A stretch of DNA of 64,000 nucleotides, from IMG/VR virus record IMGVR_UViG_3300035670_000024; one strand, 5' to 3'. The position numbers and the translations under genes were made by a program. The DNA comes from a virus. Below are positions 1-64,000 of the stretch, piece by piece; position 1 is the stretch's first letter, and the number at the start of each line of letters is the position of its first letter. The notes under the pieces are model-generated. The model ran no database searches, was not told where the DNA came from, and saw only the letters and a program-made list of their open reading frames with translations.

Positions 1-29
1 GTGCCCTTGTGCCAGTTGTTCAAGTGTCC
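1..29 (-). promoter_or_regulatory. Early-promoter cassette copy 1 (truncated at window edge): dyad box plus half of the hairpin
   Basis: gtgccagtt-gttc-aagtgtcc matches the other 10 copies; gtgccctt is identical to the stem arm of the copy at 3702. Confidence 0.75.
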
Positions 30-174
30 TCTGCTTTTACCCATTCGGCAGTTTTCCATTCACTCCATTCTTCCCAGTCAGGAGGAGCAATACAACCTTT
101 AGACAACTGATTTTTATAACGATACTGGATTTCTGGTTTCACCCACATTTCGTGCTCCACAATTCGTATTTCAA

Positions 175-2116
175 TCATAATGTCTTCCAATCATAATCAA
201 AATAAACTGATATTTCTTTTGTATCAGTAAAAGCAACGACCTTACCACAACTATAAGGATTTTTCTTACAATACTCCAAGTGTTCTATTGCTTCTTGTTT
301 GTTTGTGGTTCGTTTGTAAAACTTTGGATGTCCCATACCATCCACACTTTCACCATCATAAAGAATATACCAAGTTGGTTCAGTCATTTCTCACCCCAAT
401 ACTCTTCGTAATCATCAAAATCTCTTGTTTCCTGAAATGGTTTATCACAACCAGTATAGGCATACATTTTGTTATTCATTTTGTAAAAGTTATAGTTTAA
501 GATATACCAAAAATCTGCTATATACCAATCATAAAACCCCAAGTTCTCTTTGCTTTTGAGTGCCCACATTAGGGTTCTATCTGGAAGGGTCATCCAGATT
601 TTCCATTTATCAAATATAATTCTTGTGAGTTTCATTTAACTTTCCTCCAAAATTTGAGATAGATTTATATTCAACCCAATAAACAAATCAAGTGTAACAG
701 GTGCGTCAAACTCATCATTCTTTCCACTCACAACCCAACACCATTCATCAAAGTTATAATAAACTTGTTTCCAACCCCAATAGATTTTTTCAAAAAAGTT
801 ATATCGTTTCATTTCAATACCTCATCAACTTCTTCATAAAGTTCCCAGAGATTATCATACAATATTTTTTCATATTCTGGGTCAAGTCGTTTCAGTTCTT
901 TAATATAATCATCAAGTGAGATTTGTGGTTGTCCAAGATTACCAAAGAAAACAGCACGGTCAAAAACATCATAAGGATATTTGAGTATCATTTTCCAATA
1001 CCGATAATCGTGGAGTATTCTTTTCCAACCTTGTAGTATTTGGTTCATTTCTGGTTCTCTTGAAGTTTTAGGTAATCATAAGCAATCTTACACTCTTTGG
1101 GTTTCTCTACACAATACACAATACCTTCATTCTTCCCTTCTACAACACCATCATCAAAACCAAACCGAGTGCCTAAAAGAAATGCAACACCAATAGTTGC
1201 GAGAATACCAAGACAAACTGTTCCAATAACAAAATCATCGTTCATTTCACTTTACCTCATTAAAAAATACAGGAACTTCACCACAAATAGAATTTGCTGA
1301 ATTAATCACGGTATAAGACTTCCTACATTCTATCACAATCTCATAAGATTTCAAGAACATCTCTCTGTCCTTTTGAGTGTTGTAGGTGTCTAGTAGTTCC
1401 ATAGAAAGGAAATATCCAGTAAAAATAACAAGTGGAATAATAAGAGTAAAGATAAAAACTTTCATAGTGCCTCCAGTTCATCAATAATAGCAGAAATTTC
1501 TTTCAGGCAGTCATCATAACCATTCACATAAGAAACCTGACATTCATCCCTCCAATCCACACCCTCATTAGTTCCTGATAGTTTCTCACGGAGTTTTTCA
1601 AGAACTTCTTTGAGTGCCCAAGCAGGATTATGTGATTGACTATTCATAAGAACTTCTAGGAGTTCTTGTGCGATTTGTTGGTTAGTCATTGTAGAACATC
1701 AATAAGTTTACTATACATCCAAGAGATTGTGAGTGCTTGTGCCCAAGTAAGAGGAAAGAAAGACACAAGTGCCCAACCCAATACTCCTACAATAATATAA
1801 AATCCAATTGTCGCACCGATTTCTTGTTTAGTCATCATCAAAACATCCAACTCTTTGTGAAAAATCCTTTGAAGTATTCCCAGAAGGAAGTATCTTCTTC
1901 CTCTTCTACAAACTCTTTTTGCTCAAAGTCCTTACCATCACGACCACAAGCATTTTCACTATCCCTCATAGCAAGAGCAAGACAATTATACTCACTCACT
2001 TTGCCGTTGAAGTAATCAACCTCCTCATATGTGTAGAGAGCACAAGTGCTGAAAATCTCATCAGGACTTTCTTGAAAGTGCTTACAATCTTTACAAGCAG
2101 GAATGGTGGAAGTCAT
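175..2116 (-). other. Array of small hypothetical early genes (175-387, 384-635, 809-1048, 1045-1245, 1247-1465, 1462-1689, 1838-2116)
   Basis: Head-to-tail minus-strand ORFs, several with ATGA start/stop overlaps; two have N-terminal TM segments; 1838-2116 has CxxC plus further Cys. Confidence 0.75.
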
Positions 2117-2139
2117 TTGGGTTCCTTGTGTATGAGAGT

Positions 2140-2196
2140 ATTATAAGGCATCTGATGCCCCTGTGGAGGGGTCAGGGGTCAGTTTGGGAAGTGTCC
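2140..2196 (-). promoter_or_regulatory. Early-promoter cassette copy 2
   Basis: TATAAT (2140-2145), hairpin ctga..cccct/aggggtcag, box gtcagtt-tggg-aagtgtcc. Confidence 0.75.
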
Positions 2197-2332
2197 TCCA
2201 ATTCATCAAATAAAGCATCCCAATCAGGATGAGGCATACCAGCAACTACCATTTCACCACATTCAGGGCAGTGGAACATACCGATGGGAGCATCCTTATA
2301 AATGTCTGCTGTTGGGTCAAAAGAACATTTAG

Positions 2333-3649
2333 TCATTTGTAATCTTCTATGTAAGTTTGATAATCAAAATCTTCCTTATCAAATGCTCGTTGTTCAAGAT
2401 AATCAAGTTGGTCTTTAATTTCTTTAAGTTCCCCATCCAAAGAAGCAATAAGTTTTACAATATGGTAGTATTGTTTATAATGTTCTGACTTATTAAATTC
2501 GTCTTCAGCATCTTCTATTGTAAGGTAAATGTGCTGATTGGTCTTGTGTAAATCAGCATAGACCTTACCATCCTGTCTTTTAAGCATTATGGTATAAAAT
2601 TCAGTCATAGTTTCTCCAGCTCATCAGCAAGGTCGTATAAATCTCTTGCATCTACAATACAATCTTCAACTTCTTCAGCAAAACTATAATATTGAAACTC
2701 ATTCACAATCTCACGAATAGCAGTTGATAGTGCTTCTCTCATATCATCGGTGGGTTCTACAATCAATTCACCTTTGAATGCTTCCCAGATTTGTTGTGCT
2801 TTACTCACGACTCAAGTTCCTCAATTACTTTCATAAGGTCTTTTACATTTATCACATCAATTCCGTGGTCTCCATCAATATGAAAGTTATTGTAGGCATA
2901 CTGTTTTACCAACTCACGAAGAGTAGCAGCAAGGACAACCTTATACTCTGCGGAGAGACCACTACAGATTTTTTGTGATTTTTCAGTCATTTCTCCACCT
3001 TCTTTTCACACAAGGGACTATCAGGAAGAACCCCAAAGATATGTGAGGCAATAGTAATACCACCAAGCATCACGGTTGGAACAAAAAATAGCATTACCAT
3101 AATCGCAAAAGGAATAGCAAGGTATTCTTGGAAAAAATCTTTCATCTGTTTAGAGTAGTAATAATAGTATCAAGTTTTTGAGAAATCACCACACACTGAA
3201 TAGCAATCAAAGAAACCATTATGATGATGTAGGGTTTTATCATTTCAGTTCCTCAAGAACAGCAATAAAATGTTCAATACAATCTTTGGGAATGTAGAAA
3301 GGTTCTCCAGTTTTCCGTTCTTCAACTCCGTGAGTTGCGTAAGGTGTAATCTCTACAGAACCTTCACCATCATCAGTAAATTGGTAGAACCAATCATCAT
3401 CGTGGTGAATACGGATTTCTTTGGTGATTGAGTAAGTCATCGGTTAGGATTGATGTAGTTGGGTAGTTGAAAGTTGATGTAAGGTCTTACCTGATTTCCA
3501 TTCTCATCATAGATACCATCAAAGTCAATCTCTGCCGTTGCATCAACATAATCATCACCAGGAATCAAATCAAACTGTGCATTATAACGACGCAGGAGTT
3601 CCTCAAAGTCCCTCATAAATGCGTCGGTGATTTGTTGTTGGTCAGTCAT
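2333..3649 (-). other. Array of small hypothetical early genes (2333-2608, 2605-2808, 2805-2990, 3240-3440, 3437-3649 and shorter ORFs between)
   Basis: Overlapping start/stop codons, acidic small proteins, AGGA RBS before 3649. Confidence 0.75.
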
Positions 3650-3672
3650 CAGTCCTTTGTGTGTATGAAGTC

Positions 3673-3730
3673 ATTATACAACGAAAAAGGGCACCTGTGA
3701 AGTGCCCTTGTGACGGTTTCTCAAGTGTCC
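3673..3730 (-). promoter_or_regulatory. Early-promoter cassette copy 3 (box, terminator-like hairpin, -10)
   Basis: Minus strand GGACACTTGAGAAACCGTCAC-AAGGGCAC ttcacag GTGCCCTT-TTTCGTTG-TATAAT. Confidence 0.85.
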
Positions 3731-4081
3731 TCAAATCCAAGTTCTTACACTTGCCTTTGGATGTTCTTTACAAGCACTCAAAACCTCCTCTACAAAGGGA
3801 ACAAAGTGCTTGTACATACCCCAACCATTAGGTGAGTTGAACTTTTCATAATGCTCTGGATTTTCTTTAAGTTTTTTCAATCCTTCTTCCAGAGGAGCAA
3901 TCAGTTTATCCGCAGTTGGATTTTCCCAAAGTTCGTTGGGTCTCCACAGGAACATATAAATTCCTGCTTCTTCAGCCATCTTATTCAGGTTGTGAGTGAT
4001 ATTAGAAGAAAACAACTCAACTTTATGAGGTTCTTTCCCTCCAGTATCAACTTCAACTTCTAGATAAAAATCAAGAGACAT
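3731..4081 (-). CDS. Conserved-looking phage hypothetical protein
   Basis: 116-aa ORF with NITHNL..MA..AG and P.NGWG.Y segments; function not recognised. Confidence 0.7.
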   Translation of the reverse strand: MSLDFYLEVEVDTGGKEPHKVELFSSNITHNLNKMAEEAGIYMFLWRPNELWENPTADKLIAPLEEGLKKLKENPEHYEKFNSPNGWGMYKHFVPFVEEVLSACKEHPKASVRTWI

Positions 4082-4123
4082 AATGTTTTTCTGTGTGTAT
4101 GAGTGTATTATTAAGTATAAATT

Positions 4124-4306
4124 TTAGAAGTCATTTTCAGGGTCAAAGGTGAAGTATTCGTAGATGGAAGACATTACTGCTCCCTCAATATATTCGATAA
4201 TAGCACCCTCACTTGGGTTCTCAATATGCTTATGTGCCTGTGAATATCCACGACGGACACCTTCTTCAATTGCCTGTTCTAGGATTACACGAACTTTAGG
4301 TCTCAT
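4124..4306 (-). CDS. Hypothetical early protein
   Basis: 60-aa ORF directly downstream of cassette copy 4. Confidence 0.7.
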   Translation of the reverse strand: MRPKVRVILEQAIEEGVRRGYSQAHKHIENPSEGAIIEYIEGAVMSSIYEYFTFDPENDF

Positions 4307-4328
4307 AGTGCTTGAAATTCATAAGGTC

Positions 4329-4387
4329 ATTATAAAGCAAAAACTCCCCCTTGTGAAGGGAGAGTGTGCCGGTTCTTCAGGTGTCAC
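4329..4387 (-). promoter_or_regulatory. Early-promoter cassette copy 4
   Basis: TATAAT 4329-4334, imperfect hairpin actcccc..gggagagt, box gtgccggtt-cttc-aggtgtcac. Confidence 0.8.
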
Positions 4388-4388
4388 A

Positions 4389-5000
4389 TCAAAACTCACA
4401 TTCTATATTAAACGAAATAGTAGTTCTACTTTTCAAGCAAGGATTTACGAAATGCATAAGTTCTGCCGGAAAGAAAATTACATTTCCTTCTTTTATATGT
4501 TTTGTTTGATAACTTTTTAATCCTGAATTGACATCATATAAGTGACAATTGTTATTATCTACAAATACCGTAGTATTTTCTTCTTGCACATCAAGTAAAT
4601 AAATTCCAGAATAGTGCATTGTAAGATTATTTTTTTCGTGAGTATGAATTTCTTGATGCATACCTTCAGTATAATGATTATACCAAAGGTTTCTTACATA
4701 TGATTTTATTGGTATAGGAACATTCAAAACTGATTTATTTAAATTTAAAAGCATTTCATCAAAAGTATTCCATATCACTTCATCAAAAAAATCCTTTTCA
4801 AAATTTACATTAGGACCTTCATCTTTCATAAAGAACGAAGTAATGCAATCACAATTCCAAGATTTATTTTTTGTTTTGCATTTTTCACTGTACTTATTTT
4901 TATGGTCTATTATTCTGGGATAATATTTACTTTTTATTTTATCGTGAGTTTTAACTTTATCCCAGTAAACAAATTTCGCAGGGAATGTAAATATATTCAT
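4389..5000 (-). CDS. Putative 2OG-Fe(II) oxygenase (TIGR02466-like)
   Basis: WYNHY..HQEIHTH, SGIYLL, KEGNVIFFPAELMHFV, RTTISFN. Confidence 0.8.
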   Translation of the reverse strand: MNIFTFPAKFVYWDKVKTHDKIKSKYYPRIIDHKNKYSEKCKTKNKSWNCDCITSFFMKDEGPNVNFEKDFFDEVIWNTFDEMLLNLNKSVLNVPIPIKSYVRNLWYNHYTEGMHQEIHTHEKNNLTMHYSGIYLLDVQEENTTVFVDNNNCHLYDVNSGLKSYQTKHIKEGNVIFFPAELMHFVNPCLKSRTTISFNIECEF

Positions 5001-5018
5001 TATAAAAATTTAATTAAT

Positions 5019-5351
5019 TCATCTTGCAATATTTGATATCCTTTTCTCTAAGATATTAATTTGAACATCTTCAGTAATTTTATTTGCAATATTTCCAGAT
5101 ATAATTTCCCAAGATATAGTATTATTAGAAACTTCTCTGCGATAAATGTAATTATTGTAATTAAAATATTCAACTTTTTCTGCCGAATATTCCAGTTTCA
5201 TTTGGGGAGTATCTTCTATTTCATTATGAGATCTAAAAGATATAATTGGTTTGGGTTCTTGTTCTACAATTATTTCTTCTGTAGGTTCGTTGTTTATTCT
5301 ATTATAATGTTCAAGTAAACTTTTAAGATTTTCAGTATTTGTCATAATCAA
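5019..5351 (-). CDS. Hypothetical protein
   Basis: 110-aa ORF in the same run as the chaperone and oxygenase genes. Confidence 0.6.
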   Translation of the reverse strand: MIMTNTENLKSLLEHYNRINNEPTEEIIVEQEPKPIISFRSHNEIEDTPQMKLEYSAEKVEYFNYNNYIYRREVSNNTISWEIISGNIANKITEDVQINILEKRISNIAR

Positions 5352-5857
5352 CTAGGGGGTATAGGCCAACTTGGGTGATTTGGATCATCAACTAAAGGTT
5401 TGGGATCAGTAATACTTTCAGGAAGATCTCTAAGTTCCTGTCTATAATCAGACCATGCAATTTTTTGTGCTTCTGTTAGAGGAGCATCTGATAATTGAGT
5501 CCAGTCTGATTGTGTCAACAACCAATTTCTTGCTTCTCTAAGTTCTTGCCAGTAGTCTCTAGATGCTTCTATTGCGGCCAATTCATCTAGTCTTTGCTGT
5601 TCACGTCTTAAAGATTCTTCCTCAAATGTCGTAATTGCCTGAGCAAAAATTCCCAACTCAGTAACTCTTTCATTTGGTCTTTTAGGGTCAAATGGATGTG
5701 CTTTAAATTCTATTTCTCCCTCATTCCTATCTGAATACCAATGGAATACATGAACATCATTTGGTATCCAAGTTAAGTATTGAGGGTCTATTTTTAATAG
5801 AAAGTTTCCATCTATACCTATTGCACCATCAGATGGTACTACAGTTATATTACTCAT
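5348..5857 (-). CDS. Tail fibre assembly chaperone
   Basis: C-terminal W..LREARNWLLTQSDWTQLSDAPL..W..YRQELRDLP...WP motif. Confidence 0.85.
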   Translation of the reverse strand: MSNITVVPSDGAIGIDGNFLLKIDPQYLTWIPNDVHVFHWYSDRNEGEIEFKAHPFDPKRPNERVTELGIFAQAITTFEEESLRREQQRLDELAAIEASRDYWQELREARNWLLTQSDWTQLSDAPLTEAQKIAWSDYRQELRDLPESITDPKPLVDDPNHPSWPIPPS

Positions 5858-6225
5858 GAATCAGTTTCCTCCTCTGTGTCTGTTCCAGGTTCTATCATAT
5901 TTAGAGGACCATCAAGTGGAGTTACATTCGTAGGAAGAACATAACCTTCTTTAACTTGATCCATAAAGTTCAAATAGAGTTGTTGGTTTTCTGCATTGGT
6001 TCTTACAACTTCGTTTCGGAAAGATTCAACTGCTGCACCCGCTTGTCGCGCTTGCTGTGATGTTTCAATTTGCATCATTGGCAACCAAGCAATAGCACAG
6101 TTCCATTCATCAACCATTTCTCCGGTGTTTGGATTCATTCCACGAACTTGAATGAACCAAGAACACTTAAGTCCAACACAATCCTTCTTAATCAAAGGAC
6201 ACCACTTTCCAGGTTTAATTTTCAT
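5854..6225 (-). CDS. Cys-rich hypothetical protein accompanying tail-fibre genes
   Basis: CPL..DC..LKCSWF...WNCAIAWLP..ETS..RQ.GAAVESFRNE. Confidence 0.7.
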   Translation of the reverse strand: MKIKPGKWCPLIKKDCVGLKCSWFIQVRGMNPNTGEMVDEWNCAIAWLPMMQIETSQQARQAGAAVESFRNEVVRTNAENQQLYLNFMDQVKEGYVLPTNVTPLDGPLNMIEPGTDTEEETDS

Positions 6226-6228
6226 TTT

Positions 6229-6927
6229 TTATTCTCCGTAATGTCTAAGAATTTCATTTTTTATATTTCTTGCAATAAAAAGAGGATCTTTAAGAGTTAC
6301 TTTACAATCAGTATGATGAACTGGACTTGATTGCTTTTCTAAACCATCTATTAGTAGTTCTAATTGATAGTTCAAATTTCTCATAAAGTTGTCTTTAATT
6401 TTACTCTTTGTCCAAAAAACAGAAACATACCTTGTTCCTGATACAACTTTGTTTACTCTATGTATAGTTCCTGTAGGATAGGTTATTGCCCATCCAGCAT
6501 CAAGTTTAAACATTTTTTCATCATCATTCCCCATCAATAAACATAGTTCTCCACCATCATAAGTTTCTGGATCACTTAGAAACACAGTAGTACTATAGTC
6601 CCCATTGCACCAATTGTCAAAGTGTGGATTGTAATAATTTCCAGATTCAGTTTTTGAAATAATATTTAGATTTGTACTTGATGCTGCAGTATATGTCAAG
6701 AATTTTTTATCACAATCTAATGACTGCATAATACAATCATTAATTGTTTGAAGCATTTGAAGATCTGAAAGTTCTTTATTGGACTTAGTAGAAACATAAC
6801 CTCCACCACTAAGTAATCCATCATGCCAAAGATTATGTTCTTCAGCATGTTTAAGTAAATTTTGAATAAGTTCTATTTGTTCTTTTTCAAGAACTTTTCT
6901 AACATAATAGTTTATCATACTAACCAA
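6229..6927 (-). CDS. PKHD-type (PiuC/YbiX-like) 2OG-Fe(II) hydroxylase
   Basis: YNPHFD, DYSTTVFLSDPETYDGGEL, YPTGTIHRV..VVSGTRYVSVFW. Confidence 0.85.
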   Translation of the reverse strand: MVSMINYYVRKVLEKEQIELIQNLLKHAEEHNLWHDGLLSGGGYVSTKSNKELSDLQMLQTINDCIMQSLDCDKKFLTYTAASSTNLNIISKTESGNYYNPHFDNWCNGDYSTTVFLSDPETYDGGELCLLMGNDDEKMFKLDAGWAITYPTGTIHRVNKVVSGTRYVSVFWTKSKIKDNFMRNLNYQLELLIDGLEKQSSPVHHTDCKVTLKDPLFIARNIKNEILRHYGE

Positions 6928-8129
6928 GTAATAATAGAGTAACGAGTTCCTTGAATAACAGGCATAATTTCATGAGGATACATGAAATTTGAAGGGAATA
7001 CAATTGCAGAACCTTTTGAACTTTTAATCATCATTTCCCTTCCAAAAAAAGCAAATTCTCCACCAACATAATCCTCATTTAATTGTAAAGAACAAGAAAG
7101 AGATCTTTGCTCTTCTTTAAATGAATCTGTATGTTCAATGTAATAGTTTCCTTCTTCATATTTTAATAGTCCATAACCAGTATCAACATTTATTCTAAAA
7201 TCTTTATGAATATCAGTATATTTAATTATAACATTGCGAATACTTTCATGAAGTCTTTCATCAATTGTTTTTCTTTTATGATAATTCTTTTGAATAACAC
7301 CAGGATCAGATATAAGAATTTGTTTACAATTTCTTATATCTTTGACTATCTCTCCCTGCCCAACCATTGTATGCTGCCAATTATTTTCACCATTGTTTTC
7401 ATCATATTCACTCAAAATTTCATCACATAATTCTTCAGGAACTATTCCCTCAAAAACATGAATATATTGCTCAAGAGTATTTGATGGTTTTGGAATTACA
7501 AGCATAGGAGATTGCTGAGATTCTATTATCAACTCATGTTCTGGTGAGAGTTTATTTTCTATTATATCTTTCTTTTCAGTCTTTTCAGAGTCATCTTTAC
7601 ATTTATCAAAATATGCATAGGCACAATCTCCACGACTTCTTACATAATGTAAGAATACTTGAGTATAGTAATCTCCATTATACTCATTTCTCCAATGATC
7701 TGCAACCTTACCAAGATACATCATTGCATCTCCAGGTTCTAAAATTACAGACTTTTCTCTTCCATCTGGAGTTTCAATGTATATTGGCCAAGACTTATCA
7801 CCGTCAAGATGAAGTGTGAGTGAAATTTCACAAGCGTCACGATCTCTATGTCTATTCAAGACACTTCCATTATAATAAACTCTTGAATATGCATAAGTTG
7901 GCAAAACAGTTTCTTCTAGAATTGAAGATACTTGTTGAGTTTTTTCACAAAGTAGTTCTAAGAATGAAATATAATTATACTCTGATTGTGAATTTGGTGC
8001 CTGAGAGTCTCCACCATTATTTTGTGATTCTGAGTATATTTTAAATTCTTTTCCTAATTCTTCTGCTCTATGAGAATTTATGAAGTTTGGAATAATAAGA
8101 TAGTTATTATTTAATAAATTTATATTCAT
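6915..8129 (-). CDS. Two-domain 2OG-Fe(II) oxygenase (C-terminal prolyl-4-hydroxylase-like domain)
   Basis: Domain 1 HRDR.ACEISLT..HWR; domain 2 HTD..RSLSCSLQLNEDYVGGEF..FPSNFMYPHEI..GTRYSI. Confidence 0.85.
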   Translation of the reverse strand: MNINLLNNNYLIIPNFINSHRAEELGKEFKIYSESQNNGGDSQAPNSQSEYNYISFLELLCEKTQQVSSILEETVLPTYAYSRVYYNGSVLNRHRDRDACEISLTLHLDGDKSWPIYIETPDGREKSVILEPGDAMMYLGKVADHWRNEYNGDYYTQVFLHYVRSRGDCAYAYFDKCKDDSEKTEKKDIIENKLSPEHELIIESQQSPMLVIPKPSNTLEQYIHVFEGIVPEELCDEILSEYDENNGENNWQHTMVGQGEIVKDIRNCKQILISDPGVIQKNYHKRKTIDERLHESIRNVIIKYTDIHKDFRINVDTGYGLLKYEEGNYYIEHTDSFKEEQRSLSCSLQLNEDYVGGEFAFFGREMMIKSSKGSAIVFPSNFMYPHEIMPVIQGTRYSIITWLV

Positions 8130-8152
8130 AACGATTTTTTGATTATCTTAGA

Positions 8153-8181
8153 ATTATAATTGATTTCTACTTAAATGTCAA
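8153..8181 (-). promoter_or_regulatory. Consensus sigma70 promoter for the oxygenase/chaperone genes
   Basis: TTGACA (8181-8176), 17-bp spacer, TATAAT (8158-8153). Confidence 0.85.
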
Positions 8182-8183
8182 AA

Positions 8184-8834
8184 TTAAGGTTTAATAGATT
8201 TCTCAGCAATAATCACATCTCTATATAAAACTGAAAAATCCTCTTGAGATGCTGGTCCAGGAACAGTGTGATTGTGTTGGCCACTAATTGTGTGTGTATG
8301 AGGACTATTAACGGTATGTGAGTGTTGTCCAAAAGTAATTGAATGAGAGTGTCCTTGACTTGATCCTTCAGAAGTACTTACTCTAGAATCTGTATCTGAA
8401 CTTCTAGTAGGTACTGCAGCTGGTCCAGCATAAAGTTCAATATTGTGAAGTTCGTAAAGATGCGAATGTGAAGGAAGATCTGCAGCATTTGATGTGGTTG
8501 GTGTTGTTGCACTAGCAACTTGTTGCCCCGAACTTATATTTGCGGGTGAACTGCTAAAAGTTATTGCAGATGCATTTTGATCAATGGTCAATCCTAAACT
8601 TCTAGTCGTAAATGTTTGAGAAAATGCAAAATTTGTCCGTGAACTTGCATTTCCAGTAACAACCCTTAAAGCAATACCATTAGTACTATAAGTCGTATCT
8701 TTAACCCAACTAGTAGGTGCGGAGGCATTTTCAAAAATTGCTCTAAATCCTCTTAGATCGGTGGGATCAGTCCCTCCTAAAAAATTTTCAATATAGAGAC
8801 AACCTGTTAGAGTTGTTGAACCTAAAACTGCCAT
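8184..8834 (-). CDS. Short tail-fibre tip protein (tail-collar-like N-terminus, HxH motifs), paralogue 3
   Basis: APTSWVK..ALRVVTG; five HxH motifs; FSVLYRDVIIAEK C-terminus. Confidence 0.75.
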   Translation of the reverse strand: MAVLGSTTLTGCLYIENFLGGTDPTDLRGFRAIFENASAPTSWVKDTTYSTNGIALRVVTGNASSRTNFAFSQTFTTRSLGLTIDQNASAITFSSSPANISSGQQVASATTPTTSNAADLPSHSHLYELHNIELYAGPAAVPTRSSDTDSRVSTSEGSSQGHSHSITFGQHSHTVNSPHTHTISGQHNHTVPGPASQEDFSVLYRDVIIAEKSIKP

Positions 8835-8854
8835 TTTTATACTTTTATATTACT

Positions 8855-9532
8855 TTATATAGAACATGAAACTGGATCAGAATCTTTTACAGCAACGATT
8901 ATGTCTGCATAAGAAACTGCAAAATTTTGAGCAGTTGCTGAGAATGTATGATTATGAGGTCCAAGTGATGTAATTTGATGTCCGTGTGCTGTAACGGTAA
9001 CTGGATGATTGTGTTGTGCGGTTGCAGAAAATCCATGAGGATGACCACCTCCAGATCCTGCTCCAATAAAAGTTGTTTGAGTTACTTGAGTTCTTATAAT
9101 ACTTCTAGCACCAGGAGAAGGTGTCATAGTTCTCGCCTGAGCATTTGGCATTCGGTCATAAGTATGAACGTGCCCTGGTAGTTGAGCCTCAGCAATAGTT
9201 GCATTCTGTATTCCAAGAGATGGAAATGAATCAAATTGCCCAATTGCAACGGGACTTACAGTTTCATCTGCAATCGTTATGTTAGAATTAACAGAATCTA
9301 TAGAACCTTGAATTGGTCTTGCAGTATCGGGAAAAACTGTAGTAAATGCATTAGTTCCTCCAGGAACTCTTGTACCTGTAACTAATCTCAGTGCCTTATT
9401 GTTATGAGAAGTAGTGTCTTTTGTCCAACTTGTTGGAGCAGAAGAATTATTAAATGTCATTCTAGTTGTTCCTGGAAGGAAGCATGGTATAGATGAACAT
9501 CCATCTAAACTATTTACTGTTAATACTGCCAT
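8855..9532 (-). CDS. Short tail-fibre tip protein, paralogue 2
   Basis: APTSWTK..NKALRLVTG; HVH, HPH, HNH, HGH, HNH; FAVSYADIIVAVK. Confidence 0.75.
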   Translation of the reverse strand: MAVLTVNSLDGCSSIPCFLPGTTRMTFNNSSAPTSWTKDTTSHNNKALRLVTGTRVPGGTNAFTTVFPDTARPIQGSIDSVNSNITIADETVSPVAIGQFDSFPSLGIQNATIAEAQLPGHVHTYDRMPNAQARTMTPSPGARSIIRTQVTQTTFIGAGSGGGHPHGFSATAQHNHPVTVTAHGHQITSLGPHNHTFSATAQNFAVSYADIIVAVKDSDPVSCSI

Positions 9533-10182
9533 TAGTTTTTACTGCAAATGATTACATCCATGTATTGAACATTAAAGTCTCTTTGTGTCATTGTAAAAGT
9601 ATGAGCATGTCCAGAATCAGTTTGAACGTGACTATGTGCTCCTGTACTTACTGGATGTTGAGTATGTCCACTATCAGTTATACTATGAGTATGAGCACCG
9701 TTAGCACCAGTAGTTGAAGAAGAACCTGTTCTCAAAGTTTGCTCATAAATTCTTTGTGCAGGACCATTTCCAACCTGAACATCTGCACCACCCCTAAAAG
9801 TATATGGGTGGGTATGGGCAGTCATTTGTGCTACAGTTAAGGTTGCTGGTTGCATTGAAGCTGAAGATGGACTTGAATTAAGACTTATAAATCCTGTTGC
9901 TTGTGCTATAGTTAAACCTGATGGTCCGGAAAATGGAACATTTACACCTTTTGAACTTGAAAAAGCTGTAGTAAATCCTAAAGTCGGATTTCCTCCAGGA
10001 CTTAAAGCAGTTCCATTAGCACCTCCAATAACTCTTAGAGCAACATTATTAAATGCAGCATTCGTTTCTTTAGTCCAACTGGTAGGAGCATTATCTTGCT
10101 CAAATACCATCCTGGAACCAGTAGCAATAAAGTCAGGGATTGAATTGCATCCATTTAAAAAGTTACTTCCAAGAAGAGCCAT
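9532..10182 (-). CDS. Short tail-fibre tip protein, paralogue 1
   Basis: APTSWTK..NVALRVIGG; HTH, HTH, HSH, HAH (+HTQH); FNVQYMDVIICSK. Confidence 0.75.
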   Translation of the reverse strand: MALLGSNFLNGCNSIPDFIATGSRMVFEQDNAPTSWTKETNAAFNNVALRVIGGANGTALSPGGNPTLGFTTAFSSSKGVNVPFSGPSGLTIAQATGFISLNSSPSSASMQPATLTVAQMTAHTHPYTFRGGADVQVGNGPAQRIYEQTLRTGSSSTTGANGAHTHSITDSGHTQHPVSTGAHSHVQTDSGHAHTFTMTQRDFNVQYMDVIICSKN

Positions 10183-10203
10183 TGTTAAAATTAAAGGTAT
10201 TTT

Positions 10204-10214
10204 TATTTATTTAT
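10204..10214 (-). promoter_or_regulatory. T4-type late promoter (two overlapping ATAAATA)
   Basis: ATAAATAAATA about 22 nt upstream of the 10182 start. Confidence 0.55.
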
Positions 10215-10645
10215 TATTCTCCCCAATACTCATACATAAACCCTTTAGGTGTAGAGTAATGGACATGAACGATATTACTGCAACTACGAATGTATTCGGA
10301 GCAAATAGGGCAAGGACGTGAATCCCGCAATTCTTTTCCTCCATGTCCACCTACACGACAAACTACAATCGTATCTGAATCTTCCCGTGCTTTAATCAAA
10401 CTACGAATCTCAGCATGAAGATAAACCTTTTTTTCAAGATGAGGTTCATTAAAAATCATAGATGCATTCTTAGCAGCCCAATACTGAACTGGATGAGTTC
10501 TTGTATAGTCATTAACTGCAGAAGCAACAATGCGATTCTTTTTTAGAAGAATTGCACCAATTTTCTTTGGGGCATCAGAAGACATTGCAACTGCATATGC
10601 TTGCCTAAGCATACACTTTTTGAGTGGTGACTTAGTTGCCATCAT
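10214..10645 (-). CDS. Zn-dependent cytidine/dCMP deaminase-like protein
   Basis: HAE and PCPIC motifs; IGAILL..RIVASAVN strand. Confidence 0.85.
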   Translation of the reverse strand: MMATKSPLKKCMLRQAYAVAMSSDAPKKIGAILLKKNRIVASAVNDYTRTHPVQYWAAKNASMIFNEPHLEKKVYLHAEIRSLIKAREDSDTIVVCRVGGHGGKELRDSRPCPICSEYIRSCSNIVHVHYSTPKGFMYEYWGE

Positions 10646-10875
10646 CAGTCAGAAACTTCCTCAAAATAATAAAATGCATCCCGAAAAACTTCATCATCGT
10701 TACCAAGATTCATCCAACCCGCACACATTGAATCAGAAAATGCTTCCCATGCACTCACTGCATCTTGATGGGAAATCTCATAACCACGATCTGCAAAGAT
10801 CTTTACAATCCGATCAATGTCGTTCTCATATGCATAATGATGATTATAAGGATCTCTAAATTTCAGTTTTTTCAT
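10645..10875 (-). CDS. Hypothetical protein (start probably MKKLKF at 10875)
   Basis: The track start (10911) lies upstream of the -10 of cassette copy 5. Confidence 0.65.
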   Translation of the reverse strand: MKKLKFRDPYNHHYAYENDIDRIVKIFADRGYEISHQDAVSAWEAFSDSMCAGWMNLGNDDEVFRDAFYYFEEVSD

Positions 10876-10899
10876 AAACAAAAACTTGATTACCCTCAT

Positions 10900-10957
10900 A
10901 CTATAGGGCAATCAAGTTCTTTTAGCAAGAGCACTATGCCAGTTTCTTAAGTGTCAC
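10900..10957 (-). promoter_or_regulatory. Early-promoter cassette copy 5
   Basis: TATAGT 10900-10905; box atgccagtt-tctt-aagtgtcac overlapping the def stop codon. Confidence 0.75.
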
Positions 10958-11388
10958 AGATAACTTTTGAAGGTTATTCCGTTTAAATGGTCTACCTCAT
11001 GAAGTAAACAGCGAGCAACAAGACCCTCATGAGTTTCAGTTCTAGGATGACCAGAAAGATCTCTGTATTTTACAGTAACTTGTTTTGGTCTTGAGATATC
11101 ATAGAATTCACCAGAAAAAGAAAGACAACCTTCTTGTAAGGTTACTTTTTCTTCACTCTCAAAAATGATTTCGGGATTAATTAAAACTCTTGGATCATTG
11201 TCCACAAGAACTACAACAATCCTTTTAAGAATTCCTACTTGATTTGCCGCCAATCCCACTCCATTATTCGCTAACATTGTTTCTACCATATTGGCAGAAA
11301 TGTTGCGTACTTTATCGTCAACTTTATCAATTCTCTTTGCTTTTTGACGAAGTGGTTTTTCTCCGTCTTGTAGGATTTCTAGTATCAT
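10954..11388 (-). CDS. def: Peptide deformylase
   Basis: GVGLAANQ, EGCLS and HEVDH motifs. Confidence 0.95.
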   Translation of the reverse strand: MILEILQDGEKPLRQKAKRIDKVDDKVRNISANMVETMLANNGVGLAANQVGILKRIVVVLVDNDPRVLINPEIIFESEEKVTLQEGCLSFSGEFYDISRPKQVTVKYRDLSGHPRTETHEGLVARCLLHEVDHLNGITFKSYL

Positions 11389-12143
11389 TGATTGAAGTTC
11401 TTTCTAAACTCTTCTAGTTTTTCTGGTTCATTAAGAACAGTACTCAAACCATATTGAGCAATAAATGAATCCAGTGCAGGATCTTCTACAGTTTCCTCTA
11501 GATAAAGACCACTGACTTTATCATAAAACTTCTCAACATCTTCATTGACATAGGAACCTACATCACTATCCAATCCAGATTTTGAGTAAGAATAAAGAGC
11601 ATCGGTGAGAATTTCTAGTTCTTGTTCAGACAGTTGAAAGGTTACTTTGTATTGGGACATTTTACTTAATGTTTTCTTTATTTAGAATTAATCAGTCTTT
11701 TTTGGTTTATTGCATTCATTGCAATAGTAACTAAACCCATATTTGAAAGACTTAACTTTTTGAAAGTAATCCAAATTCAGTGGTTTAGTTTCTTTACATC
11801 GTGAACATGTTCTTTCATCGGGGAGTGATGATAATGTCTTTTGCCCCTTGCTCTTTGACAACAGATTCCCAAAAAAATGCATCTTCAATTTTAAGGAATG
11901 TAGCAGATTGTTTAGCATAACCTTTTTTCTTTGGTTTTAAGTAAGTAATTTCAAATTTCATTTTGAACTTTCTTTGAGTAATTTAAGTTTTTCAAAATTC
12001 TTTCTGTAGATTAGCATACAGACATCTCTGCGCTTTTCTCCTGGAAAGGAATTGACGCAAAGTGTAACATATGTGTTACACACGAATCTAATCTCTCCAA
12101 TGTAATTTTCATATTCAACTAATAAACCTTCAGTAAAGATCAT
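11385..12143 (-). other. Three hypothetical genes (11385-11660; 11688-11918 Zn-ribbon CxxC..CxxC; 11958-12143)
   Basis: Contiguous minus-strand ORFs; CSRC...CNEC in the middle one. Confidence 0.65.
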
Positions 12144-12834
12144 AAAATTTCTTAAGAACTTTATTATTTACATCATAAAGACCAAGAGCACCTCCAGAAG
12201 ATCCAGATTCCGGATCTAGAACAATAGAATTTTCATTAATGCAAACAGTATGATAATGACCAGAGACCATCACATAATCTTTTGTTTGATTGTTTTTCCA
12301 CCATTCAATTCTACTTCTGGTTTCTCTTTCAACCGGCCCATACAGCATAACAGACTTGGTGGATTTGTTCAACTTATCTTCATAAATTAAACAAAAGTCT
12401 TCATAATCTGAAACTTCAATCCTACTTGAGAAGTAAGCATGAGCAACACGATATTCTTTTTGATATTTGTCTTTGAATACGACTCCATACGGCATTTTAC
12501 TCAAAAACTCATAAATTTCTTCAAGAGAAATATTCTCTCTATGAAAATCATCTAAAGTCTTTTGAAGATCTTCTCCTATAAAGACATTATTACCTTTAAT
12601 GTGACGAAGTAATTTATTTTGATGATTAGACTGAATACAAATTGCCGAGTTATTTTTAATTTGTTCTTTGACTTGACGATAGACCGAAACAGAATTGGAG
12701 TTTTCTACCCGAGAATCAAATAAATCTCCTAGAAACAACGGAGTTAAATTATGATTATCACAGTACTCTAATGCAAGTTCCAGCAGATGTGCTTGAGAAT
12801 GCACATCACTGATCAGTGCAAAATTTTGAGTCAT
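12130..12834 (-). CDS. Calcineurin-like metallophosphoesterase (Pnkp-phosphatase/ApaH-like)
   Basis: SDVHS, GDLFD, SNHQ, AHA, SGHYH; YG..E..R.EWW segment. Confidence 0.85.
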   Translation of the reverse strand: MTQNFALISDVHSQAHLLELALEYCDNHNLTPLFLGDLFDSRVENSNSVSVYRQVKEQIKNNSAICIQSNHQNKLLRHIKGNNVFIGEDLQKTLDDFHRENISLEEIYEFLSKMPYGVVFKDKYQKEYRVAHAYFSSRIEVSDYEDFCLIYEDKLNKSTKSVMLYGPVERETRSRIEWWKNNQTKDYVMVSGHYHTVCINENSIVLDPESGSSGGALGLYDVNNKVLKKFYDLY

Positions 12835-12857
12835 TGTGCTTCCTTGGTTATGGAAAC

Positions 12858-12915
12858 ATTATAGCATCATTAAACTACCCTGTAAATTGGTAGTGGACAA
12901 TTTTTCAACTGTCAC
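12858..12915 (-). promoter_or_regulatory. Early-promoter cassette copy 6
   Basis: TATAAT 12858-12863; hairpin actacc..ggtagt; box gtggacaatt-tttc-aactgtcac. Confidence 0.85.
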
Positions 12916-13061
12916 TCCGAATTGCTAATAAAGTTTCAAGTGGAATCCATGATGGATCCTCTTCTTTAAACTTTACAAGGACTTCAATGATTGACCTATC
13001 CTTTTCTTTTTTATAAACCGTCCTAGTATTTAAAACAAGACCAAGAGGATTATTCATCTGA

Positions 13062-13526
13062 TTAACCTTTGATTACTTGATCAAATCCTTCTTCAAGTGT
13101 TGGTAGTTCATACTCTCCAATCATTCTTTCTAAAACCTCAGGAGGAATAACTTTCCCCGGTCTTTGAGTATTTCTTTTAAGTGCAGTTTCAAGAGGAATT
13201 ACAAAATATACTGCGGTCTTTTTATAATGTGCTGGAATGTGCTTAAGTTTTTCTTTTCTTTGCTTTTTTGTGAGATTTGTTTGATCCCAGATTAAACTTC
13301 TATTTTCTTCAACTGCTTTACGAAGAACTTTCATCATAGCAATTTGAGCAAATCGGATATTTGCCTGAAAAATAGTATTATAAGACTGCTGACGCTCTTT
13401 TGCAATCTCCTGAAGAATATCATCAGATGATACTCTCACATAATCTCGGTATTTTTGATTTGAAGAAAAGGTTGATTTTCCACTTGTAGGAATACCAACC
13501 AGAAAAATTGCTTCAGGAGTAGACAT
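13062..13526 (-). CDS. Polynucleotide kinase-like P-loop kinase (AAA_33)
   Basis: GIPTSGKST Walker A, SSDDI, DQTNL, RN.QR lid, P..EEGFD. Confidence 0.85.
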   Translation of the reverse strand: MSTPEAIFLVGIPTSGKSTFSSNQKYRDYVRVSSDDILQEIAKERQQSYNTIFQANIRFAQIAMMKVLRKAVEENRSLIWDQTNLTKKQRKEKLKHIPAHYKKTAVYFVIPLETALKRNTQRPGKVIPPEVLERMIGEYELPTLEEGFDQVIKG

Positions 13527-13989
13527 AAGTTTTCCAGTCTGAAATATTAGAAGAATTAATAGTTAAGTGAACTTTATTAAATGGTGCTTTTGGTTGCTTT
13601 AAAAGTTTCATTCCCGCTTCTTCTGGAGTTTTATTTCCTTTTTTTGTATTACAGGAAATACAAGCACAAGTTAGATTTTCCCAACTATCATCTCCACCAC
13701 GGGAAGAAGGAATCACATGATCTATAGTAAGATCTTCTTTTGCTCCGCAGTACTGACATGTATGATTATCTCGTTTATGAATCATATTCCTTGAGGGTCT
13801 ATGAGACATAATCTTTGTAAAAGGAATGCGAATATATTCAAAAAGGCGAATCACCTTATTGGATATAAGTTGTGCTTTACGTTTTAGTAGTAAAACAATT
13901 GCTCTCTTCCCATTACAAATGTTAATTGGATTATAATCACTATTTAAAACTAGAATAGAAGTACTTGCTTTAATTTTAAGATAATCCAT
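13513..13989 (-). CDS. HNH endonuclease
   Basis: RDNHTCQYCG..LTIDHVIP.SRGG..WENL..AC..CN.KKG. Confidence 0.9.
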   Translation of the reverse strand: MDYLKIKASTSILVLNSDYNPINICNGKRAIVLLLKRKAQLISNKVIRLFEYIRIPFTKIMSHRPSRNMIHKRDNHTCQYCGAKEDLTIDHVIPSSRGGDDSWENLTCACISCNTKKGNKTPEEAGMKLLKQPKAPFNKVHLTINSSNISDWKTYVYS

Positions 13990-13994
13990 CGCTC

Positions 13995-15176
13995 TTACTG
14001 TTCTTCTTTATCTATAAAGTTCCAGTTCAATCCACCAAACAACCAACGATTTTGATCAATCTTTGACTGAGTGCTGAGTGATTTACTAATCATATCCACA
14101 ATAGTATCCCTAGAACCTTTACCACCTTTCATGGCATACATGATAGGAGCATGAATTGGTAGGATTTTCTTTTGAACAAACTCAACAGCAAAATCTTTCT
14201 TATCTGGATACAGGGTAGATCCCACATTATAAAGGTCTGCCATCTCAGAAGCAAGGTCGTCCACCGATGCCCAGAAGGCATTCTGGAACGCTTTAAGGCG
14301 GGTGGCATCCTCAGGGGTCAGTAGGGGAACAAGGTCGTCTACAGAGTCGCTCAGGATGGTCTGGAGGACGTTCTTCTCCTGACTGATCTGGTCTTTGCTC
14401 TTGTGACGGAGCACGTAGTCGTCACATTTGATTTTCACCATATGCCCGCTGTCAAACCGAATCACCACACCTTCACCATCATCCCACTCACGAACCTGTT
14501 TCACAAACAGTTCAATGTTCTGAACAGAAAGACCATCCACTGCTTTGACTACAGGAATGTTATAGTTTTTACCAGTCTCAGCAAGCATTGAATAATGAAC
14601 ATAGGTTCCACTTAGATTGTCCCTAACAGCAGTAAGAATCAAATTATCTTCTGGATAATCAACTACAATACGATTTTTTCTGGAAACCCATTCAAAAATA
14701 GGAGTCAATCCACAAGCAATGGAAGAACGAATAAACTCAGTGTATTCAGGTTTATCAGCAATGAATTCCTCTGCCTGTTGAGCAATATCAGTAACTCCTG
14801 CTTTGGTTGCAAGACGGAATCCATCTTCAGTTGGAATCGGACGGATCATGCTACCATCCAATTTCTCCAGAACCACATGAGGTTCATAGAGATTGATTTT
14901 ATTCAGTTGAGTTTCATCCTTCTCACCAGCATTAAAGAACTTATGGTAAGGACGGGAAATAAGTTTTCCATCCTTGTTAAAGATTAGACCACGACATTCC
15001 CGACGAATTGAAGACGAGTAGGGATCTTCAGTATCCCATGCAAAAGTATCTTCAAATGCAACAGCATAATTGATAACGGTATAATCACCCTTATCCATCA
15101 CACGGATTTCATCGTATCCATTGATGTCATAAAGAACATCTTCAATGGTTTCAATTTTGGGAAAATCGTAGTTCAT
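13995..15176 (-). CDS. rnlA: T4 RNA ligase 1 family protein
   Basis: RECRGLIF, YHKFFN, EKLDGS (motif I), FEW, EGVVIR (IV), KIK (V). Confidence 0.9.
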   Translation of the reverse strand: MNYDFPKIETIEDVLYDINGYDEIRVMDKGDYTVINYAVAFEDTFAWDTEDPYSSSIRRECRGLIFNKDGKLISRPYHKFFNAGEKDETQLNKINLYEPHVVLEKLDGSMIRPIPTEDGFRLATKAGVTDIAQQAEEFIADKPEYTEFIRSSIACGLTPIFEWVSRKNRIVVDYPEDNLILTAVRDNLSGTYVHYSMLAETGKNYNIPVVKAVDGLSVQNIELFVKQVREWDDGEGVVIRFDSGHMVKIKCDDYVLRHKSKDQISQEKNVLQTILSDSVDDLVPLLTPEDATRLKAFQNAFWASVDDLASEMADLYNVGSTLYPDKKDFAVEFVQKKILPIHAPIMYAMKGGKGSRDTIVDMISKSLSTQSKIDQNRWLFGGLNWNFIDKEEQ

Positions 15177-15197
15177 GATTCACTTACTTATAAGAAT

Positions 15198-15255
15198 AGT
15201 ATAGAATAAAAAAGAGGGTAGTAAACCCTCAGTGTGCCAGTTTGAGAATTGTCTC
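15198..15255 (-). promoter_or_regulatory. Early-promoter cassette copy 7
   Basis: TATACT 15198-15203; hairpin gagggt-agtaa-accctc with T-tract; box gtgccagtt-tgag-aattgtc. Confidence 0.85.
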
Positions 15256-15452
15256 TACTTAGAACTTACAAAATTATTGATTTTTTCGGCAAATTGTTCA
15301 ACATCCTCATAAGAAGGAAATGGGGGCAAGTCCCACTTTTTTTCAGAAATTTCATTATGCGTTTCAACTAATTCACGGGAAGCAGCATACTTATCAACAG
15401 CAAAATTGTATGCTTGCTTAAAAATTTCAAACCGTAATTCGTAAGGTGTCAT
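15255..15452 (-). CDS. Small conserved T4-like phage hypothetical protein
   Basis: MTPYELRFEIFKQA...P..EDV..AEKIN.FVS; strong AGGAG RBS. Confidence 0.75.
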   Translation of the reverse strand: MTPYELRFEIFKQAYNFAVDKYAASRELVETHNEISEKKWDLPPFPSYEDVEQFAEKINNFVSSK

Positions 15453-15525
15453 AGTTTTCTCCTTGTGTGTTGTGTGTGAGTGTTAAACTCGTTATTATAT
15501 ATTACACTATTTTATATTTAAAAAG

Positions 15526-15927
15526 TCAAGGAGTTTGATTCTGAGAATTGTTTCTACTATTTTGAATTTTATTTTTTTTGCTTTTTACTACTTTTTTTCC
15601 AAGTTTGTAAGTTCCTTTTACTGCTTTAGTTACATTTCTAGAAGTCTGACTTACTTGTTGTCTTTGAGAATTCTTTTGAGATTTAAGTCTTTGAGATTTG
15701 TTTTGATAATCTTTTAATCTTTCTTTTGCTTCTTCCTCTTTACCAATTGCTTTTTGACGACTTCTTTGAGTGAATTGCTTTGAAAGTTGACTTCTCCTCT
15801 TTGCTTGTTGTTTTGCTTTTTTAGATGCAATTTTTCTCGCTTCTGCCCTACCTTCAGGAGATAATTCGTATTTTCTTTGCAAATCACTTAAAGATGCATC
15901 TTCGCAAAATTGCCTAAAAGATTTCAT
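15526..15927 (-). CDS. Basic putative internal head protein with a capsid-targeting-like N-terminus
   Basis: MKSFRQFCEDA N-terminus, K/R/Q-rich body, CTAAATA late promoter at 15951-15957. Confidence 0.6.
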   Translation of the reverse strand: MKSFRQFCEDASLSDLQRKYELSPEGRAEARKIASKKAKQQAKRRSQLSKQFTQRSRQKAIGKEEEAKERLKDYQNKSQRLKSQKNSQRQQVSQTSRNVTKAVKGTYKLGKKVVKSKKNKIQNSRNNSQNQTP

Positions 15928-15953
15928 TGATTAAGAAGAAATTCTCATAATAT

Positions 15954-16798
15954 TTAGGAAATATTCTCGTGATAAGGAATAAAGACATACTCTTCAGGTT
16001 CTTCACCACCTATCACAAATTCTTCAAAAATAGAGTGTGCTTCCGCAAAGTTTTCTTGTTCCACAAGATACTCCATTCTGTTGCAATAAAATTCTTCAAT
16101 CTGGTAAATATTCCAGTTTCTTTCTTCCTGTGTCATAAAAAACATTTCTCCAGTGGGGTGAGACTTACCTGCATAGAAGTATAAGGCGTAGTGGATTGAA
16201 TGTCAACTAAGTTACCTTTCTTTGCAGAATTAATGGGAGCATAATACTCTTTTCTTTTTGAATGATAAAATCCCCAAATCGTTGAAACTGGTTTTCCTAG
16301 GTTATAATCATAGACTTGATGATGATTTAACCAGATAGCAATGATTGTCTTATTAAACCATTCAAAAGAATAAGAATATCCGTCTGGGGGATCATGAGGA
16401 AACTCAGAGATCGTCAATTCTGTCATAAAATTGTTCCATCAATCTAATTTCCTCTTGAAGTTTTTCGGATTGTTCTTCAAGTTGTGAAATGCGTTGCTTT
16501 AATTCAGCAAGCATTTCATTTGTATGTGGGATATTTTGTGATGCACTCATAAGTATCAGGTTGTAAAGGAATCAACAACACGGGATTCTTCAGTAGAGTA
16601 AGAATCTGAAAGTTGGAATCGCAGTGCCTTGGTTACATATTCCATAATGCGTCCATCATGAGAAGAATCTAGTTCGTCCCTCCAGTTCATAAGAACCTCA
16701 TGACAATCTTCGTTGGATTCAGCAATTACATTAATTACTCCACCATATTCAGAAGATGGAAATGGAACCCAATAATCAACAATGTAAAGGTACTTCAT
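15954..16798 (-). other. Small hypothetical genes (15954-16145, 16133-16426, 16556-16798 and a short coiled-coil ORF)
   Basis: Contiguous minus-strand ORFs. Confidence 0.65.
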
Positions 16799-16821
16799 CG
16801 TGCGTTTTAAACTACTCCTTG

Positions 16822-16850
16822 ATTTTAGAATGGTGTTGAAGATTTGTCAA
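16822..16850 (-). promoter_or_regulatory. Sigma70 promoter
   Basis: TTGACA-17-TAAAAT followed by AGGAG and the ATG at 16798. Confidence 0.75.
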
Positions 16851-17287
16851 CTGTCGCTTTAGTTCTATGCGAATAGTAAGAAGATGTGAGTACAAATAAT
16901 CTTGATACACATTATCTTTCAGTAAACTTGTAAGTTCATCAATTTTTAAGATAGAACTTTCAAGTTTTTCTATCTCAGTCATTTATTACAATCTGGGTGA
17001 AATGTATATTCAGAACAGACAGGATGAGAAGAAGAATATGCTTTAAAGAGTTTATCATCCCGTTGTGCCAACCAGATGTTGTATCCAATAATGACACCCA
17101 GACCAATAGCACCAAAAACTAAATAACGATTAAACATTGTGCTCAATTAGAAAGTACTCAATGCGTTTTTGAATGTCAACAAGTTCATTCCAGTAAGGAT
17201 GCTTGTTTTCATACTTTTCTTTATCTTGTGTGATATTAGAAACTGCAGTAAGCAGTGCAATATAATCGTGAGAATTAAATTGTAGGT

Positions 17288-17707
17288 TCATTTTTTAGCT
17301 GCTGGTGCTTGTTGAATATCAAAGGTAGGAACAGGAGCACCACCATTACTGGGAACCATATAAACAGTTCGTTCAGTATTTCCTTCACCTTGAGTAATCC
17401 ACAGGTATTGAAGATAGGCAGGATTACCTTTCAAACTATCACCGATAATAGAGTTTGCTTTCGCAACACCTTGAGCACGGATGATTTCTGCTTCGGCAAG
17501 TTGTTGGGCACTATCTTTCTTTGCTTGTGCTTCCAGAACTGCTACCTGTCGGGTATATTCTGCCTTTTGGAGTTCTGCCTTACCAGCAAGGGATTGTTGC
17601 CATACATTATACTGCGGGCCACCAATGAAGATAAGACCGGCAGCAGCAACGACACCTACAACCACAAGGGCAACACCAGTGTCAATAAATCCGTTTTGTT
17701 GTTTCAT
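17288..17707 (-). CDS. Membrane-anchored coiled-coil protein (band-7/SPFH C-terminal-like)
   Basis: N-terminal TM, AEL.KAE..RQVAV.EAQAK..A...AEA..IRA.G.A.AN heptads, YLQYLW. Confidence 0.65.
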   Translation of the reverse strand: MKQQNGFIDTGVALVVVGVVAAAGLIFIGGPQYNVWQQSLAGKAELQKAEYTRQVAVLEAQAKKDSAQQLAEAEIIRAQGVAKANSIIGDSLKGNPAYLQYLWITQGEGNTERTVYMVPSNGGAPVPTFDIQQAPAAKK

Positions 17708-17716
17708 AATTTTACC

Positions 17717-18242
17717 TTAAAGAGATTCTACTTTTTCAAGAAGTTGTTCAATTTCTTCTGGGGTTTGGTATCCCAGAACATCATCAGTGATAGGAGTATC
17801 ATAGCAGATTTGATAATCTTCATCAACCCCCTTGAGAACTGCTAGTTCATATAGTCCTTGCTCATATCCATAAGAACCATAAAATTTAACTACACTTACT
17901 CCATATCCATTATCAAAGAATTGTATTGCTTGAACACCAGTTCCAATGGAATGTGGTTGAAAGTCAAGGTCAGAGAATTTCATTTTGATTTTCATTAAAA
18001 GGAACAAAGCGATCAGACCAAAGAGTGTTAAATCGCTCTCGGAGATTGTCAATCATAGTGTATCGTTGAACAATCTCACTATCCATGGGAAGGTCAAAAA
18101 TACCATAGGGACAAGCAAAATCACACATATCTTGTGCTTTATTGAGAAGTTCACAAATCAGTTCATGTTCGGCACAAGTAATAGTAACTTGAATGTCCCC
18201 TTGAACAATATGGGAATCTTCGTTAGTATCAAGAGCAATCAT
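17717..18242 (-). other. Two hypothetical genes (17717-about 17983; 17970-18242)
   Basis: F.NGYGVSVV..SYG..GLYELAVL motif in the first; overlapping ORFs. Confidence 0.65.
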
Positions 18243-18278
18243 AGTGAAAAAACAAATCTCCTTTGTTTGAACAGTAAT

Positions 18279-18335
18279 AGTATAGGGTGTTTTGGGGAAC
18301 CTGGAAGAGGTAGTGTGCCAGTTTAAAAATCGTCT
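18279..18335 (-). promoter_or_regulatory. Early-promoter cassette copy 8 (weak hairpin)
   Basis: TATACT 18279-18284; box gtgccagtt-taaa-aatcgtc at the conserved distance. Confidence 0.65.
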
Positions 18336-18488
18336 GTGTGATTCAGTGCTGCTGACACATCATGAATTTCATTTGCCTTACGAAGAAGTTCTTTTAGATG
18401 CAGTTGGAGTGACTCCAAATCATCTTCAGTTTTCCCCATGAGAGAATCATAAATTCTCTCAAATGCTGCTGCAGTTTGAAGCGTAAGA

Positions 18489-19010
18489 TTATTGGGCATT
18501 AGATTGAGGGCGAACTTCTTCTACTTTAGTTTGATTTCCGTCAAGATTGTATTCTTTGTTAAGATCCTTATTCCAAGCAGTCCCTTGAACAAATCCAAGT
18601 CCACCAAAGAACAGTGCAGCTGCAATGGTAATCATTGCTTTTTTATGCTGACTATCATCGGTATCTTGATCTGATGCATCTGCATAATCACTAACACTTT
18701 GCCCTGTAACCTTTTCTGCAACCCAGGTAGCACCAGCACCGTAAACGGTCATGAGAACCCATGGAGTGAAGTAAAGAAGAAGGGCACCCGCACCAAGAAG
18801 TGCAATAAATGCTGTGCTACCTCCAGGAGTAGAAATACCACCACCCCCAGAAGAATTGTTACTTACTTCACGGAGATTGATAATTTGCTGTGCTCCGTAG
18901 ATATTTTGAAGTTGTTCTTTGGCACCATTAATAGTGCTGGCGGAAACTTCAATATCAACATAACCAGATGAACTACCCATCCAGCATTTTGCAGTCCAGC
19001 GGCGAGACAT
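18489..19010 (-). CDS. Membrane protein, hypothetical
   Basis: Small N-terminal domain, Gly/Ser linker, two hydrophobic segments. Confidence 0.7.
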   Translation of the reverse strand: MSRRWTAKCWMGSSSGYVDIEVSASTINGAKEQLQNIYGAQQIINLREVSNNSSGGGGISTPGGSTAFIALLGAGALLLYFTPWVLMTVYGAGATWVAEKVTGQSVSDYADASDQDTDDSQHKKAMITIAAALFFGGLGFVQGTAWNKDLNKEYNLDGNQTKVEEVRPQSNAQ

Positions 19011-19033
19011 GATGTGTGTTTCAAACTGTAGTA

Positions 19034-19090
19034 ATCATACAGCAAAGGGGTCGGTTTGACGACCCCTGTGGACAGTTTGATAATTGTCAC
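19034..19090 (-). promoter_or_regulatory. Early-promoter cassette copy 9
   Basis: TATGAT 19034-19039; hairpin aggggtc..gacccct; box gtggacagtt-tgat-aattgtcac. Confidence 0.85.
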
Positions 19091-19346
19091 CCTCCCCTTT
19101 CTTGAAGAGACCTTACCATAAGTTCTGCAAATTTTTCCATTTTATCATAATGTACAGATGCCGGATTAGTATTAATTGCATTTTTAAGAGCAACCAACTC
19201 ATTCCATTCTTCTTGAGTTAGTTCTTGCATAGATTTTTTTGTAAGTGTCATAGTGTTTCTTTACCAGAAACTATTCTATCAATATGTAGTCAAATGTCAG
19301 CGTTTCCTAACATTTATTTTAGGTTTGCCTTTATAAAACTTAACGA

Positions 19347-22300
19347 TCAGAGATCATTAAAAAATGCTCCGAAAGAACCAGAATCTCCAAACTTCCTGTC
19401 TTCAATTTTATCCATAAGCGTTTCAGTCTTTTCAATAGTGTCAATCGCATTAATAAGATCTGCAATTTGTTTACAGATGTATGCTTTCTCATTTACAGCA
19501 GCATTCTTAAGTGCATTGCGAAGATGACTTTGTGCCTCCAGAAGGTTTTCTTTTACATTTTTAGAAAGTGTCATTTAAATTTCTCTCAATATCAAATTAA
19601 TTTAGTTCAGATTGTGGTTCAATTAGAGTTTGGTAATCTTCCTCAGGAAGCATACACAATGCACAAGATGCTATCTGATAAATGTCTTCTTTTGTAAGAC
19701 CTTCAAGACTCATCAAACGATTATCATCAAAACAAATTGAAAAACTATAACCATCATCAGGATGAAATAATCCACAAGTTTGAATTGTCATTCTTTAATC
19801 CAAAATCCATCTGCTGTCATTGTATATCCTGCCTCAATCATTTGAGTGTAATTGAGAGGTTGTTCTTCAGGATCAACAACAGGTTGATTTTTAAATTCTA
19901 CAACAGTTTCTTTCCAAGCAACCTTAAACTTCTCATCAAATTCTTGAAGGAAATATTCAAGAAACTCACTGGTTGCATACATCAGTGCTTCTGCCTTATC
20001 AAGTTTATGATTCTCAAGGGCATTGATTGCACTATCTAAAATTTCCCGAGCACTAGAGATCTTTGTGGCGGTCATTTCAAGGGAGTTCATGCTGTCCCAT
20101 ACTTTCTTATACTCAACTGTCATTGATTTTCTCCAAATAAAATGTCAATACGATGGTCTACTGCTTCAATGCTATTCTGCAACTCATAATTGCAGTTTGT
20201 CAACTCAATGTTTTCTTCTTCCAATCGTTTAATGTCAACCAAAGCATCCCTATATTTTTCTTCAAGAACTTCTACTCTTTTTTGAAGTTCTTCAATCATC
20301 ATATAAAGATTTGGTTCATAGTTTTCTTTCCCATACCGAGAAATCAAATAATCATAAACATTTTTCATTTTGGGACTTTGATTTGTTGAAATGGAATATT
20401 CAGGGTATCCGCATAAGATACAGGACAGTTTTCAGATGACCCGTGAGTGGCAACCCAGCAATTCAAGAGCATTATAGCACAGTTCCTGCGGAAGGCAAAT
20501 GCTTCTTTTCTTTTATCAAAGGATTCCCAAGATTTTGGAGGGAGTGCGTGAGCGTCCTCAAGAAGAGAATACTCTTGCTGATTTACAAATTGAAAATAAT
20601 GTTCTTTATTTTCTTCTGTTGGATAATTTACAAGATTTTCAATTAGTTCTTGAATCATTTTAGATTTACACACTCCACTTTTTGAACATAATCACGAGGA
20701 ACAATATGAGTTCTGATTGCATTAAACACAATAAAACAATTCGTAATCAAAATTGAAAGAAACATCAGGAGACGAATGGCAGCAATTTTATCTGCTTCCT
20801 TATCGTCTTTTCCCGATTTCTCTCCAAGGGACTTTGCGATCAATCTCCAAAGAGTATTATGCTTCTTCTTCATTTCTTGGTTGTGTTTGACTGATCTTAT
20901 ATGTTCCTTTTTTGAGTTTGTATCGTTTGAGATAACTATCGCAGTGCTCCTGACAAACAAAGTAACACTTTTTGCTTTCCTTGTTATCCTTATGTTCTAG
21001 AGTAACAGGAAATGCTTCGTGAAATGGAGGTGTTGAAATTGAAAGATCTTCTTTTACAACTTTAGGTGGACTTACTGTTTTTTTCTTGACAGTTCGTTTC
21101 TTGACTGGTGCAGAAGATTTACGTTTCATTGTTCGGCAAAGAGTTCCTTGTAGTAAGCATTATACCTCACAAAGGAGGTCACTGACGGTTTTCTGTCCAA
21201 AGAGTTACAGGACTCAACATACAAGTTGAAATTATACCACGGGGTCGTTTGATCCAGTGCTGGGAACTGACTGTTGCTGATGTAGTTGTTTAAGTGCTTC
21301 CAGAACTTCAGGTGTTTCATCCCACTCATAGGTATCTCCGGATTTTGAAATGTAAGTGCGTTTTGTCATAGTTTACCCCCTACTACTGATTTATAAGTGT
21401 GTGCGTCATCAAATCCTTCTTGCTTCATTTTTAAGTAAGCACGAGTTGCATTGATACATTCTTGTTCGGTTAAGGAAGTAATAATACCTTTTCCTTCCTT
21501 ATCAAAGGAATCCCAAGTTCCCCATTTTTTCTGCTCTACACGAAAGCAATCATCAATCCATTCAATGTCACTCATACTGGTAATGTCCTTTTTTGTTGAA
21601 ATTCCTCTACTACTTCAAGAATTTTATGAGCAACTTTTGTTGCTTCTTCTTCGTTCCAAGAATCAGTAGTTGAATATAACTGATACATTTCGTTTGTGAT
21701 TGTATCAATCAGAATTTGATAGTTTGTCATTGAACTCCTTTTCAAGTTCTCTAGCAATTTTAGCATACTCCCATCTCTTAATCAAGTTTGTGATGGGGTT
21801 TTTTGGATGAAACCTTATGATCCAATAAAATCTCTCAACATTAATCTGTATCATCTTAAAGACTAATGTTAGATATTCTGATACATTTGAATCTAATATC
21901 ATCATATATGCTATGACTCCAAATACCAGGAGTATTATAGAATTAAAAGGAGTCATAGTTTTATCCTATTGTATGAGGGTATTTATTCCTCATCTTCTTC
22001 AAGGTCTATGAGGTCAGACAATCTTTTCATCGTGTCCCAATGCATAGGGACAGTTTCAACTTTTCCGGTCGCAACATCGTGAGACATTTGTAACAAACTA
22101 TCAAGAAAATCTTTTGAATAGATTTCATCTCCTAAACTATCCCAGAAGTATAGAATGCACTGCTCTAATGGGTCATCATTCTTTAGAAGAGCATAACTCT
22201 CATAGTTGTTTCCCATTAGGTCTGCCCAGTTCTTAAAGGCATACCAACAATTGTACCACCCCTGAATAAGACAGGAGTGCCAGATATACTCAAACCAAGT

Positions 22301-22348
22301 CATTTTAACTTTATCGGTTTCTGTTCCTAAAAGAGGTTTTGAAAACAT
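19347..22348 (-). other. Dense array of about 12 small hypothetical genes
   Basis: Tightly overlapping minus-strand ORFs, including coiled-coil (20120-20368) and TM (20655-about 20873, 21705-21956) proteins. Confidence 0.7.
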
Positions 22349-22361
22349 TTTACTTAAGTAG

Positions 22362-22976
22362 TTAATTAGATATTGTATCTAGATTTCCAGAAATAGAAAT
22401 GCGATAGTTATCACTGGTATAAAATGGATAAACTCCATGATTCAAAGATGACGGAAACATTAAAATTGTCCCCTCCCAAGATTTATCCACATAAACTGGA
22501 GAAATAGTAGTTTTACCTAAAAAGTTAGTATAAACAAAATAAAACAAAGAATTCATGGGATTATTAGAATTTTTTGAATTCGGAAGTTCTAATTCACTTT
22601 TTAATTCATATGGTATTTGAATCCATATAACAAATGATAAGTTTCCAGTGTGATTGTGTATAGGATTATATTCATATTTTTTTTGAAAGTTTATCCATAT
22701 ATCTTTAATATTCCAATTAGGATAATCTTCATTTTTTTCTGAATATCTATAATATTCGTTTGCAAGGTTATATAATGTTTCTTTTAAAATTTCTTCACTT
22801 TCATAAACAGAATATTCCTTTTCAAGATTTCCTCCCAAAGTATGATTATATTTTTCAAATTTATCTTGATTATTTAAAATATACTTTGCTTCTTCCTTTA
22901 AGAGTTTTAGAATATCAAATGATACTTTAGATTTAATAACCGTGAACTGGTTAAAATAAATTGGATCTATGATCAT
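22362..22976 (-). CDS. Putative 2OG-Fe(II) oxygenase
   Basis: WINFQ..EYNPIHNH.G.LSFVIW, EGTILMFPSSLNHGVYPF, RISISGN. Confidence 0.8.
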   Translation of the reverse strand: MIIDPIYFNQFTVIKSKVSFDILKLLKEEAKYILNNQDKFEKYNHTLGGNLEKEYSVYESEEILKETLYNLANEYYRYSEKNEDYPNWNIKDIWINFQKKYEYNPIHNHTGNLSFVIWIQIPYELKSELELPNSKNSNNPMNSLFYFVYTNFLGKTTISPVYVDKSWEGTILMFPSSLNHGVYPFYTSDNYRISISGNLDTISN

Positions 22977-22988
22977 GTTGTATTTTTT

Positions 22989-23837
22989 TCAATTAAAAAA
23001 AGATTGTAGAACTTTACCTTTTTCAGCACGACTTGAATAGTCGTCAATCCAACTTTCAATGACATCACGAATATCTTCACATACTTCTTCTGGAGAAGTT
23101 TCTGGATCTTGAAGATAATCATATATCGCATCTTCCAATGCTCTATATCTTGTCCATTCAGGAGTATAAGGTTTGTATTTCATTGCTATAGGTTAAGGAT
23201 TGTCTTCAAGGTCTTTCAAGTATTCTAACCACCACTGAGGGTTTTTGTCAACCCACCAATTAGGTTCAATAATACCTTTTTCCAAGTACCAATCACGAAT
23301 GGCACTTTTAATAGTATCACCAATCTCTATCTGCTTCTTCCTTTGCATCAATGTCTTCATATGCATCTCCCAAATAGGGTCCATGTGGTCGTTTTGCATC
23401 TTCTTTTACATACTTGACTTCAGAAGCACTTGAGGACAACCATAATGACATTTTAGTTATAATGAAAATGATTGCAAGGGGAAGGAAACATAAAGAAACT
23501 AATATTGGGTATTTCATTAGTCTCTTTGTCTCCAGTCTTCTGGTTTATCATCAGAAAAGAAATCTACAATATCGTCAACAGTCTCAAATCTACGAATACC
23601 TTTTCCTTCGTGACCAAATCCACCAATATCAAGGGCATTCAAAAACCCATCCAAACTATCCTCAGTCATATCAGGATTTTCTGCTTTTCTTCGTGCCTGA
23701 CGGAGCATCGTAGCAGCAGAACGATTTGCTTTCGCAAGTTTTTCTGCCCATATCATTTCTTCAAGTTCAACAGTTTCTCTGTTGATAATTTTTTGACAAA
23801 TACCTTCAAGTTTGAGACGATATTGTGTAGAAAGCAT
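22989..23837 (-). other. Four small hypothetical genes (22989-23183, 23193-, 23317-23517, 23517-23837)
   Basis: Contiguous ORFs; CTAAATA late-type motif at 23860-23866. Confidence 0.65.
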
Positions 23838-23862
23838 GTGATACTCCTCAGATTAGTAATAT

Positions 23863-24663
23863 TTAGATTTCAATTTCAAAGTTTGGGTTGAATTCAATGT
23901 TCAGGTCTGCGTTATTATATCCATTATAATACCCTCTGGGATTACAGACAACCCTACACTCACCGATTTGGTAATCAAACGATGTGTGAGTGTGTCCGTG
24001 CGACCAGTATTTGATTTGAGGATGATTGAGGATAAAGTCATCAAGGTCACTTACATAGGCACCATTCGCAATACCACTTGTGCGATACTTTGGATGGACT
24101 GATTGATACGATGGTGCGTGGTGTGTAAGAACCCAAACCTTATCGTTCTGGAACAACTCAAGGTTCTCCTGTAGATACTTCTTGGTATTCTGGTGAAAGG
24201 CATAAGTATCATCAGGGTTCATCTTGCGATACTTTGGAGTGATACGAATGGTCTTATAATCATTAAGACACTGTGCTGCCTCCATCATTTCCAAAGCATT
24301 TCCATTACGAAAGTCAGTCCAGAGTGTTCCCCCTATGAAAATCCAATCGTCAATTCTAACGAAATCGTTTTCAAATAGGTGAATACCTTTAGGCAGGTTC
24401 TCTTTAAGAACATCCCAAGTTCCTTCGTAATTATATCCGTATGCTTCGTGATTTCCCGTAACATACAATACTTGGTCAAAGTTGTCGGCACACTTCGTTA
24501 GAAAGTCTTGATAGACCTTGCGGAGGGCACCATCTTTCTTGAAATGACGAGCACAGAGAATGTCCCCACCCAGAATGAGAACATCACCTTCTCCCAAGTC
24601 AGGAACTCCGTGCCCCTGTTCGCAACACTCAAGGTGTAGGTCTGATACTACTTTGACTTTCAT
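23863..24663 (-). CDS. Calcineurin-like metallophosphoesterase
   Basis: SDLHLE, GGDI, GNHE, GTLWTD, THHAPS, HGHTH, NPRGY. Confidence 0.9.
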   Translation of the reverse strand: MKVKVVSDLHLECCEQGHGVPDLGEGDVLILGGDILCARHFKKDGALRKVYQDFLTKCADNFDQVLYVTGNHEAYGYNYEGTWDVLKENLPKGIHLFENDFVRIDDWIFIGGTLWTDFRNGNALEMMEAAQCLNDYKTIRITPKYRKMNPDDTYAFHQNTKKYLQENLELFQNDKVWVLTHHAPSYQSVHPKYRTSGIANGAYVSDLDDFILNHPQIKYWSHGHTHTSFDYQIGECRVVCNPRGYYNGYNNADLNIEFNPNFEIEI

Positions 24664-24795
24664 TAATCTCTTTGATTTTTACAATCTTATTATACAGCAG
24701 CTTGGCGAAGATTTGGTGAGGTGGTGTGCCACTTTCTAGACTGGAATTCGTAGCAATATCCCACATTATATTCAGTTTTTCATCGTTTAAAACAT

Positions 24796-25110
24796 TCATC
24801 CGACCACTCGGTAGCAAACAGTAGTGCTTCCTCTACGAGTAGAAGCAATATGTGCAAAGGCAGCATAAGAAAGATCAATGCTTGCGTGAGAATAAGGGCC
24901 CCTATCATTTACCCGAACAATTACCTGCTTTCCGTTTTCCTGATTGGTCACACGAAGTTTGGTTCCCATTGGAAGAGTAGGATGAGCAGCAGTCCAGCGA
25001 TAAGCATCAAATTGCTCACCATTTGCAGTGATTTGTCCATGAAGACCGTCACCAACTCCGTAGAAAGTAGCGACACCACAAGCAAGACCAGCAACAATCG
25101 TTTCAACCAT
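24796..25110 (-). CDS. RlpA-like double-psi beta-barrel (lytic transglycosylase family)
   Basis: ATFYG..G.ITANGE.FD..TAAHPTLP.GT.LRVTN..NG..V.VRVNDRGPY..IDLS..AF. Confidence 0.9.
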   Translation of the reverse strand: MVETIVAGLACGVATFYGVGDGLHGQITANGEQFDAYRWTAAHPTLPMGTKLRVTNQENGKQVIVRVNDRGPYSHASIDLSYAAFAHIASTRRGSTTVCYRVVG

Positions 25111-25116
25111 TTTGAA

Positions 25117-25747
25117 TCACTCCTGATATTCTTTCATTACATTTAGACAAACTTTAAATTGTTCCCATTCCTTATCTGAGAAATTATCGCTCGCATAAGG
25201 AATGCCAACCATATCGGCACAGACCCTATTAATGTTAATTCGGTAGATTTCTTGTGCTGATACTGGAGTTACACCCAGAGTAATGAGTGACAGTAAAATA
25301 AGATTTTTAAATTTCATAATTAGTTTTCAACTTTCCAATGTTCGTTGCCATTTTTCTGAACCCAAAAAGAATACTCTTTGTTCAATGAAACAAGAAAGAT
25401 CATGTTTCCTGTTTCTTTAATGACTTCGCAAGCATGAAACCGATTCATAAAATGAATGAATCTATCATTTGCGATTTTACTCAAGGGAGTAACATTTACG
25501 AATTTCTTTTTGGGTTTGATCATGTTTCGTTTCATACCTTTGTATTATAGCAGGTCAAAGAAAATTATCCAAGGAACTTTGTGACACCTTGCTGACTGTC
25601 CTCACGATGCTTTTTGATAAAAGTGTTTGCTTGGCGAACGGTGCTCACATCCTCTAGTTGCTTTCCATCAAAAATAATCACAAGTCTTTTTCCCCATGGA
25701 ACAACCGCATATCCATCGGGAGTTTCAAATCCTTCAGTTTTGCTCAC
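25117..25747 (-). other. Three small hypothetical genes (25117-25317, 25320-25535, 25565-25747)
   Basis: Minus-strand ORFs; the first has a signal-peptide-like N-terminus. Confidence 0.65.
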
Positions 25748-26321
25748 AATAGTACTCCAAATCTTCTTTGTATCGCTTGAGAATCATTACACAGACTTCA
25801 TTGAAGTATTCCATGTTTTCTTGCAGTTGTTCCTCAGAACTATCAAAATTATTGGTGAGTAGTTCAATGGTTCTTTGAGAAGGAATATCTGCAAAGAGTA
25901 GAGTCAGTCCAGCGACAATATAGGATGCAGTATGATGCCCAGGAGAAATATCTGGCATCGTAATAATCTCTTCAAATGGTTTCGGTTCAATCTCCTCATA
26001 TCCAGGAAGATTATCGCCATACCAAGAGATTGCACCAAGTCCACACATGTAAACGCAATCTTTGATCAGATAGTCCTGTGCCTCCATGGACATTCGGGCA
26101 ACATCCTCCTTCTTGGGAAGTTCACCCTTTCGGAGTGCTTCAACAACTTCATCTGGTGTCTCGTCAAATTCACAATCCTCATGGAGAATATTCGCTAGGT
26201 CGTGCCTCTTCAAAAGGCACTCCAGATACTCCATCGTAAATTCAGTGGTCTCTTCAGTTTCTTGTTTAATTTCGGCAATCCGAGACTGAAGTGCCTTAAT
26301 GTCAAATTTGTCTTCCATCAT
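25734..26321 (-). CDS. Acidic hypothetical protein
   Basis: 195-aa ORF coupled to the helicase operon. Confidence 0.7.
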   Translation of the reverse strand: MMEDKFDIKALQSRIAEIKQETEETTEFTMEYLECLLKRHDLANILHEDCEFDETPDEVVEALRKGELPKKEDVARMSMEAQDYLIKDCVYMCGLGAISWYGDNLPGYEEIEPKPFEEIITMPDISPGHHTASYIVAGLTLLFADIPSQRTIELLTNNFDSSEEQLQENMEYFNEVCVMILKRYKEDLEYYCEQN

Positions 26322-26887
26322 TCAGTAAGAAATTGTTTTTCGTAGTCTAAGAGTTCTTTTGGGGTTTGAAGGTAGTTGCTCACGGGGTCTGCTGGTTTCT
26401 GATGCCAGTTTCTTCCATAGTTTCGTTTTACCAACTGAATATCTAGGTGTTGGTATTTTTTATCAGTTGGTACATATATCTTGAAGTTTCCCTTTTGATT
26501 TGAAGTCAAAAGAGAAAGTGCCCGATTTTCTTCTGGAGTAATGTCAATGGTACTACAGGAAATATAAAAGAGTTTTTTGAACTTTTCATAGTCCTCCAGA
26601 TAAATGTCAGCATGATCCATGATCATTCTACCAATAAACTGAGGAGAATAGCAATGATCTCTACATAAGATCCAATTACTATCCTTTTGTTTTTCTTGAA
26701 GGGCTTTGATTGTAATGTACCCTGTAGGAATGGAGAGTGAATGAACTAGATCATAATAAGGTCTGGTGACACCACGAAGAACATCCTTGTCATTTGGTCT
26801 TGATCTCCATAAATCCAGATTTGCCTTCATGGAATTGAAGGCAATCAGGCAATAAGTATCAATGCGATATTGAGTTGTAAGTTTCAT
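26318..26887 (-). CDS. Hypothetical protein
   Basis: 189-aa ORF; CRDHCYSPQ and T.EEN segments. Confidence 0.7.
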   Translation of the reverse strand: MKLTTQYRIDTYCLIAFNSMKANLDLWRSRPNDKDVLRGVTRPYYDLVHSLSIPTGYITIKALQEKQKDSNWILCRDHCYSPQFIGRMIMDHADIYLEDYEKFKKLFYISCSTIDITPEENRALSLLTSNQKGNFKIYVPTDKKYQHLDIQLVKRNYGRNWHQKPADPVSNYLQTPKELLDYEKQFLTE

Positions 26888-26890
26888 AGA

Positions 26891-28126
26891 TTACTTTTTA
26901 ATAACATCGGCAACAAAGTTACCCTTGACAAACACCTCGTCAATGACATTCTGAACACGACGAGCAGTTGCAATGCCAACCTTGTTATTGTACACGGGAA
27001 TGACCACTTTGCCAAATTGCTTTTGGTAATTGGCAAAGTCTCCAGGTTGAAGTTCGCCAGACTTCATGCGAGCAGTGTCCTCAGGATGAACCCGAATGCA
27101 CCGACCAATGCTCTGAACAGTGGAAATGAAGTTCTGTTGGCGAAGGAAGATGCAGGACTGAATGCCAGGAACACTGATACCCTCGGTCAGAATGCCAATA
27201 TGCAGAACGACAAACTTACGATCTGCATCAGCACCATAATTCGCAAGAGTATCCAGAAACTCACTACGAGAAACCCTACGCTGATTGATGAAAGCACCAT
27301 ACTTAGAAGTAATGTGCAGTACATCATAACCATTCTCGTTCATTTCTTCCATGAAGGAAGTTTGAGACAGCATGTTCATCATGACTTTGGTGTTGGGAGC
27401 AACCACCAAAACCTTGTCCATGTCATCTTCATTGAAAATAGTATCACACAGAGTAAAGAAGTCACGCTCATGAGCATTCTCCTTGTCACGGGAAGAACCA
27501 ACTTCCATCACAGAAGTCACAGGAGGAAGAATACTACCATTCTTCAGCAGTTCAGGTGCCTTGACATTGTGAATCTTAGAACCAAACACTTCCGAGTTGT
27601 TGTTACCGGGTTTGGAGATCACATTACTAAACTTAGGAGTAGCAGTCAAAGAATAGAAGTTCTTTGCAGTCTTGCTGATCTGCTCCACAGCATCAAAGAA
27701 CTTTTTATTGACAGCATTGTGACACTCATCAAGATACACAGTATCTAGATCAAGTTCTGCCTTGACAATTTTATCCAGAGAATGATAGGTGCTGAAGATC
27801 AGTTTGTTACCCTGATGCTTCTCACACCAGTAAGAAAGTTCAAGAAAATCAGTGGTACGGAAATGATCCGTGTCACCACTATGCACATGGGCAATGGAAA
27901 CATCACTGATGAACTTCTCAAACTCTTCGCTCAGTTGTTGAGCAAGAAGAATCTTAGGAGCAACCACAAGAATGGTCTTACTACTTTCACCTTCGGTGAA
28001 ACGATGCTTCGCATCGGAAATCATCATGATGCTCTTGCCTGCACTCGTAGGAGCAACAGTCAGCATCCTGGAGTGCTGACGCATCAGGGAGAAAACTTCT
28101 TCTTGGTGGGGACGGAGTTGAATCAT
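26891..28126 (-). CDS. Superfamily 2 DExH helicase (type III restriction Res-like)
   Basis: LRPHQ Q-motif, APTSAGKS, DECH, TATP, LTEGIS, QSIGRCIR. Confidence 0.9.
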   Translation of the reverse strand: MIQLRPHQEEVFSLMRQHSRMLTVAPTSAGKSIMMISDAKHRFTEGESSKTILVVAPKILLAQQLSEEFEKFISDVSIAHVHSGDTDHFRTTDFLELSYWCEKHQGNKLIFSTYHSLDKIVKAELDLDTVYLDECHNAVNKKFFDAVEQISKTAKNFYSLTATPKFSNVISKPGNNNSEVFGSKIHNVKAPELLKNGSILPPVTSVMEVGSSRDKENAHERDFFTLCDTIFNEDDMDKVLVVAPNTKVMMNMLSQTSFMEEMNENGYDVLHITSKYGAFINQRRVSRSEFLDTLANYGADADRKFVVLHIGILTEGISVPGIQSCIFLRQQNFISTVQSIGRCIRVHPEDTARMKSGELQPGDFANYQKQFGKVVIPVYNNKVGIATARRVQNVIDEVFVKGNFVADVIKK

Positions 28127-28148
28127 TGACCTCGTTGTGTATGGAAAT

Positions 28149-28205
28149 ATTATAGTGCATGAAAAGACCTCATGGAGATCTCAGTGGACAGTTCTGAAAG
28201 TGTCC
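28149..28205 (-). promoter_or_regulatory. Early-promoter cassette copy 10
   Basis: TATAAT 28149-28154; box gtggacagtt-ctga-aagtgtcc. Confidence 0.85.
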
Positions 28206-28250
28206 TGATCTCTATGAGGCCTCAATCCCATCTTCAAAGGGGACAAACCT

Positions 28251-28280
28251 ATTATAGTCAGATTCTTATGGGTGTGTCAA
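28251..28280 (-). promoter_or_regulatory. Sigma70 promoter
   Basis: TTGACA-18-TATAAT. Confidence 0.6.
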
Positions 28281-28697
28281 GTTCTTATCTTTTAGATACT
28301 CCTGGTAAAGAATCTTTTCATTCCAATAAGCAAAGATCTCATGAGGTTGTTGCCAATACTCAAGATCTTCAATACATTCTCCTTTAAAGTATCTTTTAGA
28401 AGATTTGATTCTAAGTTCACCAGTAACAAATTGCAGAACATGATACAGTTCATGAATCAAAGTTCTTACATAGGTTTTCTTATCCATATGAGTATGGAGT
28501 TCAATTAGAAAACATCGGGGATTATAGGTTTCTCCAATTATGTCACACCAACCAAGAGCTTTTTCTCGTTTGAGACCACGATGAACAATCTCAAGGTCAA
28601 GTTTATACCGAGCAAGATGCTTAGATACAAACCAACAAACTACATCTTCACATAGTTTCTTGGAATATCCATATCCAGTGGTTTCTAGAAGAATCAT
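28266..28697 (-). CDS. SprT-like/zincin metallopeptidase
   Basis: TLIHELYHVLQ and Y..QPHE.FA. Confidence 0.8.
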   Translation of the reverse strand: MILLETTGYGYSKKLCEDVVCWFVSKHLARYKLDLEIVHRGLKREKALGWCDIIGETYNPRCFLIELHTHMDKKTYVRTLIHELYHVLQFVTGELRIKSSKRYFKGECIEDLEYWQQPHEIFAYWNEKILYQEYLKDKNLTHP

Positions 28698-28821
28698 TGA
28701 AAGTAATTCAAAACGACATTGAAAAGACGAACACCCCAGTTCATAAGAACCATGAAAGATGCCATGAAAACCAGTTTATCAAGCGTTGAATAGGACATGA
28801 ATGCTCTTAGGGTACTCAGAT

Positions 28822-28878
28822 ACTATAAAACCCTACAAGGGGTCTTGTAGGGTCTTGTGGACGGTTCTCAGAGTGTCC
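28822..28878 (-). promoter_or_regulatory. Early-promoter cassette copy 11 (marks the start of the early region)
   Basis: TATAGT 28822-28827; perfect 10-bp hairpin accctacaag-gggt-cttgtagggt; box gtggacggtt-ctca-gagtgtcc. Confidence 0.85.
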
Positions 28879-28880
28879 TA

Positions 28881-31800
28881 TCAGTATCCATCTTCTGCCC
28901 AACACTCTCCATATCCATTCTTCTGATCATCATATGGATAGTTTAACCAACCTTTTCTTGTCCACTCAAGATCAATTCCATATCTTGGGAAAGATTTAAA
29001 TGCTCTTTTTATAACATTTTGACTGATCTGATGTGAGTGATTCCATTCTGGACAATTATCATAGAGATATTTTTCTGGATCAAGAATCATGAGATTAATT
29101 CTCTCATCAAATTTACTACAATATCTTGAACCAATGTAAGTTTCAGTCCTTGCGAAGAATGGGTAATACTTATGAAGATTTTCTTTTGTAACCTTAATCT
29201 TATCAATAAGACCACCAAACTCAAGAGGAATATCAAACAATTCTTTCAGATCGCAAGTTCTTCCCCAGAAGATGTGATCTCTTGGATGGAACAGTAGATT
29301 TGGATAAATTCCTGCTACGAAAATTTGATCCTCATATTCTCTACGATTCATCATGTAATCATACATCTTACACATGCTTTCAATAGAATATTTTTGATCA
29401 GTTCTCATTTTTGCAGAGTATTCTGTCTTTACGAAATTTAATCCGCTAAGAGAACCTACAATTTGTAGATTTCTATTATCAGTTCCTGGAGATGAAGGAT
29501 ATTCATTTCTTATGTATTTTACTCTAGTTGAATGATAAGAATTTGTCCTATCCATATTCCAACAAGAAACAATTACATTATTCACAAAAGGAATTTTCAA
29601 GTATTGATCAATAATTTCATTTGTATATTCATCATATCTTCCTTGAAGAACAATGTCCATCTTTCCAATTTCAGGAACAATTGTAAATGGTATATTATAT
29701 TCTTCTTGAATTTTTTCTATAGAATCTAAACAATTTATTTCTTGAAGTTCTGAAGGTTGATTTTTATTTGAATCTAAAAGATCGGGAAAATATTTTTGAA
29801 GATTATCAAGAACTGAATTTTTATATTCTTCTGGCATTTGATAATTTTCATATAAATCCTTAAGAAGTTTTCCAGACTCTTCATTTTTTCCCCACCACCA
29901 TCCAGAAACTGCTTTTTCAAATAATAATCCAAAAGTTCCTGGGTATCCTACATTAGTTCTTAATGGAGGAGAATTTAGATCTGCAAAATTTAATGCATTA
30001 TCAGCATAAATGTAGCAGTCTTGCCAAGACTGTCTTTTTTCCGAAAAATTTGAAAGTAAAAAATATGCTTCTGGGCGAGTGGGAAGCAGACACAGCGCCT
30101 GCTGAAGTAGTCCTTTAGAAGATACATCTCTTGTTCCTTGCCTTTCATAGCAAATTGATCCGTGAATCAGTGCTTCATAGGCAAGAAGATCATCTGCTCT
30201 TTCTGCACATCTCAGAAAATAAGAAAGTGCTGGTGCTGTATGCCCTTCTCTTTCATACCAAAGACCAAGAGCAAAATTATACTCTGGATTTTCAGTATCT
30301 GCTGAGTATTGTGTAAGAAGATTTTCTAGTTCATTCTTTACTGTCATTTCTTGCAATCCAAATAATTGATTTAATGAGGTATGTTGTGTTTTCCACCAAT
30401 TAGATACGAAATCATAACTTTCCTTATGATATTCTTTATGACCACCTTCAATTTGATTGAAGGTAGTTGATAAATGATTGTTTTCTACAAACAATTCTAC
30501 TACATAAACTTTTCCAAGACCATAAAATAAAACATTTTCTGGCATCGGGTAGAAATTTGTGCCAGGAATAGTCAAATCATATTCATCATCAAAAACATGC
30601 CTTTCTAAAACTTTTCTGGCATAATCCCGAGTCATTATATATGCAGTGACAGACCAATCATACATGGATCTTTCACGAAAATGAACTGATTCAAATGATG
30701 GACGAACAGTTGTTAACTGAACACATTCAGTATCATCTGGTAGTTTTTCAATAAATTGATTCCAAGTGAAATTCCAGTTTTCTACAGTCTCTAAACTTAG
30801 ATCATCTTCACAAAAGAAAGCATAATCATCATCTTTCTTTTCATACCATTTTTGAATTGCTTTTAGATGAGAAATTGTACATCCAATTGTTCCTCCGTCT
30901 AAAATATGTAACATTTCTCCTTTAACTTTATCATTACATTCAGCAAATCTTTTTGAAAGTATTGGAGTGATGTCATCTATTCCATACCTAGAGAATTGTT
31001 CATGTAATGATTTTTGCCTTTCCACACTTTCTTCTAAACTTACATAATAAGAATATGGAAAATTTTCAAGATTATTTTTTATAGTATCTTCAATCATTGT
31101 ACCTATAAAGTTTCTTTTCTTATCGCTTTTAATTATACTCCATTTAGTGCTATTATTTACATAATAATCTTTTACTTCACCAACCAATTCTTTATTAGCA
31201 TTTGTATGAGATATTGCCATCACATAATCAGTTTGCCATTCAAGTTCAATGTTTTCATCAAACATTCCTGTTAGATTATTTTTAATAAGAACTCTATTTT
31301 CTTCGCTGTATCCTTCAAAGTTTTCTACTCTTTTTTGATCTTGGTGTGGTATATGAATTAAGAAATAGTCACAACTTATTTTTTTATGAGTTAGACCAAA
31401 AAGTTCCAATCTTTGATATAATTCATCATCTTCATATGAATAATGTTTTTTTAAATTTTCATTGTATCCACCAACCTTTATGAAATTTTCTTTTGTAATA
31501 TACAAAAGACCAGTTAGATATTTGAAATATGGACTGTAAGAATTACAATATTCTCTAATCTCATCAATATGCATTGTTGTAAAATCTAAAACATATGCAT
31601 CTTGCTCTTCTGAATAGACTTCTGGACTTTGATAACTATTTTTTCCAGAAACAAAAGAATTATCATCTATAGTATACTTTTTAAAAAAATTATAATATGG
31701 ATTGAGAATATAATCTGAATCAACTTTTAAGATATACTTATTTTTTGCAATACTTACTGCAAGATTTAAAGGTTGAGGTTGATTGAAATATTGTTGATTT

Positions 31801-31976
31801 TCTACTGTAATTACATTAATTCTTTCATCTAATTCTGTTAAATGAGAAATAGATTCATCAGATGACCAATCAACAATAATAATTTCAGATATTTCTTTAA
31901 AGGATAACCAAGAACTTAAGGATACGCGAAGTGCTTCATAGCGATTTTTGCAAGCACAAATTAAAGATACACTCAT
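28881..31976 (-). CDS. Multidomain glycosyltransferase (GT2/GT7-like + GT25-like + TPR + WavE-like)
   Basis: IIIVDWSS/KVDSD/GGYNE..YEDDEL; YVSL..S.ER..GC..SHL..FCEDD; TPR-like P.RPEAYFLL; IVLQG..NRNLQ..SLSGL..KMRTDQ. Confidence 0.8.
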   Translation of the reverse strand: MSVSLICACKNRYEALRVSLSSWLSFKEISEIIIVDWSSDESISHLTELDERINVITVENQQYFNQPQPLNLAVSIAKNKYILKVDSDYILNPYYNFFKKYTIDDNSFVSGKNSYQSPEVYSEEQDAYVLDFTTMHIDEIREYCNSYSPYFKYLTGLLYITKENFIKVGGYNENLKKHYSYEDDELYQRLELFGLTHKKISCDYFLIHIPHQDQKRVENFEGYSEENRVLIKNNLTGMFDENIELEWQTDYVMAISHTNANKELVGEVKDYYVNNSTKWSIIKSDKKRNFIGTMIEDTIKNNLENFPYSYYVSLEESVERQKSLHEQFSRYGIDDITPILSKRFAECNDKVKGEMLHILDGGTIGCTISHLKAIQKWYEKKDDDYAFFCEDDLSLETVENWNFTWNQFIEKLPDDTECVQLTTVRPSFESVHFRERSMYDWSVTAYIMTRDYARKVLERHVFDDEYDLTIPGTNFYPMPENVLFYGLGKVYVVELFVENNHLSTTFNQIEGGHKEYHKESYDFVSNWWKTQHTSLNQLFGLQEMTVKNELENLLTQYSADTENPEYNFALGLWYEREGHTAPALSYFLRCAERADDLLAYEALIHGSICYERQGTRDVSSKGLLQQALCLLPTRPEAYFLLSNFSEKRQSWQDCYIYADNALNFADLNSPPLRTNVGYPGTFGLLFEKAVSGWWWGKNEESGKLLKDLYENYQMPEEYKNSVLDNLQKYFPDLLDSNKNQPSELQEINCLDSIEKIQEEYNIPFTIVPEIGKMDIVLQGRYDEYTNEIIDQYLKIPFVNNVIVSCWNMDRTNSYHSTRVKYIRNEYPSSPGTDNRNLQIVGSLSGLNFVKTEYSAKMRTDQKYSIESMCKMYDYMMNRREYEDQIFVAGIYPNLLFHPRDHIFWGRTCDLKELFDIPLEFGGLIDKIKVTKENLHKYYPFFARTETYIGSRYCSKFDERINLMILDPEKYLYDNCPEWNHSHQISQNVIKRAFKSFPRYGIDLEWTRKGWLNYPYDDQKNGYGECWAEDGY

Positions 31977-31991
31977 AATGAATAATCTATT

Positions 31992-32621
31992 TTATTTTTT
32001 CCAGGCAAAACCAATTCCCCAATCTTCAGGGCAGTTGACCTCAATATTCCACTTTGTTTTATCTAAAGAATTTATAAAATTATAAGGCCCAGGATGGCAT
32101 GAAACATCATGAAATCCTACTATGCCATCATCAGAAAGAAGGTTTGTATATTCCCAATCTCTTAGTACTTGGTTGATACTATGCCATCCATCAATAAAAA
32201 TAAAATCAAATTTTTCTACACCCAATTCTTTAAACTTTAAAACATTTTCTTGATAGTTTGAACTATCATTTACTATGGTGTAAATATTTTTTTCCGAATC
32301 ATTTAAAAATGATCTATCTTCAACATCTAGACCAATGTAAAAAGTTTCTTGTTTTTTACTGTTGAAGAATACATATGCAAACGATTCCTCAGCATTTCTT
32401 CCTATACCAATTTCAAGAATAGATTTTGCATTTTCTCTAACTTTCATAAACTGTTGCAAAAGAGCAAATCTATTGCAATAGGTAACTTCTTTTGGATAGA
32501 TTGCTTCACCATATTCATTAAAAGTATGACCATATCCAAGAGGATGTGGAACACCACCATCAGCATCATCAAAATCAGTTCCAGTTCTAATATCTCTAAT
32601 TAAATCAGTTTCCCACTTCAT
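31992..32621 (-). CDS. Class I SAM methyltransferase (Methyltransf_24-like)
   Basis: ILEIGIG, FDFIFIDGWHS..VL.DW, L..DGIVGFHD. Confidence 0.85.
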   Translation of the reverse strand: MKWETDLIRDIRTGTDFDDADGGVPHPLGYGHTFNEYGEAIYPKEVTYCNRFALLQQFMKVRENAKSILEIGIGRNAEESFAYVFFNSKKQETFYIGLDVEDRSFLNDSEKNIYTIVNDSSNYQENVLKFKELGVEKFDFIFIDGWHSINQVLRDWEYTNLLSDDGIVGFHDVSCHPGPYNFINSLDKTKWNIEVNCPEDWGIGFAWKK

Positions 32622-32624
32622 TGT

Positions 32625-33095
32625 TCAACTCCAATTGTTCTTATAAAATAATGGTTTGTCTGTGCAGATGCCATAACTTCTTTCTATATATTCTGGATTT
32701 GAAAGGTATAAATCAGTATTTTCTGGTAAAACAATAACTGATTTAGAAAAGGGAATTTCCCCCACCAAAACCCATCCAATTCCTTTACTAGTCAAAGTAT
32801 ATTTGTCTACATCATGCCAAAAATAATGAAAATTTATTGGAGCACTTGATAATTTTTCAAGTGCTTCTCTATTTTTACAATGAATCCAAAGTACATCTTT
32901 ATACTTTCTTAACCATTCCATAGTGATAAAATATTGGGGACGATCATGCCCAAGATAGCATTGATCATCCCCAATAACCCATAAATCAATTTCAACATCA
33001 AATCCTTCAGAGATTGCTTCTTCAATATACTCAGTACTATTTTCTCTGAGTGGATTTGGTTCAGTTAAATTTCCCCGATGTGCAATAATTTTCAT
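32625..33095 (-). CDS. Short GDPD-like (glycerophosphodiester phosphodiesterase fold) protein
   Basis: IAHRGN..EN, FDVEIDLW, LGHD, WIHCKN, GICTD. Confidence 0.8.
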   Translation of the reverse strand: MKIIAHRGNLTEPNPLRENSTEYIEEAISEGFDVEIDLWVIGDDQCYLGHDRPQYFITMEWLRKYKDVLWIHCKNREALEKLSSAPINFHYFWHDVDKYTLTSKGIGWVLVGEIPFSKSVIVLPENTDLYLSNPEYIERSYGICTDKPLFYKNNWS

Positions 33096-33103
33096 TTAAA
33101 TAA

Positions 33104-33871
33104 TCATCCAAATAAAACTCTTCTAAAATCTATGTTATTATTAATTCTAACAACAAAATTAAATCTTTTTAAAGGGACATTTGTAACCTTAAGATATTCA
33201 CTAAGCATGATTTCTGGTTGAAATGGGCAATCATGCAATTTTAGTAAATTATTATACAGGTTTGAATATATGTCCATTGAAAAAGAAGATCCTAATGCGA
33301 ATTGATCATTTATTCCTCCACACCAATCCTCACCATCTGGAATGTAAAGAGCATCTGTCATTTCACTGACATCTAATGTTTTACCCTCAAAATCACTATC
33401 AAATCTCATTCTTATTACACAATCAAAAAGCATATTGTTTTCAGTTTCATATTGTCTTTTTAATTCATTCGCTTTAAATATAGAATAATGCATACTTAAT
33501 GGCCCAATATCTTTTCTTGGGTATATTAATTCATGTGTATCTACATTTTTATTGTACCATTTCCTAGTTATTAAAGATTTTGGAGGTAATCTATTGTAGA
33601 TTAGTTCAAAATCACTCTTTTTTGTATCATAATTTTCTATCAATATTTTTTCATAATCAAATAAATCTATAATATTTGGAGATGTTTCTATGATTTTATC
33701 TAATTCTTTATGTTGGTATCCAAAAACAGTATTTAAGAATCCATCAAAATTTTTTATTTTCCAAGTATGAATAAAAATTTTGATATCATCATTTGGTATA
33801 ATATTTTCAATACTTTTAACTGCTATATGGGGATATCGCACACCACCAGAAATACATAATGCTATTTTCAT
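33104..33871 (-). CDS. Putative glycosyltransferase-like protein (paralogue of 37477-38190)
   Basis: IALCISG..R, IFIHTW, SMHYSI, VIRMRFD, GINDQFA, PE.ML. Confidence 0.6.
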   Translation of the reverse strand: MKIALCISGGVRYPHIAVKSIENIIPNDDIKIFIHTWKIKNFDGFLNTVFGYQHKELDKIIETSPNIIDLFDYEKILIENYDTKKSDFELIYNRLPPKSLITRKWYNKNVDTHELIYPRKDIGPLSMHYSIFKANELKRQYETENNMLFDCVIRMRFDSDFEGKTLDVSEMTDALYIPDGEDWCGGINDQFALGSSFSMDIYSNLYNNLLKLHDCPFQPEIMLSEYLKVTNVPLKRFNFVVRINNNIDFRRVLFG

Positions 33872-33941
33872 ATAATGCTTCTATAAAAAGGTTTTCTCAT
33901 AACATTTAGTTCAGTTAAATTTCTCCAGATGTATAAGAATT

Positions 33942-35147
33942 TTAATATTCATTTCTAGTTAATATTAATATCCAACTATTTGGATAAATTCCATTTCCCA
34001 TGATATGATGAGTATTAATTTTTTTTATTGAATCATAAAACTTATTATGCCCATATAGATTGATTTCTTCCATATAAGATTCAAAAGAATCCTCAGAAAG
34101 TAAACCTTCAATTATCAATATTCCACCGGGATTTAGATACTTATAAGCATTTCTAATAATTTTAATTCTAGACCAAAATGTATGATCAGAATCATCTATT
34201 AAGATATCAAATTTGGAATTGGATTTTTCAAATGCTTCACAAATTGATACTTCACTAGTTGCATCCATATAATCATATGAAGTATCTGGAAGATTATCTT
34301 CTTTTGCGCTTTGAAGTAAACTACTATCATTATCCCATCCATAAAGATGAGCATTAGAGAAGTATTCTCTCCAAATTTTCATTGATGAGTTTTTGTATAT
34401 TCCAATTTCTCCAAAATTAATCTGTTTGTATTTGAATGGAGAAAATAGAAGATTATAAAATGATGTGCAATAATTGGAATCTTTTTTAAATGAAAGTGTA
34501 GCGATGTATAGATTTACATTTTCCTGATAAAAACCTTGATGATGAGGTTGCTCGTATTCTTTTCTATACCTACTTGTTAACTTTAGTCCTGAAGATTCTA
34601 CGATTTTAATTATATTTTCAGGTGAAATAAATTCACCAGGATCTGGAGATAAGGTGACATCAGTGGAAATAAGTAATCTTCCGTTTGGTTTTAAGACTCT
34701 ATGAACTTCATCTGCAACATTTTTCCATCCCCAATTTTCAATACCATCTCCCCATGTAGGATTGAAACAGTGTACTGAGCAAGAATCAATTATAACATCT
34801 ACACTCTCCGGTTCCATTTGCTTTAGTTCATATAAAGCATCACCAAGAACCATTTTTGCTAATCCTTTTGGACACCAATGATCAACACTCATAAGATCTA
34901 TTCCAGTCACATCATTGCCCCAACTTGCAATGATGTGAGGAATTACTCCATTTGCAGATCCTAAGTCAATTACGGTTAAATTATTTTTTCCGATTGACTT
35001 GAATTCTTGTAATAATGACACCCATTTGACAATGGCTGCATCCTTGTCCCAAAATTCTCCCCGAAAACCTTTTTCAGGCCATTTTTCTTTTTTTAGTATA
35101 TCCTTACAGATAGAAACATCCTTAGATGTAATTAACTTATTGTACAT
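33942..35147 (-). CDS. Tandem two-domain SAM methyltransferase
   Basis: Domain 1 VIDLGSANG..VHRVLKPNGRLLIS; domain 2 GEIGI..S.KIWREYF..FDILIDD.DH..LNPGGILIIE. Confidence 0.8.
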   Translation of the reverse strand: MYNKLITSKDVSICKDILKKEKWPEKGFRGEFWDKDAAIVKWVSLLQEFKSIGKNNLTVIDLGSANGVIPHIIASWGNDVTGIDLMSVDHWCPKGLAKMVLGDALYELKQMEPESVDVIIDSCSVHCFNPTWGDGIENWGWKNVADEVHRVLKPNGRLLISTDVTLSPDPGEFISPENIIKIVESSGLKLTSRYRKEYEQPHHQGFYQENVNLYIATLSFKKDSNYCTSFYNLLFSPFKYKQINFGEIGIYKNSSMKIWREYFSNAHLYGWDNDSSLLQSAKEDNLPDTSYDYMDATSEVSICEAFEKSNSKFDILIDDSDHTFWSRIKIIRNAYKYLNPGGILIIEGLLSEDSFESYMEEINLYGHNKFYDSIKKINTHHIMGNGIYPNSWILILTRNEY

Positions 35148-35158
35148 TTTTTAATAGA

Positions 35159-36397
35159 TCAAAAATCAAGAACCCATTCAGGAAGAGAACCGCCGCCAGT
35201 TTCATATCCCCACTTATCTATGGCATCACGAAACTCTTTACCTGGAGTCTTATCAATTGCCTGACGCATTGCTAAAGCACCCGATAAAGTGCCTCCTGGA
35301 TGACCATGAACCGCTCCACCACAATTAGCAAGAAAGTCAGTGCCAAACTTTTCTGCTGTAGTATTTACAATACCAGGATGCATACCACAACTTAGTGCGG
35401 GAAGCACATTTCTCTTATGTAGTGTTGCCATTGTCTGACGAAGTTCATCTTCATCATCACTTAAGTATCCACCCCACATTCCTGCATGAATTGTATCTAC
35501 ACCGCAAAGTCCTGCAAGATCACAGAGAACATCCCAATCAATACCAAATGCATGTCTCTTATCGGTAAGAATCTTATCACCACTCTTTTGATAATGAACA
35601 AATAAAGGTAGATCCATTTTTCTTACAGAATTATAAACTCCTAGACCACTCCAGAAGTTAATATGAATACCATTACCACCATTTTCTGCAACAAACTTAG
35701 CACGATCAAGAATTGTATGATGATCTCCATTAATACAGAAGCAATAGATCACTCCCCTTCCACAATTATTGACAATGTTGGAAATCAATTCTACACGATC
35801 CTCAAGACGGCAAAATGAAGGATTGGCAAGAATCTCATCTTCTTTAATGAAATCAACTCCACCATCCAGAAGTTCTTTGACCATTTCTGATAGAGTTTGT
35901 GGAGAAATGCCTGTTTTTGGTTTTACGATTGCCCCAGAAAGTGGTTTGTCATAGCGATTAACAAACTTACGAATTCCATCAATACCATTCTTAGGCCCTA
36001 GGAATTGTGCTTCCACATCGGCAGGAAATTCAAGTTTACGAAGACGGCAAACTTTAAATACATCAATATCTAATTGACCTCCCATCAATTGACAAAGAAG
36101 ATGTGAGATACCATCACCTTCCCAATCAGTATTTACTTTAGGAAATCCAATTTTAACTTCCCCTTCAGTCAACTGAGAAAGTTCATTTTCATCAGCATAG
36201 ATGACACAAGATGAAAGTTCAAAAAGTTCATCATTTTCCCAGCGATTACGAACTTTTGGATTCCCTACACTTTGTCCAATTGCGAGATTCCAAGCCGCAT
36301 CTTTTAATGTGCCAATATTTGAATATGATTCAATATAATAAGTTGCAATTACACAACGATTTTTTTCATATTCAGTTAGTTCTCTAAAGAATTTCAT
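35159..36397 (-). CDS. RuBisCO-like protein (form IV large-subunit superfamily)
   Basis: RuBisCO signature GGVDFIKEDE, IVKPKTG, F.GP..GI.GIR, G.DTIHAG, ALSCG, GGAVHGHPGG..GA.AMRQA. Confidence 0.93.
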   Translation of the reverse strand: MKFFRELTEYEKNRCVIATYYIESYSNIGTLKDAAWNLAIGQSVGNPKVRNRWENDELFELSSCVIYADENELSQLTEGEVKIGFPKVNTDWEGDGISHLLCQLMGGQLDIDVFKVCRLRKLEFPADVEAQFLGPKNGIDGIRKFVNRYDKPLSGAIVKPKTGISPQTLSEMVKELLDGGVDFIKEDEILANPSFCRLEDRVELISNIVNNCGRGVIYCFCINGDHHTILDRAKFVAENGGNGIHINFWSGLGVYNSVRKMDLPLFVHYQKSGDKILTDKRHAFGIDWDVLCDLAGLCGVDTIHAGMWGGYLSDDEDELRQTMATLHKRNVLPALSCGMHPGIVNTTAEKFGTDFLANCGGAVHGHPGGTLSGALAMRQAIDKTPGKEFRDAIDKWGYETGGGSLPEWVLDF

Positions 36398-36720
36398 GAT
36401 TCAACCTCAAATTTATCAGATGGAATAGACGGAATTTTAACTACCACTAAGGTACAATCTTCAAGAAAAATTGGATCAGCAACTTCTCCTTTTTCAAATA
36501 CAAATACATCCCCACTATTTAACTCATTTCCCTGAATGATCATTTTACCGGAAATAAGAACATTATATTCTATACTTTCCTTATGATAGTGAGGAGACCA
36601 ATATTCATCCTTTTTATGTTGTAGAATACCAACCTCAAAATCTTTGGTTTTAAACAGAGATGGTTCAAAATCTCCAATGAACCATCCACGAACATAATCA
36701 GTAATTTTTGTTATATTCAT
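36394..36720 (-). CDS. Cupin-fold protein
   Basis: GWFIGDFEPS..FEVG..HYHKES.EYN; translationally coupled to the RLP. Confidence 0.75.
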   Translation of the reverse strand: MNITKITDYVRGWFIGDFEPSLFKTKDFEVGILQHKKDEYWSPHYHKESIEYNVLISGKMIIQGNELNSGDVFVFEKGEVADPIFLEDCTLVVVKIPSIPSDKFEVES

Positions 36721-37432
36721 ATTTTTTTAAATAATAATTTAAATCTTCTGGGACACCGACAGGATTATGTTGCCAAGTTGGGATTTGATGTATTCCAACT
36801 TTTCGGCCAAAATGTTTAATCATATAATTGTATGTTGGTCCAACATAGTATTCGCCATTAGGTGCTGTATCTTCAAACTGAATCATTTCTTGAGCACTTT
36901 CAACAAAGTAAAATCCTTTTCTCCAATAATGAATTCCGTTAAGAGATATGTTGCTAATGACCTCCTTCTCTTTCACCTCCAATACTAACCCATCTCTATC
37001 AATTTTGCAATAGCTGTTTTTGGGCGTGTCCGTTTCATAGGTGACTATGACTCCATCATACTTATAGTATCTTGCCGTTTGCAGAAATAATCCAGAATCC
37101 CACCACATTATTTGATCACAATTCGCAATAACCAATTCAGTATTATTATTAATTTCAGTTTCAAATAATAATGCACTACATGCTGGTCCTTTTGTAGTCT
37201 CATCAACTGTGATTATCTTACAATCTGGAACTATTTTTTTAAGCAATTCGTATATTTGAAAATAAAATGAATCTTGCCGAATTACAAAATGATATTTACC
37301 ATCAAGATTCATAGATTCAATTGCACATTGAATCATTGGTTTACCTTCAATTTCAATCAGTGGTTTAGGTAGATGGTATTTGTCTCTTGGAAATCTAGTT
37401 CCTTCTCCAGCCATCGGTATGACAATGTTCAT
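36698..37432 (-). CDS. Sugar-phosphate nucleotidyltransferase (GT-A/NTP transferase)
   Basis: IVIPMAGEGTRF..PKPLI..GKPMI, T.GPACS, ANCDQ, EK..IS, NGEYYV.P.YN, G.PEDL. Confidence 0.9.
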   Translation of the reverse strand: MNIVIPMAGEGTRFPRDKYHLPKPLIEIEGKPMIQCAIESMNLDGKYHFVIRQDSFYFQIYELLKKIVPDCKIITVDETTKGPACSALLFETEINNNTELVIANCDQIMWWDSGLFLQTARYYKYDGVIVTYETDTPKNSYCKIDRDGLVLEVKEKEVISNISLNGIHYWRKGFYFVESAQEMIQFEDTAPNGEYYVGPTYNYMIKHFGRKVGIHQIPTWQHNPVGVPEDLNYYLKKYEYNKNY

Positions 37433-37476
37433 AAAACCTCATTTATTTTGTGTAAAATTTAATATCTAATAAAGTC

Positions 37477-38190
37477 TCATCTATTATTAATAACAACTCT
37501 AAAATCAAATCTATTTACTGCTATGTTGTACATTTCAAAGTATTTGCGAAGCATAGTTTCTGGATGATATTGAACATCTCTAATTTTATCAATATGATTA
37601 TATAAATTAGAATACAAATTCATTGCATCTGAAGATCCTACAGCAAACTGATCATTAATGCCACCACACCAATCTTCTCCTCTTGGAATATTGATTCCAT
37701 TTGGAATGTTGTTTAGATGTAATTCATTTCCTCCAAAGTTACTATCAAATCTCATTCTAATCACTTTATCAAATATCATATTATTTTCTTTTTCATAATC
37801 ACATTTTAATTGATTGCTTTTATAAATTGAATAGTGCATACTAATTGGTCCAACATCATGCCTTGGAACTATACATGCCCCTTGCTGAAATGGGAGAAGA
37901 TTTATAGAATTATGAATTGCTTCAAATTCAGAATGCTTAGATTCATCATAATCTTCTATTAAAAGTTTTTCGTAATTGTAATGTTCTAAAAAATTAAATT
38001 GAGTTTCAAAAATGTTATCTGGTTCTTTACTTTGTAATCCAAAAATAGTTTTTAAAAAACTTTCTGTATCTACAATTTTCCAAGTATGAATAAAGATTTT
38101 GATACAATCATTAGGAACTATTTTTTTAATACTTTCTAGACCTATATGAGGATATCTTATATTTCCTGAAATGCAAATTGCTACTTTCAT
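37477..38190 (-). CDS. Putative glycosyltransferase-like protein (paralogue of 33104-33871)
   Basis: VAICISGNIRYPH, IFIHTW, SMHYSI, VIRMRFD, GEDWCGGINDQFA. Confidence 0.6.
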   Translation of the reverse strand: MKVAICISGNIRYPHIGLESIKKIVPNDCIKIFIHTWKIVDTESFLKTIFGLQSKEPDNIFETQFNFLEHYNYEKLLIEDYDESKHSEFEAIHNSINLLPFQQGACIVPRHDVGPISMHYSIYKSNQLKCDYEKENNMIFDKVIRMRFDSNFGGNELHLNNIPNGINIPRGEDWCGGINDQFAVGSSDAMNLYSNLYNHIDKIRDVQYHPETMLRKYFEMYNIAVNRFDFRVVINNR

Positions 38191-39179
38191 TTAAAAATAA
38201 AATCTCTTATAAAATTTTTAGATGCTTTAACCAAATATGCGGCATTATCTTGATATCCAAAGGTTATTAGATAATCATTTTTATATTCTGCCATTCCTAC
38301 AGCAAATTCAATTTCTGCATTTATAAAAGAAAATTGTTTAGACACTTTTACGATATTCCAATCTTTGTCCCATACAACAAAACGATGACGATAAACTCCA
38401 TCTTTTCTACCTGCAGGACTTTTTGTAAGATATGTTTCATGAGTTAAGCAAAATCTATAATCATCTCCAAGAGGAATAATCTGAGAACCACCTCTTAAAT
38501 CAATAGTTCCAAAATCTTTCCAATCTTTTTTTATAATACTGGTAGTAGTGTTACTTTCAATGTCATATTTTACGATTTCAGTTCCATTTGTCCATTTTAC
38601 ATAATGATATGGCATGTCAAGAATAGGCATCCAATTCTTATTGCAATATTCTTCGTCTGGAGGTGGAGCAGGAATGCGATGTTGATTAATTTCTTTTACA
38701 CCATTCTCCGTAATTTCTAGTTCGGAAAGTTCCATTCTTCCCGTTCCAATTGTATCTAAATCTCTTCTCACTCCAGTTATGTAAAGTTTGTCGTTCCAAC
38801 GGACAATACGACAGTCTTCTAATCCAACAAAATCCCACAACTCTTTATCTGGGAACTTTGAAGTATCAATATAATGATATTTTTTAATTCTCATATCATC
38901 ATCCATTTCGCACATAATATTCCATGTGCGGAGATGCATATCATTTTCTGGATGAATATAAACTAAAGGTCCCCAAGGGTGTTCAAATTTTTTCTTTTCT
39001 GAATGATATAGTGTATAATTGATATTTCTGAGATTTACTAAAATCTTATCTCCATCAATGTAAACCGAAGGATTTGTAAGTGCCGGCCCTTTTAGTTCAT
39101 TTGATGGAATAATTAAAGGATAAATGCTTCCTCCATTTTGGAGAGCAATTTTGACGAAGTTCATTTCATCTGCTGTCAT
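38187..39179 (-). CDS. Five-bladed beta-propeller glycosidase/phosphorylase-like protein (GH130/GH43-type fold)
   Basis: NPSV, GLEDCRIV, NKNWMP, LRGGS, IEFAVGM, ITFG.QD. Confidence 0.7.
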   Translation of the reverse strand: MTADEMNFVKIALQNGGSIYPLIIPSNELKGPALTNPSVYIDGDKILVNLRNINYTLYHSEKKKFEHPWGPLVYIHPENDMHLRTWNIMCEMDDDMRIKKYHYIDTSKFPDKELWDFVGLEDCRIVRWNDKLYITGVRRDLDTIGTGRMELSELEITENGVKEINQHRIPAPPPDEEYCNKNWMPILDMPYHYVKWTNGTEIVKYDIESNTTTSIIKKDWKDFGTIDLRGGSQIIPLGDDYRFCLTHETYLTKSPAGRKDGVYRHRFVVWDKDWNIVKVSKQFSFINAEIEFAVGMAEYKNDYLITFGYQDNAAYLVKASKNFIRDFIFK

Positions 39180-39201
39180 AAAAAATATGAATAATTTTAG
39201 A

Positions 39202-39208
39202 TATTTAT
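39202..39208 (-). promoter_or_regulatory. T4-type late promoter heading the glycan block
   Basis: ATAAATA about 22 nt upstream of the 39179 ATG; TATAAT also at 39215-39220. Confidence 0.5.
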
Positions 39209-39228
39209 TTTCCTATTATAGCACGGTT

Positions 39229-39963
39229 TTAAAATAATGTAGAAAATGAGTATCCAGCAGCAGGAGGCCTCGGGCCGCCAAAAGATGCAACAATCAAAGA
39301 ATGACGAGCATTAATCGCAGAAGTCGTAGCGTCAAAACCACCAGTAGGATCTCCTAACACATTAGTTCTAGCAACGGCAATAGAACCGTCAGCACCTGAA
39401 GTAGATGTTTGCTCACCAATTTCAGTCATCGCAGTTGGACCAGTTGTATAATCCTGAGAACTCCAAGTAACTTCCTGACCACCAATACATAACATAATTT
39501 CCAAATAATCATCAGGAGTATCAGTTAAAAAACTCCTAGTATATCCACCAGTAGTCACATTTCCCGATGCACCAGTCGCAAGAGTGTTCACAGAACTTCC
39601 TGCTACAGGATTTATAAGGTCTTGTCCCGTGATTCTCACTACATAACCAAAAGCAAGGTCGGGAAATTGTTCTCCAGTTACTGCGCCAAATATAAAACTT
39701 GGGTTTGTTGCACCCCTTTTAATCCACGCCATTAAACCAGAACCAATTGCCTGGTTGTTTGTATTCTCATTTCCAGTTACAAGGGTCCTTTCTATAATCT
39801 GCCAATCAGCAGGAAGTGAAGGTGTTGTTGCTCCACGAAATGATATACAAGCAACTAAAAGGTCATCAGTTGTTAATCCAGCAGGAGCATTAAGTGTTAG
39901 AGAACCATTAGTTGTGGTTGTCTTTGTTGCTACTGTAGATATTGCTTGATATGCGATTGCCAT
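39229..39963 (-). CDS. Putative fibre-tip/adhesin beta-sandwich protein
   Basis: Thr/Ser/Gly-rich; P.G...DDLLVA..P.DW pattern; directly follows a fibre gene. Confidence 0.55.
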   Translation of the reverse strand: MAIAYQAISTVATKTTTTNGSLTLNAPAGLTTDDLLVACISFRGATTPSLPADWQIIERTLVTGNENTNNQAIGSGLMAWIKRGATNPSFIFGAVTGEQFPDLAFGYVVRITGQDLINPVAGSSVNTLATGASGNVTTGGYTRSFLTDTPDDYLEIMLCIGGQEVTWSSQDYTTGPTAMTEIGEQTSTSGADGSIAVARTNVLGDPTGGFDATTSAINARHSLIVASFGGPRPPAAGYSFSTLF

Positions 39964-39967
39964 AATA

Positions 39968-41356
39968 TTATCTTGGTACTAAACGAAGTGCTACCGTAAC
40001 TCTTGTAACTGTGGTTGCACTATCAACTTGAAATTCTAACACGTCTCTAGCAGAAAGTGTAGTCGTCCAAGAAGATAAAGTAAGGTCTTCTGCTTTTTGT
40101 GCTGAAGATAGTGTTGGAAGTTCTGTTCCTGCGATAGAAGCAGTTGTTGGGAAGTTTGTATAAGTTGCTCTGTTTACATCAACCACAATACTTCCTGATT
40201 GGTCGGCAATAATAGTCCAACCCGTAACTGTATAATCACCATCTAATACAATATGTCCCTTAATACCTGTAGTAATTGCAGAACCACCACCATCAATTAC
40301 AAAATTCAGAGTTCTTGTATTAGAAACAAATGAGGCATTTTGCGAAGCATCAAATTGTAAAACTTCATCAGCGGCACCATTTGCAGCAGGAAGAGTGATA
40401 GTGTAGTTTGATGTGATTGATGCCGGAGCAGTAATGGCAGCAAAGTTAGAATTATCTGCATCCATAAAATGTAATGGGGCATCATCAAGAATTCTTACAA
40501 ATCCAGTTCCGTTTGGATTTAAATCAATATTTCCATTTGTGTTTGTAGATGAAACCTCGTTACCATTGATGTTAATGTTATCAACCTGTAAAGAACCTAA
40601 AGTTCCTACAGAAGTCAAGGAAGAATTGACAACTCCACTTCCTAAAGTTGTTGCAGTTAAAACTGGAGTACCATTAATTTCATAATCCCCTCCAGTTGCT
40701 ACATTAACTCCACCCGTAACGGAAAGAATATCAGTAGTCTTATTATAAGTTAATCCAGCATCACCACCAAATACTCCAGCATCATTAAACTGAACTTGAG
40801 TATCAGAACCACCAGGATTTCCACTAGTTCCTGAATTATCATCTGCCCAAGTTAAAGAAGCAGTATTTGCCGTTGGTGTTGGGGAAGAAGCAATTTTAAG
40901 AACCTGTCCTGCTGTTCCAACTGTATCGGGAAGAATATAAGAACGATTGCCAGCAACGGTAGAAGATGCCGCAAACCCAACATAGTTAGAATTATCACTA
41001 TCTCCAAATCTTAATGCTGCGGCAGAAGAAACATAAAGATTAGTTCCGTCAGTTGTTACGGCAGCACCAGCAAAAGCACCACCGTTATTATACTGAATTT
41101 GATTTGTAGAACCACCAGGAGAAGCAGAAACTGCTGCCCAACTTGTGGTTCCTGAACCATCAGTTTTTAAATAATAATCAGGTGTTCCATCATCTGCTGG
41201 TAGTGTGAATGTATAAGCAGTTCCTACAGTATCAGGAACCTTAATATCAATATGTGAATTCTCATCAGCATCTAATAATCTTATTTTTGCTCCTGTGTTT
41301 CCTACACCAAGAACTTCTGGATTTTTAAGTATTTGACCTCTTGATAATTCCGCCAT
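39968..41356 (-). CDS. Tail fibre protein with internal repeats (start probably MAELSRG at 41356)
   Basis: Three D.D.S....A/P....YT.TLP...G..L repeats, two PGGS..Q.Q.N..G.F.G repeats, C-terminal IDGGGSAITTG domain. Confidence 0.7.
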   Translation of the reverse strand: MAELSRGQILKNPEVLGVGNTGAKIRLLDADENSHIDIKVPDTVGTAYTFTLPADDGTPDYYLKTDGSGTTSWAAVSASPGGSTNQIQYNNGGAFAGAAVTTDGTNLYVSSAAALRFGDSDNSNYVGFAASSTVAGNRSYILPDTVGTAGQVLKIASSPTPTANTASLTWADDNSGTSGNPGGSDTQVQFNDAGVFGGDAGLTYNKTTDILSVTGGVNVATGGDYEINGTPVLTATTLGSGVVNSSLTSVGTLGSLQVDNININGNEVSSTNTNGNIDLNPNGTGFVRILDDAPLHFMDADNSNFAAITAPASITSNYTITLPAANGAADEVLQFDASQNASFVSNTRTLNFVIDGGGSAITTGIKGHIVLDGDYTVTGWTIIADQSGSIVVDVNRATYTNFPTTASIAGTELPTLSSAQKAEDLTLSSWTTTLSARDVLEFQVDSATTVTRVTVALRLVPR

Positions 41357-44238
41357 TATGCTTGTGCCTCCGTCCATCTAAGAACTAAATCAACTGATGC
41401 AGACTGTGAGTTATTGTTAGTTACATAAAAAACAATAACTTCAGGTCCATCTGGATAAGTATTATTTCCTCCAATAACTGAGTTTTGTACTTCTTTAATT
41501 GCACTTAAATCATATACTGTAGTTCCAGAAGAAGACAAATACCTAAACAGAACTTCCCCATCAACTGGTGCAGTTCCTCCAAGAATTGTTCCTCCTGAAG
41601 TTGCATATTGTGCAAAAGATGGTTGGAATACATTTGAAACACCTACAGTTGTGGTGTTTGCATTCAACCAAGTTGCAGCACCTACATTACTTGGATTGAG
41701 AATAGCAGAAATTTCAAGGTTTCTAGCAGAGTTATTATTTAATCCAAGTTCTCTAAGAGTAATTTGAGAACGATTGATAACTTCTCTTTCTCCAAGAAGT
41801 CCTGGAATTGTATTTGAAACTGATGGTGCTGGACGGAAAAGGAGAATTGCGGTAGAAGAGTTGCCAGCAACAGAGACATTCGTTCTTGATAGGTTAAATA
41901 GATATCCACTATCTTGGTCAAAACCACCATCCATAATGACCGCAGAACCCCAGTGTGAGATAGTAGGAGCACAAGTATTATTGAGTAGAATAACACTTGA
42001 ACCTGCTGGATGATTATAGGAATTTGTTGAACCACTAAAAGTTCTGTTTGCCCCAGAAAGATATTGAATATAAGATGTTGCTGTTGTAACTCCAGTAAGA
42101 GTGTTACCCGATTTACCAGTATAAGACATCAGTTCATGATAAATTGTTCCTGATTGATTACTTGTTACCATTACAATATTAGAAGAAATTCCAACTGGAG
42201 GAACTGGGAATCTTGAAGCATCTGATAAAGTTAAAGATGTGGTTGTTATTCCTGTTGCCACTGCTAACTTATCAATTGCAGAAGTATTTGAAACCTCATA
42301 ACGACAAGGGAGGTTTCCACTTCTCATGTATGCTTCATCATTAATATTGTTGTTCTTCATACGATGAGCAGTAATAAATTCACCAGCAGGCCCACGAAGC
42401 ATAAAGTCAATAAATCCAGCACCATACCAAGAATATTGAATTCCAAGCATCTGCATTTTTGCTAAGTCAACATGATAACCTGATGGTGTATCAGTCCCAT
42501 CAATACGATCTATATTGAATTGACTTTGTGGAACTCTGAGTTCTCTTACAATCGTTGGTTTAACTCCTGATGCAGTTGCTCCACGATTTTCTGGTGAAAT
42601 TGAAAGTGAAGTATTACTTGTAATCGTTGAGACTAAGTATGTTTGCCCGCGAATTGTAATCAGGTCTCCTACCTTAAGTTGCTCTGTAAATCTTGTGTTT
42701 GTTCCTGTGACTGTTTGAGAACCATTAGTGACTGCAACAGTTCCCGCAAGTTGGAAAGTAGAAGACCTCCTTACAACGGCAAGTTCTTGTCCATCATACT
42801 CCCAGAACATTCCGTTTGAGTCATCAAAAAGCCCACAACGAATTGATGCACCTACCCATTTAATTACAGCAATTCTTGGTTGCGCTTCTAATACTGCAGT
42901 GGCATCCGTTGGCGCTGGACTTCCCGCTGCTACAGTAAATGTAAATTCATTTGTAATTGATTTTACCTCATACTCTCCATTATAATTTACCGAAGTAATA
43001 CCATAAAGTCTTACAGTTGCACCTCTTTGAAGACCATGAGGAACCTGTGTTGTTACACTAATATCTGGAGCAGAATAAGTAACTGTTTGAATATCAAAAA
43101 CTGGATTAAAAAGTGTTCCTGTAGAGAATAAGACTCCTTTACCAGACTGATAACGGAAATATCTTTTTGACTGCCTCTTTGCTTCTAGTCCATGAATTGG
43201 TAGTGATGGTCCCATCAAAACTCCACCATCAAATGGACGATGAATAAAGAAACTATCATTAATCGCATAAACAGAAACATTAGTTGTTGTAATAGAACCA
43301 TTTGTTACTGTTTGCCCAGCATCATAAGAAATCTGTGTTCCATTTATAACTGTATTGACGAAAAATCTACCTTCATGTGCTTGCGTTCCTGCAGTTGTAT
43401 CGACGATATAAATTGGAGAACCAGGAACAAGACCATGAGGACTTCCAAAGGTAACAGTAACAATTCCTCCTGCACCATTACCACTCATGGTGGATAAATC
43501 CATCGGTGTTCCTGCATAAACACCACCTTCCTTAACAACTGTGTAAGGATTACTTAGACTTCCAGTAGCAATACTACCTTTTGCTAGATAATCAAAAGTT
43601 GTGGTTCCGTTGGTTGCAATTACAACAAACAAACCATCAGCAAGAGTATTCGTAGTTCCAGTTACGGCAAATGGAGTTCCAACAGGAAGTGCTTGTCCAC
43701 TTTCCACAGTAACACGAACTGTTGAATAAGTTGCAGCACCTAGAGAAGAAACATCAGTAACTGTAAGTGCAGGACCAGGAAGTTCAAAGAATGATGGAAT
43801 ATTACGATTGAGACCTAATGACTGCCATTTAGTATTCTGTAATCCATATTCAAAGTCAGCATCAATCAGTGATTGGGGTTGTGCAATTCTTATTCTTTCA
43901 ATCGCATCAATGGCAAACTCGTAAGGACGAACTTTTAATCCGTGCTGTTCATCATCAATAAAAATTGAAAGTTCATCACTATCAGACATTCCAGTTGTAT
44001 CATATTCTAATATGATATCAGTATATCCATCAGTAGAATTTTCAAAATCAGTATCAGTTGTTGGTAGAGGATAATAAGTCGCAGTAAATCCTTTACCTGG
44101 GTCTAGTTGACTTGCAATTACAATTCCATCAGTTGCATTCACAATCAGTAAGATATCATTAACAGTATGTCTATCTGAAATTCTTATCTTCTTTTCAGAA
44201 GCATAAAAACGATATCTTTCTTCTCTTCTTCTTGCCAT
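41356..44238 (-). CDS. Large virion structural protein
   Basis: 960-aa beta-rich protein; SLIDADFEYGLQ.TKW, RQSKRYFRYQSGKG, YSWYGAG, MRSGNLP.RYE motifs of myovirus structural proteins. Confidence 0.7.
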   Translation of the reverse strand: MARRREERYRFYASEKKIRISDRHTVNDILLIVNATDGIVIASQLDPGKGFTATYYPLPTTDTDFENSTDGYTDIILEYDTTGMSDSDELSIFIDDEQHGLKVRPYEFAIDAIERIRIAQPQSLIDADFEYGLQNTKWQSLGLNRNIPSFFELPGPALTVTDVSSLGAATYSTVRVTVESGQALPVGTPFAVTGTTNTLADGLFVVIATNGTTTFDYLAKGSIATGSLSNPYTVVKEGGVYAGTPMDLSTMSGNGAGGIVTVTFGSPHGLVPGSPIYIVDTTAGTQAHEGRFFVNTVINGTQISYDAGQTVTNGSITTTNVSVYAINDSFFIHRPFDGGVLMGPSLPIHGLEAKRQSKRYFRYQSGKGVLFSTGTLFNPVFDIQTVTYSAPDISVTTQVPHGLQRGATVRLYGITSVNYNGEYEVKSITNEFTFTVAAGSPAPTDATAVLEAQPRIAVIKWVGASIRCGLFDDSNGMFWEYDGQELAVVRRSSTFQLAGTVAVTNGSQTVTGTNTRFTEQLKVGDLITIRGQTYLVSTITSNTSLSISPENRGATASGVKPTIVRELRVPQSQFNIDRIDGTDTPSGYHVDLAKMQMLGIQYSWYGAGFIDFMLRGPAGEFITAHRMKNNNINDEAYMRSGNLPCRYEVSNTSAIDKLAVATGITTTSLTLSDASRFPVPPVGISSNIVMVTSNQSGTIYHELMSYTGKSGNTLTGVTTATSYIQYLSGANRTFSGSTNSYNHPAGSSVILLNNTCAPTISHWGSAVIMDGGFDQDSGYLFNLSRTNVSVAGNSSTAILLFRPAPSVSNTIPGLLGEREVINRSQITLRELGLNNNSARNLEISAILNPSNVGAATWLNANTTTVGVSNVFQPSFAQYATSGGTILGGTAPVDGEVLFRYLSSSGTTVYDLSAIKEVQNSVIGGNNTYPDGPEVIVFYVTNNNSQSASVDLVLRWTEAQA

Positions 44239-44244
44239 CTTTAG

Positions 44245-46263
44245 TTAAACTCCGAATACGATGCTGTATGAAATGGATTGTTCCGCTGTTACAAATGAAG
44301 TTGTTGGAGAACTGGTAGATTTAATTGCAACTCCAAAGAATACTTGTCCTGCTTTAGGTGCCTCAACAAAATTAATTTTGATTGGGTCAGTTGTTCTATT
44401 TGTACCACCACTAATATAAAAACCTGCAGTTTGTGATGGGTCTGGTTGTTGAACTATTCCTCCTACAGAAATAAGTAGTCGTGCTGCACTATCTATCTCA
44501 CTATTTATGAAATTACCTGAATTATCGGAAATGATAAATTGAGTTGTTGAACCATTAAAGAGTGAAGAAATATCATTCAAAATTACGGATTGATCAGGAA
44601 CAGATGCTGTTGACCCAACAGCACCTTGTAGACCTTGTAGACCCTGCGATCCTTGAAGACCTTGAACACTGCCAGCAAGACCTTGAACACCTTGATTTGC
44701 TAACCCTTGAAGACCTTGGAGACCTTGAGATCCTGATATACCTTGATTGCTAAGACCTTGAACACCTTGAGAACCTTGTGATCCTGAAGTTCCCTGAGAA
44801 CCTGAAGTACCTTGAGAACCAACACCTTGAGTTCCTTGTAATCCTTGAGATCCTTGAGATCCTTGAGATCCTGAAGTACCTTGAGAACCAACACCTTGAG
44901 TTCCTTGTAGTCCTTGAGAACCTTGAGAACCAGAAATACCTTGATTACTTAAACCCTGAGTACCCTGTAATCCTTGAGAACCTTGAGATCCTGATGTTCC
45001 TTGAGAACCAGAAATACCTTGATTACTTAAACCTTGAGTTCCTTGTAGTCCCTGTGAACCCTGAGAACCTGAAGTACCTTGTGATCCAGAAGTTCCTTGA
45101 TTACTTAAACCTTGCGTTCCTTGTCTACCCTGAAGTCCTTGAGCACCTTGAGATCCAGATGTTCCTTGAGATCCAGAAGTTCCCTGAGAACCTGAAGTAC
45201 CTTGAGAACCAACACCTTGAGTTCCTTGTAGTCCTTGAGAACCTTGAGAACCAGAAATACCTTGATTACTTAAACCTTGAGTTCCTTGCAGTCCTTGAGA
45301 TCCTGATGTACCTTGAGAACCAGAAATGCCTTGATTACTTAGACCTTGTGTACCTTGTAGTCCCTGAGAACCTTGCGATCCAGAAGTACCTTGGGAACCA
45401 GATGTTCCTTGAGATCCTGCTATACCTTGATTACTTAAACCTTGAGTTCCTTGTCTACCCTGAAGACCTTGAGAACCTTGAGATCCTGATGTACCTTGAG
45501 AACCAGAAATACCTTGATTACTTAAACCCTGAGTTCCTTGTAGTCCCTGTGAACCCTGAGATCCTGATACACCTTGATTACTTAATCCTTGATTACCTTG
45601 AACACCTTGTCTACCCTGAAGACCTTGAGAACCTTGTGATCCTGATGTTCCCTGAGATCCAGAAATACCTTGATTACTTAAACCTTGAATACCCTGTAAT
45701 CCTTGAAAACCTTGAGATCCAGAAATACCTTGATTACTTAAACCTTGAGTACCTTGATTTCCTTGTAATCCCTGTGATCCCTGAGATCCTGATGTACCTT
45801 GGGAACCAGAAATACCTTGATTACTTAAACCTTGAGTTCCTTGTCTTCCCTGTAATCCTTGAAACCCTTGAGAACCTAAAGTACCTTGATTACCTTGTAC
45901 TCCTTGACTTCCTGAAGAACCTTGAAGTCCTTGATCTCCACGAATTTGTCCTACATTATCCCAGTCAGTTCCCGTATAAACCCACAAATCACCAGTATTT
46001 TCCTCAATAACACCATCACCTGCAAAGGGAGGATACCAAGAAAATTGAGTATCGTCGTTAGTTAATGTAGTATGGGGTTCCGATGTAGTAACACTAGTAA
46101 CAACACCAACAATAGTTACAGAAGTTCCATCAGTACCAGATTTTCCCTGAACACCTTGATTTGAAAAACCTTGGATTCCCTGTTCACCGATTATTCCTTG
46201 AACACCTTGAGCGCCTTGATCGCCTTTAAATGTTCCTCCAATAATAGTACTTAGAAATGCCAC
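44245..46263 (-). CDS. Collagen-like (Gly-X-Gln) fibre protein 4
   Basis: About 440 aa of GXQ/GXS triplets; C-terminal DIS..FNG.TT.F..GIVQQP..INF.EAP domain; GTG start; late motif at 46286-46292. Confidence 0.85.
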   Translation of the reverse strand: MAFLSTIIGGTFKGDQGAQGVQGIIGEQGIQGFSNQGVQGKSGTDGTSVTIVGVVTSVTTSEPHTTLTNDDTQFSWYPPFAGDGVIEENTGDLWVYTGTDWDNVGQIRGDQGLQGSSGSQGVQGNQGTLGSQGFQGLQGRQGTQGLSNQGISGSQGTSGSQGSQGLQGNQGTQGLSNQGISGSQGFQGLQGIQGLSNQGISGSQGTSGSQGSQGLQGRQGVQGNQGLSNQGVSGSQGSQGLQGTQGLSNQGISGSQGTSGSQGSQGLQGRQGTQGLSNQGIAGSQGTSGSQGTSGSQGSQGLQGTQGLSNQGISGSQGTSGSQGLQGTQGLSNQGISGSQGSQGLQGTQGVGSQGTSGSQGTSGSQGTSGSQGAQGLQGRQGTQGLSNQGTSGSQGTSGSQGSQGLQGTQGLSNQGISGSQGTSGSQGSQGLQGTQGLSNQGISGSQGSQGLQGTQGVGSQGTSGSQGSQGSQGLQGTQGVGSQGTSGSQGTSGSQGSQGVQGLSNQGISGSQGLQGLQGLANQGVQGLAGSVQGLQGSQGLQGLQGAVGSTASVPDQSVILNDISSLFNGSTTQFIISDNSGNFINSEIDSAARLLISVGGIVQQPDPSQTAGFYISGGTNRTTDPIKINFVEAPKAGQVFFGVAIKSTSSPTTSFVTAEQSISYSIVFGV

Positions 46264-46334
46264 GGTTTATCTTTTTATTTTTTATTATTTATTTAATAAT
46301 TATAATAATGAATTATAATAATGTTGTTGTTCAG

Positions 46335-48491
46335 TCATCCTTTCAATTCATTCAGTTGATTTTCAAGATTATTTATCTGCTTTTGTTGTTCTTTAATTGC
46401 TTCAATTAGAAGTGAAGTTAAGTTTCCGTAAGCAACTGACTTAATACCTGTGCTATCTTCCATAACAATTTCAGGAAGTACTTTTTCAACTTCTTGTGCA
46501 ATTACACCAACATATCTTCTTTCTTTATCTTCTTGGTCATTTCTATTAAATGTAACACCACGAATTTGAGAAACTTTATCTAATGCATTTGTAATGGTTT
46601 CAATATTTTCTTTGAGTTTGATATCAGAGTTTGCAGTGACTGTTCCAGATGCAGTTATATTTCCATTAGAACCTAAAGTAATAACTGCTGATCCACTTCT
46701 ATTTCCACCATAAATTTGTGTTCCACTTGAAAATCTCATTGCACAATAACCTGTATTCAGGTCTACAATATCACCATCATCTGCAAGAATAATTCCTCCA
46801 CCAGTTGCATTACCAGTTGATACTGTTAAATTTCCCGATAAACTTATATTAGAGGCATTGAAGTTTCCACCAATAGTAAGATCACTTGTACTTGGATTAA
46901 AACTAAATGCAGTTGTCGCCGTTCTTACTGATGGAGTTTGGTTAGTACCTGCAGCAGCGACAAATACTGGGAAAAACGATGCATTTGTGGTTACTGCTGT
47001 TGCATTTATTGCAGTAGAAGGGCCTGCAGTACCTACAGTTCCTTGAGCACCTGAAGTTCCTTGAGAACCAGATGTTCCTTGAGAACCTGATGTACCTTGA
47101 TTACTTAAACCTTGAGTACCTTGTCTACCCTGAAGACCTTGAGCACCTTGAGAACCTGCTGCACCTTGAGTACCTGATGTACCTTGAGCACCTGATGTAC
47201 CTTGAGCACCTGATGTACCTTGGAAACCTGCTGTACCTTGAGCACCTGAAGTTCCTTGAGAACCTGCTACACCTTGATTACTTAAACCCTGAGTACCTTG
47301 TCTACCCTGAAGTCCTTGAGCACCTTGAGATCCTGCTATACCTTGATTACTTAAACCCTGAGTACCTTGTCTACCCTGAAGTCCTTGAGCACCTTGAGAT
47401 CCTGCTATACCTTGATTGCTTAAACCTTGAACCCCTTGATTGCCTTGTAATCCTTGAGAACCTTGGGATCCTGATGTACCTTGAGAACCAGAAATACCTT
47501 GATTACTTAAACCTTGAGTTCCTTGTCTTCCCTGAAGTCCCTGAGCACCTTGAGAACCAGAAATACCTTGATTACTTAAACCTTGAGCACCTTGAGATCC
47601 TTGAGTACCTGATGCGCCTTGAGTACCTGATGTACCTTGAGAACCTGCTACACCTTGATTACTTAAACCTTGAGTACCTTGTCTACCCTGAAGACCTTGA
47701 GCACCTTGAGAACCTGCTGCACCTTGAGTACCTGATGTACCTTGAGCACCTGATGTACCTTGAGCACCTGATGTACCTTGGAAACCTGCTACACCTTGAT
47801 TACTTAAACCTTGAGCACCTTGATTTCCCTGCAATCCTTGAGATCCTTGAGAACCTGCTATACCTTGATTACTTAAACCTTGAGTTCCTTGTCTTCCCTG
47901 GAGACCTTGAGCGCCTTGGGATCCAGAAATACCTTGATTGCTTAAACCTTGAACCCCTTGATTGCCTTGTAATCCTTGAGAACCTTGGGATCCTGATGTA
48001 CCTTGATTACTTAAACCTTGAACCCCTTGATTGCCTTGTAATCCTTGATTTCCCTGAGAACCTATTGTTCCCTGATTTCCCTGTAATCCTTGAGATCCTT
48101 GAGAACCTGCTATACCTTGATTACTTAAACCTTGAGTTCCTTGTCTACCCTGAAGACCTTGATTACCTTGAACACCTTGATTGCTTAAACCTTGAACACC
48201 TTGATTACCCTGAAGACCTTGAACACCCTGATTTGATAATCCCTGTAGACCTTGATTTCCTTGTAATCCCTGAGAACCTTGAGATCCAGAAATGCCTTGA
48301 GATCCTTGATTACTTAAACCTTGTGTTCCTTGAGTACCTTGAGTACCTTGAAGACCTTGAGAACCAGAAGTGCCTTGAACACCTTCAGAAGGCATTAAAT
48401 CCCATGCTTCTCCATTAAACTTCCAGGTTCTACCCCCAAGAGAATATGTGGTTACATTTGCAATAGGGTTAATTGGAAAATCTAAAGGCAT
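46335..48491 (-). CDS. Collagen-like fibre protein 3 with C-terminal peptidase S74 intramolecular chaperone
   Basis: GXQ triplets; SDIKLKENI..ALDKV..GV.F..GVIAQEVEKVLPE..SVAYG..LIEAIKEQ. Confidence 0.9.
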   Translation of the reverse strand: MPLDFPINPIANVTTYSLGGRTWKFNGEAWDLMPSEGVQGTSGSQGLQGTQGTQGTQGLSNQGSQGISGSQGSQGLQGNQGLQGLSNQGVQGLQGNQGVQGLSNQGVQGNQGLQGRQGTQGLSNQGIAGSQGSQGLQGNQGTIGSQGNQGLQGNQGVQGLSNQGTSGSQGSQGLQGNQGVQGLSNQGISGSQGAQGLQGRQGTQGLSNQGIAGSQGSQGLQGNQGAQGLSNQGVAGFQGTSGAQGTSGAQGTSGTQGAAGSQGAQGLQGRQGTQGLSNQGVAGSQGTSGTQGASGTQGSQGAQGLSNQGISGSQGAQGLQGRQGTQGLSNQGISGSQGTSGSQGSQGLQGNQGVQGLSNQGIAGSQGAQGLQGRQGTQGLSNQGIAGSQGAQGLQGRQGTQGLSNQGVAGSQGTSGAQGTAGFQGTSGAQGTSGAQGTSGTQGAAGSQGAQGLQGRQGTQGLSNQGTSGSQGTSGSQGTSGAQGTVGTAGPSTAINATAVTTNASFFPVFVAAAGTNQTPSVRTATTAFSFNPSTSDLTIGGNFNASNISLSGNLTVSTGNATGGGIILADDGDIVDLNTGYCAMRFSSGTQIYGGNRSGSAVITLGSNGNITASGTVTANSDIKLKENIETITNALDKVSQIRGVTFNRNDQEDKERRYVGVIAQEVEKVLPEIVMEDSTGIKSVAYGNLTSLLIEAIKEQQKQINNLENQLNELKG

Positions 48492-48543
48492 TTATTTATA
48501 TTGAATTACTAAATTCTTATTAAAAATATTTATTATCATAATC

Positions 48544-49380
48544 TTATACATCTCCAGTATTTGTGCTTGGAAAAGACCTTCCTGGACCCCAAATAATTCT
48601 AAGTGCTCCAACATCACCATTACCACCGTTACCATTATCCATACCACCTCCACCTCCACCATAATCTCCACCATCTCTTACTACACCAGAAGTTCCTCCA
48701 GAACCACCCCCACCTGGGTTAGCAGCACCACCAGTACCTCCAGTTCCACTAGAACCTTCGCCAAGTATTCCGGTTCCACCGCCACCGCCACCACCAGCGG
48801 CAGAAGAACCGCCACCACCGCCACCACCGCCATCACCATTTCCACCAGCACCATTCGCAGTTCCTCCTACTCCACCATTTCCAGAATATCCACCAGCACC
48901 GCCACCACCACCATTTTGAGATGCAGTTTCTTCACCACCATTGCCACCATCACCACCACCAATATCTCCACCAGTTGCCGTTCCTGTTCCACCAATACCT
49001 GCTGTGGTTGTAGTTCCTTCACCTCCCCCATCGGCTTGAAGTAAAATAGTTCCTCCTCTAGAAATTGATGTATTTCCTCCAGGTTGTCCAGAAGTATTGT
49101 TAGAAGTTGCTCCAGTTCCACCAGCACCCACTGTGACTGTAAGTTCCTCAAAGGGAGTTACTGGAATATTATTATAATATCTCAATCCTCCTCCACCACC
49201 ACCAGCAACTTCTGTGTTGTTTTGTCCACGAGCGCCGCCACCTCCACCACCTATAGCGACAACTGAAATTTGAGTAATTCCAGCCGGAACTGTAAATGTA
49301 AAAGTTCCTGGAGTTGTATATGCTTCTTGACCTGGAGCAGATGGATTGATAAATCCAAGTAAAATAGATGCTATTGTCAT
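48544..49380 (-). CDS. Glycine-rich domain fibre-tip/adhesin-like protein
   Basis: YTTPGTFTFTVPAG..VVAIGGGGGG; poly-Gly loops; GALRIIWG. Confidence 0.75.
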   Translation of the reverse strand: MTIASILLGFINPSAPGQEAYTTPGTFTFTVPAGITQISVVAIGGGGGGARGQNNTEVAGGGGGGLRYYNNIPVTPFEELTVTVGAGGTGATSNNTSGQPGGNTSISRGGTILLQADGGGEGTTTTAGIGGTGTATGGDIGGGDGGNGGEETASQNGGGGGAGGYSGNGGVGGTANGAGGNGDGGGGGGGGSSAAGGGGGGGTGILGEGSSGTGGTGGAANPGGGGSGGTSGVVRDGGDYGGGGGGMDNGNGGNGDVGALRIIWGPGRSFPSTNTGDV

Positions 49381-49381
49381 A

Positions 49382-52300
49382 TTAAGTTAATCCTGCTCCC
49401 GAAATGATGAACACATCAGCATTATTTACATCAGCAACACAAAGAACGGTACAAACACCATAAGCACCAAGAGTTCTATTTCCTGTTTGAGTTGTACCAG
49501 CATATCTTAAAGTCACATTAGAACCTTGAGTAATTGTTTGTGCAACTGCAGAGTCATTATAAATCACCACATTTTCTCCTACTTGGAATACATTGACGGG
49601 AACTGTTACACCACCAGTAGTAATATCAATATGTTTTCCATTATCTGATGCTTGAAGAACATATGATGTTGTTTGAACATTTTGCGGAATTGTTGCAGGA
49701 CCAAATGTTCCTTGGTTTCCTTGAAGTCCTTGTGTACTTTGAATACCTTGAAGACCTTGAACACCCTGAACACCCTGATCTCCTTGTAATCCTTGAACCC
49801 CTTGATTGCCTTGTAATCCTTGATTTCCCTGAGAACCTATTGTTCCTTGATTTCCCTGTAGTCCTTGAGAACCTTGAGAACCAGAAATACCTTGATTACT
49901 TAAACCTTGAGTTCCTTGTCTACCCTGAAGACCTTGAGATCCTTGATTACTTAAACCTTGAACCCCTTGATTTCCTTGTAATCCTTGAGAACCTTGAGAT
50001 CCTATTGTTCCTTGATTTCCCTGTAGTCCTTGGGAACCTTGAGAACCAGAAATACCTTGATTACTTAAACCTTGAGTTCCTTGTCTTCCCTGCAATCCTT
50101 GAGAACCTTGATTACTTAAACCTTGAACACCTTGATTGCCCTGAAGACCTGTTGGGCCTGTTGGTTCTGGTCCAAACTCAACCCATTGTTGACTATTTCC
50201 ATCATTATAATAACGATATGTAACCCCGGTATTTTCATTAATCCAAATATCCCCAACAACTGAAGATATTCCTGCAGATGATGGTTGGATATAAGTTCTC
50301 GGTGCCCATCTAGTTGCTCCAGATGCTGTAGATACTATTATTGAACCTGCAATTCCTACATTATTGAAACTATCATAAACAGAACCTCTAATTCTAATAT
50401 TTCCATTTACATCCAAACTTTGTGTTGGAATAGAAGTTCCGATTCCTACAGAACCTAATCCACTTACTACAAGAGAAGGTGAAGCAAAAAGTGCTGTAGT
50501 CAGTCCAGAATTTACTGTTGAGAGACCTATGTAATAAGGTTTAGTTTCTACTGAAGAAATATTATAAAAAGTAGAAATACCTGATCCACCTTCACTAGCA
50601 TTTCCTGCGGGGCCTTGAACACCTTGAACACCTTGATTTGATAATCCTTGAGTACCTTGTCTACCTTGAAGACCTTGAGAACCTTGATTACTTAAACCTT
50701 GAACCCCTTGATTGCCTTGAAGACCTTGAGCACCTGAAGTTCCTTGAGAACCTGAAGTTCCTTGAGAACCTGAAGTTCCTTGAGAACCTGAAGTTCCTTG
50801 AGAACCTGAAGTTCCTTGATTACTTAAACCTTGAGTTCCTTGTCTGCCTTGGAGACCTTGAGCACCTTGAGAACCTGAAGTTCCTTGAGAACCTGAAGTT
50901 CCTTGAGAACCTGAAGTTCCTTGAGAACCTGAAGTTCCTTGATTACTTAAACCTTGAGCACCTTGATTTCCCTGCAATCCCTGTGAACCTTGAGCACCTG
51001 AAGTTCCTTGAGATCCAGATGTTCCTTGAGCACCTGAAGTTCCTTGAGATCCAGATGTTCCTTGAGCGCCTGAAGTTCCCTGAGAACCAAATGTTCCTTG
51101 AGAACCTGCTATACCTTGATTACTTAAACCTTGAGTTCCTTGTCTTCCCTGGAGACCTTGAGCACCTTGAGATCCAGAAATACCTTGATTGCTTAAACCT
51201 TGATTACCTTGTAATCCCTGCGAACCTTGAGAACCAGAGATACCTTGATTACTTAATCCTTGAACTCCTTGATTTCCCTGAAGACCCTGAGCACCTTGAT
51301 TTCCTTGTAACCCTTGAGAACCTTGAGATCCTAATGTACCTTGAGCACCTGAAGTTCCTTGAGATCCTATTGTTCCCTGCAAACCTTGAGTTCCTTGATT
51401 ACCTTGTAATCCTTGAAGACCTTGAGTTCCTTGATTACCTTGTAATCCTTGAAGACCTTGAGATCCTGAAGTACCTTGATTACCCTGAACACCTTGATTA
51501 CTTAAACCTTGAGTTCCTTGTCTGCCTTGGAGACCTTGGGAACCTTGATTACTTAAACCCTGAACACCCTGCAATCCTTGAGAACCTTGAGATCCAGAAG
51601 TACCTTGTGAACCTGATATACCTTGAGAACCAGTATCTCCTTTATCTCCTGTTCTAGCGAAAGTGATGATAATATCTTCGTTAGAACTAAATGAAGTTGC
51701 ACTACCGGAAACATATGAACAATCAACTTCAAAATATCCAGTTTGTTCTATAATTCCGGAAATAGTGAAAAGTGCAAAATCAGAAGAATCAAACTTATTT
51801 GAAATTCTAAAATGACCTTTAATAGTTGATGTAGAATCATCAATTGTTCTTAGGAATGATTGGATATCAGTTGTTCCATCGTTTTGATCATCAATATAAA
51901 GTTTATTTGCAAGAGTTATATTAGAATTATTAAACTTAAGATTTCCAGTTCCTGGATCAATATTTGTAGTATCAGTATTAAAAGTATAATCAAAAGTAGC
52001 ACCACCAAAGTTTCCATCTTTACCAGAAAGTCCTTGCAAACCTTGAGAACCAGAAGTACCCTGTGTTCCTTGATTACCTTGGACACCTTGATTGCTTAAA
52101 CCTTGAACACCTTGATTTCCTTGTAGTCCCTGTGATCCCTGAGATCCTGAAGTTCCTTGAGTTCCTTGTAGTCCCTGTGATCCTTGTGTTCCTTGATTAC
52201 CTTGAACACCTTGATTGCTTAGACCTTGGACACCTTGAGAACCTTGAGATCCTGATGTACCCTGTAATCCTTGAGTTCCCTGATTACCTTGTAAACCTTG

Positions 52301-53770
52301 CAATCCTTGAATTCCTTGATTGCCTTGTAATCCTTGAAGACCTTGAGAACCTTGAGCGCCTGAAGTTCCCTGAGAACCAAATGTTCCTTGAGAACCTGCT
52401 ACACCTTGATTACTTAAACCTTGAGTACCTTGATTTCCCTGAAGACCTTGAGCACCTTGGGAACCTGAAGTGCCTTGAGAACCTGAAGTGCCTTGAAATC
52501 CAGATGAACCTTGAGTACCTTGATTTCCCTGAGCACCTTGATTACTTAAACCTTGAACACCTTGATTTCCTTGAAATCCTGATGAACCTTGAGCGCCAGA
52601 AACACCTTGATTACTTAAACCCTGAATACCTTGACCCCCTTGAGCACCTTCTGGGCCTACAGAAGCATAAACTTCCCAAGTAGTTCCATCATAAATTAAA
52701 TCAACTTTTACTCCAGGAATATCAAGAATTAAATCCTCATCAAATCCTTCAATTGTTGAACCGTTTCTTGCAACTGTTAAGTTATTTGTTTCCCAGTTAT
52801 TACCATCTGCAATAGTTATAAAATTTCCATTTAAAGGAGTTGCTGGAAGTGTAATAGTAAAAGAACCACCAGAAGTATCGGCAATAATTTGTTCGCCATT
52901 TATTGCTGTATAATTTTCAGTTTTTCTAGTCCATAATCCACCAAAAGCACCTGATAAACCTTGAACACCTTGAATAGATTCTCCTTGCAATCCCTGCAAA
53001 CCTTGAAGTCCTTGAGAACCTGTTCCTTGTGATCCTTGAGTTCCTTGAGTTCCTTGAGCACCTTGGCCTCCTTGTGATTCTAATAATTCCCAAGATGCAC
53101 CATTCCAACCATAAAAACTACCAGACTCATACTTAATTTTATCTTCCGTTAGGGTTCCGGTAATATAACCAGAACCATTATTTTCATCAACACGAAATAC
53201 AATTCCTAAAAATTGAATAAAAGTTCCACTAGCAGTGGGTGGAACATTGGTATATCCACCAGCAATACCAAGATATACTTTATCTCCTACATTAAACTGA
53301 GAAGTATCTACACCCTTAATCTCACCCAAGACCAACATTCGGCCTTCTGCTTCGTCTGCTATGGTTTCATCCATAACACCGATAGCAATCTTATTTGTAT
53401 CATCTGCACGAGCAGGTGCTACAGTTATAGTATTTCCAGAAATTCCAACCTGATAAACAGGAGTTCCTTTAGGGATAGTTGAACCTGAAACATTCTTTGC
53501 AGTTTCATAGATGGTTTTTGCATTAACTCTATCAGTCCAATCTACTCCAGTACCAGTAGATATAAGAATTTCATCAGGACTTCCTGGGTTATTATTACTA
53601 TCATATAAAATACCACGAACTCTTATATCTCCAGCAATATCTAAATCTGCAGTTGCATTTGTAGTTCCTATGCCAACTTTACCAGTAACCTCAAGTACTG
53701 TTTTATTTTCGGTATAAGAACTAATACCGACTTTAAGATTTTTTTGACGATTACTGAGATACTTTGCCAT
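49382..53770 (-). CDS. Collagen-like fibre protein 2 (globular domains separated by GXQ segments)
   Basis: 1462 aa; three long GXQ tracts, VGIGT..P..LD..G fibre repeats, C-terminal beta domain. Confidence 0.85.
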   Translation of the reverse strand: MAKYLSNRQKNLKVGISSYTENKTVLEVTGKVGIGTTNATADLDIAGDIRVRGILYDSNNNPGSPDEILISTGTGVDWTDRVNAKTIYETAKNVSGSTIPKGTPVYQVGISGNTITVAPARADDTNKIAIGVMDETIADEAEGRMLVLGEIKGVDTSQFNVGDKVYLGIAGGYTNVPPTASGTFIQFLGIVFRVDENNGSGYITGTLTEDKIKYESGSFYGWNGASWELLESQGGQGAQGTQGTQGSQGTGSQGLQGLQGLQGESIQGVQGLSGAFGGLWTRKTENYTAINGEQIIADTSGGSFTITLPATPLNGNFITIADGNNWETNNLTVARNGSTIEGFDEDLILDIPGVKVDLIYDGTTWEVYASVGPEGAQGGQGIQGLSNQGVSGAQGSSGFQGNQGVQGLSNQGAQGNQGTQGSSGFQGTSGSQGTSGSQGAQGLQGNQGTQGLSNQGVAGSQGTFGSQGTSGAQGSQGLQGLQGNQGIQGLQGLQGNQGTQGLQGTSGSQGSQGVQGLSNQGVQGNQGTQGSQGLQGTQGTSGSQGSQGLQGNQGVQGLSNQGVQGNQGTQGTSGSQGLQGLSGKDGNFGGATFDYTFNTDTTNIDPGTGNLKFNNSNITLANKLYIDDQNDGTTDIQSFLRTIDDSTSTIKGHFRISNKFDSSDFALFTISGIIEQTGYFEVDCSYVSGSATSFSSNEDIIITFARTGDKGDTGSQGISGSQGTSGSQGSQGLQGVQGLSNQGSQGLQGRQGTQGLSNQGVQGNQGTSGSQGLQGLQGNQGTQGLQGLQGNQGTQGLQGTIGSQGTSGAQGTLGSQGSQGLQGNQGAQGLQGNQGVQGLSNQGISGSQGSQGLQGNQGLSNQGISGSQGAQGLQGRQGTQGLSNQGIAGSQGTFGSQGTSGAQGTSGSQGTSGAQGTSGSQGTSGAQGSQGLQGNQGAQGLSNQGTSGSQGTSGSQGTSGSQGTSGSQGAQGLQGRQGTQGLSNQGTSGSQGTSGSQGTSGSQGTSGSQGTSGAQGLQGNQGVQGLSNQGSQGLQGRQGTQGLSNQGVQGVQGPAGNASEGGSGISTFYNISSVETKPYYIGLSTVNSGLTTALFASPSLVVSGLGSVGIGTSIPTQSLDVNGNIRIRGSVYDSFNNVGIAGSIIVSTASGATRWAPRTYIQPSSAGISSVVGDIWINENTGVTYRYYNDGNSQQWVEFGPEPTGPTGLQGNQGVQGLSNQGSQGLQGRQGTQGLSNQGISGSQGSQGLQGNQGTIGSQGSQGLQGNQGVQGLSNQGSQGLQGRQGTQGLSNQGISGSQGSQGLQGNQGTIGSQGNQGLQGNQGVQGLQGDQGVQGVQGLQGIQSTQGLQGNQGTFGPATIPQNVQTTSYVLQASDNGKHIDITTGGVTVPVNVFQVGENVVIYNDSAVAQTITQGSNVTLRYAGTTQTGNRTLGAYGVCTVLCVADVNNADVFIISGAGLT

Positions 53771-53779
53771 TTGAAGATA

Positions 53780-54109
53780 TTAATTGAGGGTTTCTAAGAT
53801 GCTTGCGACAAATTTTAAATTGCTGGCATTACTACCTGATAATACTAATTTATCTCCACTTTCAAGAACCAATTTTCCAGAAAGAAGATTCGCAGTATCA
53901 TTTGCTGAAATTGGAAATTCTTTTAACATTTCAGTATCAGTTGATGATCTGCGATGAGTTAGAGAAACATCTTCATTTGTTGATCCGATGTTTGCAACTT
54001 GCGCTAAAAGAACAACACCTGTATATCCAACAGGAGCAGTATAAATTGAAGTTGCACTTGTGCCTACAACTGAAGTAACTGTTTTAAAAACATTAAGTGC
54101 TAATGCCAT
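53780..54109 (-). CDS. Small virion beta-sandwich protein (paralogue of 63189-63548)
   Basis: ALN.F.T..IYTAP.G..VVL.AQV.N..I..ND..GKLVLE.GD..S.LET. Confidence 0.75.
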   Translation of the reverse strand: MALALNVFKTVTSVVGTSATSIYTAPVGYTGVVLLAQVANIGSTNEDVSLTHRRSSTDTEMLKEFPISANDTANLLSGKLVLESGDKLVLSGSNASNLKFVASILETLN

Positions 54110-54113
54110 TGTA

Positions 54114-57002
54114 TTAATCTCCTCCTAATGCGAGTATGAATGGTGTCACTGTTGAGAATAAACTCTTAGAATAAAATGTTCCTGAAATAGTTCCAGTTTG
54201 CTGATTAATAACTACTCCATCGCCAATTCTGAAATTTCCAGATTGATCAGTAGAAGTGAAAACGACCAGTCCTCCATTAAGAGCACTAGTTTCATTTTCT
54301 TGAATAGGAACACCTCCTACAGAAGGAAGGGCCGTATTAATGTTTGTTCCAGAACCAATATATTCAAGAGAATGTCCTGATGCTAATATTCTACTTTGCT
54401 TAAAGAATGGAACAGCAGTTCCTACTCCAACAGCATAAGGAACATTATCACTTAAAGTTATTGTGCAAATTCCTGCAGATACTGGAGTTGATTTTTCAAT
54501 TATATAATAAGTAGGAAATATATTTGCAGTACCAGTTGCAGTATTAATACCCACATTCGGAGAATCAAAAGTTACTTTTGGAGTGGTAGTATATCCTCTT
54601 CCATTAGAGATCATTTCAACTGAAACTATAGACCCATCTCTTACTTCTGCTACAGCAGTTGCAGGAATACCCCAAGAAGTTTCTGGATCTTCAATAGTAA
54701 GTTCTACAGTTCCAGTGTAACCACTTCCACCTGAAGTAATACTAATACCATTTATACTATAAAAAAGTCTATCAAAATAAACCACTTGACCATCAAAAGG
54801 ACGAACTACATTAATTTTTACAGTTCCTCCAGAATTATAAGTATGCGGTAAAGTAGATGTTCCAACATAAACACTAAATGTAGTACTAGCAGCAGAAACA
54901 GCAGGAAGAGCATTTGCACCGCTAATGTTACCAGCATTCAATCTTGAAGTAACAATTCCTACAAGATTATCAATAAATGATTGAACATCTGCACAAGAAG
55001 ATGGATCTGTATTAGAATTAGTTAATGGATCTGCGGCAATTGTTAAATCTTTATTATTCAAATTATTTGTAATGGCAAGTTTCATCAATTCTCTTGCCGT
55101 AGTAAATCCAACAATTGTTTGAGGAATTTCACTTGAAATTCCAACAATTAATGACGATCCATCATAACTGAAATAAGATCTAGTAGTTTCAATGATATTC
55201 TTAGAAGTAAAATCTCTTACATCTGTAGAAACAGCATCAACAATATAACCAATATCTCTTAAACATTTTGATCCTCCTTCAGTCAAAGTTCCATAATTAT
55301 CCTCACTTGAAATAGAACTTAACGAACCTTGAGAAATAACTGATGTTACAATTCCAACTAAGTTATCAATATTACTTTGAACATCTGCACAAGAATTTGG
55401 ATCAGTATTACTACCAGTCAATGGATCTGCAGTAATTGTTAAATCAGTGTATACTGCACCAGAAAGAGTATTTGTAATCGCATCTTTCATCAATTCTTTT
55501 GCTTCCGAGAAAGCATAAATTGATTCTGTTTCTTCACCAACTAATCCATTCGTAATTGGTACTCCAGCACCATCAAAATATTGCCTTACGAATTGTCTTG
55601 AATATCTATTGCCTCCAGTAAATACATCTGTGGCGATTGCATCTACAAAATATCCAAGGTCTCTTTTACACTTGTTTATTGTAGTGGATATGCCAGGATA
55701 AGCATTACTAGTATTAGTCCATGCAGTATCAACAATAACACTCTTGTTTTTTATAATCAAACGATATGCATCATAATATCTTGATCTGGTATTTGTTTGA
55801 CTATCACCTCTAAAATAAAAATCTGGATATTCTACTGCAATGGCTGCCAATGATTTATCTTGTATTTCTCTTCTATTTGCCTGAATTAAATTATAAGAAT
55901 CTACATACCTACCTGGAGCAACCGTAACAGTTTGAAAAACATATCCTTTATTTCCTGAAGGATAAGTTACAATTCCTGGGCCAGAAGGACAAGTAAATGC
56001 CAATCCTACAATTGACACACCCATTCCAACTGAGAAATTATGAGCAGAGTCTGTAGTTGCAGTTAAAATACCAGTAGCATTATCATAAGTTGCTGATGTT
56101 ATGTTTAAAGTTGGAGTGTTTAAATCTATGGCAAACTCAAATGCATTTGCATCTTCTGCTTGTGCAACAGAACCTGTATATTTTAAAGGGCCTACTCCGT
56201 CAGAAACTAAAGCAAAATTGCCAAAAGAAGAGTTAGAATTAGTTAGATCACAAGCAGCTCCAGTTCCACAAAAAACTGCAATATCATTACAAATTGTAAA
56301 CATGGATACCAATTGAGCATAACCTTCATTGGTAATTGAACAACCAATCCCACCTTGATTATATTGAGTATATGAATCAAGAACCATAGATTTAAGAGGC
56401 CCTATTGCTTTAGAACCATCAATTTTTAATCCAATTGAATTTGGAATAAAGTTAGTGCAGTTCTGTATATAAGGTGATTGATTAAAATATCCAATTTGAT
56501 TTGGATTAAAAGCAAAAATTGCCTTACCTGGATTTAAAGTTCCAGTATAAGACATTTCTGCCACATAATTTCCATTTGAAACATAAAATAAATCTTCATT
56601 TGCATTTTGTGGAGAAACTGATACTTCTCTTAAACTTTCTCCAACAATAGATACCTGTTCGGGAATAACAAGAGGGTTATTTTCTACATAAGATCCAGCA
56701 CTAACTTTAATAATTGTTCCTGTTCTTGCTTCTGTAAGTGCTGCTCCGATTGTTCTTTTTGCGTCTCCGAGTTTTTTTCCTGTGTTTGTGTCAGTTCCAT
56801 CTTGAGTTACATAGAGAATATTAGTAACAGTTATACCTGCACCAATGGAAACAATATCAGTTCCTATTCCCGCTCTTTCTCTTGCAATAAAAAGCTCGCC
56901 ATCATTTGTATTTAAAGCTAACTCCCCCAAAGGCAACTGATCTACCGTGGGTTTTTTTCCAGGAACTGATGACCGCTTTATGCGGATAATAGGTGCCGCC
57001 AT
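54114..57002 (-). CDS. Large virion structural protein with phycobiliprotein-like helical inserts
   Basis: N-terminal IKRSSVPGKKP..L..GELALN..DG.LF fibre motif; beta-helix-like region; KCKRDLGY and KCLRDIGY segments; C-terminal TSTDQ.GNFRIG domain. Confidence 0.75.
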   Translation of the reverse strand: MAAPIIRIKRSSVPGKKPTVDQLPLGELALNTNDGELFIARERAGIGTDIVSIGAGITVTNILYVTQDGTDTNTGKKLGDAKRTIGAALTEARTGTIIKVSAGSYVENNPLVIPEQVSIVGESLREVSVSPQNANEDLFYVSNGNYVAEMSYTGTLNPGKAIFAFNPNQIGYFNQSPYIQNCTNFIPNSIGLKIDGSKAIGPLKSMVLDSYTQYNQGGIGCSITNEGYAQLVSMFTICNDIAVFCGTGAACDLTNSNSSFGNFALVSDGVGPLKYTGSVAQAEDANAFEFAIDLNTPTLNITSATYDNATGILTATTDSAHNFSVGMGVSIVGLAFTCPSGPGIVTYPSGNKGYVFQTVTVAPGRYVDSYNLIQANRREIQDKSLAAIAVEYPDFYFRGDSQTNTRSRYYDAYRLIIKNKSVIVDTAWTNTSNAYPGISTTINKCKRDLGYFVDAIATDVFTGGNRYSRQFVRQYFDGAGVPITNGLVGEETESIYAFSEAKELMKDAITNTLSGAVYTDLTITADPLTGSNTDPNSCADVQSNIDNLVGIVTSVISQGSLSSISSEDNYGTLTEGGSKCLRDIGYIVDAVSTDVRDFTSKNIIETTRSYFSYDGSSLIVGISSEIPQTIVGFTTARELMKLAITNNLNNKDLTIAADPLTNSNTDPSSCADVQSFIDNLVGIVTSRLNAGNISGANALPAVSAASTTFSVYVGTSTLPHTYNSGGTVKINVVRPFDGQVVYFDRLFYSINGISITSGGSGYTGTVELTIEDPETSWGIPATAVAEVRDGSIVSVEMISNGRGYTTTPKVTFDSPNVGINTATGTANIFPTYYIIEKSTPVSAGICTITLSDNVPYAVGVGTAVPFFKQSRILASGHSLEYIGSGTNINTALPSVGGVPIQENETSALNGGLVVFTSTDQSGNFRIGDGVVINQQTGTISGTFYSKSLFSTVTPFILALGGD

Positions 57003-57026
57003 ATTATCTTATTGGTATTTACCTTC

Positions 57027-57051
57027 AAAAAACTCTTATGTAAGAGTTTTT
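57027..57051. terminator. A/T-flanked hairpin (possible bidirectional terminator)
   Basis: aaaaactctta-tg-taagagttttt perfect inverted repeat. Confidence 0.5.
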
Positions 57052-57056
57052 ATTAT

Positions 57057-57299
57057 TTATGAAAAATCTTCTTCTATCTTTGATACCTTTTTAGACTTCT
57101 TCATTTTTTCAATTTCTTCATTTAAATCATTAATTTTTCTATTTAATGCTTCAATTAGTTGATTTGAATTCATTAATCTTGCTTCAAGTGCAATTGTTTG
57201 TGCGGTTAAATCACTTACCTTTTGTTGGTATACTGAGAGAAGATTTTTAATTTCTTGTTCGTTCATTTCAATTAAAATTTCTATCCTATTTAGAGACAT
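57057..57299 (-). CDS. Small coiled-coil protein
   Basis: Heptad-rich; start may be MNEQEIK. Confidence 0.7.
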   Translation of the reverse strand: MSLNRIEILIEMNEQEIKNLLSVYQQKVSDLTAQTIALEARLMNSNQLIEALNRKINDLNEEIEKMKKSKKVSKIEEDFS

Positions 57300-57325
57300 A
57301 AAAAAGAGGAGGATTTCTCCTCCTC
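57300..57325 (-). terminator. Intrinsic terminator after 57350-59281
   Basis: GAGGAGGA-gaaa-TCCTCCTC followed by a T-tract on the minus strand. Confidence 0.85.
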
Positions 57326-57349
57326 GTATAAAGACTTAAATATTAATTA

Positions 57350-59281
57350 TTAAAAAGTACCACCATCAATTATAGCATTAGTAATAGTAACTTCACTATT
57401 TACACAACCAATGACTTCTACTGGATTTGCACCACAACCAGCAACATAAAGTCCACCAATTTCAAGAGAACCATTAGTAACAGCAGTAAGAATACTACTT
57501 GCTTCAGTTACTTCACTAGCAACCTTGATTCTTCCAACACTATCATCCCAATATACTGCTGCTTTTTTAGCAGAAGTATCAAAGTAGTGGAATATTAAAC
57601 CAGCATCAATGTTAGCATCGCTTGATGGAGGAACAAGATTACCACTGTTATCTACAAGACCTACTTCAATTAGAGAATCCTTGACAAGAAGGGTCTCTGT
57701 ATTTACAGTAGTTGTAGCACCATTTACAAAAAGATCACCTTGAACAGTAAGATTATTGGAAACAGTAAGATTGGTTGAAACACCTACATTGCTACTTGAA
57801 TCAATAGTTATTGCATTAGATCCAGGAGATATTCCATCATAGTGAGCAATGGCGTCAACATATAAAGTACCAGTAACATATGAAGATCCATCTACATATG
57901 AATCATTGATAACAGTAAGATCATTTGCAAGAGTAACATCTCCAGTTGTATCAGTAAGAGTTATTGCAGAAGCTCCATCAGAAGCATAAATCTCATTTCC
58001 ACCAACTGTTAATGTTCCAGCAACTGTCACATCAGTTGCAAGTCCAACAGTAACTGTTTGTCCTGATACTGAAGTTCTTATTTCATTTGCAGTACCTGCA
58101 ATAGTAAGACTTTGGGTATCAAGATCAATTGTTCCTGTTCCACTATCACCAGCAATACCTAGATCATCATCTTGATCTATAGCATTGATTTGTGTTGCAA
58201 CATAATCAATAACTGCAGATGAAGTTGGAACTGAAGAAGTTGAAGTTCCTGTAGAAACTGATGCAGAAAATTGAGTAATACCTACTCCAGTTCCCACTGT
58301 AAGAGAAGTGCCATCAAAAGTTAGATTTGCACTATCTTCAAGTTCTCCACCAGTACCAGCAAGAACTACTCTGCCAGAAGTTAAATCACTAACAGTAGCA
58401 CTTGCGAAAGTTGCAGCAACAGAAACATTAACAGTATCTAATTCTGCAAGTCCAGTAACATCTAAACCACCATCAGCATTAAGAAGACCGCCAATGGTGC
58501 CGATACCTGTTACATTAAGGGTATCAAAATCGTTAGGATCTAATGAAAGAAGATCTTCAAGAGTTGCTATTGTAGTAGCATCAACGGTTTGAATACCTGC
58601 AAGAGTAATTAAACCGCCATTGTCATAAAGAACTTGAGTTGTTCCAATATAAAGTTCGCCTACGGTAGAAATACCAGAGGTTGTTGAATTATCGTAAGCA
58701 AGTTCTGTGAAAGTACCTGCAGCAGCTGAAGAAGCACCAATTACAGTGCCATCAATATTACCACCGTTAATGTCGGCAGTAGCAATAGTGCCTACACCAG
58801 AAACATTGATATCATCAAATTCTGCATTTCCAGTAACATCAATACCTCCATCGGCCTCAATAAGACCACTGAAGGTTGAAATGCCTGTAAAAGTGGAGTT
58901 ACTGATTGTAACACTATCAAAAGATGCTCCACTGGTAACTGATGCCCACTCAAGAACACCAGCTGAACCTAATTTGAGGAAGTGTCCTGTAGTACCTCCA
59001 CCCTGAGGAAGAGTATAAGTTACAGGAGTGGATACTGTTGCTGGAGCGCGAAGTGAAACTCCGCTAGTACCATCCTTATCTACAAGCTTAAATTGTGCTG
59101 CATCAGTTCCATTTTCACGAGTCCAATAACGAGCAGAACCGAAGAATTGGTTTGTTTCTGTGGATGATGAAAGACCTACATAAAGGTCGTACTTGTCTGT
59201 TGTAAAACCTGGCTCTCCAGCACGAAGACCAGGAAGATTTACAAACAGACCTCTCTTAAACTGAAGTGTTGGAGATGCCAT
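57350..59281 (-). CDS. Tail fibre-like structural protein
   Basis: LQFKRG..LP.L..GEPGFTTD N-terminus; Thr/Gly beta repeats; GDL.VNG.TT.VNT..D..IE; IDGGTF C-terminus. Confidence 0.75.
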   Translation of the reverse strand: MASPTLQFKRGLFVNLPGLRAGEPGFTTDKYDLYVGLSSSTETNQFFGSARYWTRENGTDAAQFKLVDKDGTSGVSLRAPATVSTPVTYTLPQGGGTTGHFLKLGSAGVLEWASVTSGASFDSVTISNSTFTGISTFSGLIEADGGIDVTGNAEFDDINVSGVGTIATADINGGNIDGTVIGASSAAAGTFTELAYDNSTTSGISTVGELYIGTTQVLYDNGGLITLAGIQTVDATTIATLEDLLSLDPNDFDTLNVTGIGTIGGLLNADGGLDVTGLAELDTVNVSVAATFASATVSDLTSGRVVLAGTGGELEDSANLTFDGTSLTVGTGVGITQFSASVSTGTSTSSVPTSSAVIDYVATQINAIDQDDDLGIAGDSGTGTIDLDTQSLTIAGTANEIRTSVSGQTVTVGLATDVTVAGTLTVGGNEIYASDGASAITLTDTTGDVTLANDLTVINDSYVDGSSYVTGTLYVDAIAHYDGISPGSNAITIDSSSNVGVSTNLTVSNNLTVQGDLFVNGATTTVNTETLLVKDSLIEVGLVDNSGNLVPPSSDANIDAGLIFHYFDTSAKKAAVYWDDSVGRIKVASEVTEASSILTAVTNGSLEIGGLYVAGCGANPVEVIGCVNSEVTITNAIIDGGTF

Positions 59282-59379
59282 ATTTTCCTTTGATTGATAA
59301 TTTGACTAGCTAGTACAAAAATTCACATCAAATTATTAATATGAGCAAATTAAAAAACATCATTACTAATATTTATTTC

Positions 59380-59685
59380 TTAAAATTCTCCAGCATCAAC
59401 ATCAATTTTATTATCTAAATCAATATCTAGTTGATTAGTAAAATTAGCAGGCAATCCTGGTTGAATCGGTTCACTTGTAGCTGCAGAAAGAACTTCATCT
59501 GGATTTACTAATTTATATAATCCAGTTGAGGAATCATACATAACAACATACTTATCCTTCTTATCAGTTTCTGTAATGCCAACATCAATAAGATCTTGCA
59601 GTTTTGCAGGCACTTGAAGACCTCCTATAGTTGATACTACTTTAAAGGAATTTTGAGAACTTAATCTTACATTAAAATCGGTCAT
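59380..59685 (-). CDS. Small structural hypothetical protein
   Basis: L.DL.DV..DKYV.MYD; DAGEF C-terminus. Confidence 0.7.
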   Translation of the reverse strand: MTDFNVRLSSQNSFKVVSTIGGLQVPAKLQDLIDVGITETDKKDKYVVMYDSSTGLYKLVNPDEVLSAATSEPIQPGLPANFTNQLDIDLDNKIDVDAGEF

Positions 59686-60044
59686 AATGATGCGGTGTCA
59701 GAAACAATAATTGATCCTTCAACGACCTTTCTAGTTAAAAATGTAACTCCAATTCCATTTGGATTTTGAGTTGGCCCAGTAACTAAAATATCAAAATAAT
59801 TTCTTCCAGATTCTAATAGTTCTGTCGTAGTTTTTGCCATAGAAATTACAACTTCTCCAGTGGCACCAATAATCTCAACTGTAAACTCTTGAAATTTTGG
59901 AGAAGATGGATATTTTCTTATCTTTGCTTTCCCAGAATAATACTGAGAAAAAACATAATTTGATGAATCCGACTGAAGAACTTTAAATTTTGCATCAAAG
60001 TCAGTTCCTTTTTCAAGTACTAAATTGACTACAGCAACTGCCAT
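59682..60044 (-). CDS. Small Ig-like virion protein
   Basis: VNL..EKGTDF..AKIRK..GRNYFDIL..KVVEG; CTAAATA at 60064-60070. Confidence 0.7.
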   Translation of the reverse strand: MAVAVVNLVLEKGTDFDAKFKVLQSDSSNYVFSQYYSGKAKIRKYPSSPKFQEFTVEIIGATGEVVISMAKTTTELLESGRNYFDILVTGPTQNPNGIGVTFLTRKVVEGSIIVSDTASL

Positions 60045-60072
60045 AAGAACCGGGATTTTTAATTATTTAGTA

Positions 60073-63000
60073 TTAGATCTTATTTTCTAAATTTTCAATT
60101 CTTACTTGCTGTTCTTTAATTGCTTCAATTAAAACTCCTACTAAGTTTCCATAAGAAACTGATCTTAATCCATTTGAATTCACTTGTACAACTTCTGGAA
60201 TAACCTTTTCCAATTCTTGAGCAACAACACCAATTGAAGGTAAATTATTATCTATCCAATTGTATCTAACTCCTCTTAATTGTTTTACAATGTCAATGGA
60301 ATTTTCAATGGTTTTTATGTTTGTTTTCTGAGTTTCATCTGACAATGAATTAAAGATAGTTGCGGATAGAGTGCCAGTTGAAGGATTGAAAAATAGTTTT
60401 GAAGATGATACATTTGCTTGAGTTATAACTCCAGAAGTAGCATCATCAAAAATTAAATACCTTGATGCAGCAGTAGTAGTATCATCTGAAATTGTAAGAC
60501 CTCCATTATTGGATCCTTGAACACCCTGATTTGCTATTCCTTGAACACCTTGATTTCCTTGAGTACCTATTATTCCTTGAGAACCTTGAGTACCTTGAGA
60601 ACCTTGAAATCCAAAAGATCCGACTACACCTTGATTTCCTTGAGTACCAAAAGTTCCTTGAATACCTTGAGTGCCTTGAGAACCTTGAGAACCATTAGAA
60701 CCTGATGTTCCGATTGTTCCTTGTGCTCCTGAGGTTCCTTGTGCTCCTGAGGTTCCTTGTCTTCCTTGAGTACCTTGAATACCTTGAGAACCTACTGCAC
60801 CTTGAAGGCCTGTAGATCCTACAGATCCAGATAGTCCTTGATTTCCTTGAGTTCCTTGTGTTTGACCAGCTAATCCTTGAGATCCTTGATTACTCAAACC
60901 TTGAGTACCTTGTCTACCTTGAATTCCTATTGTTCCTTGAGAACCTTGAGTACCTTGACCACCAACTGCACCAAATAGACCTTGGATTCCTTGAGAACCT
61001 ATTGTTCCTTGAGAACCTTGAGTACCTTGACCACCAACAGCACCAACAGCACCAAATAAACCTTGTGTTCCCTGAGTACCTATTGTTCCTTGAACACCTT
61101 GAGTACCTTGACCGCCAACGGCACCAAATAAACCTTGAGTGCCTTGTCTACCTTGAATACCTATTGTTCCTTGAGAACCTTGAGTACCTTGACCACCAAC
61201 AGCACCAAATAAACCTTGATTTCCTTGAGAACCAATTGTTCCCTGAACACCTTGAGCACCTTGACCACCAACGGCACCAAATAAACCTTGAGTGCCTTGT
61301 CTACCTTGAATACCTATTGTTCCTTGAGAACCTTGAGTACCTTGACCGCCAACGGCACCAAATAGACCTTGATTTCCTTGAGTACCTTGATTACCCTGCA
61401 ATCCTTGAGCACCTTGACCACCAACAGCACCAAATAAACCTTGAGTGCCTTGTCTACCTTGAGAACCAATTGTTCCTTGAACACCTTGATCTCCTTGACC
61501 ACCAACTGCGCCAAATAGACCTTGATTTCCTTGAGTACCAATTGTTCCTTGAACACCTTGATTACTTAGTCCTTGAGAACCTTGATTTCCTAATAGGCCT
61601 TGAAGACCTTGATTGCCCTGATTACCTTGAATACCTTGAGCACCTTGCCCACCAACGGCACCAAATAAACCTTGCGTTCCCTGAGTACCTTGAGCACCTT
61701 GATTACTTAAACCTTGCGTTCCCTGAGTACCTTGAGCACCTTGATTACTTAAACCTTGTGTTCCCTGAGTACCTTGAGATCCTTGAGTACCTTGTCCACC
61801 TACACCACCAAATAATCCTTGAGTACCTTGTAAACCTTGAGATCCTGATGTACCTTGATTACCTTGAACACCTTGATTACTTAAACCTTGAACACCTTGT
61901 CTACCTTGAGTTCCTTGTGTCCCTTGTCCTCCTTGCAATCCTTGTGTTCCCTGATCTCCCCGACTCCCTTGTAAACCTTGATTACCTTGAACACCTTGAT
62001 TACCTTGTAATCCTTGAGTTCCTTGTAATCCTTGAGTTCCTTGTAAACCTTGATTTCCTTGAATACCTTGATTTGATAATCCCTGAACACCTTGAAAACC
62101 TTGAGAACCTATTGTCCCTTGAGATCCTGTTGTTCCTTGATTTGATAATCCTTGAGTACCTTGAGTACCTTGTGATCCTTGAGTACCTTGAGTACCTTGA
62201 ACACCTTGATTTGATAATCCTTGAGTACCTTGTCTCCCTTGCAATCCTTGAGACCCTTGGGATCCTTGCAGACCTTGAGTACCTTGTAATCCTTGTGTAC
62301 CCTGAGTTCCTTGTAATCCCTGAACACCTTGATTTGCTAAACCTTGTGTACCTTGAGTTCCTTGGGGGCCACTAATGTTTCCGACATTAATCCAAGTTCC
62401 ACCACCACTATAAACCCAAAGTTCATTTAAAGCATCATCTAAAACAGCATTTCCAATTTCTGCACTAGGAAATTCTGTATTTAATAATATTTGAGGGTCG
62501 TTTGGAGGATCAACATTCGCATCTTCAACATATCCTATAATTACTGTTGCTTGTCCTGCTGATCCTTGAATTCCTTGTCCAATAATCCCTTGAGTACCTT
62601 GAAGCCCTTGAGTACCTTGAACACCTTGATTACTTAAACCTTGTGTTCCCTGAGTGCCTTGTGTTCCCTGAGTACCTTGAGTACCTTGAGTACCTTGATT
62701 TGATAATCCTTGAGTACCTTGATTTCCCTGAAGACCTTGTGTTCCCTGAACACCTTGATTTGCTAAACCTTGTGTACCTTGAGTTCCTTGAGATCCCTGA
62801 ACACCTTGATTTGCTAAACCTTGTGTACCTTGTAAACCTTGTGTTCCTTGTAATCCTTGTGTTCCTTGTAATCCTTGTGTTCCTTGAACACCTTGGAATC
62901 CTTGAAGACCTTGAGTTCCTTGAGTTCCTTGAATTCCCTGAGTCGTAATGTCTAATGAAGGAACCCAAAATCTTTCACCAGTATATCCTTCAGCTGCAAT

Positions 63001-63186
63001 TAAAACATAATGTTCTACAGGAACAGGTTGTCCTGGGGTAAATGGATTATTTCCTATAGAGGAAACTCCAACAAGAGGATCGCCTAAGTCTGGTTCTGCT
63101 TGTTCTAACCCAAGATATTCGTATCTATCAGTTGTTATTCCTGATTGATCAAATCTTTTAACTCTTCCTGAAATGTACTTTGTCAT
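60073..63186 (-). CDS. Collagen-like fibre protein 1 with C-terminal peptidase S74 intramolecular chaperone
   Basis: Over 700 aa of GXQ triplets; SDETQKTNI..LRGVRY.W..IGVVAQELEKVIPE..SVSYG..LIEAIKEQ. Confidence 0.9.
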   Translation of the reverse strand: MTKYISGRVKRFDQSGITTDRYEYLGLEQAEPDLGDPLVGVSSIGNNPFTPGQPVPVEHYVLIAAEGYTGERFWVPSLDITTQGIQGTQGTQGLQGFQGVQGTQGLQGTQGLQGTQGLQGTQGLANQGVQGSQGTQGTQGLANQGVQGTQGLQGNQGTQGLSNQGTQGTQGTQGTQGTQGTQGLSNQGVQGTQGLQGTQGIIGQGIQGSAGQATVIIGYVEDANVDPPNDPQILLNTEFPSAEIGNAVLDDALNELWVYSGGGTWINVGNISGPQGTQGTQGLANQGVQGLQGTQGTQGLQGTQGLQGSQGSQGLQGRQGTQGLSNQGVQGTQGTQGSQGTQGTQGLSNQGTTGSQGTIGSQGFQGVQGLSNQGIQGNQGLQGTQGLQGTQGLQGNQGVQGNQGLQGSRGDQGTQGLQGGQGTQGTQGRQGVQGLSNQGVQGNQGTSGSQGLQGTQGLFGGVGGQGTQGSQGTQGTQGLSNQGAQGTQGTQGLSNQGAQGTQGTQGLFGAVGGQGAQGIQGNQGNQGLQGLLGNQGSQGLSNQGVQGTIGTQGNQGLFGAVGGQGDQGVQGTIGSQGRQGTQGLFGAVGGQGAQGLQGNQGTQGNQGLFGAVGGQGTQGSQGTIGIQGRQGTQGLFGAVGGQGAQGVQGTIGSQGNQGLFGAVGGQGTQGSQGTIGIQGRQGTQGLFGAVGGQGTQGVQGTIGTQGTQGLFGAVGAVGGQGTQGSQGTIGSQGIQGLFGAVGGQGTQGSQGTIGIQGRQGTQGLSNQGSQGLAGQTQGTQGNQGLSGSVGSTGLQGAVGSQGIQGTQGRQGTSGAQGTSGAQGTIGTSGSNGSQGSQGTQGIQGTFGTQGNQGVVGSFGFQGSQGTQGSQGIIGTQGNQGVQGIANQGVQGSNNGGLTISDDTTTAASRYLIFDDATSGVITQANVSSSKLFFNPSTGTLSATIFNSLSDETQKTNIKTIENSIDIVKQLRGVRYNWIDNNLPSIGVVAQELEKVIPEVVQVNSNGLRSVSYGNLVGVLIEAIKEQQVRIENLENKI

Positions 63187-63188
63187 TT

Positions 63189-63548
63189 TTACTGCTTAGC
63201 TGTTTCTAAAACACTCAAAACTAGTTCTAATGTATTATTCTGATTTGCTTTTATTTTAATTACATCATTTGTTTCCAATGCTAATCTACCATCAGGAATG
63301 AGATTTATTCCATCATTTGGAGGAATTGAAATTTCATTTGCAAATTTATAATCAGCAGGACTTTCAACTGATCTAGAATGAACTGCAGTTACTTTATAAG
63401 AACCTAGTGAAGCACCGGAAGAAACATTTGTAACTTGCGAGAGTATCACAATAGATGCTACTCCAATAGGACAGGTATAGATTCCTACCATTTCGGTAGT
63501 TATTCCTACTCTTATTGTCCTAAATTTATTTAATGCAATTTTTGCCAT
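63189..63548 (-). CDS. Small virion beta-sandwich protein (paralogue of 53780-54109)
   Basis: ALNKFRT..IYTCP.G..IVILSQV.N..IPPND..GRLALET.D..SVLET. Confidence 0.75.
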   Translation of the reverse strand: MAKIALNKFRTIRVGITTEMVGIYTCPIGVASIVILSQVTNVSSGASLGSYKVTAVHSRSVESPADYKFANEISIPPNDGINLIPDGRLALETNDVIKIKANQNNTLELVLSVLETAKQ

Positions 63549-63549
63549 T

Positions 63550-64000
63550 TTACTTACTTATTCCTAGGATTAATGGTGTTACTGTATTTAACAAACTTTG
63601 ACTAAATGCTCTACCACTAATAGTTCCAGTAATCTGGTTAATAACAATATCATCACCAATTTTAAAGTTACCTGCCTGATCAGTACTGGTATAAACAACT
63701 TCACCACCATTGAGTTTTACAACCTCATTTTCTGGAATTAATACACCACCTAAAGCAGGTTTTGCGGTGTTGATATTATTTCCAGTTCCAACCCATTCAA
63801 ATGAGTGAGAAGATGTGATTTGTAAACTTAAACGACTAAAGTAAACTGTTGTTCCTGCACTTACTGTATTATTTAGATTTTGTTGAAGAACTACTGTAGA
63901 GACTCCCGCAGAAGGTAATGTGGCACTTTCAATTGTATAATATGTTGGATATACTGTAGCCTGAGCAGTTGCTTGAACTGCATTTGGTCCTGGTGGAGGT
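63550..64000 (-). CDS. 3' end of a structural protein paralogous to 54114-57002 (truncated by the window; not in the ORF track)
   Basis: My translation: YPTYYTIE..SSHSFEWVGTG..TSTDQAGNFKIGDDIVINQITGTISGRAFSQSLLNTVTPLILGISK*. Confidence 0.85.
   Translation of the reverse strand, partial: PPPGPNAVQATAQATVYPTYYTIESATLPSAGVSTVVLQQNLNNTVSAGTTVYFSRLSLQITSSHSFEWVGTGNNINTAKPALGGVLIPENEVVKLNGGEVVYTSTDQAGNFKIGDDIVINQITGTISGRAFSQSLLNTVTPLILGISK

Follow-up and report, generated by a model that had tools for sequence, protein, structure and literature searches.

A RuBisCO-like protein of a T4-like marine phage probably contributes to an unusual activated sugar destined for a surface glycan

What would a RuBisCO-like protein (RLP) be doing among the glycosyltransferase genes of a T4-like marine phage? 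The locus belongs to IMG/VR record IMGVR_UViG_3300035670_000024, analysed here as a window of 64,000 nt (a single strand, read 5' to 3'). A preliminary description of this DNA reported overlapping genes for a nucleotidyltransferase (NTPT), a cupin and the RLP, and proposed that they serve a nucleotide-sugar pathway. An ORF check of the window reproduces the coordinates of the three genes exactly, with every ORF on the minus strand (Table 1), and the overlaps are real, being 23 nt between NTPT and cupin and 4 nt (ATGA) between cupin and RLP. The island is bounded by a virion structural gene (41356-44238) that matches phrog_5838.

Table 1. Genes of the RLP island, with coordinates in the window
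Feature	Coordinates	Strand	Basis
RuBisCO-like protein (RLP), form IV-like, 412 aa	35159..36397	-	PF00016, residue table, tree
Metal-type cupin, 108 aa; stop overlaps RLP start (ATGA)	36394..36720	-	weak Pfam, invariant motif
Nucleotidyltransferase (NTPT), 244 aa, predicted sugar-1-phosphate type	36698..37432	-	GxGTR motif, profile vs PDB
Mini-GDPD, 156 aa, glycerophosphodiesterase-like	32625..33095	-	catalytic motifs, profile, model
DUF7796 protein 1, putative GT-A-fold glycosyltransferase	37477..38190	-	weak PF25072, model + Foldseek
DUF7796 protein 2, paralogue 55% identical to protein 1, directly upstream of mini-GDPD	33104..33871	-	
Two-domain SAM-dependent methyltransferase, 401 aa	33942..35147	-	Pfam domains
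Methyltransf_24 / CmcI-like O-methyltransferase, 209 aa	31992..32621	-	family in 31/84 loci
Three-domain glycosyltransferase GT2 + GT25 + WavE-like, 1031 aa	28881..31976	-	
330-aa protein, weak GH130-like signal, family in 14 loci	38187..39179	-	
Two unannotated genes, 244 aa + 469 aa	39229..41377	-	island edge

The gene that had been read as a double methyltransferase does contain two SAM-dependent methyltransferase domains according to Pfam, at residues 59-160 (Methyltransf_11/_25) and 259-350 (Methyltransf_31/_24), and the flanking glycosyltransferase block also exists, in the form of the triple transferase. Pfam and NCBIfam annotation detects no methionine-salvage or carbon-fixation gene in the island, where genes for a small subunit, PRK and the carboxysome are absent as well. 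For the two genes at the island edge, Pfam and NCBIfam searches gave no match, and the GH130-like signal of the 330-aa protein is taken as a lead to a possible glycoside phosphorylase or transferase fold.

Judged by its sequence, the RLP is a true homologue of the RuBisCO large subunit, matching PF00016 with an E-value of 1.8e-42 (146 bits, cut-off 30.1) and finding its best PDB matches in form III RuBisCO (2cwx, E 3e-39). The window protein keeps K175, K177, K201, D203, E204, H327, S379, G381, G403 and G404 and, leaving H327 aside, the same residues are kept in all 34 clade members of the residue table. Also invariant in the 34 are the motifs VKPK and FIKEDE, which comprise K175, the K201 that is carbamylated in RuBisCO, and its Mg2+ ligands D203 and E204. 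On the other hand, the window protein carries the substitutions K334Y, H294Q, R295K, H298D, E60G and T65N; Q294, Y334, G60 and N65 are likewise invariant across the clade, in which N123 of RuBisCO is replaced by G or Q. Because residues for carboxylation and RuBP binding are replaced, a bona fide RuBisCO of forms I-III is excluded, and the residue pattern indicates a protein that cannot fix CO2 and has retained the metal and enolisation core. This agrees with the broad definition of form IV, namely a homologue of the large subunit that lacks the carboxylase residue set.

In the tree, the RLP clade is monophyletic (SH-aLRT 99) and stands apart from the MtnW/Alicyclobacillus RLPs, the OiaX-type RLPs and the true RuBisCOs; the phylogeny asked for in the preliminary description therefore places the protein outside the methionine-salvage clade. 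A homologue from Beckwithbacteria (L095, 50% identity) falls inside the same clade. "Form IV-like" RuBisCO-related proteins were reported in phages and Beckwithbacteria by Jaffe, Castelle, Dupont & Banfield 2018 (bioRxiv 10.1101/386292; PMC6389311), who described divergent RLPs of Myoviridae-type phages, without the carboxylase residues and grouping with Beckwithbacteria, and left their function open ("possible functionality unclear"). By L095 and by description, the window RLP resembles that clade, being phage-borne, outside the classical form IV clades and grouped with Beckwithbacteria. The cassette of NTPT, cupin, mini-GDPD and GT-A genes, the gene fusions and the RLP-free variant described below go beyond that account (PMC6389311).

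The genes around the RLP are not a peculiarity of this phage. In 84 viral or metagenome loci centred on the RLP, NTPT is present in 80, cupin in 69, mini-GDPD in 69, DUF7796 in 42 and an SDR dehydratase or oxidase in 29, so that the neighbourhood analysis proposed for the locus reveals a conserved linkage. Moreover, NTPT adjoins the RLP in nearly all of 47 cellular loci of the clade, wherever the flank is present, whereas 23 outgroup loci of Bacillota RLPs, used as a negative control, contain none of these partners. The adjacency of RLP and NTPT spans phages, SAR11, Legionella, CPR bacteria and DPANN archaea, and in P0122 and P0123 (NCLDV-like contig) RLP, NTPT and cupin form, in that order, a single polypeptide. 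The cellular contexts are glycan loci: a heptose/LPS-core cluster in SAR11, a GT17/GT61 island, and LicD/Wzy-like genes in Legionella. Viral linkage, cellular glycan loci and fusions thus all bear out the view that the RLP is part of a module for glycans or nucleotide sugars. The RLP is found on 228 IMG/VR contigs, and no isolate phage carries the gene.

The hub of this module is the NTPT, which by its profile is of the sugar-1-phosphate type. The family profile (A5) matches PDB 4evw with an E-value of 1e-33, followed by GMPP, RmlA, GlmU and HddC. The former, a Vibrio cholerae protein deposited by structural genomics under the name "nucleoside-diphosphate-sugar pyrophosphorylase", is the only solved close relative. 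Across 26 sequences, residues G9, G11, R13, D106, E155 and K156 are fully or almost fully conserved, and presumably correspond to the GxGTR loop, the catalytic D and the sugar-phosphate-binding EK of RmlA. The window copy lies just under the Pfam gathering cut-off (NTP_transf_3, 26.3 vs 27), and its Pelagibacter orthologue is annotated as PF00483 in precomputed data. Similarly, the cupin gives weak matches to Cupin_7 and Cupin_2, just below the cut-offs for the window copy; its HxH..E metal motif (H35, H44, H46, E51) is invariant in 21 homologues, and the family profile matches quercetinase and PMI-type cupins.

The same NTPT family also occurs without the RLP. Elsewhere it is fused to a HAD domain of the beta-phosphoglucomutase (beta-PGM) type, a variant present on 284 IMG/VR contigs, and in hundreds of viral RLP-free loci NTPT is coupled to mini-GDPD and DUF7796. 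Among 80 viral HAD-NTPT loci, mini-GDPD is found in 64, which makes the suspected pairing of a GDPD-like enzyme with NTPT a real one, and DUF7796 in 36; the RLP is found in only 5. Conversely, none of the 81 NTPTs of the RLP-centred set carries a HAD domain. Since NTPT is shared by both kinds of locus, the RLP, together with the cupin, looks like an alternative feeder of phosphosugar to NTPT, although the five loci with both imply that it does not merely stand in for HAD. Any of the four components RLP, cupin, mini-GDPD and HAD can be found without the others, and this combinatorial arrangement means that linkage reveals a shared pathway neighbourhood, not the order of steps. The HAD-NTPT fusion follows the sugar-1-phosphate supply logic of the phosphomutase-nucleotidyltransferase pairs ManB/ManC, GlmM/GlmU and Pgm/GalU; the phage cassette differs from them in having a RuBisCO-fold enzyme in the feeder position and a mini-GDPD accompanying NTPT. 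The place of NTPT as the hub and its RLP-free, HAD-fused variant are new in this analysis.

Mini-GDPD is a minimal GDPD variant. With 156 aa, compared with about 240 aa for the full (beta/alpha)8 barrel, it falls short of a full GDPD, and the window copy has no Pfam match; however, it keeps the HRG/EN/ExD/GHD motifs, with H6, R7, E18, N19, E35, D37 and H50 invariant or nearly so (alignment A1). Its profile matches the GDPD 7e0v across the catalytic motifs (E 1.2e-4), and its model (pLDDT 96.7) retrieves GDPDs in Foldseek (E 3e-4, TM 0.57 by query and 0.40 by target). The family comprises 1338 clusters at 50% identity, many of them fused to glycosyltransferase, methyltransferase or sulfotransferase domains, and the partners are mostly late-acting (GT-A, GT61, WavE, O-methyltransferases, a sulfotransferase), whereas the preliminary description had mini-GDPD trimming the sugar ahead of its activation. 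In DPANN loci, a full-length GDPD takes its place. The neighbouring gene that had been called GT-like, and its paralogue, belong to DUF7796, a putative glycosyltransferase family: its model (pLDDT 90.9) has a predicted GT-A fold with GT6 glycosyltransferases as Foldseek matches (E 1e-6, TM only 0.43-0.46), and R147, D149 and D180 are invariant in the family alignment, while a sequence-level PDB search with DUF7796 gave no match. The pair of DUF7796 protein 2 and mini-GDPD resembles GDPD-DUF7796 fusions seen elsewhere.

With moderate confidence, we favour a nucleotide-sugar-type pathway centred on NTPT, in which RLP and cupin feed a phosphosugar destined for a surface glycan. The phage RLP would thus probably help to build an unusual activated sugar. 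With its P1 phosphate cradle and the carbamate-Mg2+ machinery for enolisation both retained, it would most likely enolise or isomerise a 1-phospho-2-ketose or a sugar bisphosphate; one possible reaction leads from a ketose-1-phosphate (or bisphosphate) to an aldose-1-phosphate, replacing a phosphomutase. The small metal cupin would probably add an isomerase or epimerase step, and NTPT would couple the resulting unusual phosphosugar to an NTP. Transfer of the unit to a glycan of the host envelope or of the virion would then fall to the putative GT-A transferases of DUF7796 and to the triple transferase (GT2/GT25/WavE); the SAM methyltransferases would O-methylate it, and mini-GDPD would act on a phosphodiester, either during activation or during transfer. 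In the RLP-free variant, the beta-PGM-like HAD domain would occupy the feeder position. Against this pathway counts the fact that common hexose phosphates do not have the keto groups needed for enolisation. The earlier suggestion of a Calvin-cycle ribulose phosphate as the source is unlikely, given that the cassette is also carried by heterotrophs; its occurrences include SAR11, Legionella, DPANN archaea and contigs of giant-virus type. The branched sugar also suggested there is conjecture. A broader reading, made tentatively and at somewhat less than even confidence, puts the RuBisCO-fold enzyme at the committed step of an undescribed global pathway to a new nucleotide-activated sugar, with which phages of marine and fresh waters, giant viruses, SAR11, Legionella, CPR bacteria and DPANN archaea would decorate their surfaces; in that case mini-GDPD would represent a novel phosphodiester-forming or "uncovering" activity alongside the GT-A transferases.

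The RLP, with the cupin, could instead act after activation, NTPT making an NDP-sugar from an ordinary sugar-1-phosphate and the RLP tailoring an NDP-keto-sugar by enolisation, whether to isomerise or to epimerise it, in the manner of the RmlC and FdtA cupins. The RLP-NTPT-cupin order of the fusions suits this arrangement, cupins are the classic NDP-ketosugar isomerases, and the use of the same NTPT by RLP-free modules is what would be expected of optional tailoring; moreover, the site could accommodate a second anionic group, for example a diphosphate, through K295 and H327, both of which are present. However, a keto-forming SDR dehydratase or oxidase accompanies the RLP in only 29 of the 84 loci, and the characterised RLPs (MtnW, the Rhodospirillum rubrum RLP and OiaX) all use free 1-phospho-ketoses, which leaves tailoring after activation unlikely.

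It is also quite unlikely that the product is a nucleotide-activated ketose or polyol phosphate, attached through a phosphodiester in a teichoic-acid-like or LicD-like manner, with mini-GDPD processing or "uncovering" the diester. A LicD phosphotransferase gene does adjoin RLP-NTPT in Legionella nautarum, but LicD is seen in one genus only. GDPD-type phosphodiesterases occur throughout the clade, with a full-length form in DPANN archaea and an NTPT fusion in one Micrarchaeota locus, and mini-GDPD is fused to acceptor-level enzymes. Also, CDP-6-fructose of the Campylobacter HS:5 pathway offers a precedent for an NTPT acting on a ketose phosphate. Nonetheless, the NTPT profile is closest to sugar-1-phosphate enzymes, with weak or no scores for the LicC/IspD type, and the predicted fold of DUF7796 is that of a Leloir GT-A enzyme.

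Form IV proteins with known functions suggest another role, the salvage of SAM by-products (methylthio- or 5-deoxy-ribulose-1-phosphate) in support of the island's many SAM methyltransferases and its radical-SAM enzymes, instead of the supply of a glycan precursor. MtnW and the R. rubrum RLP use such substrates; methyltransferases are neighbours of the RLP, joined in one subgroup by radical-SAM genes, and RLP, cupin and phosphoesterase recall the MtnW/MtnX/MtnD trio of Bacillus methionine salvage, in which the RLP does no more than enolise a 1-phospho-ketose, in company with the phosphoesterase MtnX and the cupin dioxygenase MtnD. In the reference MtnW locus, on a Priestia plasmid, mtnX follows mtnW. 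Furthermore, in methionine salvage elsewhere the HAD enzyme MtnC takes the place of MtnW, a swap that parallels the HAD/RLP alternation of the phage cassette. However, an identity with MtnW (IV-YkrW, DK-MTP-1-P enolase) was rejected, given scores far under the equivalog cut-offs (NF007095, 167.6 vs 409; TIGR03332, 125.6 vs 513.6), the position in the tree and the lack of mtn neighbours, with no mtnA, mtnB, mtnK or mtnX partner seen and no mtnD in the island. The phage clade keeps K177, which MtnW has lost, and has Q instead of H at position 294. Its invariant partner is a nucleotidyltransferase, superfluous for salvage, its context is that of glycan loci, and in Legionella and SAR11 the RLP-NTPT pair has no methyltransferases beside it. 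Taken together, salvage is very improbable.

Among the other characterised RLPs, that of R. rubrum is a 5-methylthio-D-ribulose-1-phosphate 1,3-isomerase whose carbonyl shift on a 1-phospho-ketose feeds isoprenoids; likened here by its reaction and not by sequence, it gives a precedent for the type of reaction proposed for the phage enzyme, in a system without a nucleotidyltransferase link. The catabolic RLPs of the OiaX/apiose/four-carbon-acid type are form IV as well and act on phosphorylated keto-acids. An OiaX-type identity was also rejected, the equivalog score being 151 against a cut-off of 700: the OiaX-type reference loci all adjoin a four-carbon acid sugar kinase, which the phage cassette does not have, and OiaX has lost K177 and kept K334, the opposite of the pattern in the phage clade. 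Finally, a working RuBisCO serving as an auxiliary carbon-fixation gene has a negligible probability: only family resemblance and the form III PDB matches speak for it, but the six substitutions listed above are fixed in the clade and already refute it, genes for a small subunit, PRK and a carboxysome are missing from the island, and heterotrophs carry the RLP.

To our knowledge, every characterised RuBisCO-like protein serves salvage or catabolism, and a role in glycan precursors or sugar activation has never been shown for the family. If the pathway favoured here is correct, such a biosynthetic role would add a functional branch to the most-studied enzyme superfamily. The cassette is abundant in IMG/VR. 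In SAR11, the most abundant bacterium of the ocean, it lies within the variable islands for surface glycans, and phages and giant viruses from these waters carry it too; it may therefore matter for how phages and hosts recognise each other, and for an unknown sugar in the organic matter of the sea. Cultured carriers, namely Legionella type strains and Azospirillum oleiclasticum, make the question directly testable.

The 412-aa product of the RuBisCO-like protein gene (RLP) is, on its sequence, unambiguously assigned as a homologue of the RuBisCO large subunit (PF00016 at 146 bits, cut-off 30.1, and form III structures in the PDB at ~1e-39), in line with the preliminary description. Against the NCBIfam equivalogs of form III, MtnW and OiaX, it scores two- to five-fold under the cut-off in every case. 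An alignment of the RLP with a form I enzyme, two high-scoring DPANN RuBisCOs, MtnW, OiaX and 33 relatives demonstrated that K175, K177, K201, D203, E204, S379, G381, G403 and G404 are kept in all 34 sequences of its clade and H327 in 30. Also, the replacements of K334 by Y, H294 by Q, E60 by G and T65 by N are fixed across the clade, R295 is K in 30/34 sequences, and H298 is mostly D. The core for metal/carbamate enolisation is therefore retained, as is the phosphate cradle formed by the backbone, and the residues for carboxylation and hydration are lost. A quick IQ-TREE analysis places the 34 sequences in a single clade (SH-aLRT 99), apart from the MtnW/Alicyclobacillus RLPs, the true RuBisCOs and the OiaX-type RLPs, whose genes adjoin four-carbon acid kinases. 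The clade holds a Beckwithbacteria sequence and appears to agree with the "IV-like" group of phage and Beckwithbacteria RLPs published by Jaffe, Castelle, Dupont and Banfield, for which the function was left open (bioRxiv 10.1101/386292, PMC6389311).

In the glycan gene block around the RLP (the island), the gene positions first described proved exact. Every gene there is on the minus strand, and neighbours either overlap or are at most 70 nt apart. The overlap is 23 nt between the nucleotidyltransferase (NTPT) and the cupin and 4 nt (ATGA) between the cupin and the RLP. The double methyltransferase does contain two SAM-MTase domains, and the island ends with a GT2+GT25+WavE triple transferase. 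The gene described as glycosyltransferase-like belongs to DUF7796, as does its paralogue upstream of the NTPT; their sequence profile has no match in the PDB, and the fold search alone gave matches, the predicted model (pLDDT 90.9) pointing to a GT-A fold with GT6 transferases as nearest neighbours. Moreover, the GDPD-like assignment holds for the 156-aa mini-GDPD, where the full motif set (HRG, EN, ExD, GHD and the H-x-K strand) is kept with every catalytic residue present at ~60% of the normal GDPD length, and whose model (pLDDT 96.7) matches GDPDs. The 330-aa protein could be a maker or user of a sugar-1-phosphate. The predicted complex of RLP and cupin scored 0.00, which weighs neither for nor against an interaction.

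Coordinates of the features of the window and of the compared homologous loci
Feature	Coordinates	Strand	Remarks
Mini-GDPD	32625-33095	-	
DUF7796 gene	33104-33871	-	
RLP	35159-36397	-	
Cupin	36394-36720	-	
NTPT	36698-37432	-	
DUF7796 paralogue	37477-38190	-	
330-aa protein	38187-39179		weak GH130-like signal (glycoside phosphorylase or beta-propeller transferase fold); conserved in 14 related loci
Tightly packed genes	41377 down to 28881	-	
T4 RnlA-type RNA ligase / tail-fibre attachment catalyst homologue	13995-15176		phrog_562 at 5e-74
Collagen-like tail-fibre paralogues	44245-63186		
Antisense ORF (example)	44778-46010	+	
Pelagibacter sp. Uisw_094 locus	L081:2758-4128		
Phage locus with cyclase	L033:461-16182		
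Locus with PNKP-type fusion	L210:7992-12591		
Micrarchaeota locus	L105:11977-13494		
Woesearchaeota locus	L098:12722-14205		
Giant-virus-like contig	L177:6389-8830		
Giant-virus-like contig	L179:6584-10175		

The RLP occurs on 228 IMG/VR contigs and among thousands of metagenome proteins, and its neighbourhood is conserved. The NTPT is present in 80/84 RLP loci, the cupin and the mini-GDPD in 69/84 each, DUF7796 in 42/84 and a CmcI-like methyltransferase in 31/84. Among prokaryote contigs, surveyed with one genome per species, the clade is carried by SAR11, Patescibacteria, DPANN archaea, Planctomycetota, Verrucomicrobiota and Elusimicrobiota, as well as by Azospirillum oleiclasticum, Turneriella, Legionella species and Francisellaceae, and an NTPT of the same family adjoins the RLP wherever a flank exists. 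As a negative control, the 23 next-best matches (Alicyclobacillus and other Bacillota RLPs, ≤32% identity) are without any partner. The cellular contexts of the clade are surface-glycan loci: a complete Pelagibacter genome has the cassette amid heptose/LPS-core genes and a KdsB-like gene, another SAR11 genome amid GT17, GT61 and epimerase genes, and Legionella nautarum beside LicD and a Wzy-like gene. The proposal of an RLP embedded in a glycan pathway was to fall if homologues had no linkage to nucleotidyltransferase and cupin genes or if the protein belonged with the methionine-salvage enzymes; the linkage is conserved and the clade lies outside MtnW, and therefore this refutation fails on both counts.

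The mini-GDPD family comprises 1338 clusters at 50% identity (E of 1e-30 or better). Among the best 150 of these representatives, 20 exceed 230 aa with extra sequence, eight carrying a DUF7796 fusion and others WavE-like, GT61, SAM methyltransferase or sulfotransferase domains. Such partners act in tailoring at the acceptor level rather than in precursor synthesis, and the window has their unfused counterpart, with DUF7796, mini-GDPD and then a Methyltransf_24 enzyme. Two of the fusions belong to modules that lack an RLP and whose NTPT is of the same family (profile E ~1e-90); there, a HAD domain is fused to or precedes the NTPT. The best matches of this domain are beta-phosphoglucomutase-family models, and an MtnC-type identity was rejected on this ground.

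A scan for HAD-NTPT fusions gave 284 viral loci; the best 80, which like the RLP-centred set are biased to close relatives of the query, contain the mini-GDPD in 64 (30 directly adjacent), DUF7796 in 36, the cupin in 13 and an RLP in five, and the HAD domain is on none of the 81 NTPTs of the RLP-centred set. Thus, NTPT, mini-GDPD and the putative GT-A transferase would be the base module, responsible for activation, transfer and processing, with the feeder position occupied by a mutase-like HAD domain or by the RLP, usually with the cupin. Because five loci have both feeders, the two are alternatives in most loci, not strictly exclusive. Both module types are also found in the SAR11 LPS locus of Pelagibacter sp. 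Uisw_094, being a beta-PGM-like HAD-NTPT fusion and, 5 kb away, mini-GDPD-NTPT-RLP, and its two NTPTs are equally similar (42%) to that of the window.

Elaboration of the core unit evidently differs between phages: some subgroups have, in addition, an APH-type kinase, a dehydroquinate-synthase-like cyclase, an SDR and radical-SAM enzymes. In one such subgroup (L033, with L029-L037/L078), the additions are an APH/fructosamine-type kinase, a 3-dehydroquinate-synthase-like sugar-phosphate cyclase, an SDR, two radical-SAM enzymes and DUF6071/GDSL-like proteins, which may point to a cyclitol or to a C7 unit with heavy modification. In L210 (also L211-L216), the order is HAD-NTPT, cupin, a second NTPT, mini-GDPD, sulfotransferase and GT2, the second NTPT being a 361-aa fusion with a PNKP-type HAD phosphatase in the slot held elsewhere by the RLP. 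In the Micrarchaeota and Woesearchaeota loci, a full-length GDPD (PF03009 at 5e-17) replaces the mini form and adjoins or is fused with a second NTPT; both genomes have a high-scoring true RuBisCO too.

RLP, NTPT and cupin are fused in two independent proteins (813 and 817 aa). The contig of one has a poxvirus-type VLTF3 gene, and is therefore giant-virus-like, with a DUF7796 gene after the fusion. The module is in fused form on the giant-virus-like contigs L177 and L179 (Pox_VLTF3, ankyrin and AAA genes), one with RLP-NTPT-cupin as a single 813-aa protein and the other with an RLP bearing a 330-aa unknown C-terminal extension, beside a fused NTPT-cupin and a DUF7796 protein of 544 aa.

In a PDB search with the NTPT profile, sugar-1-phosphate enzymes (4evw, GDP-mannose pyrophosphorylases, RmlA, GlmU, HddC) come before IspD-/inositol-phosphate-type cytidylyltransferases. 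This ranking, together with the predicted Leloir-type GT-A fold of DUF7796, makes a phosphosugar-activation pathway the simplest reading. MtnW and the Rhodospirillum rubrum RLP employ carbamate/Mg2+-assisted proton abstraction next to a 1-phosphate. By the same chemistry, the RLP would make or remodel a phosphosugar, and the cupin, with its invariant HxH..E site, may add an isomerisation or epimerisation. Then, the NTPT would activate the product, the GT-A and other transferases would install the activated unit, and the methyltransferases would finish it. The mini-GDPD would most likely cleave or transfer a phosphodiester, at either the NDP-donor or the modified-acceptor stage. Two other readings are live, namely that the RLP acts on an NDP-linked sugar, and that the product is a phosphodiester-linked polyol or ketose phosphate. 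A LicC/IspD-type identity of the NTPT is unsupported by the profile ranking. Finally, the Calvin-cycle precursor suggested at first is unlikely as a general answer, because the cassette is also found in heterotrophs and archaea and on giant-virus-like contigs.

Phage RLPs were already published, and no paper was found that links them to a nucleotidyltransferase-centred glycan module or that joins a RuBisCO-like protein, a nucleotidyltransferase and a cupin; nothing on function was found in the literature for Legionella, Pelagibacter, cyanophage or IV-GOS. New here are the NTPT hub with its HAD alternative, the spectrum of mini-GDPD fusions and the triple fusions.

A tblastn search of the INPHARED isolate phages with the RLP and a search with the island DNA gave no match, and there is no cultured phage model. 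Scans of sigma-70 promoters and terminators were not above shuffled sequence, and the T4 late-promoter motif TATAAATA has one copy in the window, outside the island, a count below chance expectation. The source of the window is a T4-like myovirus, with many collagen-like tail-fibre genes, a helicase, an RNA ligase and a virion structural protein of 44% identity to its Synechococcus phage S-CAM1 counterpart. The RnlA-type gene belongs to the usual T4-like core. One third of the window is taken up by five very large paralogues of the collagen-like tail fibre, of 672 to 1462 aa, each with long antisense ORFs that are most likely artefacts of repetitive Gly-X-Y coding.
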